From IMG/VR virus record IMGVR_UViG_3300028840_000942, positions 1-52,175 of that record: a DNA stretch of 52,175 nt; one strand, 5' to 3'. Position 1 is the stretch's first letter. Every line of letters begins with the position of its first letter. Shown here in pieces: positions 1-52,175 of the stretch. The notes beneath the pieces were generated by a model. It was not told the origin of the DNA. It saw only the letters and a program-made list of their open reading frames with translations, and did no database searches. The DNA comes from a virus. Lineage: Duplodnaviria > Caudoviricetes. The translations under genes were made by a program, and so were the position numbers.

Positions 1-144
1 CAAGGCAATCGCGGAGTAAATAAGGGTATCCCTTAACGTATCCTTAACACTCTCATCCTGTACCTTACAGCCCCCCTTCTGTAGCACGTTCTTTAAGCGG
101 TGGTACTTATCGCCTAACCGCACGACTATCCCCATTACCCCGAA
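1..144. repeat. Terminal direct repeat, copy 1 (identical to 52032-52175); most likely circular-assembly overlap
   Basis: caaggcaatc...ttaccccgaa is identical at both ends; a - strand ORF reads through the junction intact. Confidence 0.95.
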
Positions 145-264
145 ATCGCGGAAATTCTCTAAAGCATCCTCAACGTGGGCGTAATCATGGTTCTTATTCT
201 TGGCTAAATCAATGCACTCCAGAAATACCTTGCCTAACCTGTCTATAAAGTCATCATGTTTCAT
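1..264 (-). CDS. Nucleotide modification associated domain 1 (DUF1599/Nmad1) protein, 5' part; ends at TAG 52004-52002 across the junction
   Basis: Manual translation MKHDDFIDRLGKVFLECIDLAKNKNHDYAHVEDALENFRDFGVMGIVVRLGDKYHRLKN...QDESVKDTLRDTLIYSAIAL; KNHDY, VRLxDKxxRL and DESVxDTLxD motifs; missing from the ORF track because it spans the junction. Confidence 0.8.
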   Translation of the reverse strand, partial: MKHDDFIDRLGKVFLECIDLAKNKNHDYAHVEDALENFRDFGVMGIVVRLGDKYHRLKNVLQKGGCKVQDESVKDTLRDTLIYSAIAL

Positions 265-507
265 TTGTATAGTCCTCCTGTCTGATAGACACCCATGCAA
301 TAATCCACCAACCTAGAAATAATATCGTTGTCTTTCTGCGGGCAATCTTCCATATGCGTAAAATCATCCGTACTGCAATGTGGGCATACGGTAAAGTTAC
401 CCTTATCCCAATCAAACATTATCTTCAGTATATGTGCCTCGATTGTTTTTCTTAGCGGTTGTCCTTTTTGCGGGTAAATAATGTCTATAAAGTCATCATG
501 TTTCATT
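240..507. repeat. 26-bp direct repeat (240-265 and 482-507) covering the first codons of two adjacent genes
   Basis: tgtctataaagtcatcatgtttcatt occurs twice; both ORFs begin MKHDDFID. Confidence 0.9.
261..506 (-). CDS. Hypothetical protein with CxxC..H..C motif
   Basis: ORF track 261..518; likely start ATG at 506 (MKHDDFID); stop overlaps the next start. Confidence 0.65.
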   Translation of the reverse strand: MKHDDFIDIIYPQKGQPLRKTIEAHILKIMFDWDKGNFTVCPHCSTDDFTHMEDCPQKDNDIISRLVDYCMGVYQTGGLYK

Positions 508-666
508 ATTGCCCCCATACCAAATAAGTAAAGCCACGATAGTCAGTAAAAAAGACAACGCCAAGCGCTCAAAACTCTCAAACGTGGCAAACCATCGGAA
601 GTAGGACAAGGCAAATGTTATGCCCGCCATACCAAATCGTATAAATCCTGCTATTATGTATATCAT
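496..666 (-). CDS. Small two-TM membrane protein (56 aa)
   Basis: Manual translation MIYIIAGFIRFGMAGITFALSYFRWFATFESFERLALSFLLTIVALLIWYGGNNET; GGGGGAG RBS; fills the gap between neighbours. Confidence 0.6.
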   Translation of the reverse strand: MIYIIAGFIRFGMAGITFALSYFRWFATFESFERLALSFLLTIVALLIWYGGNNET

Positions 667-1091
667 TCTCCCCCCTTCCTTAGAAACCCATTAGCGTTCT
701 TCTTTGCCCCGTTTAAATCCTCATCATAGTCCTCCAGGTCTTCCACGTTATAAAAGATAGGTTTGCCGAGTCGCTTCGCTTCCGCAATCTCCGCCTTCGT
801 GCCCTCTGATTTACGATATTTAGGCACTACTAATACGGCATCACATTTCCTTAACCATGCCATTGAATATGCATACACAGCCGATTTCGTTAGGGTTTTA
901 CCCCGTTTACGGTATGCTCGATAAAGGGAGTAATCAAAATGTGGGCAATATGGAATGTACCCCATGTCTAATAACTCTGCTGCTTTATCAACGCCAATAT
1001 CTATGTTCTCCCAATAATCGGATACAGGGTCACGATTCGCATATGGTGTAATCGCTCCCGCTACATACAAAAATTTGATTTCACTCACCAT
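663..1091 (-). CDS. DUF4406 / nucleoside 2-deoxyribosyltransferase-like protein
   Basis: YVAGAIT...PYCPH...WLRKCDAVLV...SEGTKAEIAEAKRLGKPIFY motif pattern. Confidence 0.8.
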   Translation of the reverse strand: MVSEIKFLYVAGAITPYANRDPVSDYWENIDIGVDKAAELLDMGYIPYCPHFDYSLYRAYRKRGKTLTKSAVYAYSMAWLRKCDAVLVVPKYRKSEGTKAEIAEAKRLGKPIFYNVEDLEDYDEDLNGAKKNANGFLRKGGE

Positions 1092-1348
1092 ACATCTCCA
1101 TTCGTATCTTTTTTCTTACGCTCATAGGGGCGGTACACATCTTCCATGAAGGATTCCCGTGCCGCATCCATAGCCTTGAGTACATCCGCATAAGTGTCCC
1201 AACGCCCCTCATGGCATAGGAGATACCGCTTCCCCAACTGGGTAATCAAATAGGAGAGATCCGCAGCATCCCTAATCCTGTAATAACCCATCTCTTCCAC
1301 CAGTAACTGATACCTGACTCTTCGCCCTTCATCTGTATATGGCATCAA
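1085..1348 (-). CDS. DUF6899-like phage protein
   Basis: MPY...DLSYLIT.L...Y...PYE..K...NGDV signature. Confidence 0.7.
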   Translation of the reverse strand: MMPYTDEGRRVRYQLLVEEMGYYRIRDAADLSYLITQLGKRYLLCHEGRWDTYADVLKAMDAARESFMEDVYRPYERKKKDTNGDVW

Positions 1349-2133
1349 TGCCTCCCATTACTTGTAATTACCTGATAGATTTGTTCCCGGTTATCCCGCC
1401 GCCCGCTGGTTGCCCCACGAAATGTTACCTTTATCATCTCAGCCGTAGCGGGTGTCTTCGCCCTCTCCTCCGCATAGCTGTTGTCATACTCCAATGCCGA
1501 GCCGATACAATAATCATAACCAACGTGCTTGATTATTTGCCCCCGACCCGGACTGTACCAAGTCGTTGGCATCCTTGAGGTTGTATGAAAATGACCGCTA
1601 AACGTAGCATCAGCCGTGGGAACAATCTCCCTTAATTTTGCTGACCGATTTATCTTTGCCCCCTTCGTGTACCCGCCACCGGCATTATGATGATGGTAAC
1701 AGGTAAACGACTGAGGTGACTTAGCTTCCATTAGCTGGTACGTGGCGAGGCAAGAGTAACCCAAGAAAGGAATGCCTAATTGGACGCTGATATACTGTTC
1801 TGGAAGTAACCCCACAACCCTCATCGTACGGTACTCATGGTTCCCCGACAGAAGGAACAACCCCTTATGCCTAATTGGGTTAAGCAACTCTACTATGTAA
1901 TCCATCTGTTCCTTCGGTGGCATCTCCTGTTTGTACACATCCGATTTTGAGCCTACTATGGCATTCTCCATTAAGTCCCCATGCCCCGCCCAGTACGCTG
2001 TGTTACTAGATTTTATTTCGTCAATGACCTCCTTAATGAATTTTATGTTGCATTGTTGAGAACCTACGTGCCAGTCCCCAAGGGGGTAGAACGTAAATGC
2101 CCTCAAATCAAACTGCTTACGAAAGAACTCCAT
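1345..2133 (-). CDS. Calcineurin-like metallophosphoesterase
   Basis: GDWH, GDLME, GNHE, HH and GHFH metal-binding motifs. Confidence 0.9.
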   Translation of the reverse strand: MEFFRKQFDLRAFTFYPLGDWHVGSQQCNIKFIKEVIDEIKSSNTAYWAGHGDLMENAIVGSKSDVYKQEMPPKEQMDYIVELLNPIRHKGLFLLSGNHEYRTMRVVGLLPEQYISVQLGIPFLGYSCLATYQLMEAKSPQSFTCYHHHNAGGGYTKGAKINRSAKLREIVPTADATFSGHFHTTSRMPTTWYSPGRGQIIKHVGYDYCIGSALEYDNSYAEERAKTPATAEMIKVTFRGATSGRRDNREQIYQVITSNGRH

Positions 2134-2538
2134 CTATTTCTCCTCCAATACCTGACACACAGCCTTGGCTATCGCTTCGTGGTGGGTTTCGGCTTTTGTT
2201 TCAATTAAATGCTTCCACATTTCTTTAGGTTGTTCCTTTTTTTCATAAAAGTTATCATGGAATATTGACATTTCTAATTGAGTTTCATCATATCGCCTAC
2301 CGAATTGTATGGCGTTCCAACCCCTCTCCTGAAGCCACGACAGGCAACGTGAGAAAGTGAGGATGAGGAATTCTCTAGTGGGGAAAATCGTTGCTTGCTT
2401 TGCCGTTAATAGATAGGTATTCATTTCATCGGTTTCTAAGCATACATAATCCCCCTCTTCCACATCCTGCGGAAAGCCCAACTCCTTCGCTTTCTTCGAT
2501 AAGGCTATGAGTTTTTCAGTTATTTCACTTCTTCTCAT
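2134..2538 (-). CDS. Hypothetical protein
   Basis: 134-aa ORF abutting its neighbours, GAGGG RBS. Confidence 0.7.
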   Translation of the reverse strand: MRRSEITEKLIALSKKAKELGFPQDVEEGDYVCLETDEMNTYLLTAKQATIFPTREFLILTFSRCLSWLQERGWNAIQFGRRYDETQLEMSIFHDNFYEKKEQPKEMWKHLIETKAETHHEAIAKAVCQVLEEK

Positions 2539-2718
2539 CCCTGCCCTCCTTACTATGCTTTGCCTCGTTCTCAGCCAATTCTTTCTCTAATTCTTCCAAG
2601 GTCTTATCAGGCTTTACCCGCAAATCTGCCCGCAGTAACTCGATAACCTTATCTTCCATTTAATCCAGTGATAATCCAGTACGTGCCATCGTCCACCTTC
2701 TTTACAAAACAAGTAAAT

Positions 2719-2988
2719 TCACTCATCCCTTATTCCTCCCGAACCTTTTTTCTTCTCAATCTTTTTCAACGCCTTCCTGACGGTTTTTTCTATGAACTCT
2801 AAGACAGAACCGTCATTTCTATATCCTTCCTCCCACGTGCCACCATAAGATTTGCTTTTCCAGAACCCACCTTTCTTACAGATACAATCTGTAGGATGGT
2901 CATAGCCAATAGAATCAAAAACTTCTTCCTGTAATTTACATAACCGTTCAAGAACATCTTGCCTGTCCAATGGTTTACCCGTCTTCAT
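2719..2988 (-). CDS. Hypothetical protein
   Basis: 89-aa ORF with GGAGG RBS. Confidence 0.7.
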   Translation of the reverse strand: MKTGKPLDRQDVLERLCKLQEEVFDSIGYDHPTDCICKKGGFWKSKSYGGTWEEGYRNDGSVLEFIEKTVRKALKKIEKKKGSGGIRDE

Positions 2989-2991
2989 CTC

Positions 2992-3978
2992 TTACCTCCA
3001 ACTTTTCGTCTTTATCCCCGCATCCTCTATGTCTGATGGGTGATACCATTGCCCCACCCCGCTTTTGTCGGGGATAAACTCAAATCCTCGGACAAGTTTA
3101 AATTCGTATTTCTTCCCTACTGGCGACCCCTTCTCCTCAAAGAAACTCTTAGCCTTCTTAATACGAGCCACCCCAGAGTCAATAGTAATATAGAGATTGG
3201 TGTATATCTCACTCTTCTCTTTACCTAAACCATACTCCGCCCCCCTGTTCTTTTGTATCGCTATAACAGCAATGCCCGTTGTCAGCTTGTCTTTCACCGC
3301 CTTCATCTTCTCGGCTATCATCCACGGCTTCTCTCCGTCGTGCATGAAATCACAAAGGTTGAGGGCAGTGGGACGTACATAATCTTCAAAAGGTCCATAT
3401 ACCTCCAATGCCTTGCCCCCTAAATATTTCTGCCATGTATCCAACGCAATCCCTGAGTTTTTCATCCTATCTTTTAGCCTTGTGGCGCTCATATCGCCAT
3501 GCGATAAGTACCACACATCATGTTCTTCCATGTTCATCGCTGCAAATGCCAACATAAATCCTGACTTCCCGTGTGAACTGACCCCCGCCACACCGATAAG
3601 GTCTTTCTCATATATCTTGACCCCCAAATCATCATGTATCCCCATAGGTATCTGAATAGGGAGTGGGTCATCCGGTGCGTTAAAGAAATCCAACACCTCA
3701 AAGTTTTGAGCAACGGGGCGGTAAACACCATTGACTCCTGGCACTCGCTCCAACACACCCTTCCCACATAATCGCCCCAATTCTGCCAAGCAAGCCTTTC
3801 TGTCGTTCTTTGTAGAAAGATGTAGAAACCTATAGACATCATCACTCCTGAATCTTCCTGTCGCATTTTCGGCAAATTCCCTGGTATCCTTGGCGATAGA
3901 ACGATCTGAGGGGTCAACACCCTCGTTCTCAATGAACTCTCTAAGGTCTTGGATGCGTTCACTTGGATTCACTCTCAC
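2992..3978 (-). CDS. RecA/DnaB-like ATPase (probable replicative helicase) with N-terminal winged helix
   Basis: Walker A GVSSHGKS, Walker B LCDF, IAIQK motif; N-terminal LGRLCGKGVLERV..NGVYR resembles a winged helix. Confidence 0.7.
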   Translation of the reverse strand: MRVNPSERIQDLREFIENEGVDPSDRSIAKDTREFAENATGRFRSDDVYRFLHLSTKNDRKACLAELGRLCGKGVLERVPGVNGVYRPVAQNFEVLDFFNAPDDPLPIQIPMGIHDDLGVKIYEKDLIGVAGVSSHGKSGFMLAFAAMNMEEHDVWYLSHGDMSATRLKDRMKNSGIALDTWQKYLGGKALEVYGPFEDYVRPTALNLCDFMHDGEKPWMIAEKMKAVKDKLTTGIAVIAIQKNRGAEYGLGKEKSEIYTNLYITIDSGVARIKKAKSFFEEKGSPVGKKYEFKLVRGFEFIPDKSGVGQWYHPSDIEDAGIKTKSWR

Positions 3979-4978
3979 CGCCTACTGTAGTTGCCACCAC
4001 GTTTGTTGAGCCTGCGGTGTGTTCTTCTTCTCTATTGCACGTAACGCCCAGGTAGCCAGTATCGCTATCACTATCAGCGTTACAACAAACACAATCCGTT
4101 TCTTTCTTTCGTCCATTATTTACCCCCGATTTTGTTAGTTCGGTGACAGGGGACGCAAGGGAGTCACCCTTTTTAAGTCCTAGCACGTCACCCTGTCTGG
4201 AGGCGGTGACTAAATCCGGCATCTCCTCGTTTGGCTCCAAGGCCTCTAAGGAGTTGCATTGACCTCCCCGAACCATTCTCATCATTGGATAGATAAACTC
4301 TTTAAATAGTTTCCTCCCATACATATCAAACCAGGATATAAACCCCATACGGTGCTGGCTATCGTGGCACTCATGGCAGAGGGGTATAAACTCATCCTCT
4401 TTTGCCCCCGCTTTGGTGGTGGTAGGGTAGTGTGCTTTCTCTACAGGTACCCCGCCACAAATCGGGCACGGTAAGGATAAGGCTATCTCAGGGTAGGAGG
4501 AACCCAACTCTTTTTTGTTTTGAAAGGAGGTGAGTTTGTCAGGTTCCTCCCGTTTCATGGGCTGGAGCCCTCGGGCTTCGCGAACCTCATTAATCAAATC
4601 AGACGTACTCAGGTGCTGGGCGTTATTCTTCCAACCTTCCGGGTCACGGTCTACAACCGGACCGATGAGTTGTAGCCGTTTATGCCCGATTCTTTCAATC
4701 TCTTCGGGTTGCCACCCAAGCTGTAAAACGTACTTCTCATATAACCGGATAAAACTGTACGCTGTTGACCTCGGTATTACATCGGGGTCACCCAGGTAAT
4801 CATTAAACGATTCATAGTCTAATTGCTGATAGAGCTTACTGTCCCGCATTTCTATAAGGTACTGTGCTGCGGTGCAAATACTACGCACAATATTAGCTTT
4901 CTCTTGCTTGATACCGATGTCTAACTCAAAGGCTCTCTTAATAGCCGCATGTTCTGGTACTAATTCAATTGTTTTCAT
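3959..4978 (-). CDS. ParZ/DUF3102-like helical DNA-binding domain fused to a Zn-HNH-like domain; C-terminal third of doubtful function
   Basis: YLIEMRDSKLYQQLDYESFNDYL...IPRSTAYSFIRLY; CPICG...AH...IPLCHECHDSQH. Confidence 0.6.
   Translation of the reverse strand: MKTIELVPEHAAIKRAFELDIGIKQEKANIVRSICTAAQYLIEMRDSKLYQQLDYESFNDYLGDPDVIPRSTAYSFIRLYEKYVLQLGWQPEEIERIGHKRLQLIGPVVDRDPEGWKNNAQHLSTSDLINEVREARGLQPMKREEPDKLTSFQNKKELGSSYPEIALSLPCPICGGVPVEKAHYPTTTKAGAKEDEFIPLCHECHDSQHRMGFISWFDMYGRKLFKEFIYPMMRMVRGGQCNSLEALEPNEEMPDLVTASRQGDVLGLKKGDSLASPVTELTKSGVNNGRKKETDCVCCNADSDSDTGYLGVTCNREEEHTAGSTNVVATTVGGESESK
3982..4116 (-). CDS. 44-aa single-TM peptide nested out of frame in ORF 3959-4978
   Basis: GGGGG RBS + ATG; MDERKKRIVFVVTLIVIAILATWALRAIEKKNTPQAQQTWWQLQ; stops 3 nt before the helicase start. 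Confidence 0.55.
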   Translation of the reverse strand: MDERKKRIVFVVTLIVIAILATWALRAIEKKNTPQAQQTWWQLQ

Positions 4979-5693
4979 CTAGTGTAGTAATCCTCTTCTG
5001 TATCCACTTTTCGCATTCGTCTAGTATTTTCTCGAAAGCAGCAGACCTAGCAGACTCAGCAGCAAACCTAGCAGCAGACTCAGCAGCAGACCTAGCAGCA
5101 GACTCAGCAGCAGACCTAGCAGCAGACTCAGCAGCAAACCAAGCAGCAGACTCAGCAGCAGACCTAGCAGACTCAGCAGCAAACCTAGCAGCAGACTCAG
5201 CAGCAGACCTAGCAGACCAAACAGACCAAGCAGCAGACCTAGCAGACTCAGCAGCAGACCTAGCAGCAGACTCAGCAGCACCTTGGTTTTCTTCAGTGGG
5301 TTCCCGTAGCCACTTCTTTGCTGCCTGAATAGCCTTGCGTGGTCTATCGTCATCAGGGTATTTCTTTTCAAAATTCGCAATTACAAGTTCAGCGGCATAA
5401 ATGGCTAATGCGACGCCATCCTCTTTCTTCCAATGCCATGTCTTCACTATCTTCATCTTACGATAACATTGCTTATTATCGCCCTGGATATTTTCCCCGC
5501 GCACCTCTACCTTAGCCAAGCATTCCATTGGGACATACTGCATGGCGTCAATGACTCGTTCAGATGCGTGTAGTCCATTCTTGCACATCTCTAACTCACC
5601 TCGGCACTTGTACCACTTGCCGATTTTCCATTTCTTTTTACCATGATATGAATTTAATCCGGCACTTAAGGATTTCCATAGGTATTTAGGCAT
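4965..5693 (-). CDS. DUF7666-like phage protein with Ala/Ser-rich AAESAARS repeats
   Basis: C.NGLHAS N-terminal motif, DDRPRKAIQAA motif, low-complexity SAA tract. Confidence 0.75.
   Translation of the reverse strand: MPKYLWKSLSAGLNSYHGKKKWKIGKWYKCRGELEMCKNGLHASERVIDAMQYVPMECLAKVEVRGENIQGDNKQCYRKMKIVKTWHWKKEDGVALAIYAAELVIANFEKKYPDDDRPRKAIQAAKKWLREPTEENQGAAESAARSAAESARSAAWSVWSARSAAESAARFAAESARSAAESAAWFAAESAARSAAESAARSAAESAARFAAESARSAAFEKILDECEKWIQKRITTLDENN
5036..5280. repeat. Degenerate tandem repeat (agcagactcagc/agcagacctagc units)
   Basis: Directly visible; encodes (AAESAARS)n on the - strand. Confidence 0.95.
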
Positions 5694-5707
5694 TATTCAC
5701 CTCCTCT

Positions 5708-6511
5708 TCAACTGCTTTCATTTAACACCACTTCCTCGTAGTAGTAGCATTGCAACGTACATTCACAATTCTTGCATTGCCAGTAGTCCTTAATTTGACC
5801 GCTCTTCCTTTCTCGAATACGGAATGGTAGATTCGGTTCCACATAGGGGTGCAGTAAGTCCACATTGTTTGTTTCTATCGCTTTCTCTAAGGCGTGTTTC
5901 CTCCCTATCTTTTCACCCCATGCCAAGTGTAACTCCTCCTCAGTAAACTCTAATGTCCACGCCTTCATGTCCGTACCCTTGTATTTGCCTTTAGGATAGC
6001 CATAGTCTTTGATGGCCCATGTCGTATAACTTGGCATATTCCCGACGAGGAACCACACGATTAGGTTATACTCAAGAGTATCAACAGCATACGCCGCCCC
6101 CTCTATTTGGCTTATCCAATACGGACATTCCTTTTCTGGGTTAAACTGATATGAAGATTGGGCGGTACTCTTGATTTCCCCCCATCCCCATTTCGGGTGT
6201 TTATCATCAGGCGTAATCCATATCCCATCCTTACATACGGATTCCTGTTCAGTCGCTATCAGTCGCTCTATGCCTCGCCCTCTACCAAACTTCATAATAG
6301 TATCATCAGAAGATGGCAAGATGTCGTATCCCGCACGTTTATAGAATGGGGGAAGTGGGCATAAATGCTTATAGAGTTGCCCACCATGAGTATGTTCTTT
6401 TCTATGGTTTTGGTCATATTGTACAGATGGTATAGACTTGCGCCCTTCGACTATATCTCTCAAGTGTTGGATATAGTCCTGTGCTATTTCAGGGCGTTCG
6501 GTCATCTTCAT
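5708..6511 (-). CDS. Cas4-like PD-(D/E)XK exonuclease
   Basis: N-terminal CP, GIWITPDD, GEIKST, Q...Y motif and C-terminal CxxC...C cluster. Confidence 0.75.
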   Translation of the reverse strand: MKMTERPEIAQDYIQHLRDIVEGRKSIPSVQYDQNHRKEHTHGGQLYKHLCPLPPFYKRAGYDILPSSDDTIMKFGRGRGIERLIATEQESVCKDGIWITPDDKHPKWGWGEIKSTAQSSYQFNPEKECPYWISQIEGAAYAVDTLEYNLIVWFLVGNMPSYTTWAIKDYGYPKGKYKGTDMKAWTLEFTEEELHLAWGEKIGRKHALEKAIETNNVDLLHPYVEPNLPFRIRERKSGQIKDYWQCKNCECTLQCYYYEEVVLNESS

Positions 6512-6720
6512 TGTTCCTCCTTTTGACGCAGTCGCTCATGTTCCAGGTCTATACTAAACTCCCATAGGAATGTTCTAATGCGGGTATCCAGATTCATTAC
6601 CCGCGCCCGGTCTATGCTGCTTACCTCTCCGTGTCGCCGGTGGAATACCTGTAAATACATCATGCAGGCGTGGTCTAGGAGAGCGAACAACTTATCCTGG
6701 TAGATCTGCATCACACTCAT
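6508..6720 (-). CDS. Hypothetical protein
   Basis: Likely start ATG at 6720, coupled to the upstream stop; ORF track 6508..6780. Confidence 0.6.
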   Translation of the reverse strand: MSVMQIYQDKLFALLDHACMMYLQVFHRRHGEVSSIDRARVMNLDTRIRTFLWEFSIDLEHERLRQKEEQ

Positions 6721-7241
6721 CAGATTTCCGGGAACTCCGTCTTGAGTGTTTGTAGAATAGTGCTGAACATTACCGCCCATTGCTTGGGATCTGCTTCCTC
6801 GCCATCCGTCTTGGTCAGGGCTGTCGCATTGTTGGCGGCAATACGAAGCAACTCAATTCTGTCTCGATTTGTGTACGCTGTCGAAGTAGGGGGGGGCTTG
6901 GCATCAGGCGGTGATTCCTGTTGGATGATATGCTCTGCATAGATAAAATTGCGGTACCTCCCGCATTTGCTTGGTTCCCATTTCAAGAATACGGTATCCC
7001 CTTCTTTTAAACTGGTTACTACGTCCAGGGCATCGTCGGGGATATTGTTTTTGAACTGGCTGTACCATTCGCCATCGTCAAGTTTAAAGCTGTACTTTGT
7101 ATATTTCTCCGTTTCTGAAACCGCAACCTTGTCGATGACCCCCGTTGTTTCTTTTTCCTCACTCATGTGTTCCTCCATTGTTTGCTTTGCCTCATAACTA
7201 AACGGGGCAAAATACTTTTTAAAATCCTCATACGTACTCAC
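6720..7241 (-). CDS. Putative OB-fold ssDNA-binding/recombination protein
   Basis: Beta-rich YSFKLDDGEWYSQF...LKEGDTV pattern; adjacent to the exonuclease. Confidence 0.45.
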   Translation of the reverse strand: MSTYEDFKKYFAPFSYEAKQTMEEHMSEEKETTGVIDKVAVSETEKYTKYSFKLDDGEWYSQFKNNIPDDALDVVTSLKEGDTVFLKWEPSKCGRYRNFIYAEHIIQQESPPDAKPPPTSTAYTNRDRIELLRIAANNATALTKTDGEEADPKQWAVMFSTILQTLKTEFPEI

Positions 7242-7528
7242 CTTAACGGCAATGTTTTACCTGTCCGCAAGTTGTTGACCTTCTCATGTTCCCGGTCAAC
7301 GATAGGCTCAATTGCATCAAGGGGGTTATTGATTAACTCCTCGATGGTCATTTCGCTTATCTTGGTTGTTTGCTCGCCATTGTATGCCTCGAAACAGGCT
7401 CTGCTGCACCACCGCCCGTTATACCCTGTCCAATAGGGTTCGTGGCACTCATCGCAAACATAACCCTCAACCTTTGCGATTCTTTTCGCATTTAACTCAT
7501 CGACATTCTTGTTACTCATGTGTGACAT
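7238..7528 (-). CDS. Small Zn-finger protein (CxxC...WCSxxC)
   Basis: CDECHE...WCSRAC; AGGAGGTG RBS. Confidence 0.7.
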   Translation of the reverse strand: MSHMSNKNVDELNAKRIAKVEGYVCDECHEPYWTGYNGRWCSRACFEAYNGEQTTKISEMTIEELINNPLDAIEPIVDREHEKVNNLRTGKTLPLR

Positions 7529-7587
7529 AACACACCTCCTTTAAATTTACCCGTAATGATTAACATCATAATGCCTTCGACACTCCT

Positions 7588-7616
7588 ATAATAATCGAAA
7601 ACCGATGATATGTCAA
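7588..7616 (-). promoter_or_regulatory. Sigma70-type promoter TTGACA-17-TATTAT for the recombination/replication operon
   Basis: tgtcaa at 7611-7616 and ataata at 7588-7593 on the + strand, upstream of the 7528 start. Confidence 0.75.
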
Positions 7617-7930
7617 GCAAATTTTTTTGGAATAATAAACTTTTTTGGATCATTATTTCAGTAACGACTTGTGTTCAAGCACAGCGCGCCGAGCAAAATA
7701 CATTAAATCCTCAGCGAATAACTCAGAATCTTCTTTGCCCATCGTTCCACCTAAGATTTGTTCGCGTAATTCAGCCGAATTATCGGTTAGTTGTTCCATT
7801 AGCTGACAAGGTTTAATTGAGCTTCAATCATTTAATACTCTGCTGCAACAGCGTCCAGGGAGAGGTTCAAGTTTTGCCCGCGAATACTTTTGTTGATACA
7901 TTGTGACCTCCTGCTTTTTACTCCCGATTG

Positions 7931-8110
7931 TTAATCTTCTCCGTTTTTATACCCTTGCTTTATAGCAAGATTTCTCCATCGTTCTGCTCGTTTGTGCATA
8001 TCTTCCGACACAGGAATGGCGGTACATACATTGCCACAAGCAAAACAAATAGCTCGCCCATAAGAAACATAGTAATGACTCCAACAACAATTACTGAATA
8101 ATTCACTCAT
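7931..8110 (-). CDS. Small Cys-rich protein (SNCC...CxxC...C), 59 aa
   Basis: Manual translation; AGGAGGT RBS. Confidence 0.6.
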   Translation of the reverse strand: MSELFSNCCWSHYYVSYGRAICFACGNVCTAIPVSEDMHKRAERWRNLAIKQGYKNGED

Positions 8111-8151
8111 TGTGACCTCCTTTGCATATTCGCTTGTTTGGTTTCATTTCT

Positions 8152-8352
8152 TTACCACGTGTCCTCCACCAAGCATACTACTTCATGTTTTCTTCTGATA
8201 TAATGATGCGTTGCGTTGATTTCATGGAAGCGGTGGCATATATACTCACCATGACATACATATTCATCGTCTGAAAGGCAACCATTCTTTTTTAGCCATT
8301 CCCAAGGGTCGTCAAACCAAAATTTATTGCCAGGTCGTCTATGTAGTTTCAT
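8152..8352 (-). CDS. Hypothetical protein
   Basis: ORF track 8152..8394; probable ATG at 8352 (MKLHRRPG). Confidence 0.5.
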   Translation of the reverse strand: MKLHRRPGNKFWFDDPWEWLKKNGCLSDDEYVCHGEYICHRFHEINATHHYIRRKHEVVCLVEDTW

Positions 8353-8354
8353 TT

Positions 8355-8369
8355 GTCTAACCGCTAGAC
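8355..8369. promoter_or_regulatory. 15-bp palindrome copy 1, GTCTAACCGCTAGAC
   Basis: One of 7 copies; lies just upstream of an ATG. Confidence 0.7.
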
Positions 8370-8499
8370 TATTGTTCCCGCAACTCTTGCTCAAGCCATA
8401 GGTTGCGGATACATTCTTCGCACCATACCTCTTGCCAATAACAAAGACACATTTCTTCTATCGGCTTTTCCTTTTTGCAGTTATCGCATATTGTTGTCA

Positions 8500-8790
8500 T
8501 TATTCCCACCAAGACTCATCACAATTCTCTGGATATTGTACAGCGTGGTCACTCTCTTGAATTTCTGTCGGTATTAACTCAATATACCCATTACACTCAT
8601 AGATTTGCCCGCATTTGGGACACTTCACAAAATACATAAAATCACCATCATAATGACTGTGGCAACCACACTTAGCACAATGAATATCCACGCATGCTTG
8701 TGTGCCTTTCCATTGAATCCATCCATGCGAATCTTTGGTCGTGAAGTTGATAGTATCCTTGTTGATAGCCTTCCATTTGTATTCGCTCAT
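8500..8790 (-). CDS. Zn-ribbon phage protein (WIQWKGT..C.D.HC)
   Basis: AGGAGG RBS before ATG 8790; CAKC and CPKC motifs. Confidence 0.75.
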   Translation of the reverse strand: MSEYKWKAINKDTINFTTKDSHGWIQWKGTQACVDIHCAKCGCHSHYDGDFMYFVKCPKCGQIYECNGYIELIPTEIQESDHAVQYPENCDESWWE

Positions 8791-8804
8791 TCTTTCCTCC
8801 TTGT

Positions 8805-8819
8805 GTCTAACCGTTAGAC
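8805..8819. promoter_or_regulatory. 15-bp palindrome copy 2, GTCTAACCGTTAGAC
   Basis: Intergenic, next to an RBS and to GCGGGTAAA (8823-8831). Confidence 0.75.
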
Positions 8820-8833
8820 TTCGCGGGTAAATA

Positions 8834-9091
8834 TTATTCACTCTGCATTGAATCAACGATAGACAAAAATTTATCATATGCCTCTTGTTGACCCTTTAAC
8901 TCTGCTGCGCCGGCTAGAGCGATGAGGACCGCTCGGATCTTCTCCAGCCCACGTTCAGTAATGGAATGCGACACTGAGTTATAAGTATGGAACGCATCAG
9001 AATCAATCTCATGGTTGCAATCTCCGTCAACGGCTATAATGTCGTCAATCTCATAAAGTGCATCATTGATGTGTTTATCGAGTGTTTTCAT
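8834..9091 (-). CDS. Hypothetical protein
   Basis: 85-aa ORF, AGGAGG RBS. Confidence 0.7.
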   Translation of the reverse strand: MKTLDKHINDALYEIDDIIAVDGDCNHEIDSDAFHTYNSVSHSITERGLEKIRAVLIALAGAAELKGQQEAYDKFLSIVDSMQSE

Positions 9092-9484
9092 TTTTCCTCC
9101 TTGTTTTTGTCCTCACTTAGAAATGTGAGCAAAGGCTGGATGTCATCCGTTAGATGGCAATAGTGATATGTTCTACAATCGGGGTATTGCTTACCATTCA
9201 TTCCCTTGCACATATAATAGTCACATACCTTTGTTTTTTGTTCCTCCCAAAGTATTAGCCTGTTCATATTAACCTCCCTTTTTTACTCCACTTGCCATGA
9301 AAATGGACATTCGGGGTAATCGTTAATAATAGCGATCTCCATAAATGGGATTGCAGCGACCGGGCAAAAATAATAATCTACCAAGTTACACTCCGCATCC
9401 CATTGCTCATTCCCTACCATAGGACATTTAAACTCTTTTGTTTCTTCCCGCATTAATGCCTCCCTTCATTCTTTCCTCCTTGTT

Positions 9485-10066
9485 TTATAATGGGCGTACA
9501 TAAGATTTATCCCTCGCATATGTATAGCCCCTATCAAATTGGATTCGATAGCTTTTCTTGTGCACTGATACAACAGTGCCATCACCGAAAGCAAAATCAT
9601 GTACTCTGCTTCCTTTTTTCACTAATGAATCCATAGCTTCGCGAGTAGCCTGTCTTTTTCTCTCAGCATCACCAGCAACCCGAACTTTTTTAACACTCTC
9701 TGCACGATCCCTTGCTTGATTTGCTTCTCTCAACAATTCGTGCCCCTTGTCATATCGCTTTAATATCTTGTCTCGTCCGGGGATGTGCCCCGGCTGCGTA
9801 ACCCAAGCCCAATCTTTTCTTGCTTCATTGAAAGCAGACATCTTTTGTTCCGCTTCTCTTTCTAACCTGTCGGCTCGATTGTTAAGCCTCTCTGCTTTCT
9901 TATCCGCTTTCAGTTGTCTAAAATGCCTGATTTCTTCGGTGTCGGTAGGTTCACAACCTAAGCAGAATACTCCCATGCTTTTCTCATAGAAGGCTTGTTG
10001 TCCGATTTCTAAATCCTTTTCACATCTTCGGCAATAGCCTTCATATTTGATTAAAATTTGCCTCAT
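9485..10066 (-). CDS. DUF3560 domain protein with N-terminal Zn finger and C-terminal SH3-like domain
   Basis: KAERL...QPGH..R.K...R.DKG motif; CRRC/CLGC; GGAGG RBS before ATG 10066. Confidence 0.7.
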   Translation of the reverse strand: MRQILIKYEGYCRRCEKDLEIGQQAFYEKSMGVFCLGCEPTDTEEIRHFRQLKADKKAERLNNRADRLEREAEQKMSAFNEARKDWAWVTQPGHIPGRDKILKRYDKGHELLREANQARDRAESVKKVRVAGDAERKRQATREAMDSLVKKGSRVHDFAFGDGTVVSVHKKSYRIQFDRGYTYARDKSYVRPL

Positions 10067-10664
10067 AATACTAAACCTCCTATTATTTATTTTCTCCGCA
10101 AAAATGCGGGTAAATCCTTTTGTGTACTCTTGTAGAATACTGTGTACTTTTGTAGACATCCACATCCCTCTCACCCCTGTTGGCGCGGTAAATCATGTAG
10201 ACTCCCTATAAAAGAATATTTATTATAAGAGGGGAGGAGTATATATAGCTCTCTCACTCCCTTAAAGGTCGTTCGTTCGCTCATTTTTTCCCTCGTTGAG
10301 ATCATTTAGTGTATCTTTATTTATCCGCGTTTTTTTTGTGGTAGTTGGAATAATATTCGTTTATGATATTGCAGATTTGTTCATATATCTCTTTATCGTC
10401 ATCTTTCGATCCCAAGACATAGTCTGGGAGGTTCTTCCAGAGTTTTAACCTTCCCAACAGTTTATCCCTTGTCATTTTATTTTACTCCTCTGTAATTTTG
10501 GCATCGTGTAACCCTAGACATGCAAGCAATATGTGCTTTACACTTGACGGGACACTCATTATTCTGGCAAGTAACACATTGACACCCCTTGCATGATTGT
10601 TGCCTCTCCCTTGTGTTAAATTCACTTACTAGGTCATATCTCATAACTCACCTCTCATATAAGA

Positions 10665-10703
10665 TACCCGCCTATGTCTAATGGCTAGACATGGCGGGGT
10701 AAA
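10665..10703. promoter_or_regulatory. Long imperfect hairpin containing palindrome copy 3 (GTCTAATGGCTAGAC, 10676-10690); possible terminator/operator
   Basis: tacccgcctatgtcta-atggc-tagacatggcggggta immediately downstream of the ORF 10704-10895 stop. Confidence 0.6.
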
Positions 10704-10895
10704 TTACAATCTCTCTTCGCAGGATAACCTCTGTCCATTTTCGTCTGTATAATAATCTTGGAATATCAACTTAACGCGTAAAGCTCCATTGTGTGTCGCT
10801 TGCCATGCTGTATTGATTTTTTGTCCATTGTGATCATAGACGGAGATGTCATATCCTTTATTTTCTCTGGTTATAAGAATGATTTGAGCTTTCAT
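10704..10895 (-). CDS. Hypothetical early protein
   Basis: 63-aa ORF with GAGGTG RBS; first gene of the leftward unit. Confidence 0.65.
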   Translation of the reverse strand: MKAQIILITRENKGYDISVYDHNGQKINTAWQATHNGALRVKLIFQDYYTDENGQRLSCEERL

Positions 10896-10915
10896 TTTTT
10901 TTCACCTCTGTATTC

Positions 10916-10944
10916 AATATCGGTTCGAGGAACGTATTTGTCAA
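10916..10944 (-). promoter_or_regulatory. Putative leftward promoter (TTGACA -35, weak -10 GATATT, A-tract UP element)
   Basis: tgtcaa at 10939-10944 followed by T-tracts on the + strand. Confidence 0.45.
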
Positions 10945-11465
10945 GTTTTATTTTCATTTTTTTTCATTTCCCTCAAGAAAAAAGTCTTCCCGGTGGCACA
11001 AAAAAAGAGGTGAACACGGATCCAACTGTTGCCCAACTGGACATCGAGCCGGCCACAAACCGCAGCCGGCGGCGGGTAAATCCAGAATCCCCCATAACAC
11101 TACTTAATAATACCCCACTAAGACATAACTACTACCCCTCTCTCCATACTCCATCCGCCTATATATACCCTATATTGGGGACCTCCAGGGGTAACCCCTC
11201 TCCACCCACCCCTACCTCTGGTAATTTACTATCCCTACCCCTCTCTTTTTCCCCTATTAGGGAGTCACCCTCCCCCATTGGGGTTTGGGTGGGGGGTAAC
11301 CCGCTCTCTGATACGCAAAATAAATTTATAGCATATGGGGGTGGATTAGCGTATTGTGTTGTATGGTTATTAGTGTAATCAGACGTATTGTTACCATAGG
11401 TGAACAAGTGGGTGAACGTGAAGGTGAACTAGGGGTGTTTAAAAAAGTGTATTTAATTTTAGGTA
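10945..11465. other. Non-coding divergent control region; candidate origin or packaging/terminus region
   Basis: Coding strand switches here; C-run-rich then G-run-rich with a flip near 11280; GGTGAAC repeats. Confidence 0.55.
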
Positions 11466-11469
11466 ATGC

Positions 11470-11498
11470 TTGACAAAGGGGAACGGATTTGTTATGTT
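11470..11498 (+). promoter_or_regulatory. Sigma70-type promoter TTGACA-17-TATGTT (TG-extended)
   Basis: ttgaca aaggggaacggatttgt tatgtt, upstream of the first + strand gene. Confidence 0.7.
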
Positions 11499-11539
11499 AT
11501 AGGTATGGATATTTACCCGCGCAAAATAAGGAGAATAGG

Positions 11540-11719
11540 ATGATTGAATTAAAGATTTTATTAACTGCGCTTTGGGGTATTTTTTTTGGGGTATTATTAG
11601 GTAATGCGTTTGAGGATGAGGAGAATATCGGGTTTTATGTGGGCGTTTTATTGTTCATAGTGTCGGCCATGGTGTTTTTCTATTGTTCAATAGTATGTAT
11701 ATGGGATTACATACCATGA
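11540..11719 (+). CDS. Two-TM membrane protein
   Basis: AGGAG RBS, ATG 11540, two hydrophobic segments. Confidence 0.65.
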   Translation: MIELKILLTALWGIFFGVLLGNAFEDEENIGFYVGVLLFIVSAMVFFYCSIVCIWDYIP

Positions 11720-12219
11720 GAGAAATTAAGTTTCGGGCATGGGATAAGAAGTACCGTGAATTTATAAAAATTACCCCGGTTGAGAATGGGGGGATGTTTT
11801 GTCACTACAAAATTTCAAGCCAGAGTACACCAGATCATAGGGTGTATGACGGGGTGAGTGGTAAAAATATTTTCCTAACCCTTGATGGTCATGTAGTGGC
11901 GATTACTCCTTGGGATGAAAAAACAACTTGTGTTCGCATAGAGGAGAGGTATGTACTTATGCAGTACACGGGGTTAAAGGATAAGAATGGTAAGGAGATA
12001 TATGAGGGGGATATTGTTTACAAAGAGATATTGGCTCGTGATGACCCCGCGTGTGGATTTTATGGGGACAAGTTGTCAATTGTGTATGAAGATGGTGGTT
12101 TCTTAGCCAAGGAAGATGAGCATGCTGTAATTGCACATTATTTACATATAGTAGCAGAGGATTGTGAAGTAATAGGGAATATTTATGAGAATCCTGAGTT
12201 ATTACCCGCGCGGGAGTAA
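11716..12219 (+). CDS. YopX family protein
   Basis: MREIKFRAWD...LMQYTGLKDKNGKEIYEGDIV...EVIGNIYENPELL. Confidence 0.95.
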   Translation: MREIKFRAWDKKYREFIKITPVENGGMFCHYKISSQSTPDHRVYDGVSGKNIFLTLDGHVVAITPWDEKTTCVRIEERYVLMQYTGLKDKNGKEIYEGDIVYKEILARDDPACGFYGDKLSIVYEDGGFLAKEDEHAVIAHYLHIVAEDCEVIGNIYENPELLPARE

Positions 12220-12224
12220 ATTGA

Positions 12225-12455
12225 ATGAGAAAGAAGAAAAAGGATAAGGGTACCATAGTGGATGAGTTGGCTAGGTACCGCCGCGAACAGGCGGAGGCTA
12301 TGGAAGCGTTGACAGAGGAAAATTTCAAGAGGGCGATAGAGTATATAGGGAAGGATGCGTTACAGTTGGTTCCCCCTGTATTACCACCGAAGGTGAGGGA
12401 TTTTTTAGATGAGGAAAAACGGCGGGTAAAAACTGAGGAGAAGAAAGATGACTAA
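12225..12455 (+). CDS. Hypothetical protein
   Basis: 76-aa ORF, GGAG RBS. Confidence 0.65.
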   Translation: MRKKKKDKGTIVDELARYRREQAEAMEALTEENFKRAIEYIGKDALQLVPPVLPPKVRDFLDEEKRRVKTEEKKDD

Positions 12456-12607
12456 CCGATTAATAATGGTCAATATGATTGATGTGGAAATAGCAAGATT
12501 GCAGGCAATACGAGAATGTCATGTGTCGGAGGCTATGTTACCGTCAATTTCGGTATTGGTGGTGTTTTTGGATTTTTTGGGGGTAGGGGTAGCAAAGGAG
12601 AAGAAGG

Positions 12608-12910
12608 ATGAGTAAGAAGTGGAGTTATAAATGTCCATCTTGCAAGACTACCACTCAATTTGTGGAGTACGAGCCGAGGAGATGGGGGGCAACAAGAGAT
12701 GAGCAACAAATGGATGAGAGGTTACAACGATTACATGGAAAGGTAATGAAACTAGAGGAGTATGGTTTAAGTCTTTGGGGAGGGCTGTTTGGTATGCAGG
12801 AATATATCCATATCTCCAAGTTGTTTGAGTTATTGTTCCATTATCTAGGGGTTGAACTCAAAAAAAGTGAACCATATCCGTATAAGTTGGAGAAGAAAGA
12901 TGAAGCATAA
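12608..12910 (+). CDS. Hypothetical protein with N-terminal CxxC
   Basis: 100-aa ORF, AAGGAG RBS. Confidence 0.6.
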   Translation: MSKKWSYKCPSCKTTTQFVEYEPRRWGATRDEQQMDERLQRLHGKVMKLEEYGLSLWGGLFGMQEYIHISKLFELLFHYLGVELKKSEPYPYKLEKKDEA

Positions 12911-13109
12911 GATTGTAGTGGTGTTGGATGATAGCGCGAGGCGATTTAACAGGAATGAGTATTCTGTCTATGAACAATGTCCCAGTACGGATGGGATGAG
13001 GTTTTTAGCAAGGTTTTATGATAAGTGCCATGCGTTTGAATGGGCGGAAAAGATTGCGGGGGAACTAGGTGGGTTGAAAGTAGAGGAGCAATACAATGAC
13101 GAGGGGTAA
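12900..13109 (+). CDS. Hypothetical protein
   Basis: ORF track 12852..13109; likely start MKHKIVVV at 12900. Confidence 0.6.
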   Translation: MKHKIVVVLDDSARRFNRNEYSVYEQCPSTDGMRFLARFYDKCHAFEWAEKIAGELGGLKVEEQYNDEG

Positions 13110-13377
13110 GTTCTTAGTCAGTCTAGGTGCATTACTATGTGCCCCGTTTTTACCCGCGCTTAAAGGCGCGGATAAAAGTCTAGCGGTTAGACATGAGGAG
13201 TGGGAGAATCATTATATCATGGCAGATGGTAACGAGTGGTGGGAATGCAAGAGTCGCCGAGTAGATGAGGGTGAAAATCATCTATTTAAGGCACAATGGC
13301 GGAATGAGCCATATCCCCCAACATGGGAAGAGTACATTTATTGGCAGAATAAGGGGCGTGGACGATGGCACCCATAA
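13096..13377 (+). CDS. Hypothetical protein with N-terminal hydrophobic signal-like segment
   Basis: MTRGKFLVSLGALLCAPFLP; GAGGAG RBS. Confidence 0.6.
   Translation: MTRGKFLVSLGALLCAPFLPALKGADKSLAVRHEEWENHYIMADGNEWWECKSRRVDEGENHLFKAQWRNEPYPPTWEEYIYWQNKGRGRWHP
13178..13192. promoter_or_regulatory. 15-bp palindrome copy 4, GTCTAGCGGTTAGAC
   Basis: Exact reverse complement of copy 1; preceded by the inverted pair TTTACCCGCGC...GCGCGGATAAA. Confidence 0.7.
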
Positions 13378-13547
13378 GGGATTTTCGTTGCTATGTGTGT
13401 GGGTATGTAAAGACGGATGTAACACATCCGGCGGAACTGGATGCTTGCCCGAAATGTAAGAGTAGGAGCTGGACTAAGGTGCCTTCCGCACCAGGGGGGT
13501 TTAAGGGGCTACCTACTGAGAAGTTCTATAAGAGAGGGGAGAAATGA
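13365..13547 (+). CDS. FmdB-family zinc ribbon protein
   Basis: PIRDFRCYVCG...CPKC.....KVPSAP. Confidence 0.8.
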   Translation: MAPIRDFRCYVCGYVKTDVTHPAELDACPKCKSRSWTKVPSAPGGFKGLPTEKFYKRGEK

Positions 13548-13645
13548 AGTTACCATTTAAGGCGATAGCGAAGGTTATTGGGTTGGCGTTACTCGGCGCA
13601 AAGGTCGTTGAGAGAATCATAGATACCATAAAACGGGGGAAATAG
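13544..13645 (+). CDS. 33-aa cationic amphipathic peptide
   Basis: MKLPFKAIAKVIGLALLGAKVVERIIDTIKRGK; ATGA overlap, GGGGAG RBS. Confidence 0.6.
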   Translation: MKLPFKAIAKVIGLALLGAKVVERIIDTIKRGK

Positions 13646-13648
13646 GGG

Positions 13649-13676
13649 TTGACAAATCCGTTACGCATGATATAAT
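13649..13676 (+). promoter_or_regulatory. Consensus sigma70 promoter TTGACA-16-TATAAT with TG extension
   Basis: ttgaca aatccgttacgcatga tataat. Confidence 0.85.
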
Positions 13677-13729
13677 GTTTTACGTAGAGAGTGAATCAAT
13701 TTCACACGGAGGTCTAGCAGGAGATATGG

Positions 13730-13933
13730 TTGAGTACGGAAGAGGAAATACGGGCAGTATTCGAGCAGGATATAGCGGAGAAGTCGAAGCAGGTAATCAA
13801 CAGGCAGAGCATATTGCCGTTTTTGGACGGCATGGAAGGAATGTCGATTCAGGAGTTGTATTGGGGGCTGATTGATGAGGAGGATATTGCACTATTACAG
13901 AGGATTGCGGAGATAGAGGATGATTCATTGTGA
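13730..13933 (+). CDS. Hypothetical acidic protein
   Basis: 67-aa ORF with TTG start after AGGAG. Confidence 0.55.
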   Translation: MSTEEEIRAVFEQDIAEKSKQVINRQSILPFLDGMEGMSIQELYWGLIDEEDIALLQRIAEIEDDSL

Positions 13934-14141
13934 TATTTGTAACAAGCCATTTGCGACAAGACATCATGCAGAGTATTATACAGTTATGATTGAGTGGGAT
14001 CAGTGGAAGTGGTCATGTAAACCGTTTGTATATAATTGTTTAAGTGACCCTGCTGTGTGTGGACCTTGCTTCGTTCGAGCGGTAAGGGAAGGTCATATTT
14101 GGGCGCCACCAAATCTGGATGCGGAGGTAGCAGATGATTGA
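13920..14141 (+). CDS. Small Zn-finger protein
   Basis: CDIC...CGPC. Confidence 0.65.
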   Translation: MIHCDICNKPFATRHHAEYYTVMIEWDQWKWSCKPFVYNCLSDPAVCGPCFVRAVREGHIWAPPNLDAEVADD

Positions 14142-14653
14142 CGGATTATTGTTGGTATTAGCTGGAGTATGTATCGGTGCTGGGTTTGTTATATGGTTAT
14201 TTGAGATAAAGAGATGATAACTGAGATGGATTTTGTATCGTTTGTGGTAAGGGCGGATATACGGGTTGAATGGTTCTTTTGCGTATTCGCTATTATAATC
14301 CTTATCAATTTACTAAAATTTTTTCGCAAAAAATAAGCGGAGGGGCAGATGACAGAGAAAGGGCGGAAGTTCGAACGGTTATTGACACTTTACCAGATGA
14401 ATATGGATGTGATACAGAAGCTTGAGCATATACCGTATCCACAGGCTGGGAAGGCTACTGAAAAAGCATTAGATAATCTTCTCATTATTCTTGATAAATT
14501 AGAAGTTTAACTATAGTTTTGAATAAGTATAGGTAATCATGGCAGAAAATGGCGAAAGGGTAAGTCCTTAGTCAATGTCTGCTACATATTCGGGATAGAG
14601 TCGCATATTGCGAAGGGGAGTAATTAGGCAGATAAATACTGAGTGGGATCGCA

Positions 14654-14791
14654 TTGCCTAAAAAATTACACGAAGCATTAAAGAAGCAAGCCAGGAAGAA
14701 GGGGCTAAAAGGTAAACGGGCCGATGCCTACGTTTACGGCACATTAAAGAAAGCTAAATCGAAAAAGAAGAAGATTCGCAAAAAGACGTAA
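14654..14791 (+). CDS. 45-aa highly basic protein (possible DNA-condensing/virion core peptide)
   Basis: TTG start; MPKKLHEALKKQARKKGLKGKRADAYVYGTLKKAKSKKKKIRKKT. Confidence 0.6.
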   Translation: MPKKLHEALKKQARKKGLKGKRADAYVYGTLKKAKSKKKKIRKKT

Positions 14792-15072
14792 TTAAAATCT
14801 GTTACGTTTTTCACGGGGAAACGATTTTCCTGCCTCCGGGCACCTTTCCGGGGAAAACCCTAACTACCACTTATGACCATGTGGACAAGTGGGCGGATTA
14901 TGTATTTGGAAACAATTAATGAGTAAAGAACTACAACAAAGACGGACTCGGTGTTGCAATGTAATACCTGAGAAAAGCACAGAAAACAAGCCTAATGAAC
15001 GGCCAGGGGAATATCATTATAAATGCCCCAAGTGTGGGCAAGACCCTGTGTCTATAAGAATACTTTTATAAA

Positions 15073-17100
15073 ATGGCTAAAGATAAAGAGTTTCAGCAGA
15101 CTAAATCTGATGTTGACCCGTTCATGGGCGGGGTCAAGGTCAATTTAAAGAAAAAAATCAAGGGAGTACCTTTAAAAGAGTCCCTTTCCCATGAGATAGA
15201 TACTATTCTTTCCACGGAACTGCGGAATCAGGAAAAACTGGTAAAGAAGATTGAGAATTGGAATAAGCAGTACCGTGGCATTAAAAAAGAGCGCAAACCT
15301 ACTCAGGCTAATACCGCTGCACCATATACCCGTTCTAGGGTAGATTCTATCGCTGTTAGGCTTATTGACCTGATTTTCGGGCAACAGAAAGTTGCTGTAT
15401 TGCGTCCGCTTGAAGAGTGGGCAGTAGATTTAGCCCCGAAACTTGAGGATGGGCTTGAATGGTGGCGGAAACATATCGTTGATTTTCGTAAAACTATTTT
15501 TTCCCCGTTATTGCAATGCCTGAAAGCGGGGACGGGCATAGTAATGATTGATAATGAACGGCGAAAAAAGACCTATGTACGCTATGCTACCCCAGATGAG
15601 AAGAAGAACAAGGGCATTAAGAAGTACAAAACCCAAGAAGGGGAGTTTTTAGTTAAGGTTCCGCAGACTGTCTATGAAGGACCGATTTTGCGGGCGATTT
15701 CAAGGGAAGATTTCCTGATTTCTAGCGATGCCGTAAATATAGAGGATGCCAATATTTGCGGTTATCGGACTTATGTACCCCGTCATGTCTTCGATTTGCG
15801 GGTAAAAACGAAATATTACGACATATCCGAGGAAGAAGCCAAGAAAATAGTCGGGGATGAGCTTGACGAAACGAAACAAGCCCGAATTTCGGACTCGAAT
15901 AAGGATTATGACGACCATATTCGGGAAAAAATCGAAGTTTGGCGGTTATGGTACCGATATGATGTCGATAATGACGGGGAAGCAGATGATATTATCGTTG
16001 AATTTCACCCTGAGTCGGCGATGGTACTAAAAGCCAATTATAACCACTTATTTTACGGTTTTAGACCATTTGTGCCGTTAATATTTAACCCTATCGAGTT
16101 TTCGTTCGATGGGGAAGGCTTATGTGCGATATTAGAGAAAATTCAGGAAGAGATAGATACCTTCCATAACCTGAGAATAGATTACCTGCACCAGACCGTT
16201 GTACCCCTTTTCAAGCGTAGGATTGGGTCAGGTGCGGAAAATTACAAGGATTATGAGCCTGGGACGATAGTTGACACGGAAGATCCAGAAAATGACCTTC
16301 AGATGATGGTATTTCATCAGGGCGACCTTCCTAGCACGATTGCCGAGGAACAGATGCTCTCACAGGCGGGGGATGAGGCTATCGGTAATGCACCGAGTTT
16401 TATGGGGCAACCTACTTCTGAACGACCTGTGGCAAGGGAAACCCTGGCATTAATCCAAGAATTAAATAAAAAACTCAAAGTTGGCGGGGAAAATGTACGT
16501 GGCGGAATAAAAGATATTTATATGGAGGTTGTTGAGAACTTCGCTCAGAATCAACCCCATTTTGAGTATCAGGTAGAGAAAGACACCAAGAAAGGCAAGG
16601 TATTCAACAAGGCTGAGTTGGACTTCCCATTTGAGATGATTCGGGATGGTATCGCCATAGACCTGATGGCTTCAAGCGAGGTAATGAATACTGAGATACG
16701 GAGAGAGATTGACCTGACTCTGTATCAGTTACTTGGTGATTATTATACAAAACTGGCGGGCATGGTAGAGATGTTACTTAATCATGAAGTACCGCCAGAT
16801 ATGAAACCATTGTTTATCAAGTGGTCGAAGATATTTGAGAAGCTGATGGAGAGGATAGTCAGGGATTTCGGTAATGTGGATGCGGAATCTCTGGTAGACA
16901 GTATCCCTGAAGAGATACTTGACCAGGCACTTATGCAACAGATGCAGATGATGGTTGAGCAGGCGGTACAGCAGGCTACTCAGCAACAGGCACAGCAATA
17001 CGAGCAAAAGATACAGGAAATGCAGATGCAGATGGATGAGGCATTAGGGGCACAGCCGATGCCGATACAGACAATGGGACCACAGAATGCAGGATATTAA
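15073..17100 (+). CDS. Portal protein (podovirus/P22-like)
   Basis: 675 aa, first large structural gene; GTGI motif, PFVPL..P....DGEG..L..IQEEID..N..ID pattern, Q-rich C-terminal barrel. Confidence 0.85.
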   Translation: MAKDKEFQQTKSDVDPFMGGVKVNLKKKIKGVPLKESLSHEIDTILSTELRNQEKLVKKIENWNKQYRGIKKERKPTQANTAAPYTRSRVDSIAVRLIDLIFGQQKVAVLRPLEEWAVDLAPKLEDGLEWWRKHIVDFRKTIFSPLLQCLKAGTGIVMIDNERRKKTYVRYATPDEKKNKGIKKYKTQEGEFLVKVPQTVYEGPILRAISREDFLISSDAVNIEDANICGYRTYVPRHVFDLRVKTKYYDISEEEAKKIVGDELDETKQARISDSNKDYDDHIREKIEVWRLWYRYDVDNDGEADDIIVEFHPESAMVLKANYNHLFYGFRPFVPLIFNPIEFSFDGEGLCAILEKIQEEIDTFHNLRIDYLHQTVVPLFKRRIGSGAENYKDYEPGTIVDTEDPENDLQMMVFHQGDLPSTIAEEQMLSQAGDEAIGNAPSFMGQPTSERPVARETLALIQELNKKLKVGGENVRGGIKDIYMEVVENFAQNQPHFEYQVEKDTKKGKVFNKAELDFPFEMIRDGIAIDLMASSEVMNTEIRREIDLTLYQLLGDYYTKLAGMVEMLLNHEVPPDMKPLFIKWSKIFEKLMERIVRDFGNVDAESLVDSIPEEILDQALMQQMQMMVEQAVQQATQQQAQQYEQKIQEMQMQMDEALGAQPMPIQTMGPQNAGY

Positions 17101-17374
17101 TGTTGTTAGGAAACTGGAGTTCACAGTTGGTGAGCTTCGGAAGTTAAACGCTGACTACCGAGTTACGGTAGGTAACCGTTTTCTTGAATTGTTCTTTGAC
17201 AGACTAAAATCGAAACGCCTCACTAACCTTGAGCGCATGGTTTCCAAGAATGCTGATGAGCAATCACGGGACTATTGGGCGGGGCACACAGAGGCGTTTA
17301 AAAGCATTAAATCAGAGTATGACCAACTCGCAAAAGAGTTGGATGAAGCATTAAAAGCAGGGCAAACGGGTTAG
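17087..17374 (+). CDS. Hypothetical head-module protein
   Basis: Helical 95-aa ORF between portal and scaffold. Confidence 0.65.
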   Translation: MQDINVVRKLEFTVGELRKLNADYRVTVGNRFLELFFDRLKSKRLTNLERMVSKNADEQSRDYWAGHTEAFKSIKSEYDQLAKELDEALKAGQTG

Positions 17375-17400
17375 GCCGACCTTGCGAATAGGAGTTTTAC

Positions 17401-18234
17401 ATGACAGACGATTTGGGCAAACCGGCTGATGATGCCTCTTCGGGGGGAACGTCACAGGCGGACCTAAACACGGAAGGTACTCCACAGACGGATTCCGGTG
17501 AACCTGAAAGATTCAAGGGCAAATCACGGGAAGAAATCTTGAAGATGTACCAAGAGAAAGAGGCTCACTTCGACAAGAAGCTCGATGAAGTAAAAGGCGA
17601 AACTTCTAAAGAAGTGGAAACTCTTAAAAAAGACTTGCAGGCGTACCAGTCGTGGTATCAGCAGCAGCAACAGCAAGCTGCCCCACAGCCTACGCCAGAC
17701 CCACCAGTGGACCAGTCAAGACTTGTGGATGCGTTACTTGAGAATCCGGTTCAAACACTTAATCAAATCCTTGATTATCGTGATCAGAACAAGATGTATC
17801 AAGAAGCGTGGTCAGAAGGACCGATGGCATTGGCACGGGCAAAGAAGGAGCGACCAGACATATTTGAGGGGGTTGATGACAATCAACTCCAACAGACCAT
17901 CTTTGGTGGGATACAGTCAGGTCAACTCCATCCTAGCCTAGCCAAGAAGCCTGAAGCCTGGATGATGGCGGCGGGGCAAACTAAACTCGTTCAGAACGAT
18001 TTTAAGCTCCAATCTACGCCACCTATACCACCAACGCCACCCACAGGGGACTTACCACCGACGGCGAAACCGCAAGTCACAGATTCAGACACAGACGACA
18101 TCCAGTTCGACCCATTGACTTTAGAGTTGATGGAAGGATTCGGTGTCGATTCTAAGGAAAAGGCTGCTAAGATGATTCAAAACTGGCGGAAGAACCCAGA
18201 TCCTCGTATGTCCCTTGACATTCAAAAGGAGTAA
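17401..18234 (+). CDS. Capsid scaffolding protein
   Basis: Acidic disordered N-terminus, PERFKGKSREE motif, coiled coil; position upstream of the capsid gene. Confidence 0.7.
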   Translation: MTDDLGKPADDASSGGTSQADLNTEGTPQTDSGEPERFKGKSREEILKMYQEKEAHFDKKLDEVKGETSKEVETLKKDLQAYQSWYQQQQQQAAPQPTPDPPVDQSRLVDALLENPVQTLNQILDYRDQNKMYQEAWSEGPMALARAKKERPDIFEGVDDNQLQQTIFGGIQSGQLHPSLAKKPEAWMMAAGQTKLVQNDFKLQSTPPIPPTPPTGDLPPTAKPQVTDSDTDDIQFDPLTLELMEGFGVDSKEKAAKMIQNWRKNPDPRMSLDIQKE

Positions 18235-18237
18235 GAA

Positions 18238-18882
18238 ATGCTACTGAAAGATTGTCAGATATACGATTTAAAGAAGTCCACATTGGACTTGGATTTGGAG
18301 ATTGCAGAGGCGAGGAAAGCCGTACAAAAGGCGACCCAAGAGGAAACTCAAGCAGGGAACATACTCAAGGAATTGACTAAAGAGGATGCGAGTTACGCTA
18401 AACTCAAAAAGCGGGTAGATAAAGCCAGTAAGGATTTAGATTCAGCGACAACGACTCTCTCAAAGCTGGAAAGCGGGTATGACCAGAAACTCATGGACAA
18501 TAAGTTTAAGTTCATCGAGAAGGTACTGGTTGACCGCAAGGTTATTCGTGGACCGGATTATAAGCTGAAATGGGGTTCGACAATGCAGGATAAAGCGGGT
18601 TCAAGTTTTGCTTCCCGCTGGAAAGAACTGTATTCGGCAACATTAGTTACGCCGAAAGACAAGGTATGGGTGTCTGGGGCTGTCTGGACGGGCAGCGAAT
18701 TTAAGCACCGTGATGCCGTGTTAATGAAGATACCTCTTGAAGTGTACATTGAGAAACGCAGGCGGGAAACCGCTAAAAGTGATAGGCAGAAAGCCAAGTT
18801 ACGTAGCGAACTAGCTGCGGAAGCTCAGAAAGCAGGCTCACGGCTTATTACCGAGGAGGAGGTCGCTGAATTAGGTCTGTAG
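18238..18882 (+). CDS. Hypothetical head-module protein
   Basis: 214 aa; coiled coil plus DAVLMKIP motif seen in proteins upstream of capsid genes. Confidence 0.65.
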   Translation: MLLKDCQIYDLKKSTLDLDLEIAEARKAVQKATQEETQAGNILKELTKEDASYAKLKKRVDKASKDLDSATTTLSKLESGYDQKLMDNKFKFIEKVLVDRKVIRGPDYKLKWGSTMQDKAGSSFASRWKELYSATLVTPKDKVWVSGAVWTGSEFKHRDAVLMKIPLEVYIEKRRRETAKSDRQKAKLRSELAAEAQKAGSRLITEEEVAELGL

Positions 18883-18902
18883 CAGTCGAATAGAGGATAA
18901 AA

Positions 18903-19454
18903 ATGGCTGTTGTAACACCGAAATTTAAGTTCGGTTTTGTTTTACGGGATGGTCCGAATAACATCCAGCTGCTTTCCGAGGGTTCTACACAATCCTTTAA
19001 CCGGGGCGATATTGTGAAGATGTCCAGCGGTAAAGTAGTGCAGTTTACCACGCCTTCTAATTCCACAAAGACTACCACAGGTATCGAAACTGGGATTATT
19101 GGTGTGGCTGCTAGGGATGCGACAGGGACCGCAAATACCCTGATTCCGGTTTACATTATCACACCGGAACAGTTATGGGAAGTTCACGCCCAGCCAGGTA
19201 AGAAACCTTCTACGAAGGCGACTTATGACGAGGGCAAAAATGTGAAACTGGCGTACAAAGCCGTTACCACTTACACATTGAGTAATGGAACGACCACCAC
19301 AACTACAACCGTTGGTGCATGGTACGCACAGAGTACTGCTGCGACAGGCGGAGCCGGTGTGGTGATTGAAAAGTACCGCAGGGGCGACGAAGGTATTAAG
19401 GGTGGACGGATGTTAATTCGATTTACTTCACACGCTTGCGCTGGGCAGTACTAA
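18903..19454 (+). CDS. Putative capsid decoration/cement protein
   Basis: F..GDIV....G.V...IIGVA pattern; immediately upstream of the MCP. Confidence 0.6.
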   Translation: MAVVTPKFKFGFVLRDGPNNIQLLSEGSTQSFNRGDIVKMSSGKVVQFTTPSNSTKTTTGIETGIIGVAARDATGTANTLIPVYIITPEQLWEVHAQPGKKPSTKATYDEGKNVKLAYKAVTTYTLSNGTTTTTTTVGAWYAQSTAATGGAGVVIEKYRRGDEGIKGGRMLIRFTSHACAGQY

Positions 19455-19466
19455 GGAGAGGCGACA

Positions 19467-20381
19467 ATGGCACATAACATACATTGGGATACAACAACCA
19501 ATCGCGATTTCTTTAAGTCGCTTCTCTGGGACGTGTTTGATTCAACCAAACGTAAGGCGATGTATGAAGCCGAAACGATGGTTAAACACATCAAAGTGAA
19601 AGATGAGTATGAGAGGCGGGCAAGAATCGCCGGTCTGTCTGGGATGCAGCAGATAGCTGACGGTGGAAATATTCCGCTGGCAGAAACTCCTAGTCCCGAT
19701 ACTCAGGACATCAGGCAGGAACGCTACGGTCTGGGATTTGAGATTACCGCCGGTATGAAGAAATTCAACCGATACGGAATGATGAAAGACTTGACCGCAA
19801 AGCTGAGTAAGAATATGCGGGAAGAGAAAGATATTGAACTCGCTAAGATGTTCAATAACGCTACCGCTACAACTTACGCTTCGGGGTTTGATGGATTAGC
19901 GCTCGCTTCCAATAGTCATACCTGTAAGGATGACGGCGGAACAACCTATGACAACTACCTCGATGCAGCTCTGGGTGTTTCTTCATTTGAAAGTGCTGCC
20001 GTGTACTTCGACACTCTTGTTGATGATGACGGGTACGACATTGTGAAGACACCTACGCACCTGTTTGTTAATCCTAACCTTCGCTGGGAAGGACGGGAAA
20101 TACTTGGTTCAGAATTGAAACCCTACACGGGTGACAATACAACCAACGTAGCACAGGACTATGGTTTACAGTTATTCGTGTACCATAGACTTACCGCTAC
20201 AACCTCTTGGGGAATGATTGCCAAGGATGATGATTATGACATCTATGTTATGACATCAGAAGAACCCGACCTCAAGGTGCAGGACGCTCCTAATACTTCT
20301 CGGAATACCATCGTAACTAGCCAGCAATGGTTTAATTACGGATTTGGCGATCCCCGCTCGTTTTACTTAGGAGATGCGTAA
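19467..20381 (+). CDS. Major capsid protein (HK97 fold, Mu gpT-like)
   Basis: YGLGFEIT, DG.AL.S.SH, P..L.V.P.L...A/G..IL.S and G.GDPR motifs. Confidence 0.9.
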   Translation: MAHNIHWDTTTNRDFFKSLLWDVFDSTKRKAMYEAETMVKHIKVKDEYERRARIAGLSGMQQIADGGNIPLAETPSPDTQDIRQERYGLGFEITAGMKKFNRYGMMKDLTAKLSKNMREEKDIELAKMFNNATATTYASGFDGLALASNSHTCKDDGGTTYDNYLDAALGVSSFESAAVYFDTLVDDDGYDIVKTPTHLFVNPNLRWEGREILGSELKPYTGDNTTNVAQDYGLQLFVYHRLTATTSWGMIAKDDDYDIYVMTSEEPDLKVQDAPNTSRNTIVTSQQWFNYGFGDPRSFYLGDA

Positions 20382-20396
20382 TCAGGAGATATTGTT

Positions 20397-20420
20397 TCTA
20401 CTGTTCGCCAGTAGATTTAT
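20397..20420 (+). terminator. Possible weak intrinsic terminator after the MCP gene
   Basis: tctactg-ttcgc-cagtaga hairpin followed by tttat. Confidence 0.4.
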
Positions 20421-20633
20421 CCTCGATTAAGGGGACGATATTTCATCCGATTGGTGAGAAGGTCGAATGTCCTTCTTGCGAAAAGGAAGTTAGAAAAGGA
20501 CAGATACTTGTTCTGATGGAAATAGGCGGGGAACATTCTTCTAGGGATGAGTGATTTCCCGCCACAACCCCACCTCATGCTTGTCCTAGACCTGTGATGC
20601 GAGAGCGATGAGGACAGGGGGATGGAGAAATAA

Positions 20634-21593
20634 ATGACAACTTTTGGAGATATGGTTTACGAGTTTGGTGGGGCACCTATAAGTGGAAGACGGTTTTCCA
20701 ATCCGTGGGCTACCCATTATTTCGTGGACTATGATAATGGTTCGGCTAGTAATGGCGGAAAAAGACCCGATGACGCTATGCAGACTATCACACAAGCCGT
20801 TGCCTTGGCAACAGGGGGTGACGTTATTTACGTTGCACCCAGGGCTTATCAGCTTGGACAGGGTTTCAGGCGGTATCAGGAAGATGTTAGTGTCACATTG
20901 GGCGGAAGCGGTGGAAGCGGTGTTGTAGCTACAAATGCCAACATCTCTATTATCGGAATTACGCCATGTCACTATCCGCAGGATTTCTTGGGTGTTCGGT
21001 GGAAACATTCTACTGGACCGCACCTGACTGTTGATGCGCCAGCGTTGCATCTTGAGAATATTGGTTTCTTTGGCGAAGGTGCCTCGAACTATATTATCAA
21101 TTTGCGGAACAATGGTGCGACCAGAACCCAGGAAGGCACGACTGGCTTCTCAGCCTACAACTGTGCTTTCAAGGGGGATGTACCTCTCTATGGCAATGGG
21201 GCTAATGAGCTTCAGATTGTTAAGTGTCGATTCCAGGCTAAGTATGACGGAACGATGGGTGGAATTAATTTGGTTGGTTCGTCTAATCAGGTTGTTCGCC
21301 CGATTATCGCTAATTGCGATTTTATTGGTGGAAACGCTAATAACATGAGTCAGGCTGGAATCAGAGGGGCTGCTCCTTGGTACAGTGCCGTGATTCGGGA
21401 CATCTACTTCAGTGAGGAAACAGACACGGGTGAGTATATCACCATTACTGGAAGTAGCAATACTGGCGTGGTAGCCAATATTTATTGTGCTAGTGCTGAC
21501 ATTGGCACGGATTCGTTGGTTACTGGTGGTATTGAGGTTGCTGCGGCATATGACGATGCTGGACTGCAGGATAACGCAGACGGCGGGAGTTAA
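20634..21593 (+). CDS. Pectin-lyase-like right-handed beta-helix virion protein
   Basis: YFVD...G...N.G..P..A.QTI..AV.....GDVIYV.P..Y N-terminus; beta-helix repeats. Confidence 0.75.
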   Translation: MTTFGDMVYEFGGAPISGRRFSNPWATHYFVDYDNGSASNGGKRPDDAMQTITQAVALATGGDVIYVAPRAYQLGQGFRRYQEDVSVTLGGSGGSGVVATNANISIIGITPCHYPQDFLGVRWKHSTGPHLTVDAPALHLENIGFFGEGASNYIINLRNNGATRTQEGTTGFSAYNCAFKGDVPLYGNGANELQIVKCRFQAKYDGTMGGINLVGSSNQVVRPIIANCDFIGGNANNMSQAGIRGAAPWYSAVIRDIYFSEETDTGEYITITGSSNTGVVANIYCASADIGTDSLVTGGIEVAAAYDDAGLQDNADGGS

Positions 21594-21613
21594 GTAGCAT
21601 AGAGTTTATGGAT

Positions 21614-21640
21614 GGGGCGGGGCAACCCGCCCTATTCTTC
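21614..21640 (+). terminator. Intrinsic terminator-like hairpin
   Basis: gggcggg-gcaa-cccgccc followed by tattctt. Confidence 0.65.
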
Positions 21641-21652
21641 ATGGAGGTCGCA

Positions 21653-21862
21653 ATGCACATTATCATTAAAGGTGGGGACCACGACAGAAAAATATTTGGT
21701 AAGACTCGTGCGGAACAGGAAGAGAATTGGAGAAAGGAAGGATTCCGCAGTATGACAGATGAGCAGTTGGATAAGCTGAAATTTGCCGAAAAAAAAATAT
21801 GCGACAAAACGGGAAAGAATGCTGGCTTCCTTCGAGGTCAGGACATAGATAAAGTGAAATAA
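21653..21862 (+). CDS. Hypothetical protein
   Basis: GGAGG RBS, ATG 21653. Confidence 0.6.
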   Translation: MHIIIKGGDHDRKIFGKTRAEQEENWRKEGFRSMTDEQLDKLKFAEKKICDKTGKNAGFLRGQDIDKVK

Positions 21863-22215
21863 TGGCATACAAGATAGCTTATCATAATGCAGTAGCTAAT
21901 CTTTTGACGGGGGTAGGTGTACAGGCTACCGTAACGGTTTATGATGCCAACACAGAGGATTTGAGTACACTCTATCAAAACACAGGGGGTGCTACTGCCT
22001 CCAATCCAATCTCCACTGATCCTTATGGTAGGTTTGTCTTCTACGCTGACCCAGGTTTGTATGATTTGGAAATATCGGGGGAAGGTATAACTACATACAC
22101 CCTAGAAGATGTAAGTATTATGCCTGTTTCCTCACCGCCCGATGGCACATATCGGGTAACGAATTTATTTGTTCGACCACAAGGCACAAAGCTAGAGGTC
22201 GAGTACGAGACTTAA
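21862..22215 (+). CDS. Tailspike head-binding-like domain protein
   Basis: VTVY...LY.....NP..TD..G.F.FYA..G.YD motif. Confidence 0.65.
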   Translation: MAYKIAYHNAVANLLTGVGVQATVTVYDANTEDLSTLYQNTGGATASNPISTDPYGRFVFYADPGLYDLEISGEGITTYTLEDVSIMPVSSPPDGTYRVTNLFVRPQGTKLEVEYET

Positions 22216-22227
22216 TAGGAGAGCCAT

Positions 22228-22605
22228 ATGGCGATTCAATCAATGCAATTAGATCCCAATGCACAAGCATATACGGATGATGAGATTGTCGGGAAAGTCA
22301 ATGCAGCTTCAGCGAATATTACGAGAGCAGGCTGTATTGAAGGGACCGCTGCTTCGGCATTAGATACTGACGATATTAGTGAGGGTTCCAGTAACCTTTA
22401 TGATACTGGCGCACCCCCGACTGATAATGAAGTAGTGACGGCAATTAACAATGCCTCCAACGCTATTACTAGGGAAGCGGCACTCAGTCAGGACGACTTA
22501 AACATCGTTAAGACTAATCCTTCTGCTGGTGAATACTATGTGAAGAATATCCATAGAGATTCAACTGGTAAGTTGGATATTGAGTATGATGACGTTTCGG
22601 CGTAA
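22228..22605 (+). CDS. Fibre-like virion protein with internal repeat
   Basis: TDDISEGSSNLY motif; duplicated TD.E.V..(V/I)N.AS..ITR. Confidence 0.6.
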   Translation: MAIQSMQLDPNAQAYTDDEIVGKVNAASANITRAGCIEGTAASALDTDDISEGSSNLYDTGAPPTDNEVVTAINNASNAITREAALSQDDLNIVKTNPSAGEYYVKNIHRDSTGKLDIEYDDVSA

Positions 22606-22937
22606 TGGCAATAACGTCTGAACAGATTGCTCATTCTGAGCTAGTGGGGGGTAGTACTACTACCCTCCATAGCCATTCAGGTGGGGGGAGTGTTGACTAC
22701 AAGGCTGGTTCCACTACCACGAATTCAAGTGGGGTGGCTACTGTGACGTTTACTACGGCATTTTCAGATGCCAATTATGCGATTTTGTTGACCCCTCAGA
22801 ACCCATCTGATGCTGTGATGGCATCATACGACAGTAAGGCGACTACGGGGTTTGGTATTCAAACACATGAGGACAAGGGACAGACGCAGGGAAGTGTCAC
22901 GGTGGATTGGTTAGCAATAGGATATAGCGACCCGTAA
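22605..22937 (+). CDS. Fibre tip (gp53-like/H-type lectin-like) domain protein
   Basis: TVTFTTAFSDANY...TTGF...VDWLAIG. Confidence 0.7.
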   Translation: MAITSEQIAHSELVGGSTTTLHSHSGGGSVDYKAGSTTTNSSGVATVTFTTAFSDANYAILLTPQNPSDAVMASYDSKATTGFGIQTHEDKGQTQGSVTVDWLAIGYSDP

Positions 22938-23203
22938 TGTCTATTATTGTTGGATTAGTTCATAAGATTTACGTACTTGTCCGCCATGTGGCACAGGATG
23001 CCAACTTGCCCTTGGCGATTAGCAGTATCGTAGATTTCGGGCTAAATCTATCCACTTCAGTAAGTAAGTCATTATCTCTTCGGACGGAGAAGGATTTTAA
23101 TGTGTCCTGTAGCACGGAAGTAAATAAGGCATTATCGTGCTCAACGACAGTCAGTTTTAACCTTGAGGTCTGTCAGGGGCAATCATTCAATTTAGAGGCT
23201 TAA
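22937..23203 (+). CDS. Hypothetical virion-associated protein
   Basis: Translationally coupled ORF with ~10-aa periodic repeats. Confidence 0.55.
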   Translation: MSIIVGLVHKIYVLVRHVAQDANLPLAISSIVDFGLNLSTSVSKSLSLRTEKDFNVSCSTEVNKALSCSTTVSFNLEVCQGQSFNLEA

Positions 23204-23204
23204 C

Positions 23205-23519
23205 ATGGCAGAACCGATTCATATAGATGATACAGGCACGGGACTCATTTTTACCGTTAGTGCAAATGAGGAAGTGATGGACTTGTCGGCGGCAACAACC
23301 AAGGAAATCATCTTTGATAAGCCAAAGACAAACAATGTAATTACTAAGCCTGCGGTGTTTGTGACTGATGGTACGGATGGGAAAGTCAAGTATGTATCTG
23401 AATCAGACTTTTTTGACATAAGGGGGAAGTGGAAGGCTCAAGGGCATTTCGTGTTCCCTACAGGAGAATGGCATACCAGTATTGTTGAATTTGAGGTAGC
23501 ACATAATTTATCGGAGTAA
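23205..23519 (+). CDS. BppU N-terminal-like Ig-fold protein
   Basis: DLS.AT..I...KP......TDG.DG...Y....D....G.W..Q motif. Confidence 0.7.
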   Translation: MAEPIHIDDTGTGLIFTVSANEEVMDLSAATTKEIIFDKPKTNNVITKPAVFVTDGTDGKVKYVSESDFFDIRGKWKAQGHFVFPTGEWHTSIVEFEVAHNLSE

Positions 23520-23521
23520 GA

Positions 23522-23896
23522 ATGGCAGTATGGACGGAAACTGAAGATACGTATTCAGGGCTAGAGGCAAACTTTAGTCCAACCTGTTTTTTCCACCCTG
23601 ATACAGAGATGTACTTGTGGGACATCAAGCACCTGAATTTCAAGATGCACGAAGACCAGGAAGATGAACCGTGGAGTTTCGCTACAGACGTAGTGGTACA
23701 TTGCCCGCTTTGTGAGTACGAGGACATTTACGGCGTGGCAATAAGTCCAGAGCATCACGACAGGATGTGGAAAAAGAACGAATGGATGATGTTTGAGAAC
23801 ATGGTAGCACGGGAATGGAAGAGAAGACCGTGGCTCGTAGTGAGGGGATTTTTTACATGGCTGATACGAAGAATCAAGATGAAGCAACCAAGTTGA
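23522..23896 (+). CDS. Zn-binding hypothetical protein (paralog A)
   Basis: W..T...G....F...C..H...M...HCPLC...GV. Confidence 0.65.
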   Translation: MAVWTETEDTYSGLEANFSPTCFFHPDTEMYLWDIKHLNFKMHEDQEDEPWSFATDVVVHCPLCEYEDIYGVAISPEHHDRMWKKNEWMMFENMVAREWKRRPWLVVRGFFTWLIRRIKMKQPS

Positions 23897-24327
23897 CACC
23901 CGCTTGGGAACGCACCAACGATATTCAGGGACATAAGCCCAAATTTAATGTGATTTGCGGTAGGTGCAAGCAATCGTTAGGCACAGAAACAAAAATGCAA
24001 ATTAGGCATTCGGTACTCAGGTTGAGTGTGAATGCACAGAAAGAGATTATGTTCAAGGAACACCCACCGAAAGAACCGTGGGAACCTGATAAGGAAACAT
24101 TCGACCCTGAAATTAATCTCAATATTATGTCTTACAAATGCCCGCATTGTGCATGGTTCATCAGGTTCTATGTGCAGGATTCGCGGGAGTACATTCAGGA
24201 ATTATTCAAAAAACGCCAGTACAGTATCAAGTATATCCCGTTATGGGAAACCGATGAGATGAGTGAAGAAGAACTCAAGGAGGTTGAACGTCAATTAGTT
24301 GCGTATGGCTACTGGGCTGGTAGATAA
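23857..24327 (+). CDS. Zn-binding hypothetical protein (paralog B)
   Basis: W..T...G..PKF...CGRC...M...KCPHC; GAGGGG RBS before ATG 23857. Confidence 0.65.
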   Translation: MADTKNQDEATKLTPAWERTNDIQGHKPKFNVICGRCKQSLGTETKMQIRHSVLRLSVNAQKEIMFKEHPPKEPWEPDKETFDPEINLNIMSYKCPHCAWFIRFYVQDSREYIQELFKKRQYSIKYIPLWETDEMSEEELKEVERQLVAYGYWAGR

Positions 24328-24348
24328 GGAAGAGAAGAGGAGAGAAGA

Positions 24349-24690
24349 ATGGCAAATGACGCACTGGTTCAAGGGGGAAAGCTGCCGATAAGAACATATG
24401 AACAATTTAAAGAAATAGATCAGAAGGTTACTCAGGTTGGTACTACAGCAGGGGCAGTACCCGCAACGGCGATGACGAACCGCAAGGGGATATTTGTTTT
24501 TAATGCGGAGTCATCTGGCACATATGTTTATTTAGGGAATTCTGATGTTACCGCTAATGAAACGGCGGGTACAGGCGGATTCAAACTTGACGGTGGAAGC
24601 ACTATGTTTCTGACGCTAGATGGCAGTTGTACGCTTTATGGAAGGGCGGCATCAGGAACAGTCACGGTCCACACATTAGAGGTGAAGTAA
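24349..24690 (+). CDS. Small beta-sandwich virion protein
   Basis: NRK....FN....VYLG...V.....GF.L..G pattern. Confidence 0.6.
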   Translation: MANDALVQGGKLPIRTYEQFKEIDQKVTQVGTTAGAVPATAMTNRKGIFVFNAESSGTYVYLGNSDVTANETAGTGGFKLDGGSTMFLTLDGSCTLYGRAASGTVTVHTLEVK

Positions 24691-24691
24691 G

Positions 24692-25081
24692 ATGGGCGGC
24701 TACGTTAGTAGCGCAAGTGGCACTTCATCGGGAGCAGGCAATACGATAACTGTTACCGCCAAAACGGATGACTATACGGTGACTACGGCTGATATGGAGA
24801 TTGATAAAGCATTGTCTATGAACTCGGCTAGTGACAAGACTTTTACATTGCCCTCAGTTGGGGCTTCTGATGTTGGCATTTCTTGTACATTTATTAAGTT
24901 GGGTGCAGGCAAAGTTACTATTGATGCCTCAGATTCGGATACCATCCATGATGGTTCGGCGGGTGGCACAGTGTATAACGACCAAGCTGGGGAAACATAT
25001 GCAACCATTACCCTCATGCTTACAGGAACAACTCAATGGAGTATTATCAATTCCAGTGGACTTGGATGGGTCACGACATAG
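24692..25081 (+). CDS. Tail fibre domain protein
   Basis: KT.DYT.T..D...TFTLP.......G......K...G.VTI pattern. Confidence 0.65.
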   Translation: MGGYVSSASGTSSGAGNTITVTAKTDDYTVTTADMEIDKALSMNSASDKTFTLPSVGASDVGISCTFIKLGAGKVTIDASDSDTIHDGSAGGTVYNDQAGETYATITLMLTGTTQWSIINSSGLGWVTT

Positions 25082-25090
25082 GGGTATGAG

Positions 25091-25990
25091 ATGAAAAAGA
25101 TATTTCAAATAGGAATTTTAGTAGCGGGGCTATCTGTCTTTGTTTGGGGGCAAAATGCTCTCATGCGTATTATCGGATTCGATACAGATGACAGTAACTA
25201 CATTGAGATTGTCTGGAATGAGGATGACAGTTCTAACCGAGTGCTGAATATCAAGGTCAACTCCGGTAATAGAACCTTGGATATGAACGAAGGTCTAACC
25301 ATTGGTGATGGCAACGATGGGACTCTGACTTACTCGGCGGCATCTAAGACATTAACGGTTGAGGATAATGCTACAGTTAGTCAGGACTACAGTTCTGATG
25401 CTACGCCGACTTTTGCGGGGATAACCCTTGATAGTGGGTCTGGTGGCGACTTGAGGATTCATGACTCTGACCAGAGTAATTATACATCTATCACACAGGC
25501 TGCTATTGCTGGCAATCTGTCACTTGTTTTGCCTGCAACAGATGGTAATTCTGGAGATGTGTTTACCACGAATGGGAGTGGAACTACGTCATGGGCAGAT
25601 CCCGACACATTGGTGTACAAGAATGTCATTCTCAAGGTGATGGCAGAGGATACCGTTGTGACCTCTGGTGACGGGAAAATGTACTTCACTGTTCCTGCTG
25701 AATTAGCTGGATTCGATGTAGTGTCTGTTGAGTGTCATGTTTATACGGTAGATGCAGCCAATGATGTTGAAGTAGATATTTACAATCTGACCCAAACGGC
25801 TGACGTAATGTCGGATGCTCAGAATATCCAAGCTAATGAGAATGATAGCCTGACCTCAGATGACAGGGGAACGATAGATACGAGTGAAGATGATTTAACA
25901 TCCGGTGATGTATTAAGGGTAGATGTGAGCCTGTATGCAGGTTCGGCTGCGAAAGGATTAGAGGTTCGATTAGGGTTACTGAAACCGTAA
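25091..25990 (+). CDS. Fibre-like protein with N-terminal signal peptide
   Basis: MKKIFQIGILVAGLSVFVWG-Q; LPATDGNSGDV.TTNGSGT.SW fibre motif; C-terminal GD.LRVD...AKGL.V. Confidence 0.7.
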   Translation: MKKIFQIGILVAGLSVFVWGQNALMRIIGFDTDDSNYIEIVWNEDDSSNRVLNIKVNSGNRTLDMNEGLTIGDGNDGTLTYSAASKTLTVEDNATVSQDYSSDATPTFAGITLDSGSGGDLRIHDSDQSNYTSITQAAIAGNLSLVLPATDGNSGDVFTTNGSGTTSWADPDTLVYKNVILKVMAEDTVVTSGDGKMYFTVPAELAGFDVVSVECHVYTVDAANDVEVDIYNLTQTADVMSDAQNIQANENDSLTSDDRGTIDTSEDDLTSGDVLRVDVSLYAGSAAKGLEVRLGLLKP

Positions 25991-26000
25991 GGAGTAGAAG

Positions 26001-27221
26001 ATGCTGACGAAGTGGTACGGAAAGCAGGGCTTACTGTGGTGCATGTTGTTCAATGCGTGGTTGGTGTGGGGAATCTGTTTTATGTTGGTTCATCCCGTGT
26101 ATGCGGCATGGAAAAGTGGATATGGTTACCGGAAACAGTTTACGATTCAGGGAGATAACCTTGCCTCGAATGTAACTCAGTTTCCGTTGTTGGTGGATAT
26201 ATCCGATGGCGATATAGATGACCACTGTGATGATGATGGCACGGGGTCATGGGATATTATGTTTACCCAGTCGGATGGTACGACTGACCTTGATATTGAT
26301 TGGATAGATTATTCGGAATCGGGGGGTAACGCCTTAATTACCTGTTATGTTTCTCAGGCAAGTTGGGAGATTAGTTCAGACGGTTCGACTACGGGGTATC
26401 TCTACTATGGGAATGCTTCCGCAGGCGACCCTAATACAGCCAATGGAGTCTGGGATTCCAACTATATCGCTGTTTGGCATATGGATGAGGCGAGTGGAAC
26501 AATCTATGATTCTGCTGATGCGACAACTAGCCATGATTCTACCGTAAACACTATCACAGCCTATCAGCAAACAGGCAAAATTCATTGGTGTGTCGATATG
26601 GACGGAACAGATGACGAGATAAACTTCGCTGACCATGCCGAGTTCACGGTAACGGATGTCACGGTTGAGGGATGGGTGTATATAGATACATGGCAAGATA
26701 ACGAGGACTTTTTCAGTTGGTTTGATGACACTTCAGATGATGGGTTCAGATGGTTTGGAGTTGATGCTGCAAGTCCTGGCGAGATGAGGGTCTATGGAGA
26801 GGTTGCTGATAATTTAACGATTACCAATTCTGATACAGATGACTTGGTAACCGCAACTTGGACTCATTATGCGATGGTGCGGGACAGTGGAACATTTTAT
26901 ATGTACACCAACGGGGCAGTTGGTTCTGATTCTGATTCCAATGCTGGGGAGATTGATTCTTCGGATGTGATTACTATCGGTTCTGGGTATGACAACATTG
27001 ATTGGGCAGATGCCAAGTTTGAAGAATGGCGGTATTCCAATGCCGTGAGAAGTGCTGATTGGTTAGCGTTCCAATATGCCAATGTGAATGAAGCTGATGG
27101 TGAGCTTACATGGGGAGATGAAGAGTCTGGTTTTACCCCGAAAGTTATTATCATTGGCTATGTAGGTCAGGGTATATCTGGGTTTTTCCTTGTCCTCTTC
27201 AGGCGTAGAAAGAAAAAGTGA
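26001..27221 (+). CDS. DUF2341 + LamG/concanavalin-like lectin protein with signal peptide and C-terminal hydrophobic/basic tail
   Basis: W...Y.YRK..TI, FP.LV, DI.FT..DG.T.L, YLYYGN, VWHMDE; N-terminal ...PVYA-A; C-terminal VIIIGYVGQGISGFFLVLFRRRKKK. Confidence 0.8.
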   Translation: MLTKWYGKQGLLWCMLFNAWLVWGICFMLVHPVYAAWKSGYGYRKQFTIQGDNLASNVTQFPLLVDISDGDIDDHCDDDGTGSWDIMFTQSDGTTDLDIDWIDYSESGGNALITCYVSQASWEISSDGSTTGYLYYGNASAGDPNTANGVWDSNYIAVWHMDEASGTIYDSADATTSHDSTVNTITAYQQTGKIHWCVDMDGTDDEINFADHAEFTVTDVTVEGWVYIDTWQDNEDFFSWFDDTSDDGFRWFGVDAASPGEMRVYGEVADNLTITNSDTDDLVTATWTHYAMVRDSGTFYMYTNGAVGSDSDSNAGEIDSSDVITIGSGYDNIDWADAKFEEWRYSNAVRSADWLAFQYANVNEADGELTWGDEESGFTPKVIIIGYVGQGISGFFLVLFRRRKKK

Positions 27222-29965
27222 AACGCCTAGTCTTTTGTTTATTCCTGTTTTTACTTGGGTCATTTCTGTATGCTGATACCCATACTGCTGCGAGTCTGTC
27301 ACAATCAGATATTCAGGCTGCCATAGATGCCGCTGATGAGGGGGATTCGGTTCAACTGCCTGCGGGTACGTATTCCTCATTTAATGGTACAGTTACCATA
27401 AATGTTGCCAACCTGACAATCTATGGGCAGGGTAGTAGCTCTACAATCATCCAATCCAACACAGTACAAAATCAGAATGCTCCATTGTTTCTCATCGCTG
27501 CTGATGATGTGGAGATGAAGGATTTCCAGATAGATGGCTACCCTGTGGCTAGTGGCGTAGGGTGGGGTGTCAATATCAAAATAGAAGGTGGCACAAATTT
27601 TGACATCCACGACATGATAATTACGGATAATGATTTTGCGGGTATCTACGTGAAGGAATATCCCTGTGATGGGGTTATCTGGAACTGCACTATTACTGAC
27701 ATAGACTGTAACGGACTGGGTTATGGTGTCGCCCATTATGCTGAAGCATCTGGAGAATCTAGTGCTGCGGGAACGCAAGGTAATTTATCTCGAAGTGATG
27801 CCCTGGTTTTAGGTACGTCTGATGGTGTCTATATTGAGGATTGCACATTCACCAACTGTCGGCATTTTGTAACAGCACAGGCAGGCGGTAGGTATATCTT
27901 ACGCTACTGTACGCTAAATGCAAACTGGTCTATTGGCTCTATACAGGGGTTGGACACACATGGTCCTGACGAGTATGGGCGAGGCGGTAGGAAAATTGAG
28001 ATTTATGAGAATACCTATATCCGTACTGATGGTGGTAACGATTATTTCTTTATACTCTCGTCTGGTAGCGGTGTCATCTATAATAATACCATTACAGGGT
28101 TAGAGGCTGATTACCGATTTGGGTATATCTCCCATCCGTGCTGTACGGCCAATGATTGTTTAGATGCCTTCACCATCCGGTACACAGGGGCAGAGGCAAC
28201 CACTCTGACAATCTCTGGCAGTACCATGACCATAGATTGTACCAACGATACCTACGACCATACCATTGATTTATCTAATGCCAGTTATGACACATTCGCT
28301 GAATTAGTGGCGGCTATCAACGGGTATGATAATTACACCTGCACGATAACACATGAGAGGAATCAGCATCATGCTTCTACAGAATTATCCGCCATATCTG
28401 GTCAGGATATTCAATCGGCTAATTATATAGTCACGCATGACCAGCCTCTCAGGGATGAACTGGATGCCCTATATATCTGGGGTAATAAAGTTAATGGGGA
28501 ATCACACAATACTCCTCGACAGGTGAGTGCCTGTAATGATGAAGACGGCAATCCCTATTGGACGGTAAATGTTGAGTGGTTTGAATCAGAGATGCCACTT
28601 TACACGGCTTATACTTATCCACACCCAGCCAGAGAGTCTAGCCCTGCTGATACAGGATTTACATGGACTTCAGCAGATGATTCCAATAGTGCTGTAACAT
28701 CCATAAAGAACCAGTTTACGGAATCACCTCCAGGCGGTACGGAATGTAACGTCTGTTGGGCGTTTGCTACAGTAGCTTGTTTCGAGTCTGCTCTTATGCT
28801 TCCGAGTAGCGGTAGCGTTGGAGATCCTGGTAACACCATTGACTTGGCAGAGCAATTCCTTAAAGAGTGTCGCCAAGATGGATATGATGGGTGTAACAAC
28901 GGAACCATCCATCTGGGGTTTGGCATTATGAGTACACAGGGTATTGTGTTGGAGAGTTGCGAAGCCTTTACATTTACTGATGATGCTTGCAATGCAGGTA
29001 GTTGTTCTCCGCAATATCTATTGACGGGGTACAGGTATGGTGGTACTACGCCAGCGGCTATTAAGCAGAGTCTCTATGATTATGGTCCGATGGTTACGGA
29101 TATGGATGCTTCTTTTGACCTTGATGGGACCGCTCCGTTTGATACTTCGGATTTCATTTATAACTATGACGGTACTTGTGTCGCTTATCATAATGAAACA
29201 GAGAGTACGAACCATACAGTTCTGATTGTGGGGTATGGTGATAGTCCCAGAGATAGGTGTTCTAGTGGTTCTAGTACAGACTACTGGATAGTTAAAAACA
29301 GTTTTGGAACCAGTTGGGGGTCTAGCGGATATTTTTACATGGATGCGTATAGAAGTGGAGGCACAAACCACGATGCCAATGTAGGCTCTGGGGCATGGTA
29401 CATCAGTAATTGGGAAACATGGGATTCCAGCCGTGTTATCAATTATTATGATGAGAGTGGTTGGGGCACACAGATAGGCGGGGCGACTACTTATTATGGG
29501 TTATGCAAATACACGGCATCTCAGCATCAGTCGGTGGATGCTGTTATGTTCTATGCGCCTAATGGTGAGTCCTGCACCTACACCATTTATATTTACGACT
29601 CATTTGATGGTACGGACCTGGGGAGTGAGTTAACCTCTCAGAGTTCTACCATATCGAATGCGGGGCTTTATACGATTTATTTGGATTCCCCGCAGAATTT
29701 CAATAAAGATGACCAGATTGTAGTGGTTCTCAAGATGGTCTATTCCACATATACCACACCAATAGCGATAGATGATGACACCACATCCAACGAATCAGGC
29801 AAATGCTATGTGAGTGCTACGGGGGCTTCTGGAACATGGACTGATGTTGGCAGTTCCAATTCGGCAGATGTTTGTTTACGGACATTGGGTGAGAGTCAGG
29901 GCGCTGTCATTATAGGTGGTACACAGAGCATCAAGGGAACGGTAATTATCAAGGAAGAAAAATGA
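27218..29965 (+). CDS. Signal peptide + beta-helix + papain-family (C1A) cysteine peptidase + lectin-like domain
   Basis: MKRLVFCLFLFLLGSFLYA-D; IQAAIDAA..GD.V.LPAGTY; catalytic set KNQ, CWAF, NHTVLIVGYG, YWIVKNSFGTSWG..GYF; YYDESGW lectin-like start. Confidence 0.88.
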   Translation: MKRLVFCLFLFLLGSFLYADTHTAASLSQSDIQAAIDAADEGDSVQLPAGTYSSFNGTVTINVANLTIYGQGSSSTIIQSNTVQNQNAPLFLIAADDVEMKDFQIDGYPVASGVGWGVNIKIEGGTNFDIHDMIITDNDFAGIYVKEYPCDGVIWNCTITDIDCNGLGYGVAHYAEASGESSAAGTQGNLSRSDALVLGTSDGVYIEDCTFTNCRHFVTAQAGGRYILRYCTLNANWSIGSIQGLDTHGPDEYGRGGRKIEIYENTYIRTDGGNDYFFILSSGSGVIYNNTITGLEADYRFGYISHPCCTANDCLDAFTIRYTGAEATTLTISGSTMTIDCTNDTYDHTIDLSNASYDTFAELVAAINGYDNYTCTITHERNQHHASTELSAISGQDIQSANYIVTHDQPLRDELDALYIWGNKVNGESHNTPRQVSACNDEDGNPYWTVNVEWFESEMPLYTAYTYPHPARESSPADTGFTWTSADDSNSAVTSIKNQFTESPPGGTECNVCWAFATVACFESALMLPSSGSVGDPGNTIDLAEQFLKECRQDGYDGCNNGTIHLGFGIMSTQGIVLESCEAFTFTDDACNAGSCSPQYLLTGYRYGGTTPAAIKQSLYDYGPMVTDMDASFDLDGTAPFDTSDFIYNYDGTCVAYHNETESTNHTVLIVGYGDSPRDRCSSGSSTDYWIVKNSFGTSWGSSGYFYMDAYRSGGTNHDANVGSGAWYISNWETWDSSRVINYYDESGWGTQIGGATTYYGLCKYTASQHQSVDAVMFYAPNGESCTYTIYIYDSFDGTDLGSELTSQSSTISNAGLYTIYLDSPQNFNKDDQIVVVLKMVYSTYTTPIAIDDDTTSNESGKCYVSATGASGTWTDVGSSNSADVCLRTLGESQGAVIIGGTQSIKGTVIIKEEK

Positions 29966-30135
29966 CAATCTTGGACACAAGCACACCGCTGAAAATCAAG
30001 CACATTATCATTGTTTTCATCGCCGCCAGCGTTATATTTTTTGGGTATTCAATGTATAAACAGGTAAAACTCAATCAAAACAATATTGAGGTCATGGTTG
30101 AGTTTCTACAAAAGGCGAGTCAGCCACAGAAATGA
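29962..30135 (+). CDS. 57-aa single-TM protein
   Basis: Manual translation MTILDTSTPLKIKHIIIVFIAASVIFFGYSMYKQVK...; ATGA overlaps at both ends. Confidence 0.65.
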   Translation: MTILDTSTPLKIKHIIIVFIAASVIFFGYSMYKQVKLNQNNIEVMVEFLQKASQPQK

Positions 30136-30797
30136 AACTAGGCGACCCTCCCAAGACTCACGAAAACCTTGATGAGAAGTGGTATGAGTGTTACCTGTGC
30201 GGGGGTGCCCATACCGCTGCTACTGATTTATTGACGAATGGTGATTTTACCTCTGCCACCACAGGGTGGACAGCAGGGAACTCAGCATCCCTCAGTAGCA
30301 CAACAGGCGGCACATTCAGTAGCAACTGCCTGACTATTACTGAGGCGGGGGTAGATACTCCGCAGGCTTACCAGACGGTAACGGTGGTAGCGGAAACTGG
30401 GCATAAGATAGATTATTGGGAAAAGCGTGGTACCGCATATAAGTACCGAGTGCGTGTTTATGACGCTACCAATGGGGCGGACATAACCTCTACAGCGTGG
30501 AAAGACGGGAGTGAAGACTGGGCAGGACATACAATCCGTTTTGTTACTCCGGCATCCTGCGTGAGTGCAACCGTGTACTTAGAACATAATGGAATCTCTG
30601 GGGATACTACCACGTTCCAGTTTGACAGAGTTTACCTGTACGGCGACCACGGAGAATCAGCGCCCCAGTATCCAGAATCCATGACGATACTGGCGACTGA
30701 AGACGGGCATAGGTACTGCCTGGACCATTACCATTGGCGATTCCACCATAAAGCCATAGATGATACGGAAATAGAAATTTCAGACGATTTGGAGTGA
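30132..30797 (+). CDS. Carbohydrate-binding (CBM4/9-like) domain inserted in a Zn-finger protein
   Basis: CYLC, then LL.NGDF....GW...FD.V.L, then YCLDH. Confidence 0.65.
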   Translation: MKLGDPPKTHENLDEKWYECYLCGGAHTAATDLLTNGDFTSATTGWTAGNSASLSSTTGGTFSSNCLTITEAGVDTPQAYQTVTVVAETGHKIDYWEKRGTAYKYRVRVYDATNGADITSTAWKDGSEDWAGHTIRFVTPASCVSATVYLEHNGISGDTTTFQFDRVYLYGDHGESAPQYPESMTILATEDGHRYCLDHYHWRFHHKAIDDTEIEISDDLE

Positions 30798-30800
30798 TAA

Positions 30801-31136
30801 GTGAAGTTACCTGAAGAAGAGAAAGTAGAGCAGTTAGAGCCTGAAGATTTAAAGTTACGCCCGGTTGATAAGTATTTATTTGTTGAGTTAGACCCGAAAC
30901 ATGAGAAGGCGGGGGAGATTTGGTTATCTCAGAAACAAAATCAACCTACAAGGGTTGCGACAATTAAGGCTATCGGTCCCAATGTGGATGTTGACAGATA
31001 CAAGTACAAAGTCGGGGATAAGATAGTCATTGATTTTTGGGCGGGGCATAACATAAGACTGCCCAAGTATAAGATATTTGAAGGAACCCACAAAATGGTA
31101 CCAGAGAATGAGATATGGTCCTTCATAGACGAATAG
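30801..31136 (+). CDS. groES: Co-chaperonin GroES-like protein
   Basis: LRPVDKYLFVE...GEIWL...AIGP.V...KVGDKI...ENEI. Confidence 0.8.
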   Translation: MKLPEEEKVEQLEPEDLKLRPVDKYLFVELDPKHEKAGEIWLSQKQNQPTRVATIKAIGPNVDVDRYKYKVGDKIVIDFWAGHNIRLPKYKIFEGTHKMVPENEIWSFIDE

Positions 31137-31146
31137 GGGGATAGAT

Positions 31147-31818
31147 GTGGGTGTTAAGACATTCGCCGTTTTTAAAACGGATTTACTGTTAGAACTCGGT
31201 CAGCGGGACGACCTAGATTCATACACAGGCGGATTCGTTAATGCCGCCTATATGAAGATTTGCACTCAGGATAGATTCTGGGGACTCCGCAAGTCTTTCA
31301 ATTTCCCCGAATTGGATGCTAGTGATACATCTCAGGCAACAACCGATGGTACGGCTTATGTTGATGTGCCGTCTGATGCCTTATTGATATACACCGTTTT
31401 TGATGAAACGAATAACACTAAATTAAAGAATATCAGTAAGCGGAGATACTGGAGTTATGACGATAGGGATACCGCTACCGCAGAGGGGGAACCTACGGAA
31501 TGGGTAAGGATAGGGGATTACATCTATTTATACCCGACTCCTGATGATGAGTACGACTTGGATATTCTTTACCGGAAACGCCCCACTCTTTTGACGGGTA
31601 CGGGTGCAACGGTACTCGGTGATGAATGGGATGAGATTATCCTTCAGACGGCGGTAATCATCGCCCACATGAAACTGGGGGAGTTTGATAAAGCGGAAGC
31701 CAAGAAAGCGGAATGGCTGGATGCTGTTGGTGGGTTAATCGGCATCTATGACCAGGAAGAGTTGGACAGGAAAGATATACGTAGTTTGAACTACGGGTAC
31801 AAGAATCGTAAATACTAA
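31147..31818 (+). CDS. Head-tail adaptor protein
   Basis: G.P..W......LYPTPD..Y.L...Y...P..L motif. Confidence 0.75.
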   Translation: MGVKTFAVFKTDLLLELGQRDDLDSYTGGFVNAAYMKICTQDRFWGLRKSFNFPELDASDTSQATTDGTAYVDVPSDALLIYTVFDETNNTKLKNISKRRYWSYDDRDTATAEGEPTEWVRIGDYIYLYPTPDDEYDLDILYRKRPTLLTGTGATVLGDEWDEIILQTAVIIAHMKLGEFDKAEAKKAEWLDAVGGLIGIYDQEELDRKDIRSLNYGYKNRKY

Positions 31819-33590
31819 TGCCTAGACGAAAGTATGTTATCCGCCCGATAGGGGCAAGTGTAGATGAAAGTGTTGACCCCTTTCTGTTGCCTGCGGGTTA
31901 TGGTGCGTGGGGTACTGAGAATATCAAGATTGACCGCCATGTAGCTAAGAAGCGGTGGGGGTACACTCAGGATAGAAGTGCTGGGTTTGTTTATGGTATT
32001 GCCGATTTTAACCTAAAAGATGGCACGACATACAATCTGTTTTTTAACCTGTATGACCTTTGTTGTCGCAAGACAGGTGGTAGTGAAACCTATTCGTACA
32101 TTACAGAAACCTTAAACTACGATGCTAAAATTGACTCTATTACGGATGCCGCCAATTCTGTAGTTACCTTCAAGGCAGGCACCACTATCCAGAGTGATGG
32201 AGCAGCGGCAGGTGATGCATTTATTTTAGATGATGACCACACCCCCAATGCGGAAGACGATACGGCATGGTTGGCTATTAAGACGGTTGATGGCGAAACT
32301 CAGTGTACCTTAGATGGGAACTATGCAACTAACGGCACGACTGGCTCATGGACCGGTTCAGAGAAGAGTGGGCTAATCCGCCAGAAATACAATTATGATG
32401 TACCTACCGATGCGGATGGGGGATGTGGGGAATACCGATGGAATTGGGCTGTTGTAGATGATAAGTTCTGTTTTACCAATCAAGGTGTAGATGTTCAATA
32501 CTGGGCAGGTACAGGGTATGCCGCCGCACTCGATTCCACTAATGCCAAAGGTGCTAAATACTGTATTGAGTACGCAGACAGATTGGTACTCGCCAATACC
32601 GAGGAAAGTGGCAACCGTTCACCTACGACTGTACGGTGGTCTAAGAATGGCGACCCTACCGACTGGACAGACTCCACAGCGGGGTCGGTAGATTTGCTGG
32701 AGAGTGAAGAGGCAATAACGGGGCTTGGTAAAGTTGGTAATGACCTAGTTGTTTTCAAGCGAAATTCTATTGTATTCGGTAGCCGTAGCGGCATATCAAC
32801 ATCACCTATTATTTTCCCACGGCAGATAGCGGGTATCGGGTGTATTGCACCTTATTCTATTGTTCATGCAATGGGTACTGTCTGGTGGGTAGGGGCTGAC
32901 AATATTTACAAGATGGTAGGCTCACAACCTGTGCCAGTAGGTGGTTTGAACTCTCAGATTAGAAATAAAATATTTGATAATTATGTTGCCGCTTCAATGG
33001 TGGGTCATACTGTCGGGGCACACAATCCTATTGAGCATGAAATTCTGTGGTCTTTTGAGCTTTCTGGTCCTGACATTATGATTGTAGCCTATGATTACAT
33101 AAATGACAATTGGAATGTCTATGACTTAGCCGACAATATGTTGTCTGGTGGGAAGTGGTATATCTCAGGGGACAGGTTCTATATCGGCGGTCATACCAAT
33201 AGTATCTGTAGAGTATTAAGTACGACCCGCAACGATAATAGTACCGCAATAGCCTCCACATGGCAGACGGGTATCACCGACTTCTCAGACCAAGACCCTG
33301 CAGCACATGGAAGATGGAAGACTGTTTATGGGGCAAGACTCATCTACCGTGATAAGACTACCAATGCGGTGTTCGTGGGTTCTATACGCCCTGATGGTGG
33401 CTCATGGACGGATGACTCTGAAACGGTTGGTACTGCCAGCGATGATGTCAAGTCGATAGACTTCCATTGGATTAAGACGGCACATACCTTTGACTTTAAA
33501 CTTTATAACAGTTCGGCTACCGCCAACTTTGAGTGGCTGTCATTAGAGATATTCTATGAACTTGGGGGAGAGTTCTTTAACGTATCATGA
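31818..33590 (+). CDS. Tail nozzle / P22 gp10-like packaged DNA stabilisation protein
   Basis: Beta-propeller; VRWS...DP.DW, LVVFK..SI, IGCIAP.SI motifs. Confidence 0.8.
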   Translation: MPRRKYVIRPIGASVDESVDPFLLPAGYGAWGTENIKIDRHVAKKRWGYTQDRSAGFVYGIADFNLKDGTTYNLFFNLYDLCCRKTGGSETYSYITETLNYDAKIDSITDAANSVVTFKAGTTIQSDGAAAGDAFILDDDHTPNAEDDTAWLAIKTVDGETQCTLDGNYATNGTTGSWTGSEKSGLIRQKYNYDVPTDADGGCGEYRWNWAVVDDKFCFTNQGVDVQYWAGTGYAAALDSTNAKGAKYCIEYADRLVLANTEESGNRSPTTVRWSKNGDPTDWTDSTAGSVDLLESEEAITGLGKVGNDLVVFKRNSIVFGSRSGISTSPIIFPRQIAGIGCIAPYSIVHAMGTVWWVGADNIYKMVGSQPVPVGGLNSQIRNKIFDNYVAASMVGHTVGAHNPIEHEILWSFELSGPDIMIVAYDYINDNWNVYDLADNMLSGGKWYISGDRFYIGGHTNSICRVLSTTRNDNSTAIASTWQTGITDFSDQDPAAHGRWKTVYGARLIYRDKTTNAVFVGSIRPDGGSWTDDSETVGTASDDVKSIDFHWIKTAHTFDFKLYNSSATANFEWLSLEIFYELGGEFFNVS

Positions 33591-34189
33591 CCATCGAGCG
33601 TGTTCGACAATTTGAGTATCCCTTCGGGATAGATGACCCGAAGATACACCGCTATCTTGAGTATCTTTACCGTGCCTTACAGGAAGAAGCGGTACAGCGG
33701 ATTGAGGACATTGAGAACGAGTTATCCCTGCATCTCAATACGACTCATCATGTACCCAAGACGCTTATTGGTGCGAGTGCTTATGCGGCTGTTGACCAAG
33801 AGAACCTTACGGATGCGACACTGACTAAAGTTACCCTTGGCACAGAAGAGTATGACTTGGGTGCTGATTTCGCAGGTAGTAAATTTACTGCCCCGATTGC
33901 CGGTTATTACCATGTATCCGGTCAGGTAAGGTTTAAAAATATTGTAGCGGATAAGCGGTATGCAGCTTGCATATATGAAGGCGGGGACACAGAAGAAGCA
34001 TTGGCAATTAGTCATACTGGGGCAGACACCAACCCGATTGCTGTGCCTGTGAGTAAGACTATTTACCTCGCTGCTAGTGAGTACGTTGAATTATACGCCG
34101 CTGTCCATTGCGGGGTAAACACGGTAGATATTGCGGGCGGCAACAAGGAAGACACATTTATGAGTGTTCATCTATTGAGTGCGGCGTAA
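33587..34189 (+). CDS. Tail protein with C-terminal C1q-like domain
   Basis: FTAPIAGYYHVSGQV...L...EYVEL. Confidence 0.7.
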   Translation: MTIERVRQFEYPFGIDDPKIHRYLEYLYRALQEEAVQRIEDIENELSLHLNTTHHVPKTLIGASAYAAVDQENLTDATLTKVTLGTEEYDLGADFAGSKFTAPIAGYYHVSGQVRFKNIVADKRYAACIYEGGDTEEALAISHTGADTNPIAVPVSKTIYLAASEYVELYAAVHCGVNTVDIAGGNKEDTFMSVHLLSAA

Positions 34190-34608
34190 TGGGTATAATT
34201 TACGTGGCTAAGTACATACTCAGGTCTGAGTACCAGTGTAAGTGCTGTGCTGGTTTACCGCCCAGTTACACAGAACCGTATGATACATCGTTTGAAACAT
34301 TGTTTGATAGTTTTGCTCTCATACGAGAGCGATGGGGTACACCCCTTAACATAACGTCAGGGTATCGGTGTCCACGGCATAACGCCTCCATAGGTGGATA
34401 CCGCCTGTCGATGCATCAGTGGGGCTTGGCTTTAGATATAGACGTAGAGGATAGTCAAGTAGCCACTTTACATAACATTATTGAAGACGTAGCTCCTGAC
34501 CTGAGAGTGGGTAGATACCCAGGCTTCATTCATATTGATGTAGCCTATTTTGTTTACCCGAAAGCCAGTGAATCATGGCAGAAGGGCTACAGATGGAGAG
34601 AAATATGA
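34189..34608 (+). CDS. Peptidase M15A endolysin
   Basis: ITSGYRC..HN..IGG...S.H..GLA.DI...FIHID; start ATG 34189 overlaps the upstream TAA. Confidence 0.9.
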   Translation: MGIIYVAKYILRSEYQCKCCAGLPPSYTEPYDTSFETLFDSFALIRERWGTPLNITSGYRCPRHNASIGGYRLSMHQWGLALDIDVEDSQVATLHNIIEDVAPDLRVGRYPGFIHIDVAYFVYPKASESWQKGYRWREI

Positions 34609-35093
34609 ATTATTTAGGAGATATACCTAGTCAACGAAGACGGTTTTCTATGCCAGAGCCTCCGCAACCATCTCCACAGCCAGGACCACCTCAACCTCGC
34701 CCTATAGATGGTCCTATACCACAAGCTGGACCGCCTCGCCCTCGATGGATGGATGGGCCGATACCAAGTTCACAGCCTCGACCTCGATGGATTGATGGAC
34801 CGAGGTCATTCGCCAGTCAGTATGGTCCGCAAATTCAGCAGTTACAACAGAGATTTCCTGGTTTTGCAGGGCAGGCAAGGTCGGCATGGCAACAGATGAG
34901 GCAACAGCAGGGACCAGGATTCTGGCGGAATTACATTAACCCTAACCAGACGGCAGGGCAGAACTTCCCTGGATTCCTGAATATGTATAACCAGATGATG
35001 GGTGGACCGCCACCTCAGAGGTTTATGAATATCGCACAGAACAGAGGATGGGCACCGTCTAGTCAACCTAGACAGAGATGGATTGATAGGTAA
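34605..35093 (+). CDS. Pro/Gln-rich low-complexity protein with PRPRW(M/I)DGP repeats
   Basis: ATGA overlap with the endolysin; repeats visible. Confidence 0.6.
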   Translation: MNYLGDIPSQRRRFSMPEPPQPSPQPGPPQPRPIDGPIPQAGPPRPRWMDGPIPSSQPRPRWIDGPRSFASQYGPQIQQLQQRFPGFAGQARSAWQQMRQQQGPGFWRNYINPNQTAGQNFPGFLNMYNQMMGGPPPQRFMNIAQNRGWAPSSQPRQRWIDR

Positions 35094-35098
35094 GAACA

Positions 35099-35626
35099 AT
35101 GAAAGAAATCGACTGGGAAAGACTAAAGAATCCCCCCGAACCATTCAAGTTAGTAGTACCAGATTACAACAGCATTGAGTTTCACAAGAAGATTATCCGG
35201 TTGAAAGACCATTTACTGAACAAGTACCTGGAAACGAGTGACGAGCAACGCAATGAGCAGTATTTAGATTATGTGATTAAAGGCGGGTTCTTTGGTTGGG
35301 GTACGTCCATGTATGAGGTGGGCGACCTGGATGCCCTGGTTGGTTTCATTAATCCTATACTCGGTTTCAAGTGTGGGATGTCTTTAAATTTAATAGATAA
35401 GAAGATATGGGGAAAAGAGTTTATCCGTGCAGGGCGAAAGCTGATTGATATGTACATGGATGAGTTCGAGTTAAAGCGTATCAGTACGCAGACGGCAGAT
35501 CCGAAGATAGTGAAGGTCGCCAAGATGGTAGGCTTTAAAGAAGAAGGTGAACGCCCGATAGACTTTATGTGGAACGGTAAACTTCATCCCACGTATCTCC
35601 TCGGTCTTACGAGAGAGGAGAAATAA
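35099..35626 (+). CDS. GNAT-family acetyltransferase-like protein
   Basis: L.RI..........VGFKEEG..........G......LLGL.R.E (RimJ/RimL-like); typical podovirus position before the ejection genes. Confidence 0.75.
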   Translation: MKEIDWERLKNPPEPFKLVVPDYNSIEFHKKIIRLKDHLLNKYLETSDEQRNEQYLDYVIKGGFFGWGTSMYEVGDLDALVGFINPILGFKCGMSLNLIDKKIWGKEFIRAGRKLIDMYMDEFELKRISTQTADPKIVKVAKMVGFKEEGERPIDFMWNGKLHPTYLLGLTREEK

Positions 35627-35627
35627 T

Positions 35628-36080
35628 ATGTGTCAATGTTTCGGCGGAGAACCCGTTGATTTTGAGAATTTAAGATCGCCAGAACAACAGGCTATGATGC
35701 AGGGATTGTATCACATGATACTATCTGGCGGACAGCAGGGGACTACTCCATTCCCAGGGCAGTTAAACGCACCCATGACCGATATGCAGAAGATGGCAGC
35801 GAAGACTATGTCGGGTATCGGTGGCTACGGATGGGAACAGCAGAAGCCTCAGTATGAACCTGTACCCAATATGTTTAATCCTACTAATACCTGGAATTTG
35901 CCCGTCAGGGGAGATGGAGAGTCGCAGACACAAACCAATCCCATTACCCCCGCAGTTGACCCGCGTGTGATTGGGTTGATTAATGAAATACTCGGTGGCG
36001 GTGGGGGTGGCGACAGATTCCGCTATGACCCAGGCAATCACCCACGTAAAAAGGAAGACAGGAAACCCCAGCGGAAATGA
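35628..36080 (+). CDS. Putative ejection (DNA transfer) protein
   Basis: Gln/Gly/Met-rich; located after the GNAT gene. Confidence 0.5.
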   Translation: MCQCFGGEPVDFENLRSPEQQAMMQGLYHMILSGGQQGTTPFPGQLNAPMTDMQKMAAKTMSGIGGYGWEQQKPQYEPVPNMFNPTNTWNLPVRGDGESQTQTNPITPAVDPRVIGLINEILGGGGGGDRFRYDPGNHPRKKEDRKPQRK

Positions 36081-36274
36081 TAAAGAACCGCTTACATAAT
36101 ATAGCCCCGCACAACCCTATCCAAACACGGTATTTGAGGGGTATGCGACAGCCAAGCGGGGAATTGAAGACATCCTTTACGGATGCAGTAGAGAGGTTTG
36201 AGTTGGTAATGAAGGACTATAAGACCGTTTACGATAAGTATATGCAACCTCTCGAAGAGGTTTACCATGATTGA
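36077..36274 (+). CDS. Hypothetical protein
   Basis: Coupled 65-aa ORF. Confidence 0.55.
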   Translation: MIKNRLHNIAPHNPIQTRYLRGMRQPSGELKTSFTDAVERFELVMKDYKTVYDKYMQPLEEVYHD

Positions 36275-37553
36275 TACAACTAAACTTAATATATTTAATA
36301 AGCAAAAATTACCCTCACAGCCATTGGCGCCACAGCCAGACCCGTATCAGGCACAGCCCACAATGGACCAACAACCATTGATGGGGCAACAGACTACTAA
36401 TTGGAGCATGCCCAACTGGATGCCACAGGGCACATATGATTGGTGGGGACGAAACCCAGACCCTGGCTTCGGCACACCTGACCAACCCTGGTACAGGCAC
36501 CCCAGTTGGGGAGATGATGCCGTTTACAATCCACACTATGGCTACCAGAACGTAAGGGACATTGCTGATTTGTATGGTAGCGGTCAGGACTTTTGGAACT
36601 TTGGACTTACTCCGCAGACAGACCAAGACTGGTCAGGATATGGTTTTACCCGTCCAGATAGGACACAGATAACTAGGGACCAATTAGCAGACCCAGGAGG
36701 CGGAGATGGGGCACAGATGCCAACGAAATCTATCGCTGACTGGCTTCAGGGGTTATTTAATCCGAACTATTCAGACTTGCCGTATTACCCCGATGCTGAT
36801 GTGGGACCAGGTCAAGGCTTTCAGTACCCAGGGCAATGGGACACCGCTTCAGATGTGTTGACTAACTTTGCTTATGGCGACCCGACACAGGTACCGTGGC
36901 AATGGGATGTGGCTTCACAGATGGGTGCGGATATGTCTGAAACGGGCTTACCCGTGGATGTGGCAGGGTACAAAGAAGCCATGATGCCCGTTATGCAACG
37001 CCAGTATTCAGATATGGCGAAGGATGTAATGGAACAGATGGGACTCATGGGTTTATCTGATTCTTCATCCGCACAGAGGCAGATTGCCGATATAGGTGGT
37101 AGGCTCGCTCAAGAGTATGGTCTAGGTTTAGCCGATAGGGAACTGGGGGCACAGGAATCCGCTAGGCAACGACAGTTATCCGGCGGTGGTTTATTACAGG
37201 GACTTGGTAGCGGTGTCGCAGGGTTAGGTGAGGCGGCACGTAATCGAGCATTACAGGCAGGTGGTATGTTACCCGGATTGGGGCAACAGTATCTACAGGC
37301 ACCGCAGGACTGGGCACAGAGAATGTGGGGCATGGGTACACAGCAACAGGGTATCATGCAACAGGCACTTGACCGTGCTTATCAGGACTTTATGAGGATG
37401 GCACCTGAGTATAGCCCGTGGTTACAACAGGCTATGGGTTATGTGGGATTACCGCCGTTTCTAGGACAGCAACAGTATGGTCAGTCAGGTATGGGTAGCT
37501 TATTCGGCGGGTTAATGAGTATGTTGCCATTCATGCTTGGCTTAGGGGGATAG
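36267..37553 (+). CDS. Putative ejection (DNA transfer) protein
   Basis: Q/G/A-rich helical repeats with a hydrophobic Gly-rich C-terminus. Confidence 0.6.
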   Translation: MIDTTKLNIFNKQKLPSQPLAPQPDPYQAQPTMDQQPLMGQQTTNWSMPNWMPQGTYDWWGRNPDPGFGTPDQPWYRHPSWGDDAVYNPHYGYQNVRDIADLYGSGQDFWNFGLTPQTDQDWSGYGFTRPDRTQITRDQLADPGGGDGAQMPTKSIADWLQGLFNPNYSDLPYYPDADVGPGQGFQYPGQWDTASDVLTNFAYGDPTQVPWQWDVASQMGADMSETGLPVDVAGYKEAMMPVMQRQYSDMAKDVMEQMGLMGLSDSSSAQRQIADIGGRLAQEYGLGLADRELGAQESARQRQLSGGGLLQGLGSGVAGLGEAARNRALQAGGMLPGLGQQYLQAPQDWAQRMWGMGTQQQGIMQQALDRAYQDFMRMAPEYSPWLQQAMGYVGLPPFLGQQQYGQSGMGSLFGGLMSMLPFMLGLGG

Positions 37554-37555
37554 AT

Positions 37556-37834
37556 ATGTATAACGACCCAAACACAGGACAGTTTCAATGGGGTAATGTC
37601 ATACAGGATATTATAAGGAACTATTTTATGATGCAAGCATTTGGGCAGGGCGGACAGGGGGGACACCCTACTGACCCAGCATCACAGGCGGCTACCGTAG
37701 GACCAGTCGGTGGGATGAATAGCACTATGCCACCTCCTCAGATACAGGGACGGAACCCGCATGATGCTATGGGTATGGCACAAGACCCCCAACTCATGCA
37801 GATGCTTATGCAGTTACTACAAATGGGGAGGTAA
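37556..37834 (+). CDS. Q/M-rich hypothetical protein
   Basis: 92-aa ORF in the ejection module. Confidence 0.55.
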   Translation: MYNDPNTGQFQWGNVIQDIIRNYFMMQAFGQGGQGGHPTDPASQAATVGPVGGMNSTMPPPQIQGRNPHDAMGMAQDPQLMQMLMQLLQMGR

Positions 37835-37836
37835 GT

Positions 37837-38490
37837 ATGCCAGTTTATTATAATCCAGGACCGCAACGGTATGCGGAGAGTCAGCAGAACCGCATGGATA
37901 ACTGGATACGGCAGATGCTACAGATGTTTATGATGAAGCAACAGCAGGGCAGGGAAGATACGAGATGGGAACGGGAACAAGGTCAGAAAGAGAAGTATCA
38001 GCAAGGTATATTAGACTATTACGAACACCTTAAAAAACCAACATCTAAAGAAGCCAAGGTTCCAGAATGGCTCGCCAAAGCACGGATAATTGCAGAACAG
38101 ACGGGGCGATCATTGGGGGAAATTGTTACTCAAATGACACTCGGGAAAGACACGGAAGAAAAACCAAGGTTCACTCCGTATCAACAATATCAGATGGGTA
38201 AAGACAAGAGTAAGTGGGGGCAGGACATCCTCTCTTCTATCCTCAAGGGTATTAACACCACAATAGAACAGCGTTCTAGACTATATTACACCAAGGAAGA
38301 GATGGAACAAGACCCCACTCGGAAAGAATTACTTAAAACAAAAGCCTACCTCATCAAAACTTACAAAGCCAAGACAACTTTTTCCGATGCTGATATTGAG
38401 GACATTCTAAAATATGCTGACCTCGCCAATGTATCCGAGGGTGCCACAGATTCCAACCTTATTAAAAGAGAAGACCTAAATAAACGATAG
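37837..38490 (+). CDS. Putative ejection protein
   Basis: 217-aa helical ORF, GGAGG RBS. Confidence 0.55.
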   Translation: MPVYYNPGPQRYAESQQNRMDNWIRQMLQMFMMKQQQGREDTRWEREQGQKEKYQQGILDYYEHLKKPTSKEAKVPEWLAKARIIAEQTGRSLGEIVTQMTLGKDTEEKPRFTPYQQYQMGKDKSKWGQDILSSILKGINTTIEQRSRLYYTKEEMEQDPTRKELLKTKAYLIKTYKAKTTFSDADIEDILKYADLANVSEGATDSNLIKREDLNKR

Positions 38491-41400
38491 TGGATATACG
38501 CACTCCCTTAAAGAACCCTTTTCAGAAACCTAAACCCACCTCTATTGAGGAATACTATAAATCGGGAAAGTTGCAGGAGTCTATCTTGCCGTTCAATGAA
38601 GACGAGATGCCTGCTGATGGGGATTTGCGTATCAGGGAGAATGTCATCTATCGGTACCATCGGCAACATGATGCTTTTGAAGAACTCATGCGTACCTTTG
38701 ACGAGAAAGAAATCCCTGAAGATGGGGCATTGCGACTCAAGGGTAACGTCATTTATCGCTACGTGAAAGATAAGGATTCTTATGCTCAAGTACAGCAATT
38801 CCCATCAGAGTTCATGCAATCGGCAGAACCCGAACCGCCTAGCCCATTAGGGGAGCGTGGACAGTATGGGAAAATACCTGTCTGGACAGGACCGTGGGAG
38901 TACATCAAAGAAACTATAGCTAATGCACCTCAGAGTATCTCTAACTTAGCGGAGGGCATGGGGCGACTTACCGACCCTACTAATCCCGTATATGCTATCC
39001 TTGATGCACAACGAGGACAGATTCCAGGTTCAGCCATGTACCCCGAAACCGAGGAGAAGCTACAAGAGGGTAAGAACCTTCCCCCCATGATGCAGGCTGG
39101 GTACGCAACTGCTGCGGGCACATCGAAAGATGTCTGGAATCTCGCTACTGCACCTATTCAGTTGGCATGGCGGGCACTTACTAAACCCACTGATACATTA
39201 CGGGAAGACCCAGCGGGATTCGTAGCCGGTTTATTCATCCTCAAGGGTGGATGGAAAGCAGGTAAGACAGCCGTGGCGAAGCAAGTAGCCAAGGGGTATG
39301 TAGAAACAAACTTTATCCATGACTTGATCGACTCTATTCCGAATGAGAATTTGCAAAAATTTGGCATTGAGGGAGAGGCATTTAAGGCAAGCCTACGGAC
39401 AGAGATACCCAAAGATACCAAAATAGCATTCAAGGCTACCTCTGATGCTGTGCCAAAGTCACGCATTGGACAGAAACCTATACAGCCTGCAACACCCAGT
39501 AGCAAGCTATATCGAGAACAACTCATTAAGGAAACCCCTGGATATGCAGAGAAAGTAGCACAGACTGAGAAGGCATTGGCTGATAGACCGATATCTAAAC
39601 GGTTATTTGAACGCCCAATGGAAATTGCCGAGGATGCCCCGTTACCCAAGTTGACCGAAGAACAGGTGCAGGCGTTCAAGAAAAAAGGCGGCAAGGTTGA
39701 AACCATTAAGGAAGAGTTCCCGCTAGAGCGTGAACGCACCTTTAAAACCAAAGCAAGGGGCAAGCCCGATGATATTTCCTTTCACTCAGGTATCCCTGCT
39801 GATGAGGTGGTCGGTAAACTCATCAAGATAGCTAGGCAGACACGGTTAGGACAAGAAGCACTTAACAGGGTATTCCAACGGCGGTCTGCTATCGGATTGG
39901 GAGAACTAAAAACTGAGCAGGTTATAGCAGATACCCTTGGCAAACTTTCAGATGTCGAGGCGGAAGCCTTTACCTTTGTCAAGGGTGGTTTGAAAGATAT
40001 CGAACTACTGAAGAAGTCTGGGTACAAACATCTTGCTAAAGATGTAGAGAAGCCCTCACCACAACTCAAGAGGGCTGTGGTGGAACTCGGTAAAGAGTTC
40101 GATAAAGACTTTAAGATACTTAAAGAACATTACGATAAGATAAAATTCGTTGAGGATTATGTGCCCCAGATGTGGGACATCCCTAAGAATGAACGAACGA
40201 GTTTCGTCAATCAGTTCAAACTCAAGAATCCCTTTACCGACCCCCGTAAGATACCAACCTTAGAGGAAGGATTAAAAGCGGGGTATAAACTCAAGGTCAC
40301 TAATATTAAAGACATCTATCGCATCTACAGTAAGTATAAGAATGAGGTGATTGCCAATCTCAATCTCGTAGATGCACTATCGACCATGATGGATGAAGCG
40401 GGTCGTCCGGTCATAGTTAAGAAATCTACCCAGGCAGTTCCAGAGTATGTGGAGATGGAACATCCCGCATTCGGATTAACAAAGAAGGCATATGTACACC
40501 CTGAAATAGCCAATGAGTTACAGGTGGTATTCCGCCGACCTCATGTATCAAAGGTGGGGCGGGCATACGACCAGTTAAACGCCTTCCTGAAGTATTCGCA
40601 ATTATCCTTAACCCTGTTCCATCACGGAGCATTATCTGAATCTGCACTAGGCATGCTCGGTCCGAAAGGTTTGGCGAAGGCTGCTACTGAGTCTATTAAA
40701 CGCATGAAGAAGGGGGCTAAACCCATCGTGCTAGAGAAGGGTGAATTGTCGGCTGATGGGATACAGCACGGGTTACAGCTAAAGCCCTCGTCAGATGTGC
40801 AGTTAAGCATGTTGAGTAAGATGTTGTCTGACATAGAGGGGAAGTTGCCCGATGGAAAGACGGCCTTTACTCGTGTCATGGGACCAAAGGCAGCAGTAAA
40901 AACAGGCAGTAAATTTTTTGAGAATTGGAATAAGTTTCTATGGGACAACCTACATAATACATTGAAACTCATGTCCTATGAGAAGTTAGTCCATAGAGAG
41001 TTGGGGCGTGTTGGCAAGACCACTATGAAGGAACTTGGTCGTGATATGACCAAGGCTGAGATTGCCGCTATGAAGAAAGAGATTGCATCGTTTGTGAACG
41101 ACTCTTTCGGTGGGCAAAACTGGGATGTTCTTGGCTCTGGGCGTATCAGGCTTGGAGATCCTATCTATCGCAGAAACCTACAGCGTATTTTTCTGGCACC
41201 TGACTGGACTATCTCGGTTATACGGCAAGCAAGTGCGTTAGGACGCGGACCGATGAAGACCGCACTAGGCAAAGAACTGCTCAAGCAGGGGGTGGAACGT
41301 CAAGGGGGACTAGAACTCGTCAAGGGTAAGACCCTGACTGATATATCCAGGTACTACTGGAAACGCATGGCTGCCTATTCGTTTGTAGTGATGCAGGGTG

Positions 41401-42521
41401 TTAATTATGCCGCATCGGAAAAGATACATGGTAAGGGTAGGTTCACTTGGGAGAACCCCCCAGGTAAAACTCTACACATCCTCGTTGGTCGAGGTGGCGT
41501 GGGTAAGAATGTTAAGGGGGAACCTGAGATATATTTACGTTGGGGTAAACAGTTATCAGAGCCTATAAGATGGGCAACCTCTACCACTGAGATATTAGGT
41601 TCTAAAATGTCTCCCACCGGTAGCCTGATAGGGCGGCAACTCTTTAAGCACGACCCTGGTACCGGATGGCCTACTGCATGGGCAAGGAAAGAAGAAAAGG
41701 GGGGCTTCGCTTGGGGCGAACGCATTAAGGATGTTATATCCCTTCCCGTGCCATTCTCTCTGAAGAAATATATCTTAGAAGAGGGTTCGGGTAGTTTCCT
41801 GTTTACATGGCCTCTCTCCAAGGGTATGACTCGCGGGAAAACCGTAGCGGAGTTTCACAAAGCCCTTGCTATGAAAGACCCAGAGAAAAAAGATGCACAT
41901 ATCCAGAGAGTGGCGATGGCCGCTACAGAGAATGGGTTAAACTGGGACGAATTACTTAGTGAAGCAGAGGGTGATATTAGGAGTGAGGATAGATGGAAGC
42001 GTGACAAATATCTAAACAAGTTCCGCAAGGAATTGAAAAAACTCAAGACAGTAGATGAGCAGGTAGATTTACTTCATGCGTATCGACAGCGTGAAACCCT
42101 GACTCATCAAGAGATTCGTACCCTATCTGAAGAAATGAAAGACCGCCAGGAAATCCTTAAAAGGCTTGACAATCTCAAGATAGAAGAATCTTTTATGAAA
42201 AGAGTGGGGAAGAAAGATTATCGTGATGCCCAATCTATAAGAGATTCCATCCGTGACCAGTATGAAACGGTGCGCAATCAAGCCATTATGCACATCCGTG
42301 AGAATAGCATTAATAAAGCCGTCAAGCTTGTTAAGGAATGGAACAGTAATCTTGATGTACAGATGAAACCCCTGGCTGAGAAGTTAGGTAAAACGTTGCC
42401 TCAATTAAAAGCCAAGGGATTATATAAAGATTTTCACATATCAGTATCACAGTTGAGAGGGATGGTTAAATCCGAGAAAACCAAGACACGGACGACACCA
42501 TTTGAGAGAAGTATTAAGTAG
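38490..42521 (+). CDS. Large internal virion/ejection protein (1343 aa)
   Basis: Largest ORF, at the end of the ejection module; DYVPQMW, FVNDSFGG.NW and FLAPDW motifs. Confidence 0.7.
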   Translation: MDIRTPLKNPFQKPKPTSIEEYYKSGKLQESILPFNEDEMPADGDLRIRENVIYRYHRQHDAFEELMRTFDEKEIPEDGALRLKGNVIYRYVKDKDSYAQVQQFPSEFMQSAEPEPPSPLGERGQYGKIPVWTGPWEYIKETIANAPQSISNLAEGMGRLTDPTNPVYAILDAQRGQIPGSAMYPETEEKLQEGKNLPPMMQAGYATAAGTSKDVWNLATAPIQLAWRALTKPTDTLREDPAGFVAGLFILKGGWKAGKTAVAKQVAKGYVETNFIHDLIDSIPNENLQKFGIEGEAFKASLRTEIPKDTKIAFKATSDAVPKSRIGQKPIQPATPSSKLYREQLIKETPGYAEKVAQTEKALADRPISKRLFERPMEIAEDAPLPKLTEEQVQAFKKKGGKVETIKEEFPLERERTFKTKARGKPDDISFHSGIPADEVVGKLIKIARQTRLGQEALNRVFQRRSAIGLGELKTEQVIADTLGKLSDVEAEAFTFVKGGLKDIELLKKSGYKHLAKDVEKPSPQLKRAVVELGKEFDKDFKILKEHYDKIKFVEDYVPQMWDIPKNERTSFVNQFKLKNPFTDPRKIPTLEEGLKAGYKLKVTNIKDIYRIYSKYKNEVIANLNLVDALSTMMDEAGRPVIVKKSTQAVPEYVEMEHPAFGLTKKAYVHPEIANELQVVFRRPHVSKVGRAYDQLNAFLKYSQLSLTLFHHGALSESALGMLGPKGLAKAATESIKRMKKGAKPIVLEKGELSADGIQHGLQLKPSSDVQLSMLSKMLSDIEGKLPDGKTAFTRVMGPKAAVKTGSKFFENWNKFLWDNLHNTLKLMSYEKLVHRELGRVGKTTMKELGRDMTKAEIAAMKKEIASFVNDSFGGQNWDVLGSGRIRLGDPIYRRNLQRIFLAPDWTISVIRQASALGRGPMKTALGKELLKQGVERQGGLELVKGKTLTDISRYYWKRMAAYSFVVMQGVNYAASEKIHGKGRFTWENPPGKTLHILVGRGGVGKNVKGEPEIYLRWGKQLSEPIRWATSTTEILGSKMSPTGSLIGRQLFKHDPGTGWPTAWARKEEKGGFAWGERIKDVISLPVPFSLKKYILEEGSGSFLFTWPLSKGMTRGKTVAEFHKALAMKDPEKKDAHIQRVAMAATENGLNWDELLSEAEGDIRSEDRWKRDKYLNKFRKELKKLKTVDEQVDLLHAYRQRETLTHQEIRTLSEEMKDRQEILKRLDNLKIEESFMKRVGKKDYRDAQSIRDSIRDQYETVRNQAIMHIRENSINKAVKLVKEWNSNLDVQMKPLAEKLGKTLPQLKAKGLYKDFHISVSQLRGMVKSEKTKTRTTPFERSIK

Positions 42522-42530
42522 GAGTAATAA

Positions 42531-42650
42531 ATGAGTCCAGAACTTATCGCCGCGATTGCTGCCGGCGTGGTAGCGGTTATCGGCGCATTAATCAAACTTA
42601 TTCCTAAGATTATCCGTCTTATCAAGACGATACGCGGGCAGAAATTCTAG
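42531..42650 (+). CDS. 39-aa hydrophobic/cationic peptide (lysis-associated candidate)
   Basis: AGGAG RBS; MSPELIAAIAAGVVAVIGALIKLIPKIIRLIKTIRGQKF. Confidence 0.7.
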   Translation: MSPELIAAIAAGVVAVIGALIKLIPKIIRLIKTIRGQKF

Positions 42651-42679
42651 GGTTTACCCGCGCACAGCAGGAGGGGGAA

Positions 42680-43522
42680 GTGCGTAAACTTGTGTACTGT
42701 AGCATTATCTTAGCCATGTTATTCAGCGTAGGCTGTACACAACGTCCCACACCTTACTTTGCCCCGCCTAGCGTTGTTGAAAACGCTTACAACCACATAG
42801 TATCTATCGCTGTTTACTACTATATGCCACAGGAAGAATGGGAAAAGCGTATGTATGTGGATGATGGGATACCTAAAGAGGACATAGCGACTGACTCTCA
42901 CATAGGGGACAAGCCAATAAAATGCGTGGCTTACATAGGTAGCGGTACTCTAATGCGGGATAACCATGTTATTACTGTCCGCCATTTATTTGACCACAAT
43001 GAGAACACTTATGACCGTAAGATATGGGTGTTTCATCAGCAGGTTGACCACCCCATCGAGGCTGACCTTATCGCTATTACTGAGAAGAAGGTTGACGAAG
43101 ATTATTATAACGATTACGCCTGCATTAAACTGAGGGAGAACCTTGGTTACCCCGGGCTGACTGTAGCCCGGCAAAATCCCAAGCTAGGTGAGAAGGTTCT
43201 GTTTGGATGTAGTGTCGGGGGTACCGCATACTTTCTCAGGTTCGGTGTGGTGAGCCATTTTAAATGGTACTTCCGCAAGGATGATGAGGGTAGGCTACAC
43301 CTGTCCCATTGGGTTGGGTATCAATTCACGACCGTATCCCCGTCAGGTCCAGGTGACTCAGGGTCATCAATCATCAATACTCATGGGCAGATAGTGGGGA
43401 TAATTTATATCGGGGTAAACATTTACGAACAGATGTATAGCTTCTCGAATCCGGTGGAGATGTTGTGGGAATTTTTAGACGAACACCACTTAAAATACTT
43501 GGCTTATCCCTGTATGGATTAA
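42680..43522 (+). CDS. Trypsin-like (S1) serine protease lipoprotein
   Basis: Lipobox SVG-C; catalytic triad TVRH, NDYA, GDSGS. Confidence 0.85.
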   Translation: MRKLVYCSIILAMLFSVGCTQRPTPYFAPPSVVENAYNHIVSIAVYYYMPQEEWEKRMYVDDGIPKEDIATDSHIGDKPIKCVAYIGSGTLMRDNHVITVRHLFDHNENTYDRKIWVFHQQVDHPIEADLIAITEKKVDEDYYNDYACIKLRENLGYPGLTVARQNPKLGEKVLFGCSVGGTAYFLRFGVVSHFKWYFRKDDEGRLHLSHWVGYQFTTVSPSGPGDSGSSIINTHGQIVGIIYIGVNIYEQMYSFSNPVEMLWEFLDEHHLKYLAYPCMD

Positions 43523-43815
43523 TCCTTATTGGGTGTACCCAGATTAATTCTAATGCACCCCGAAGACTGAGTCCGGAATGGTGGGACATAAGGCAGGCGA
43601 GGCAGGAAAGGCATGAGTTACCGAACATCTACATTGTATTCAATGACCATCAGTTGGCTTGGGTGTATAACGATGGTGTTCGGTTCACCAATTCGGAGTT
43701 TAAGGAATACATACATGGCCTGGCGTTTGTACAGGGATGTAAAAAAATACGATTCCGTTATGGAATCAACGTACATCGGGAAAGGATAATCAGATATGCA
43801 GTTATCTATTATTAA
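43465..43815 (+). CDS. Putative lipoprotein
   Basis: RR + hydrophobic stretch + LIG-C lipobox; overlaps the 3' end of the protease gene. Confidence 0.55.
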   Translation: MGIFRRTPLKILGLSLYGLILIGCTQINSNAPRRLSPEWWDIRQARQERHELPNIYIVFNDHQLAWVYNDGVRFTNSEFKEYIHGLAFVQGCKKIRFRYGINVHRERIIRYAVIYY

Positions 43816-43945
43816 GTTAGTTGGTCCCGCCTTTGTCGCTTCCCTTATTCTATTACTCTTAGATAGCGTGGGGGTACCGCTTGAGTTCATTATTGCTGGC
43901 GCTCTATTTGTGGGATGGGTGCTGGGCAGGACTGTAGAAGTATGA
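43796..43945 (+). CDS. 49-aa two-TM protein (holin candidate)
   Basis: Manual translation MQLSIIKLVGPAFVASLILLLLDSVGVPLEFIIAGALFVGWVLGRTVEV; ATGA overlap with the next gene. Confidence 0.6.
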   Translation: MQLSIIKLVGPAFVASLILLLLDSVGVPLEFIIAGALFVGWVLGRTVEV

Positions 43946-44127
43946 GCGAACCGCTTGACAAGGAAACATTTGAAACATGGAAGAATGAGGTATTCGATAA
44001 GTTTGTTACCAACGAGTTTTGCCACCTGAGAGATAAGGTGGACTGGATATTCAAGATGCTTATCGGCAACCTCATAGGAGTAATACTGACACTTGCGGGC
44101 ATACTGTTCGCCCTCATGGTGAAATAA
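43942..44127 (+). CDS. Small protein with C-terminal TM (XhlA/holin-like)
   Basis: N...HL..KVDW + hydrophobic tail; start ATG 43942. Confidence 0.6.
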   Translation: MSEPLDKETFETWKNEVFDKFVTNEFCHLRDKVDWIFKMLIGNLIGVILTLAGILFALMVK

Positions 44128-44204
44128 GATTTCGTGTTTCTGCATGATAACACGAAATATAAATACCACAAGTTTACAAATATGTCAACTATGAGCCTTA
44201 AAAC

Positions 44205-44498
44205 ATGACAAAGAAAAAGAACCCGATAGAATCACACAAGGAAGATGATTTAATACTCGGCAGGGATGAACTGCTTAAGATAATTGAAGAAGATGCCCCG
44301 AATGCTACGGCTGTCAAGAATAAGATAGAAGCTATCAAACTCCTGGCACGTATGCACAAGGCTCTTGCCCCCGATAAAACGATAGTCAAGGCTGAAGCCA
44401 AGGCGGGGGCATTCAATCAGACAGAACTCACCATGCCACAACTCAAACCGGAACACAAGGAAAGACTCCATAACCTACTGAATGCTAAACCAAGTTGA
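44205..44498 (+). CDS. Putative terminase small subunit
   Basis: KIEAIKLLAR helical motif; overlaps the start of terL. Confidence 0.55.
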   Translation: MTKKKNPIESHKEDDLILGRDELLKIIEEDAPNATAVKNKIEAIKLLARMHKALAPDKTIVKAEAKAGAFNQTELTMPQLKPEHKERLHNLLNAKPS

Positions 44499-46122
44499 TG
44501 TTAAGTTCTTTCACCAGTTAAGCGATTCCGACCAGGATGAATGGTTATTCGAACGCTCCGCTTGTGACCAGTCCTTTTATTATTTTACCCGCCAAATGGG
44601 GGGCTACCTCCCCAAGTCAGGCGGCGACCTCTCAGATTTAATCCATAAACCCATATGTGATTGGTGGCAGGACAACTCTATCATACGGAAGTTCTGCTAT
44701 ATGCCCCGTGACTGGCGTAAGACTACGGTACTTACCCGCTGGGCAAACATATGGCGTTACCTACAAAACAACGAAGTCCGTATCCTCATAGCATCCCAGA
44801 AACTTGATAAGCCTATTGAGTGGATTAAATGGATGCAGAAGATTGTACTCACCCATGAACGCTTACGGTGGCAGTACCCCATACTGTTGCAAGTAACCCG
44901 TGCCTATACCAAGTCATGCGGCACATGGTCACAGGCTGACTGTTTACTCCCCCGAATCGGGCACTACCCTGAACCCACATGGAAGGGGATAGGGATAACA
45001 GGTGCAGCTCAAGGTGGTCACTATGACTTCGTACACCCTGACGACATGATAGGGGAGAAGGGCATGGAAAGTCAAACTATTATGGAAGACGCTCTGAGAT
45101 GGTTCGATAATATTGATGAGTTACTAGACCAGCCTATCGCTACCCTGCCTCAACCCAGTATCATAACCGGAGTTGGGACACACTGGGCACAGGGCGACCA
45201 GGGGTGCTACATCCAACAGAACTATAGAGAGTACCAATGGAAGATTGTCCCCGCCCTCAAAGACAACCTGATGGACTCAGATAATATCGAGTGGGTGCAA
45301 AACCCTAACGTAGCCAACGGGGAAAGTAACTGGGAAGAATGGTTCACCACTGACTACTACAAGAAGATGCTCGCTAACCCTGAAAAAGCCATGGTGTTCT
45401 ACTGTCAGCATCAGAATAACCCATCCCAATCAGGCGGGGGACTGAATAAGTTTGACCCGACATGGATACGTTACTACCGCTTTGATGAGAGGGAGGACGG
45501 CAGGTACGTAGTCTGTGAAGATGACGGGCAGGAGTTCAAGTTATCCGCCATTCAACTATACGGCATGATAGATCCTGGTGGGTTCGCTGAAGTCAAAGCT
45601 ATCAAGGCGGGTAGTCGTAACGCATTAGTTATCGGTGGGCAGCCGTTTGGATCGGTAAAGAAATTCATAGTCCATGCCTGGGCGAAAAGGTTTCAAGACC
45701 CTGATGTATTCATGGATGCTTTATTTACCGCGCATGATGAGTTTAGACCGAGGGTATGGCGTATAGATACCGCAGCACAGCAACCATATATTTATAAGGA
45801 TATTCAAACTGAAGCGAAGAAACGCGGGACCGCACTCCGCATTACTCCTTTAACCCCAGATACGAGAAGGGATTCTAAAGACGCTGACATACAGTCGTTG
45901 ATAAATCCCTTCTTTAATGGGGAGTTCTATTTACATAGGTCAATGAAGGATTTTATTGGTGAGTACAGCAGTTACCCGACTGGGTTTACTGTTGATTTAC
46001 TGGATTGTGCGGGCAAACTTAATGTCAACTACTGGCATAGGAAGGAACGGCAGGAACCGCGTAAGAAGAAAGTGGTAACGATTGCAGCACATGAAGGCAG
46101 AAGTCAAGTTACGGGGTACTAA
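44482..46122 (+). CDS. terL: Terminase large subunit
   Basis: Walker A-like MPRDWRKTT, Walker B GGHYDFVHPDD, GT.W coupling motif, Q..N.P, nuclease IDPGG and D.LD. Confidence 0.9.
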   Translation: MLNQVDVKFFHQLSDSDQDEWLFERSACDQSFYYFTRQMGGYLPKSGGDLSDLIHKPICDWWQDNSIIRKFCYMPRDWRKTTVLTRWANIWRYLQNNEVRILIASQKLDKPIEWIKWMQKIVLTHERLRWQYPILLQVTRAYTKSCGTWSQADCLLPRIGHYPEPTWKGIGITGAAQGGHYDFVHPDDMIGEKGMESQTIMEDALRWFDNIDELLDQPIATLPQPSIITGVGTHWAQGDQGCYIQQNYREYQWKIVPALKDNLMDSDNIEWVQNPNVANGESNWEEWFTTDYYKKMLANPEKAMVFYCQHQNNPSQSGGGLNKFDPTWIRYYRFDEREDGRYVVCEDDGQEFKLSAIQLYGMIDPGGFAEVKAIKAGSRNALVIGGQPFGSVKKFIVHAWAKRFQDPDVFMDALFTAHDEFRPRVWRIDTAAQQPYIYKDIQTEAKKRGTALRITPLTPDTRRDSKDADIQSLINPFFNGEFYLHRSMKDFIGEYSSYPTGFTVDLLDCAGKLNVNYWHRKERQEPRKKKVVTIAAHEGRSQVTGY

Positions 46123-47102
46123 GTGGGCACAATCTGTTGCATTCGCATTTCGTGAAGCAATGCGTTTCCGCATGTAATCCTACTATCGTCTTCTTCGTGC
46201 GATGCAATAAATACCAGCACATCGTAACCTGCGTTCAGTAGGGTTTTCTCATCTTTCTCATAAGGGCGGTAAGTAGTGTAATCGCCCTTGGTTTCAATGT
46301 GACTCCCTACAGCACTATTAGTTTTGTGCATAGGAGTTAGTTTTATAATGTAATCATCGGGGTCAAAGTATTTCAGTAGGGTGTCGGGGCAGATTTCATA
46401 ATCAGCAACCGCAAAGTTCAAGGTTATCTTCCTGCCATTTGGTATGATGCCATCCATGATTCTTGCAATATCCTCTAAGGTGTGGGCATTTCCATTAAAC
46501 ATTTCATTGCGTTCTTCCTCATTCGTAGAATTAATACTGAGTTGCAACCCAGCCTCCCCACGTAGCAACCTGTTTTTCATTCTCATCCAAGTATGAATAA
46601 AGGTTTTTAGCCACTCATTATGCTTTGGCATCATCGTGGATACGACAGGATGGATGGCATATTCAGGGTCTATATGCGTTTTGAACCACTTGGTAGCATC
46701 TAGCACATTCGGATTCCATGTGGGTTCACCCATACGGGCGAAGTGAATGTTAAGCCTCTTAGTGAACGGTACTTCTGGATGGATCTTGATTCCAGTTAAG
46801 ACCTGTTTAATTAAATCATTATAGGTAGCATTTTTCCCTGGTCCAACCAATGGAACGTCACAGAATGTACACCCCATGGAACATCCGTATTGCGAGGAAA
46901 TTGTAATTACCCACTTCTCACTCAAGGGAAGCATTGTGGTATGTTTTACGGGTGACGGTGTGCGAGTTAATCCCATGGCATCACACTTGAGGTTTACGTC
47001 CTTGCCATAGTCGCCAATAGACAGCATTTCTAATGAACCTCGCTCTCCTTGGACTATTAGAATATCACCCGTTGGAACTGGTATGCGTTTAATAATCTTC
47101 AT
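46119..47102 (-). CDS. RlmN/Cfr-like radical SAM protein
   Basis: SSQYGCSMGCTFC, ARMGEP, VST, LQLSINS, C-terminal ITCGN. Confidence 0.88.
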   Translation of the reverse strand: MKIIKRIPVPTGDILIVQGERGSLEMLSIGDYGKDVNLKCDAMGLTRTPSPVKHTTMLPLSEKWVITISSQYGCSMGCTFCDVPLVGPGKNATYNDLIKQVLTGIKIHPEVPFTKRLNIHFARMGEPTWNPNVLDATKWFKTHIDPEYAIHPVVSTMMPKHNEWLKTFIHTWMRMKNRLLRGEAGLQLSINSTNEEERNEMFNGNAHTLEDIARIMDGIIPNGRKITLNFAVADYEICPDTLLKYFDPDDYIIKLTPMHKTNSAVGSHIETKGDYTTYRPYEKDEKTLLNAGYDVLVFIASHEEDDSRITCGNALLHEMRMQQIVPT

Positions 47103-47148
47103 ATCCCTAACTCCTCTAATTCTTTAGATTATTATTTACTCCCGCGAC

Positions 47149-47490
47149 TTAGCAATACTGCTCAATGTCTTTCTCAAGGTCTTTTGTATCCTCATCAGGT
47201 ACCGTTTCCCCCATTACCTTTTCGATTGCCCGTGCCACATCCAACGCTGAATCCCTCGGTATGCTCACCATGTAATAATTGTGTACATACTTACCGTCCT
47301 GCGCCTTCCGTTTATACCCGTGCCTCTTTACCTTCCCATCCTCGTTGATATAAAAACTATGGATAACAAGACATTCCTTGCCGGTGTAATCGGGGGTATG
47401 CTTAAATACACGGAACCCTCGTTTGCCCCGCCCAGGTTTCTGCGGGGTAAATACATCAATGCCCCCAACTCTTTCCAACCATTCACTCAT
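47149..47490 (-). CDS. Putative PC4/YdbC-like ssDNA-binding protein
   Basis: LVI..FY....G.......VSIP......VA.AI pattern. Confidence 0.4.
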   Translation of the reverse strand: MSEWLERVGGIDVFTPQKPGRGKRGFRVFKHTPDYTGKECLVIHSFYINEDGKVKRHGYKRKAQDGKYVHNYYMVSIPRDSALDVARAIEKVMGETVPDEDTKDLEKDIEQYC

Positions 47491-47687
47491 CTATTTTACT
47501 CCTGCGCTTAAATATCATATAGGCGTTCCTTATAACAGGCATCACATATTGTTACCATGTCCGTCCTATCGTAGAGTTCCTTCACATAGGGACATTCCCT
47601 TGTGTGGACATCAGGTTTCTTTTGCTTGCAATCTTCACACTGTTCCATGACTCTCTCCCATGTCAGCGTAGCTAGTACGCCTCTGGC

Positions 47688-47702
47688 GTCTAACCGTTAG
47701 AC
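47688..47702. promoter_or_regulatory. 15-bp palindrome copy 5, GTCTAACCGTTAGAC
   Basis: Identical to copy 2. Confidence 0.7.
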
Positions 47703-47740
47703 TTTTTGCGGGGCACATCAATACCTCGTACAATACTCCA

Positions 47741-48160
47741 TTATTTATCCGCGATTTCCTTAAACTGCCCCATGTAATGTACAAAGGCTTCCTTGAGGCA
47801 CGGGATACAGTAATAATGTGACACCTCTCTCCATGCCATCCACGGCTTCTCTGGTATCGCATCACCCATAACTACTATTTGATATATCTCTACCCACTCT
47901 AGTGGGGATACTGAGAACATCACGTTTGCGCCATAGCCACACACTTCACACTCAGGTGCATCTCTTCGAGACTCATAAATACACACCTGCCCAAATTGAG
48001 GCAAATCGAATGAACTCGCATAGCTTTTCTCAGGAGTGTAACTTGTCACCACCCACTGATGTTCTAATAGGGAATCATCCCCTTGATCAACATCCTTGTG
48101 CATATCCTCTGCACATCCAAATAAAACTAAAATCGCGGTCAATACTAACCATTTCTTCAT
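47741..48160 (-). CDS. Lipoprotein with CxxC...CxxC
   Basis: MKKWLVLTAILVLFG-C lipobox; GAGGAG RBS. Confidence 0.7.
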   Translation of the reverse strand: MKKWLVLTAILVLFGCAEDMHKDVDQGDDSLLEHQWVVTSYTPEKSYASSFDLPQFGQVCIYESRRDAPECEVCGYGANVMFSVSPLEWVEIYQIVVMGDAIPEKPWMAWREVSHYYCIPCLKEAFVHYMGQFKEIADK

Positions 48161-48486
48161 TCTCCTCTCCTAATAGCGGGTACAATGCTCCACCGCCCGC
48201 TGTATCTTTACATTCATAGGCAGGTTATCGCCTCTAAGTTTATCCCTAATATAAAACTGTACATCCCGCATGAACTCAGGTATCTTTTGCGCGGGTAACT
48301 TCTCATACACCTTATTCTTATAGAAGGCGCGGGCAAATGCCTTGTAATGCCTGCCTAATAAATCTACTCGTTCAGCCATAATGTTCCGCGCATTCCTTAC
48401 AGGCAAACTCCATCTTGTCCAAATCGGGGAATATCACCCATGCCTCATAATCCTTAATCGCTTTCCCGCACACATAACACTCAATC

Positions 48487-48705
48487 TCATCCCGTGGCTT
48501 CAGTCTGATCGGATTCATTAACAGCCTCATATTGCGGGCAAGTTATGATTTTTACCTTGCTGGATTGCTTGCACCCACACTTGCAACCACGGCATAACTT
48601 ATTAGTTGTACGCCACCACCATTTTTCCCACGAACGGGAACTCTCAAACTCGAAAAAAAGGTCATTTTCTGTGTTTTTCGTATCAGCTAACTCGTTTGTT
48701 TGCAA
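48487..48705 (-). CDS. Small Cys-rich protein (C..C...CKQS....I.CP.Y)
   Basis: Motif in the translation; start uncertain. Confidence 0.55.
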   Translation of the reverse strand: MQTNELADTKNTENDLFFEFESSRSWEKWWWRTTNKLCRGCKCGCKQSSKVKIITCPQYEAVNESDQTEATG

Positions 48706-48935
48706 CCCGCTTTTACTGATGGGTTTCCCATTTACCCCCCTGTTTTTGGTGGGGGCATACTCGGTACTCTTTAAGTCTGCTCATCCGTTATGCCCGCTAG
48801 AATATCTGATTCATCTTCCCCGCAATTCAGGGGTACATCAGCTTCAAAGTTCTCCTCCGGTATAGCTTGGTATATGCCATCCTCAGTTACAAACATACTT
48901 ACAAAGAATATTTCATCCATCATTTACTCCGCGTT

Positions 48936-48950
48936 GTCTAATCGTTAGAC
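48936..48950. promoter_or_regulatory. 15-bp palindrome copy 6, GTCTAATCGTTAGAC
   Basis: At a gene boundary, adjacent to TTTACTCCGCG. Confidence 0.7.
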
Positions 48951-49123
48951 TTCCTTTAACCCCAAGACTATTGCATTGCCCCATCGCAGTTGATAGCCAC
49001 GACGCAGGAACTCCTCGACAGATATAACTTCACCATCTGGTATTCGTATTTCAATCGGACCAAACGCCGTTGCGTCTGATGTCCAACTATTGGGGTCGTG
49101 AACTTTACTCCACTTAATCTGTT

Positions 49124-50296
49124 TCATTCCTTTATCCCATGTCTTTTTAATAGCCATCTTGGGTACTTGCGGGTAATATCTACCCCCCATACCTGCTTGG
49201 CTATCCTTTTATATATGTTCACATCCCTATGTTGCTTCAAGTCGCTCACCGAATGCTCAACCTCACTCACACTCCGAGGTAACTGCTCAATATGATGAAA
49301 CTGGTACCCACGATTAAGGTTCTCATGTATATACCTGCACAGCCTGATAACACTACGGGTATCCGCCGAGCAATACTTAGTCTTCCCATCTACTTCCACA
49401 CAGATACCATCACCGCCCCACTTATAGTTTACCCCGTCATCTGAGTAACCTATCTTACGTACATTCGTATTCGTTACTATGTCCGTAACACTATCGGGGT
49501 CTAACCTGCTTATCCATCCATGATGCTGAGCAACGGTATCCTTCTTACCCCACGGGCACTCAGGGCGTATCTTCCTAACTAGCGGATCTCCCTTATCAAG
49601 ACAGGCTCGGAGGACATGGCTTGTTTCCTTTTCCGCACTCCACAGTATCTCCTTTCTGTACCCTAGCCTCCACAAATAATGAGCTAAACCATATCCCCAC
49701 TTGATACCCCAATCATCTCGCCCGTCCTTAGTGTCCCAAGCCTGCCTGCTATCTAATTCGTTGCCTAAACCATACAGATTCGGGCGTAACTTACGCCTGC
49801 TACCATCCTTCTTAATAAAGTACCCACGCTTGCCAACAACATCCCACACCCGTTTAATCCATAGCATATAATTACGCAACGATATAATATCAGTACCGTA
49901 TATCCCATCTTTGACTCCCTGCCGGTTATTGTACCAACAGTTCCAATCACGGTTACTCCAGTCCCGACCCTGCTTTGTACCGCAATGGTCGAACAGGTCA
50001 AAGTATATACTTATCTTCCATTCCGCTGCGGTTTCGCAGACACGGCGTAAATTATTCCAGTATTGCGGCTTAGGTAAATCCAGGTCATACTTCTTACCCT
50101 TCTTCATAAACGGGGTAACTTCCTCACCCCAAAACGGGAACAATCTAATGTAATCTACCCCCGCCTTACCTAACCTGTACATAAACCGATGTAATTCCTT
50201 ATCGGTAAACTGATGTGCCCTGCAATGTAAATCCAGTACAGCACATACAAAGTAGGGGAGTCCTATGAGTTTTCTTCTAACCAAATTTACTGCCAT
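49124..50296 (-). CDS. Glycoside hydrolase-like TIM barrel (GH5/clan A-like)
   Basis: YIRLF, LDLPKPQYW.NL...C..A....I....DLFD, LGNE, HHG and YSDDG motifs. Confidence 0.65.
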   Translation of the reverse strand: MAVNLVRRKLIGLPYFVCAVLDLHCRAHQFTDKELHRFMYRLGKAGVDYIRLFPFWGEEVTPFMKKGKKYDLDLPKPQYWNNLRRVCETAAEWKISIYFDLFDHCGTKQGRDWSNRDWNCWYNNRQGVKDGIYGTDIISLRNYMLWIKRVWDVVGKRGYFIKKDGSRRKLRPNLYGLGNELDSRQAWDTKDGRDDWGIKWGYGLAHYLWRLGYRKEILWSAEKETSHVLRACLDKGDPLVRKIRPECPWGKKDTVAQHHGWISRLDPDSVTDIVTNTNVRKIGYSDDGVNYKWGGDGICVEVDGKTKYCSADTRSVIRLCRYIHENLNRGYQFHHIEQLPRSVSEVEHSVSDLKQHRDVNIYKRIAKQVWGVDITRKYPRWLLKRHGIKE

Positions 50297-50824
50297 TTAC
50301 TTCTCCTCATCCATCTCTATCGGCTTGGATTGCAGGTCTTTGATGACATACAGAATGTCCTTGAGTGCATCGGCTTGAGAGTATCCGCTATCTATCAGGT
50401 TATCCAAGATTGCCTTGAGCCTACTCTTTGCCAACTTGAAATCAGGGACATCCACCTCCCCCTCTTCGCTGTCCGTCTTTTGTGCATTAATGGGGGATAA
50501 ATTCCCCTGTTCGCTGTCGGGTATTTCCTTTAGCCTATTCTGTTGTGCGGATTTTAGCTTGTCGGGGGATTGCTCTTTCTTTGCGTGTTCATAACCATGC
50601 TTTAAGCCCTGTTCATATTCTTGGGCAAGCACTTCTGTCTTTATTTCTGCGTCCTTAAAATGCTGTTCCACAATCTTGACGAGTTGGTTGTAGGCTTGTT
50701 CGCAATCCTCATGCTTCGTATCAGTAAACGGAATGTTCCATCCCTTCTCCTGTGCTACCGAATCAATCAAGTACCAAAAGTTCAAGTGTTTCAACAATTC
50801 ATCCTTCGTCATGTCTTTACTCAT
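50297..50824 (-). CDS. Hypothetical protein
   Basis: ORF track 50297..50884; likely start MSKDMT after AGGAG. Confidence 0.6.
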   Translation of the reverse strand: MSKDMTKDELLKHLNFWYLIDSVAQEKGWNIPFTDTKHEDCEQAYNQLVKIVEQHFKDAEIKTEVLAQEYEQGLKHGYEHAKKEQSPDKLKSAQQNRLKEIPDSEQGNLSPINAQKTDSEEGEVDVPDFKLAKSRLKAILDNLIDSGYSQADALKDILYVIKDLQSKPIEMDEEK

Positions 50825-50960
50825 CGGTGGACTCCTTCTCAAAAGAATATACGGTGCTTTCATCTGTGCGTGAACCCACATCAAATTGCCAATCCCCTGT
50901 TGTTTTCTCAGGACAAGGAATATCTTTACATTCCAATAATCGAGTTAAGTTAATCTTCAT
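50817..50960 (-). CDS. 47-aa hypothetical protein
   Basis: GGAGGTGAGGG RBS + ATG; MKINLTRLLECKDIPCPEK... Confidence 0.5.
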   Translation of the reverse strand: MKINLTRLLECKDIPCPEKTTGDWQFDVGSRTDESTVYSFEKESTDE

Positions 50961-51162
50961 CCCTCACCTCCACGACACTTGCTTTGACAATCTTGTATGT
51001 TCCCCTTTTACGGAAATTCCTCCAAGCATAAGTAGGACATTGTTTTATATCCCACATAGAATCCCACCACTCAACAACTTCTGTCCGCAATCGTTGAAAA
51101 GACCAAGGAATAACTCCGTCCCATTCGTTACTCATCGCCCATCCGTCATGCTTAATCTTCAT
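50950..51162 (-). CDS. Hypothetical protein flanked by a 22-bp direct repeat
   Basis: 70-aa ORF; ttaatcttcatccctcacctcc at 50950-50971 and 51152-51173. Confidence 0.65.
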   Translation of the reverse strand: MKIKHDGWAMSNEWDGVIPWSFQRLRTEVVEWWDSMWDIKQCPTYAWRNFRKRGTYKIVKASVVEVRDED

Positions 51163-51365
51163 CCCTCACCTCCCGAACCTCCCGTATCTAGTGGGTGAAT
51201 AGGTTTATTTTTCTTCGGCTCATCTGGTGGCATCTTCATCCTCCCGAACCTTGCACTCTTTATTGCATTTCACACAGACGTGCTTGCCTGTGCTTTCATA
51301 ATAGCCAGGACGCACCTCTTTAATCGTGGGCAACATGGTCGCCCCACAGCAATCACTCTTTGGGT

Positions 51366-51674
51366 TCATTTTCCCTCCTCGATACTTTGTATCATTGACT
51401 GTACCCGTGCATCAGCACGGAAAATAATTAAATCTCTCTCATGTCTATCATTATTCCTGTGAAAGTACACCATCGCTATCTTACCCTTGGCGTTCTCTTC
51501 CGCCTGTTGCATCCATTTCTCTAGGGTCTTCAGTCCGTTCTCTCTTTCCTTACACTCGACACTGAACCGACGTAACGCCACATCCTCACCACCGTAAAGT
51601 CCCTGCTTGAAACCACAGAAAGCCTCCGCTACATAATTCTCTAAGGCTTTCCCTCTACGGCGACCTTTACTCAT
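51366..51674 (-). CDS. Holliday junction resolvase-like PD-(D/E)XK nuclease
   Basis: RGKALE..VA...D....SVECK....W..QA; start MSKG at 51674. Confidence 0.75.
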   Translation of the reverse strand: MSKGRRRGKALENYVAEAFCGFKQGLYGGEDVALRRFSVECKERENGLKTLEKWMQQAEENAKGKIAMVYFHRNNDRHERDLIIFRADARVQSMIQSIEEGK

Positions 51675-51718
51675 TACGCCCCCAAAAATTTTCGGTAATA
51701 TTTTTCTAGCATATAAGC

Positions 51719-52009
51719 CTACCTGAACTTCCATTCTGAGATCGGAGTAACTTGTACTTTATCCCCGCCCCATTCTTTACCCCGCATCTGTCCCCAATAC
51801 CAACCGCCTTCCTCGCTTAACTTTGCCCGACAGTCATCACAGTACATATACTTATGTTCACTCTTGGGTTCCTTACAGAAATAACAAGGCTTATCCTTTT
51901 TCTCCCGCTTTTTGGTGATGACACTACCGTTGGCGCGGTAACATTTGATGCAGTACCCTGTAACATTATCTTTCTTTATCCTTGCCCCGCATTCACAGTG
52001 TCTAACCAT
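51719..52009 (-). CDS. Cys-rich Zn-finger protein
   Basis: CEC...CIKC...CYFC...CDDC; GAGGAGG RBS. Confidence 0.7.
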   Translation of the reverse strand: MVRHCECGARIKKDNVTGYCIKCYRANGSVITKKREKKDKPCYFCKEPKSEHKYMYCDDCRAKLSEEGGWYWGQMRGKEWGGDKVQVTPISEWKFR

Positions 52010-52014
52010 TAGAC
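52000..52014. promoter_or_regulatory. 15-bp palindrome copy 7, GTCTAACCATTAGAC
   Basis: Overlaps the start codon of 51719-52009 and the Nmad1 stop. Confidence 0.7.
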
Positions 52015-52031
52015 TTTTCCTCCTCTAGTAC

Positions 52032-52175
52032 CAAGGCAATCGCGGAGTAAATAAGGGTATCCCTTAACGTATCCTTAACACTCTCATCCTGTACCTTACA
52101 GCCCCCCTTCTGTAGCACGTTCTTTAAGCGGTGGTACTTATCGCCTAACCGCACGACTATCCCCATTACCCCGAA
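52032..52175. repeat. Terminal direct repeat, copy 2
   Basis: Identical to 1-144. Confidence 0.95.

Follow-up and report, generated by a model that had tools for sequence, protein, structure and literature searches.

Predicted Sec-type leaders on three consecutive fibre-like, lectin and enzyme genes in the late operon of an SU10-like podovirus

The window analysed here is the complete 52,175-bp record of a lytic-looking SU10-like podovirus, in which neither an integrase nor any other gene for lysogeny was recognised. Its late operon contains a module of four consecutive plus-strand genes. These encode a 299-aa fibre-like protein (25091–25990), a 406-aa lectin (26001–27221) and a 915-aa three-domain enzyme (27218–29965), all predicted to be exported, and a 57-aa single-pass membrane protein (29962–30135) with one hydrophobic helix at residues ~15–31. 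Small leaderless fibre parts on the plus strand (22605–23519) lie just 5′ of the module: a Gp53-like tail-fibre C-terminal domain (22605–22937; Pfam 1.2e-9) and a BppU_N adaptor-type domain (23205–23519; Pfam 6e-7), both assigned to tail fibre/minor tail by PHROG. In Pfam and PHROG family searches, a GroES-like co-chaperonin (30801–31136), an SU10-type adaptor (31147–31818) and a nozzle-like virion protein (31818–33590) were identified directly downstream on the same strand, which places the module inside the virion operon. An M15 peptidase without a leader is encoded at 34108–34608.

An ORF check found the coordinates and N-termini quoted in an earlier note on this DNA to be correct for all four ORFs. 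The 299-aa gene has an ATG start with AGGGG upstream, the 406-aa gene an ATG start with a strong Shine-Dalgarno site (AAGGAG) 7 nt upstream, and the 915-aa gene a GTG start. Translational coupling of all the genes, as previously proposed, holds for three of five junctions, where the starts at 27218, 29962 and 30132 overlap the preceding stop by 4 nt; the other two have gaps of 9–10 nt. The transmembrane protein noted earlier after the 915-aa gene is present and matches no Pfam, PHROG or NCBIfam family; it may be a partner, an anchor or holin-like. No promoter or terminator signals separating the module from the operon were found, and its G+C content (0.44–0.45) is the same as that of the remaining operon.

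Leaders were called by our own hydropathy and charge rule together with alignments, not by a trained predictor. The rule looks for a basic n-region, an h-region of ~7–15 residues or longer, and small residues in positions −3 and −1, and all three proteins display these Sec-type (signal peptidase I) features. The leader of the 299-aa protein (residues 1–20; 25091–25150) has KK, 17 uncharged residues and a predicted cut between VWG and QN. That of the 406-aa protein (residues 1–35; 26001–26105) has K4 and K8, a long h-region and a predicted cut between VYA and AW, while that of the 915-aa protein (residues 1–19; 27218–27274) has KR, a 16-residue h-region and a predicted cut between LYA and DT. 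The same rule flags six of the 41 late-strand ORFs of at least 60 aa, comprising the three targets, the lipobox proteins at 42680 and 43465, and a doubtful call at 22937. Under random placement, three in a row occurred in 6.7% of trials, so adjacency alone is weak evidence and the real support comes from conservation. Lipoboxes (Cys at +1, signal peptidase II) were found in the proteins at 42680, 43465 and 47741 and are absent from the three target proteins. The lipobox proteins at 42680, which is trypsin-like, and at 43465 are both encoded near the terminase.

The leaders are conserved in homologues of all three proteins, spanning 39–52% identity. In the 406-aa family, each of the 13 close homologues carries a leader, and its sequence then continues with the same AW-x-GY-x-[YH]-RK start. 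Protein P0002, which is 52% identical across the full length of the 915-aa protein, has 13 of the 19 leader residues in common with it and an identical cut site (...LYA before D). Leaders in the 299-aa family were found in P0184 (52% over residues 3–99), P0158, P0160, P0166, P0156 and P0027, and ten of the eleven beta-helix homologues fetched carry a hydrophobic leader, as judged by eye. The predicted cleavage points also fall where leaderless homologues on other phage contigs begin. About 27 of 50 distinct DUF2341-LamG proteins on viral contigs begin M-[AG]-[WF]..., which is the predicted mature end, and P0005 starts leaderless at the predicted mature end of the beta-helix domain. The only alternative start of the 299-aa ORF is an in-frame Met at residue 25, past the hydrophobic stretch, and neither P0184 nor P0158 has a Met at that position; the next Met of the 915-aa protein lies ~100 residues in, inside a conserved domain. 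The earlier claim of Sec-type leaders on three consecutive genes is thus borne out by our rule and by the conservation in homologues that it had called for. Because the leaders are conserved and sit where leaderless homologues start, export with extracytoplasmic disulfide folding, as had been suggested, is the best reading, and on sequence grounds the three proteins are very probably exported from the cytoplasm.

The 299-aa protein comprises an extended shaft with repeats (residues ~25–175) and a C-terminal jelly-roll knob (residues 176–299; 25616–25987), modelled by AF2 with a pLDDT of ~98 for the knob and with the shaft as coil. It has no Pfam, PHROG or NCBIfam match, and a sequence search returned 3881 representatives at E<=1e-3. 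Foldseek against BFVD gave 179 matches at E<=1e-3, headed by phage collagen-repeat and tail-fibre proteins; the best PDB match, a Pam1 capsid chain (9e-4), is a generic jelly roll. Giant leader-bearing cellular proteins have repeats in common with it. As modelled, its shaft and knob resemble those of a phage tail fibre, and the protein is fibre-like by predicted fold. The label of a ‘tail-fibre’ module given in the earlier note suits this protein, but not the 406-aa protein, a putatively anchored lectin, or the 915-aa protein, a three-domain enzyme.

The 406-aa protein matches Laminin_G_3 (5e-15; PF13385 at 56.4 bits), with the LamG domain at residues 201–354 (26601–27062). Its description as a DUF2341-LamG protein holds for LamG, whereas DUF2341 (PF10102) has no match in the protein itself and is found only as a precomputed assignment on many homologues that align over its N-terminal domain. 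DUF2341-LamG relatives with 26–40% identity were found at 77 loci in many bacterial and archaeal phyla. Such proteins are leaderless on phage contigs and pilin-type or leader-bearing in bacteria and archaea; they have the two-domain core and N-terminal motif in common with the 406-aa protein, the clade of which is set apart by its Sec leader and ...PKVIII tail. From this motif, the C-terminus runs into a hydrophobic stretch (residues 381–401; 27141–27203) and then RRRKKK, a predicted stop-transfer membrane anchor. I383–I385 are invariant in 14 sequences (the 406-aa protein and 13 relatives). The anchor, ~17–20 hydrophobic residues plus RR(R)KK(K), is present in the 406-aa protein and three of the 13 relatives (4/14) and absent in nine of the 13: eight end exactly in ...III[RK], one extends three residues further and one eleven. 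Leaderless DUF2341-LamG relatives also finish in short hydrophobic-basic tails. The order of motif, hydrophobic stretch and basic residues only resembles the layout of a sorting signal, and searches of NCBIfam (E<=1) and Pfam found no sorting signals (PEP-CTERM, LPXTG, T9SS CTD etc.) in the 406- or 915-aa protein.

The 915-aa protein begins, after its leader, with a right-handed beta-helix (residues 20–~475; 27275–28642). The earlier note had recognised this domain and overlooked the two that follow, a papain-family protease (residues 489–711, 28682–29350; Peptidase_C1 8.6e-30, PF00112 at 104.9 bits against a cut-off of 20.7) and a lectin-like domain (residues 743–888, 29444–29881; PF18560 1e-20, 74.9 bits against a cut-off of 27). 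PF18560 is presumably built on the lectin-like domain of Cwp84. Sequence matches in the PDB were to dipeptidyl peptidase I and cathepsins (about 3e-19); the catalytic residues of dipeptidyl peptidase I align with Cys513, His666 and Asn694, all three unchanged in P0002, and an 8-residue insert separates the oxyanion Gln from the Cys. No PDB chain matched the lectin part by sequence at E<=0.1. Foldseek with the AF2 model (pLDDT 76) retrieved alginate lyase, GH87, RbmB and tailspikes at E 1e-5 to 1e-3; since TM-scores were only 0.2–0.4, no specific beta-helix family can be named. Only ~15 residues separate the beta-helix from the protease, where P0002 has a ~100-residue insert. The protein is Cys-rich, as previously stated, with 27 Cys (2.95%), a larger proportion than in any other late-operon protein; 26 of these follow the leader and 16 of the 26 are invariant in P0002. 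It ends in ...KGTVIIKEEK, and P0002 bears a PKVIII-like motif at its C-terminus as well as within the sequence. The beta-helix domain has homologues that are secreted and made of several domains, including PKD and dockerin, and in the ESM Atlas the pairing of C1 with PF18560 is commonest in Bacillota, with same-pair clusters scoring 0.93–0.94. We consider the 915-aa protein a putative glycan- and protein-cutting enzyme, the beta-helix being polysaccharide-lyase-like by modelled fold, and hence a candidate tool for digesting surface layers.

The earlier note offered two fates for the exported proteins, joining virions at lysis or decorating the surface of the infected cell. Our tentative preference, held at less than even confidence, is for action on the host surface as non-virion factors, by a slight margin over the first of these. 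The three preproteins would cross the cytoplasmic membrane by Sec late in infection, be cut by signal peptidase I after VWG, VYA and LYA, and fold with disulfides outside the cytoplasm, to work on the surface of the infected cell itself rather than be built into the particle. The C-terminal anchor would keep the 406-aa lectin at the membrane. The 915-aa protein would bind via its lectin domain, cut surface glycan with its beta-helix, and cleave a surface or S-layer-type protein with its papain domain, as Cwp84 does, while the 299-aa fibre, with a putative trimeric knob, would bind a surface ligand. Receptors would be stripped or masked, so that superinfection is blocked and progeny are kept from sticking to debris, and the outer layers would already be loosened by the time the leaderless M15 endolysin breaches the wall. 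This fate is suggested by the anchor on the 406-aa protein and three of its relatives, by the coupled 57-aa membrane protein, by the C1 and PF18560 architecture of the secreted Cwp84, and by the secreted homologues of the beta-helix. The phage also encodes leaderless fibre parts and a leaderless M15 peptidase, so the exported set is not obviously required for infection or for lysis.

Several observations weigh against action on the host surface. All three families also occur leaderless in many phage contigs, where they resemble ordinary appendages, and the simplest assumption would be the same function here. The genes lie between head and neck genes without a transcription signal of their own, and family searches recognised no further large receptor-binding protein or tailspike in the genome. 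Nine of the 13 relatives of the 406-aa protein have no anchor. In Cellulophaga phage phi46:3, four neighbouring leader-bearing genes are annotated ‘structural protein’.

In a somewhat less probable alternative, the first option of the earlier note, the proteins would be virion appendages (a distal fibre, a lectin and a depolymerase/protease spike) that mature outside the cytoplasm and dock at lysis, once holin and endolysin merge the two compartments, with the upstream leaderless fibre and adaptor proteins as sockets. The genes do stand in an appendage region, after the Gp53-like and BppU_N parts and before the adaptor and nozzle, and the fold matches of the 299-aa protein to phage tail-fibre models and of the beta-helix to tailspikes, among others, agree with this reading. 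The ...PKVIII tail of the 406-aa protein could serve as a docking strand, as could the similar ...KGTVIIKE C-terminus of the 915-aa protein; the motif recurs in P0002, and the hydrophobic-basic tails of leaderless relatives are compatible with such a role. The leader-bearing gp079–gp082 of phi46:3 would provide a precedent. However, the membrane anchor of the 406-aa protein would need to be removed, no docking partner was identified, and with a host lacking an outer membrane, soluble exported proteins would be diluted or lost. The precedent is itself weakened, as the ‘structural’ label in phi46:3 rests on similarity to phi18:3 and phi46:3 lacks sequence similarity to the phage described here. 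Should docking occur, the head, neck and proximal fibre parts would be built in the cytoplasm, while the distal gear for host recognition and for depolymerase/protease action, sent through Sec, would form its disulfides outside, be held there in part by the anchor and the small membrane protein, and join via short conserved C-terminal strands only at lysis. Since these families occur with leaders in some phages and without them in others, such a route would be general and optional, a proposition we regard as doubtful though not negligible.

Two further explanations appear improbable. The first sees the proteins as exported lysis helpers comparable to Sec-exported or SAR endolysins, with leaders, above all the Gly/Ala/Ser-containing leader of the 299-aa protein, that keep enzymes on or outside the membrane until the holin is triggered, and with non-peptidoglycan layers as the target. 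The glycan-lyase-like fold and intact protease of the 915-aa protein, the small membrane protein coupled to its gene and the other exported candidates near the terminase fit this view. On the other hand, Pfam and NCBIfam searches found no peptidoglycan-hydrolase domain in any of the three proteins, the phage encodes a separate M15 peptidase, the 406- and 915-aa leaders differ from SAR domains in their strong hydrophobicity and classic cleavage sites, and neither a lectin nor a fibre is a lysis enzyme. The second, to which we give similarly little credence, is that host-derived surface genes of ‘AMG’ type were acquired with their leaders in a recombination-prone region and alter the adhesion or nutrition of the infected cell, serving neither the particle nor exclusion. 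It draws on the wide spread of DUF2341-LamG relatives in bacterial and archaeal phyla, on the repeats found in giant cellular proteins, and on part of a study that treats the concanavalin/LamG genes carried by Patescibacteriota phages as AMGs for adhesion with a proposed cell-surface role (PMC12911398). Against it stand the unchanged G+C content, the tight coupling to virion genes, the absence of signals for a transcription unit of their own, the conservation of the 406/915 pair in a relative (P0002 and P0080, both on a 22,567-bp contig), and the lack of a recognised lysogeny gene, which leaves little time for a metabolic benefit. Finally, it is very unlikely that the proteins are not exported at all, their hydrophobic N-termini being chance features or lying upstream of the true starts: M25 of the 299-aa ORF, the modest adjacency statistic (P about 0.07) and the reliance on our own rule and alignments rather than a dedicated predictor speak for it, but Shine-Dalgarno sites precede the long starts at 25091 and 26001, M25 is not conserved while the leaders are, and the next Met of the 915-aa protein falls within a conserved domain.

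In the textbook account, tailed-phage assembly is wholly cytoplasmic, and the exported phage proteins known to us comprise lysis enzymes, spanins and small lipoproteins involved in exclusion. In the present phage, conserved predicted cleavable leaders stand on a fibre-like protein, a lectin and a putative glycan- and protein-cutting enzyme, all from families normally seen as particle appendages. If they join the particle, there would be a second assembly route, which would explain disulfide-rich receptor-binding gear in phages; if they stay off it, phages would remodel the infected cell surface with receptor-destroying enzymes of their own. Either fate would be new. Such genes are routinely called ‘tail fibre’ or ‘AMG’ in annotation, with the leader overlooked. 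The earlier note had put the module forward as an undescribed system, and our literature searches found no paper that discusses leader-bearing fibre/lectin/enzyme modules in tailed phages, but the record of phi46:3 already shows five consecutive leader-bearing genes.

Phage phi46:3 (KC821622, Pachyviridae) is a cultured podovirus in which these five late genes are gp079–gp083, four of them (gp079–082) being annotated as structural by similarity to phi18:3 gp85–87. The ‘structural’ label reportedly has a mass-spectrometry basis, and co-purifying envelope proteins are a known artefact. A cpn10 gene lies a few genes downstream, like the GroES-like gene of the present phage. The phi46:3 leaders are basic-hydrophobic and end in ...SQ or ...AQ, no protease domain is annotated, and tblastn detected no similarity between phi46:3 and the late proteins of the present phage. 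The host of phi46:3 belongs to the Bacteroidota, whereas the present phage has Shine-Dalgarno sites before 48 of its 84 genes.

Sec-exported and SAR endolysins are phage proteins that act on the envelope and reach it by crossing the cytoplasmic membrane ahead of lysis, and T5 Llp and Cor-type lipoproteins are small phage lipoproteins sent across the membrane that block a receptor. The three target proteins differ from these in having neither a peptidoglycan-hydrolase domain nor a lipobox; identity as a Sec-exported or SAR endolysin was rejected on the first count, the M15 peptidase itself being leaderless. The beta-helix of the 915-aa protein shares its fold with tailspikes and lyases such as Det7 gp208, KP32gp38, Geobacillus virus E2 ORF18, alginate lyase 6kfn and RbmB. 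Identity as a tailspike depolymerase was rejected, given that a leader stands directly before the beta-helix and that no virion-attachment domain was recognised. The closest architectural parallel to the rest of that protein is Cwp84 of Clostridioides difficile, described in part of PMC4089489 as a secreted cysteine protease that processes the S-layer, in which a papain/cathepsin-L-like domain is likewise followed by a lectin-like domain. In contrast to Cwp84, the 915-aa protein has no propeptide and no cell-wall-binding repeats (no Pfam match to CWB2), carries a beta-helix at its N-terminus, and is encoded by a phage.

Four + strand ORFs at 25091–25990 (299 aa), 26001–27221 (406 aa), 27218–29965 (915 aa) and 29962–30135 (57 aa) agree, N-termini included, with their description in the earlier note, which had read the first three products as exported. 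Each of these three begins with a predicted Sec signal peptide (leader). The ribosome sites AGGGG and AAGGAG precede 25091 and 26001, respectively, and support the long, leader-including starts; the starts at 27218, 29962 and 30132 each overlap the preceding stop by 4 nt. Leaders were called by our own charge/hydropathy rule, which flagged six of 41 late ORFs: the 299-, 406- and 915-aa proteins, a pair of lipobox proteins and a small ORF of doubtful status. Under random placement, three flagged genes would fall in a row with a chance of ~7%, so their adjacency alone is weak evidence. No promoter-like or terminator-like signals were found bounding the exported block, and its G+C content is that of the rest of the operon.

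The earlier note had proposed looking for the signals in homologues, and leaders are kept in all three families; at the sequence level, we regard this conservation as the decisive support. The only full-length relative of the 915-aa protein (P0002, a 1016-aa homologue with 52% identity) shares 13 of 19 leader residues with it, as well as the junction between LYA and D. A hydrophobic leader, judged by eye, starts 10 of the 11 fetched 915-aa homologues. The beta-helix domain follows it directly, with identical first residues, in P0002, P0006, P0010 and P0011, and the leaderless homologue P0005 begins exactly where this domain follows the leader in the others. All 13 close relatives of the 406-aa protein (39–48% identity) have a leader and then the motif AW-x-GY-x-[YH]-RK. 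The 406- and 915-aa genes have probably been conserved as a pair, since P0002 and the 406-aa homologue P0080 each come from a contig of 22,567 bp. Around 27 of 50 distinct IMG/VR DUF2341-LamG proteins begin with M-[AG]-[WF], at the point where cleavage would leave the 406-aa protein, a few of them depending on the regular expression and the choice of start codon. Strongly hydrophobic N-termini occur in eight of 50 such proteins, and in two of the eight (viral-contig loci L032 and L060) the motif directly adjoins the leader, as in the 406-aa protein.

The modules of the 299-aa protein recur in very many proteins, with 3881 representatives at E ≤ 1e-3. Our rule found a leader in 26 of the 140 best new representatives, and the leader-bearing relatives include the nearest ones (P0184, P0158, P0160, P0166 and P0156) and P0027. 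Only a start at M25 would bypass the leader, and Met is absent from the corresponding position of P0184 and P0158. In the 299-aa protein, the predicted cut is immediately followed by Gln, as it is in numerous leader-bearing relatives (P0027, P0156, P0158, P0160, P0166, P0188, P0199, P0258, P0273 and others). Gln after the cut is typical of Bacteroidota signal-peptidase-I substrates; in this phage, the pattern stands beside gene starts that look Shine-Dalgarno-dependent. We consider it very probable that the three proteins are exported by Sec, cleaved after VWG (299 aa), VYA (406 aa) and LYA (915 aa), and oxidatively folded outside the cytoplasm. The exported module is a real, conserved feature.

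The 299-aa protein has no family match. Its AF2 model (49-row alignment) has a C-terminal jelly-roll knob (residues 176–299, pLDDT ~98) carried on an extended shaft of little structure. A search of BFVD gave 179 matches at E ≤ 1e-3, topped by phage collagen-repeat and ‘tail fiber’ proteins; PDB matches were limited to generic jelly rolls (best, a cyanophage Pam1 capsid chain, 9e-4). On these grounds, the modelled protein appears fibre-like.

The largest gene is real, as the earlier note had it, but its content is richer than was seen there: the leader is followed by a right-handed beta-helix, a papain-family protease and a lectin-like PF18560 domain. The beta-helix (AF2 pLDDT 76) has its best fold matches in alginate lyase, GH87 glucanase, RbmB lyase, Geobacillus virus E2 ORF18 and tailspikes, at E-values of 1e-5 to 1e-3 and TM scores of only 0.2–0.4; as modelled, it is a carbohydrate-active fold without a specific family. 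The protease (PF00112, 8.6e-30) keeps Cys513, His666 and Asn694 at the catalytic positions. For the lectin-like domain (PF18560, 1e-20), a sequence search of PDB gave no match at E ≤ 0.1. The pairing of protease and PF18560 is commonest in Bacillota in the ESM Atlas, where few members have a known phylum. The protein lacks a propeptide-like insert found in P0002 and is, as noted previously, Cys-rich, with 27 Cys (26 after the leader) and the highest Cys share in the operon. Its end, ...KGTVIIKEEK (29930–29962), is similar to that of the 406-aa family. In P0002, the motif ...KG-x-V-[IT]-IKE occurs twice, after the beta-helix and at the end, a pattern suggestive of a fusion between two tagged proteins.

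In the 406-aa protein, a LamG domain (PF13385, 5e-15) follows an N-domain whose aligned homologues carry DUF2341; LamG is the most variable stretch of the family and both ends are conserved. The family (26001–27221; homologues P0080–P0092) ends in the tail ...P-[KR]-[VI]-III-[RK], of which ...P-[KR]-[VI]-III is common to all 14 aligned sequences. Eight end at III, one extends by 3 residues and one by 11, and the other four, including the protein encoded here, continue with ~17–20 hydrophobic residues and then RR(R)KK(K). Read from sequence, this is the layout of a stop-transfer anchor, which would make the 406-aa protein a type I membrane protein with its lectin outside. In leaderless viral relatives, the C-terminus is a short tail of hydrophobic and basic residues. 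The conserved tails, for which curated models gave no match, may serve for docking, as a strand, or else as a membrane tail or sorting signal. The 57-aa protein has one membrane helix and no family match.

The window is a complete virus record in a single contig of 52,175 bp, with its late genes on the + strand; it contains no recognised tRNA or integrase gene and has no nucleotide match among cultured phages. Genes for an SU10-type portal (15073, +; PF23899, 2.2e-22) and a capsid protein (19467, +) lie upstream of the module. Nine small fibre-like genes (21862–25081, +; 88–170 aa) stand between the head genes and the module, and include a Gp53-like tail-fibre C-domain (22605, +) and a BppU_N domain (23205, +). 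The products of 21862 and 22228 have similar C-terminal ends; 23522–23896 and 23815–24327 overlap by 82 nt and encode abundant CxxC pairs. Coupled to the 57-aa gene is the start of a leaderless 221-aa protein (30132–30797, +) without a family match, which has five Cys (those of a CxxC near the N-terminus among them) and a start (‘NGDF...GW’) that by eye is putatively carbohydrate-binding-module-like. A GroES-like co-chaperonin gene (30801–31136, +; Cpn10, 1.5e-6; PHROG co-chaperonin GroES) lies within the virion operon directly 3′ of the module, followed by genes for an SU10-type adaptor (31147, +) and a nozzle-like protein (31818, +).

Among the tail genes, a leaderless M15 peptidase (34108–34608, +; Peptidase_M15_3, 9.9e-18) overlaps the end of 33587–34189 and probably starts at an internal ATG near 34189. 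It is the sole wall hydrolase recognised in the phage, and its presence led us to reject the notion that proteases lyse the cell for want of a peptidoglycan hydrolase. Large internal proteins are encoded 3′ of it (+). At 42680–44127 (+), genes for a trypsin-like lipobox protein (42680; 280 aa) and a second lipobox protein (43465; 116 aa) overlap by 58 nt, and between them and the adjacent terminase genes (large terminase, 44482, +) lies the gene for a 70-aa protein whose C-terminal part forms a membrane helix; this is possibly a lysis or spanin-like cassette of unusual content. Two genes may serve to modify nucleotides or DNA: one encodes a radical-SAM-type protein (46119–47102, −; phrog_24834, 3.6e-108), the other a nucleoside 2-deoxyribosyltransferase-like protein (663–1091, −).

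RusA, a DnaB-like protein and YopX, all encoded in the window, together with Shine-Dalgarno sites before 48 of its 84 genes, indicate a bacterial, Shine-Dalgarno-using host; on the three proteins, an archaeal one was rejected. A Bacteroidota host with a type IX secretion tail was rejected on the same Shine-Dalgarno count and the lack of a CTD model match. Genome scans with DUF2341-LamG gave no host clue, their relatives being scattered over many phyla at 26–40% identity, and nor did the terminase, whose Atlas matches were all viral.

Single-protein scans of viral contigs gave no close relatives with gene context, and a metagenome scan gave seven distant loci, the P0002 contig not among them. 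Cultured phages had no match to the 299- or 406-aa proteins; for the protease-lectin part of the 915-aa protein, matches were limited to four faecal contigs that lack annotation. On viral contigs, our rule flagged leaders in 8 of 35 neighbours of leader-bearing LamG genes versus 36 of 453, although several leaders (L009, L020, L060) escape it and flanking host sequence may be present in part of the loci; the association is suggestive only. One such locus (L032, locus coordinates 6919–13630) has four adjacent leader-bearing genes, in which a BNR_4 and DUF2341 gene adjoins a G8, CEMIP beta-helix and malectin gene; a second viral contig thereby shows a comparable exported lectin/glycanase pair, although host flank is possible.

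For the destination of the proteins, we infer, tentatively and by slight preference, a non-virion role at the infected-cell surface. The membrane anchor on the 406-aa lectin, the small membrane protein coupled to the module and the 915-aa architecture, which is that of secreted cell-surface enzymes, argue for this, as do the leaderless fibre parts and leaderless M15 peptidase that the phage also encodes. Such proteins could destroy or mask receptors, or loosen outer layers ahead of lysis. The main rival, possible if somewhat doubtful, is that they are true appendages that dock at lysis: the genes sit in the appendage region, leaderless homologues abound on phage contigs, the conserved C-terminal tails recur in weaker form in leaderless relatives, no other large receptor-binding protein is recognisable, and there is a cultured precedent in Cellulophaga phage phi46:3. 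A function as lysis helpers is unlikely, and no more probable is an origin as host-derived surface ‘AMGs’, a role proposed for lectin genes of Patescibacteriota phages in passages of PMC12911398. That the proteins are not exported at all is highly improbable in view of the conserved leaders.

Compared with known systems, the protease-plus-lectin pair of the 915-aa protein is also the architecture of the secreted S-layer protease Cwp84, as described in an excerpt of PMC4089489. Listings and abstracts from full-text searches held no discussion of tailed-phage fibre or spike genes with leaders, and excerpts of PMC5723332 and PMC12014285 held nothing relevant to them. The arrangement of leader genes is already in public records, in phi46:3 (KC821622), where five consecutive genes (gp079–gp083) all have basic-hydrophobic leaders. 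Four of these (gp079–082) are annotated as ‘structural protein’ by similarity to phi18:3 gp85–87. The Cellulophaga virion proteomes reportedly come from work by Holmfeldt et al. in 2013, and proteomics is said to be the basis of the ‘structural’ label. In phi46:3, cpn10 genes likewise lie close to the genes with leaders, comparable to the GroES-like gene here. No sequence similarity between phi46:3 and this phage is detectable, and kinship with Pachyviridae was rejected for lack of a tblastn match. The module belongs to a known kind, phage proteins exported before lysis, here extended to fibre, lectin and depolymerase/protease gear.
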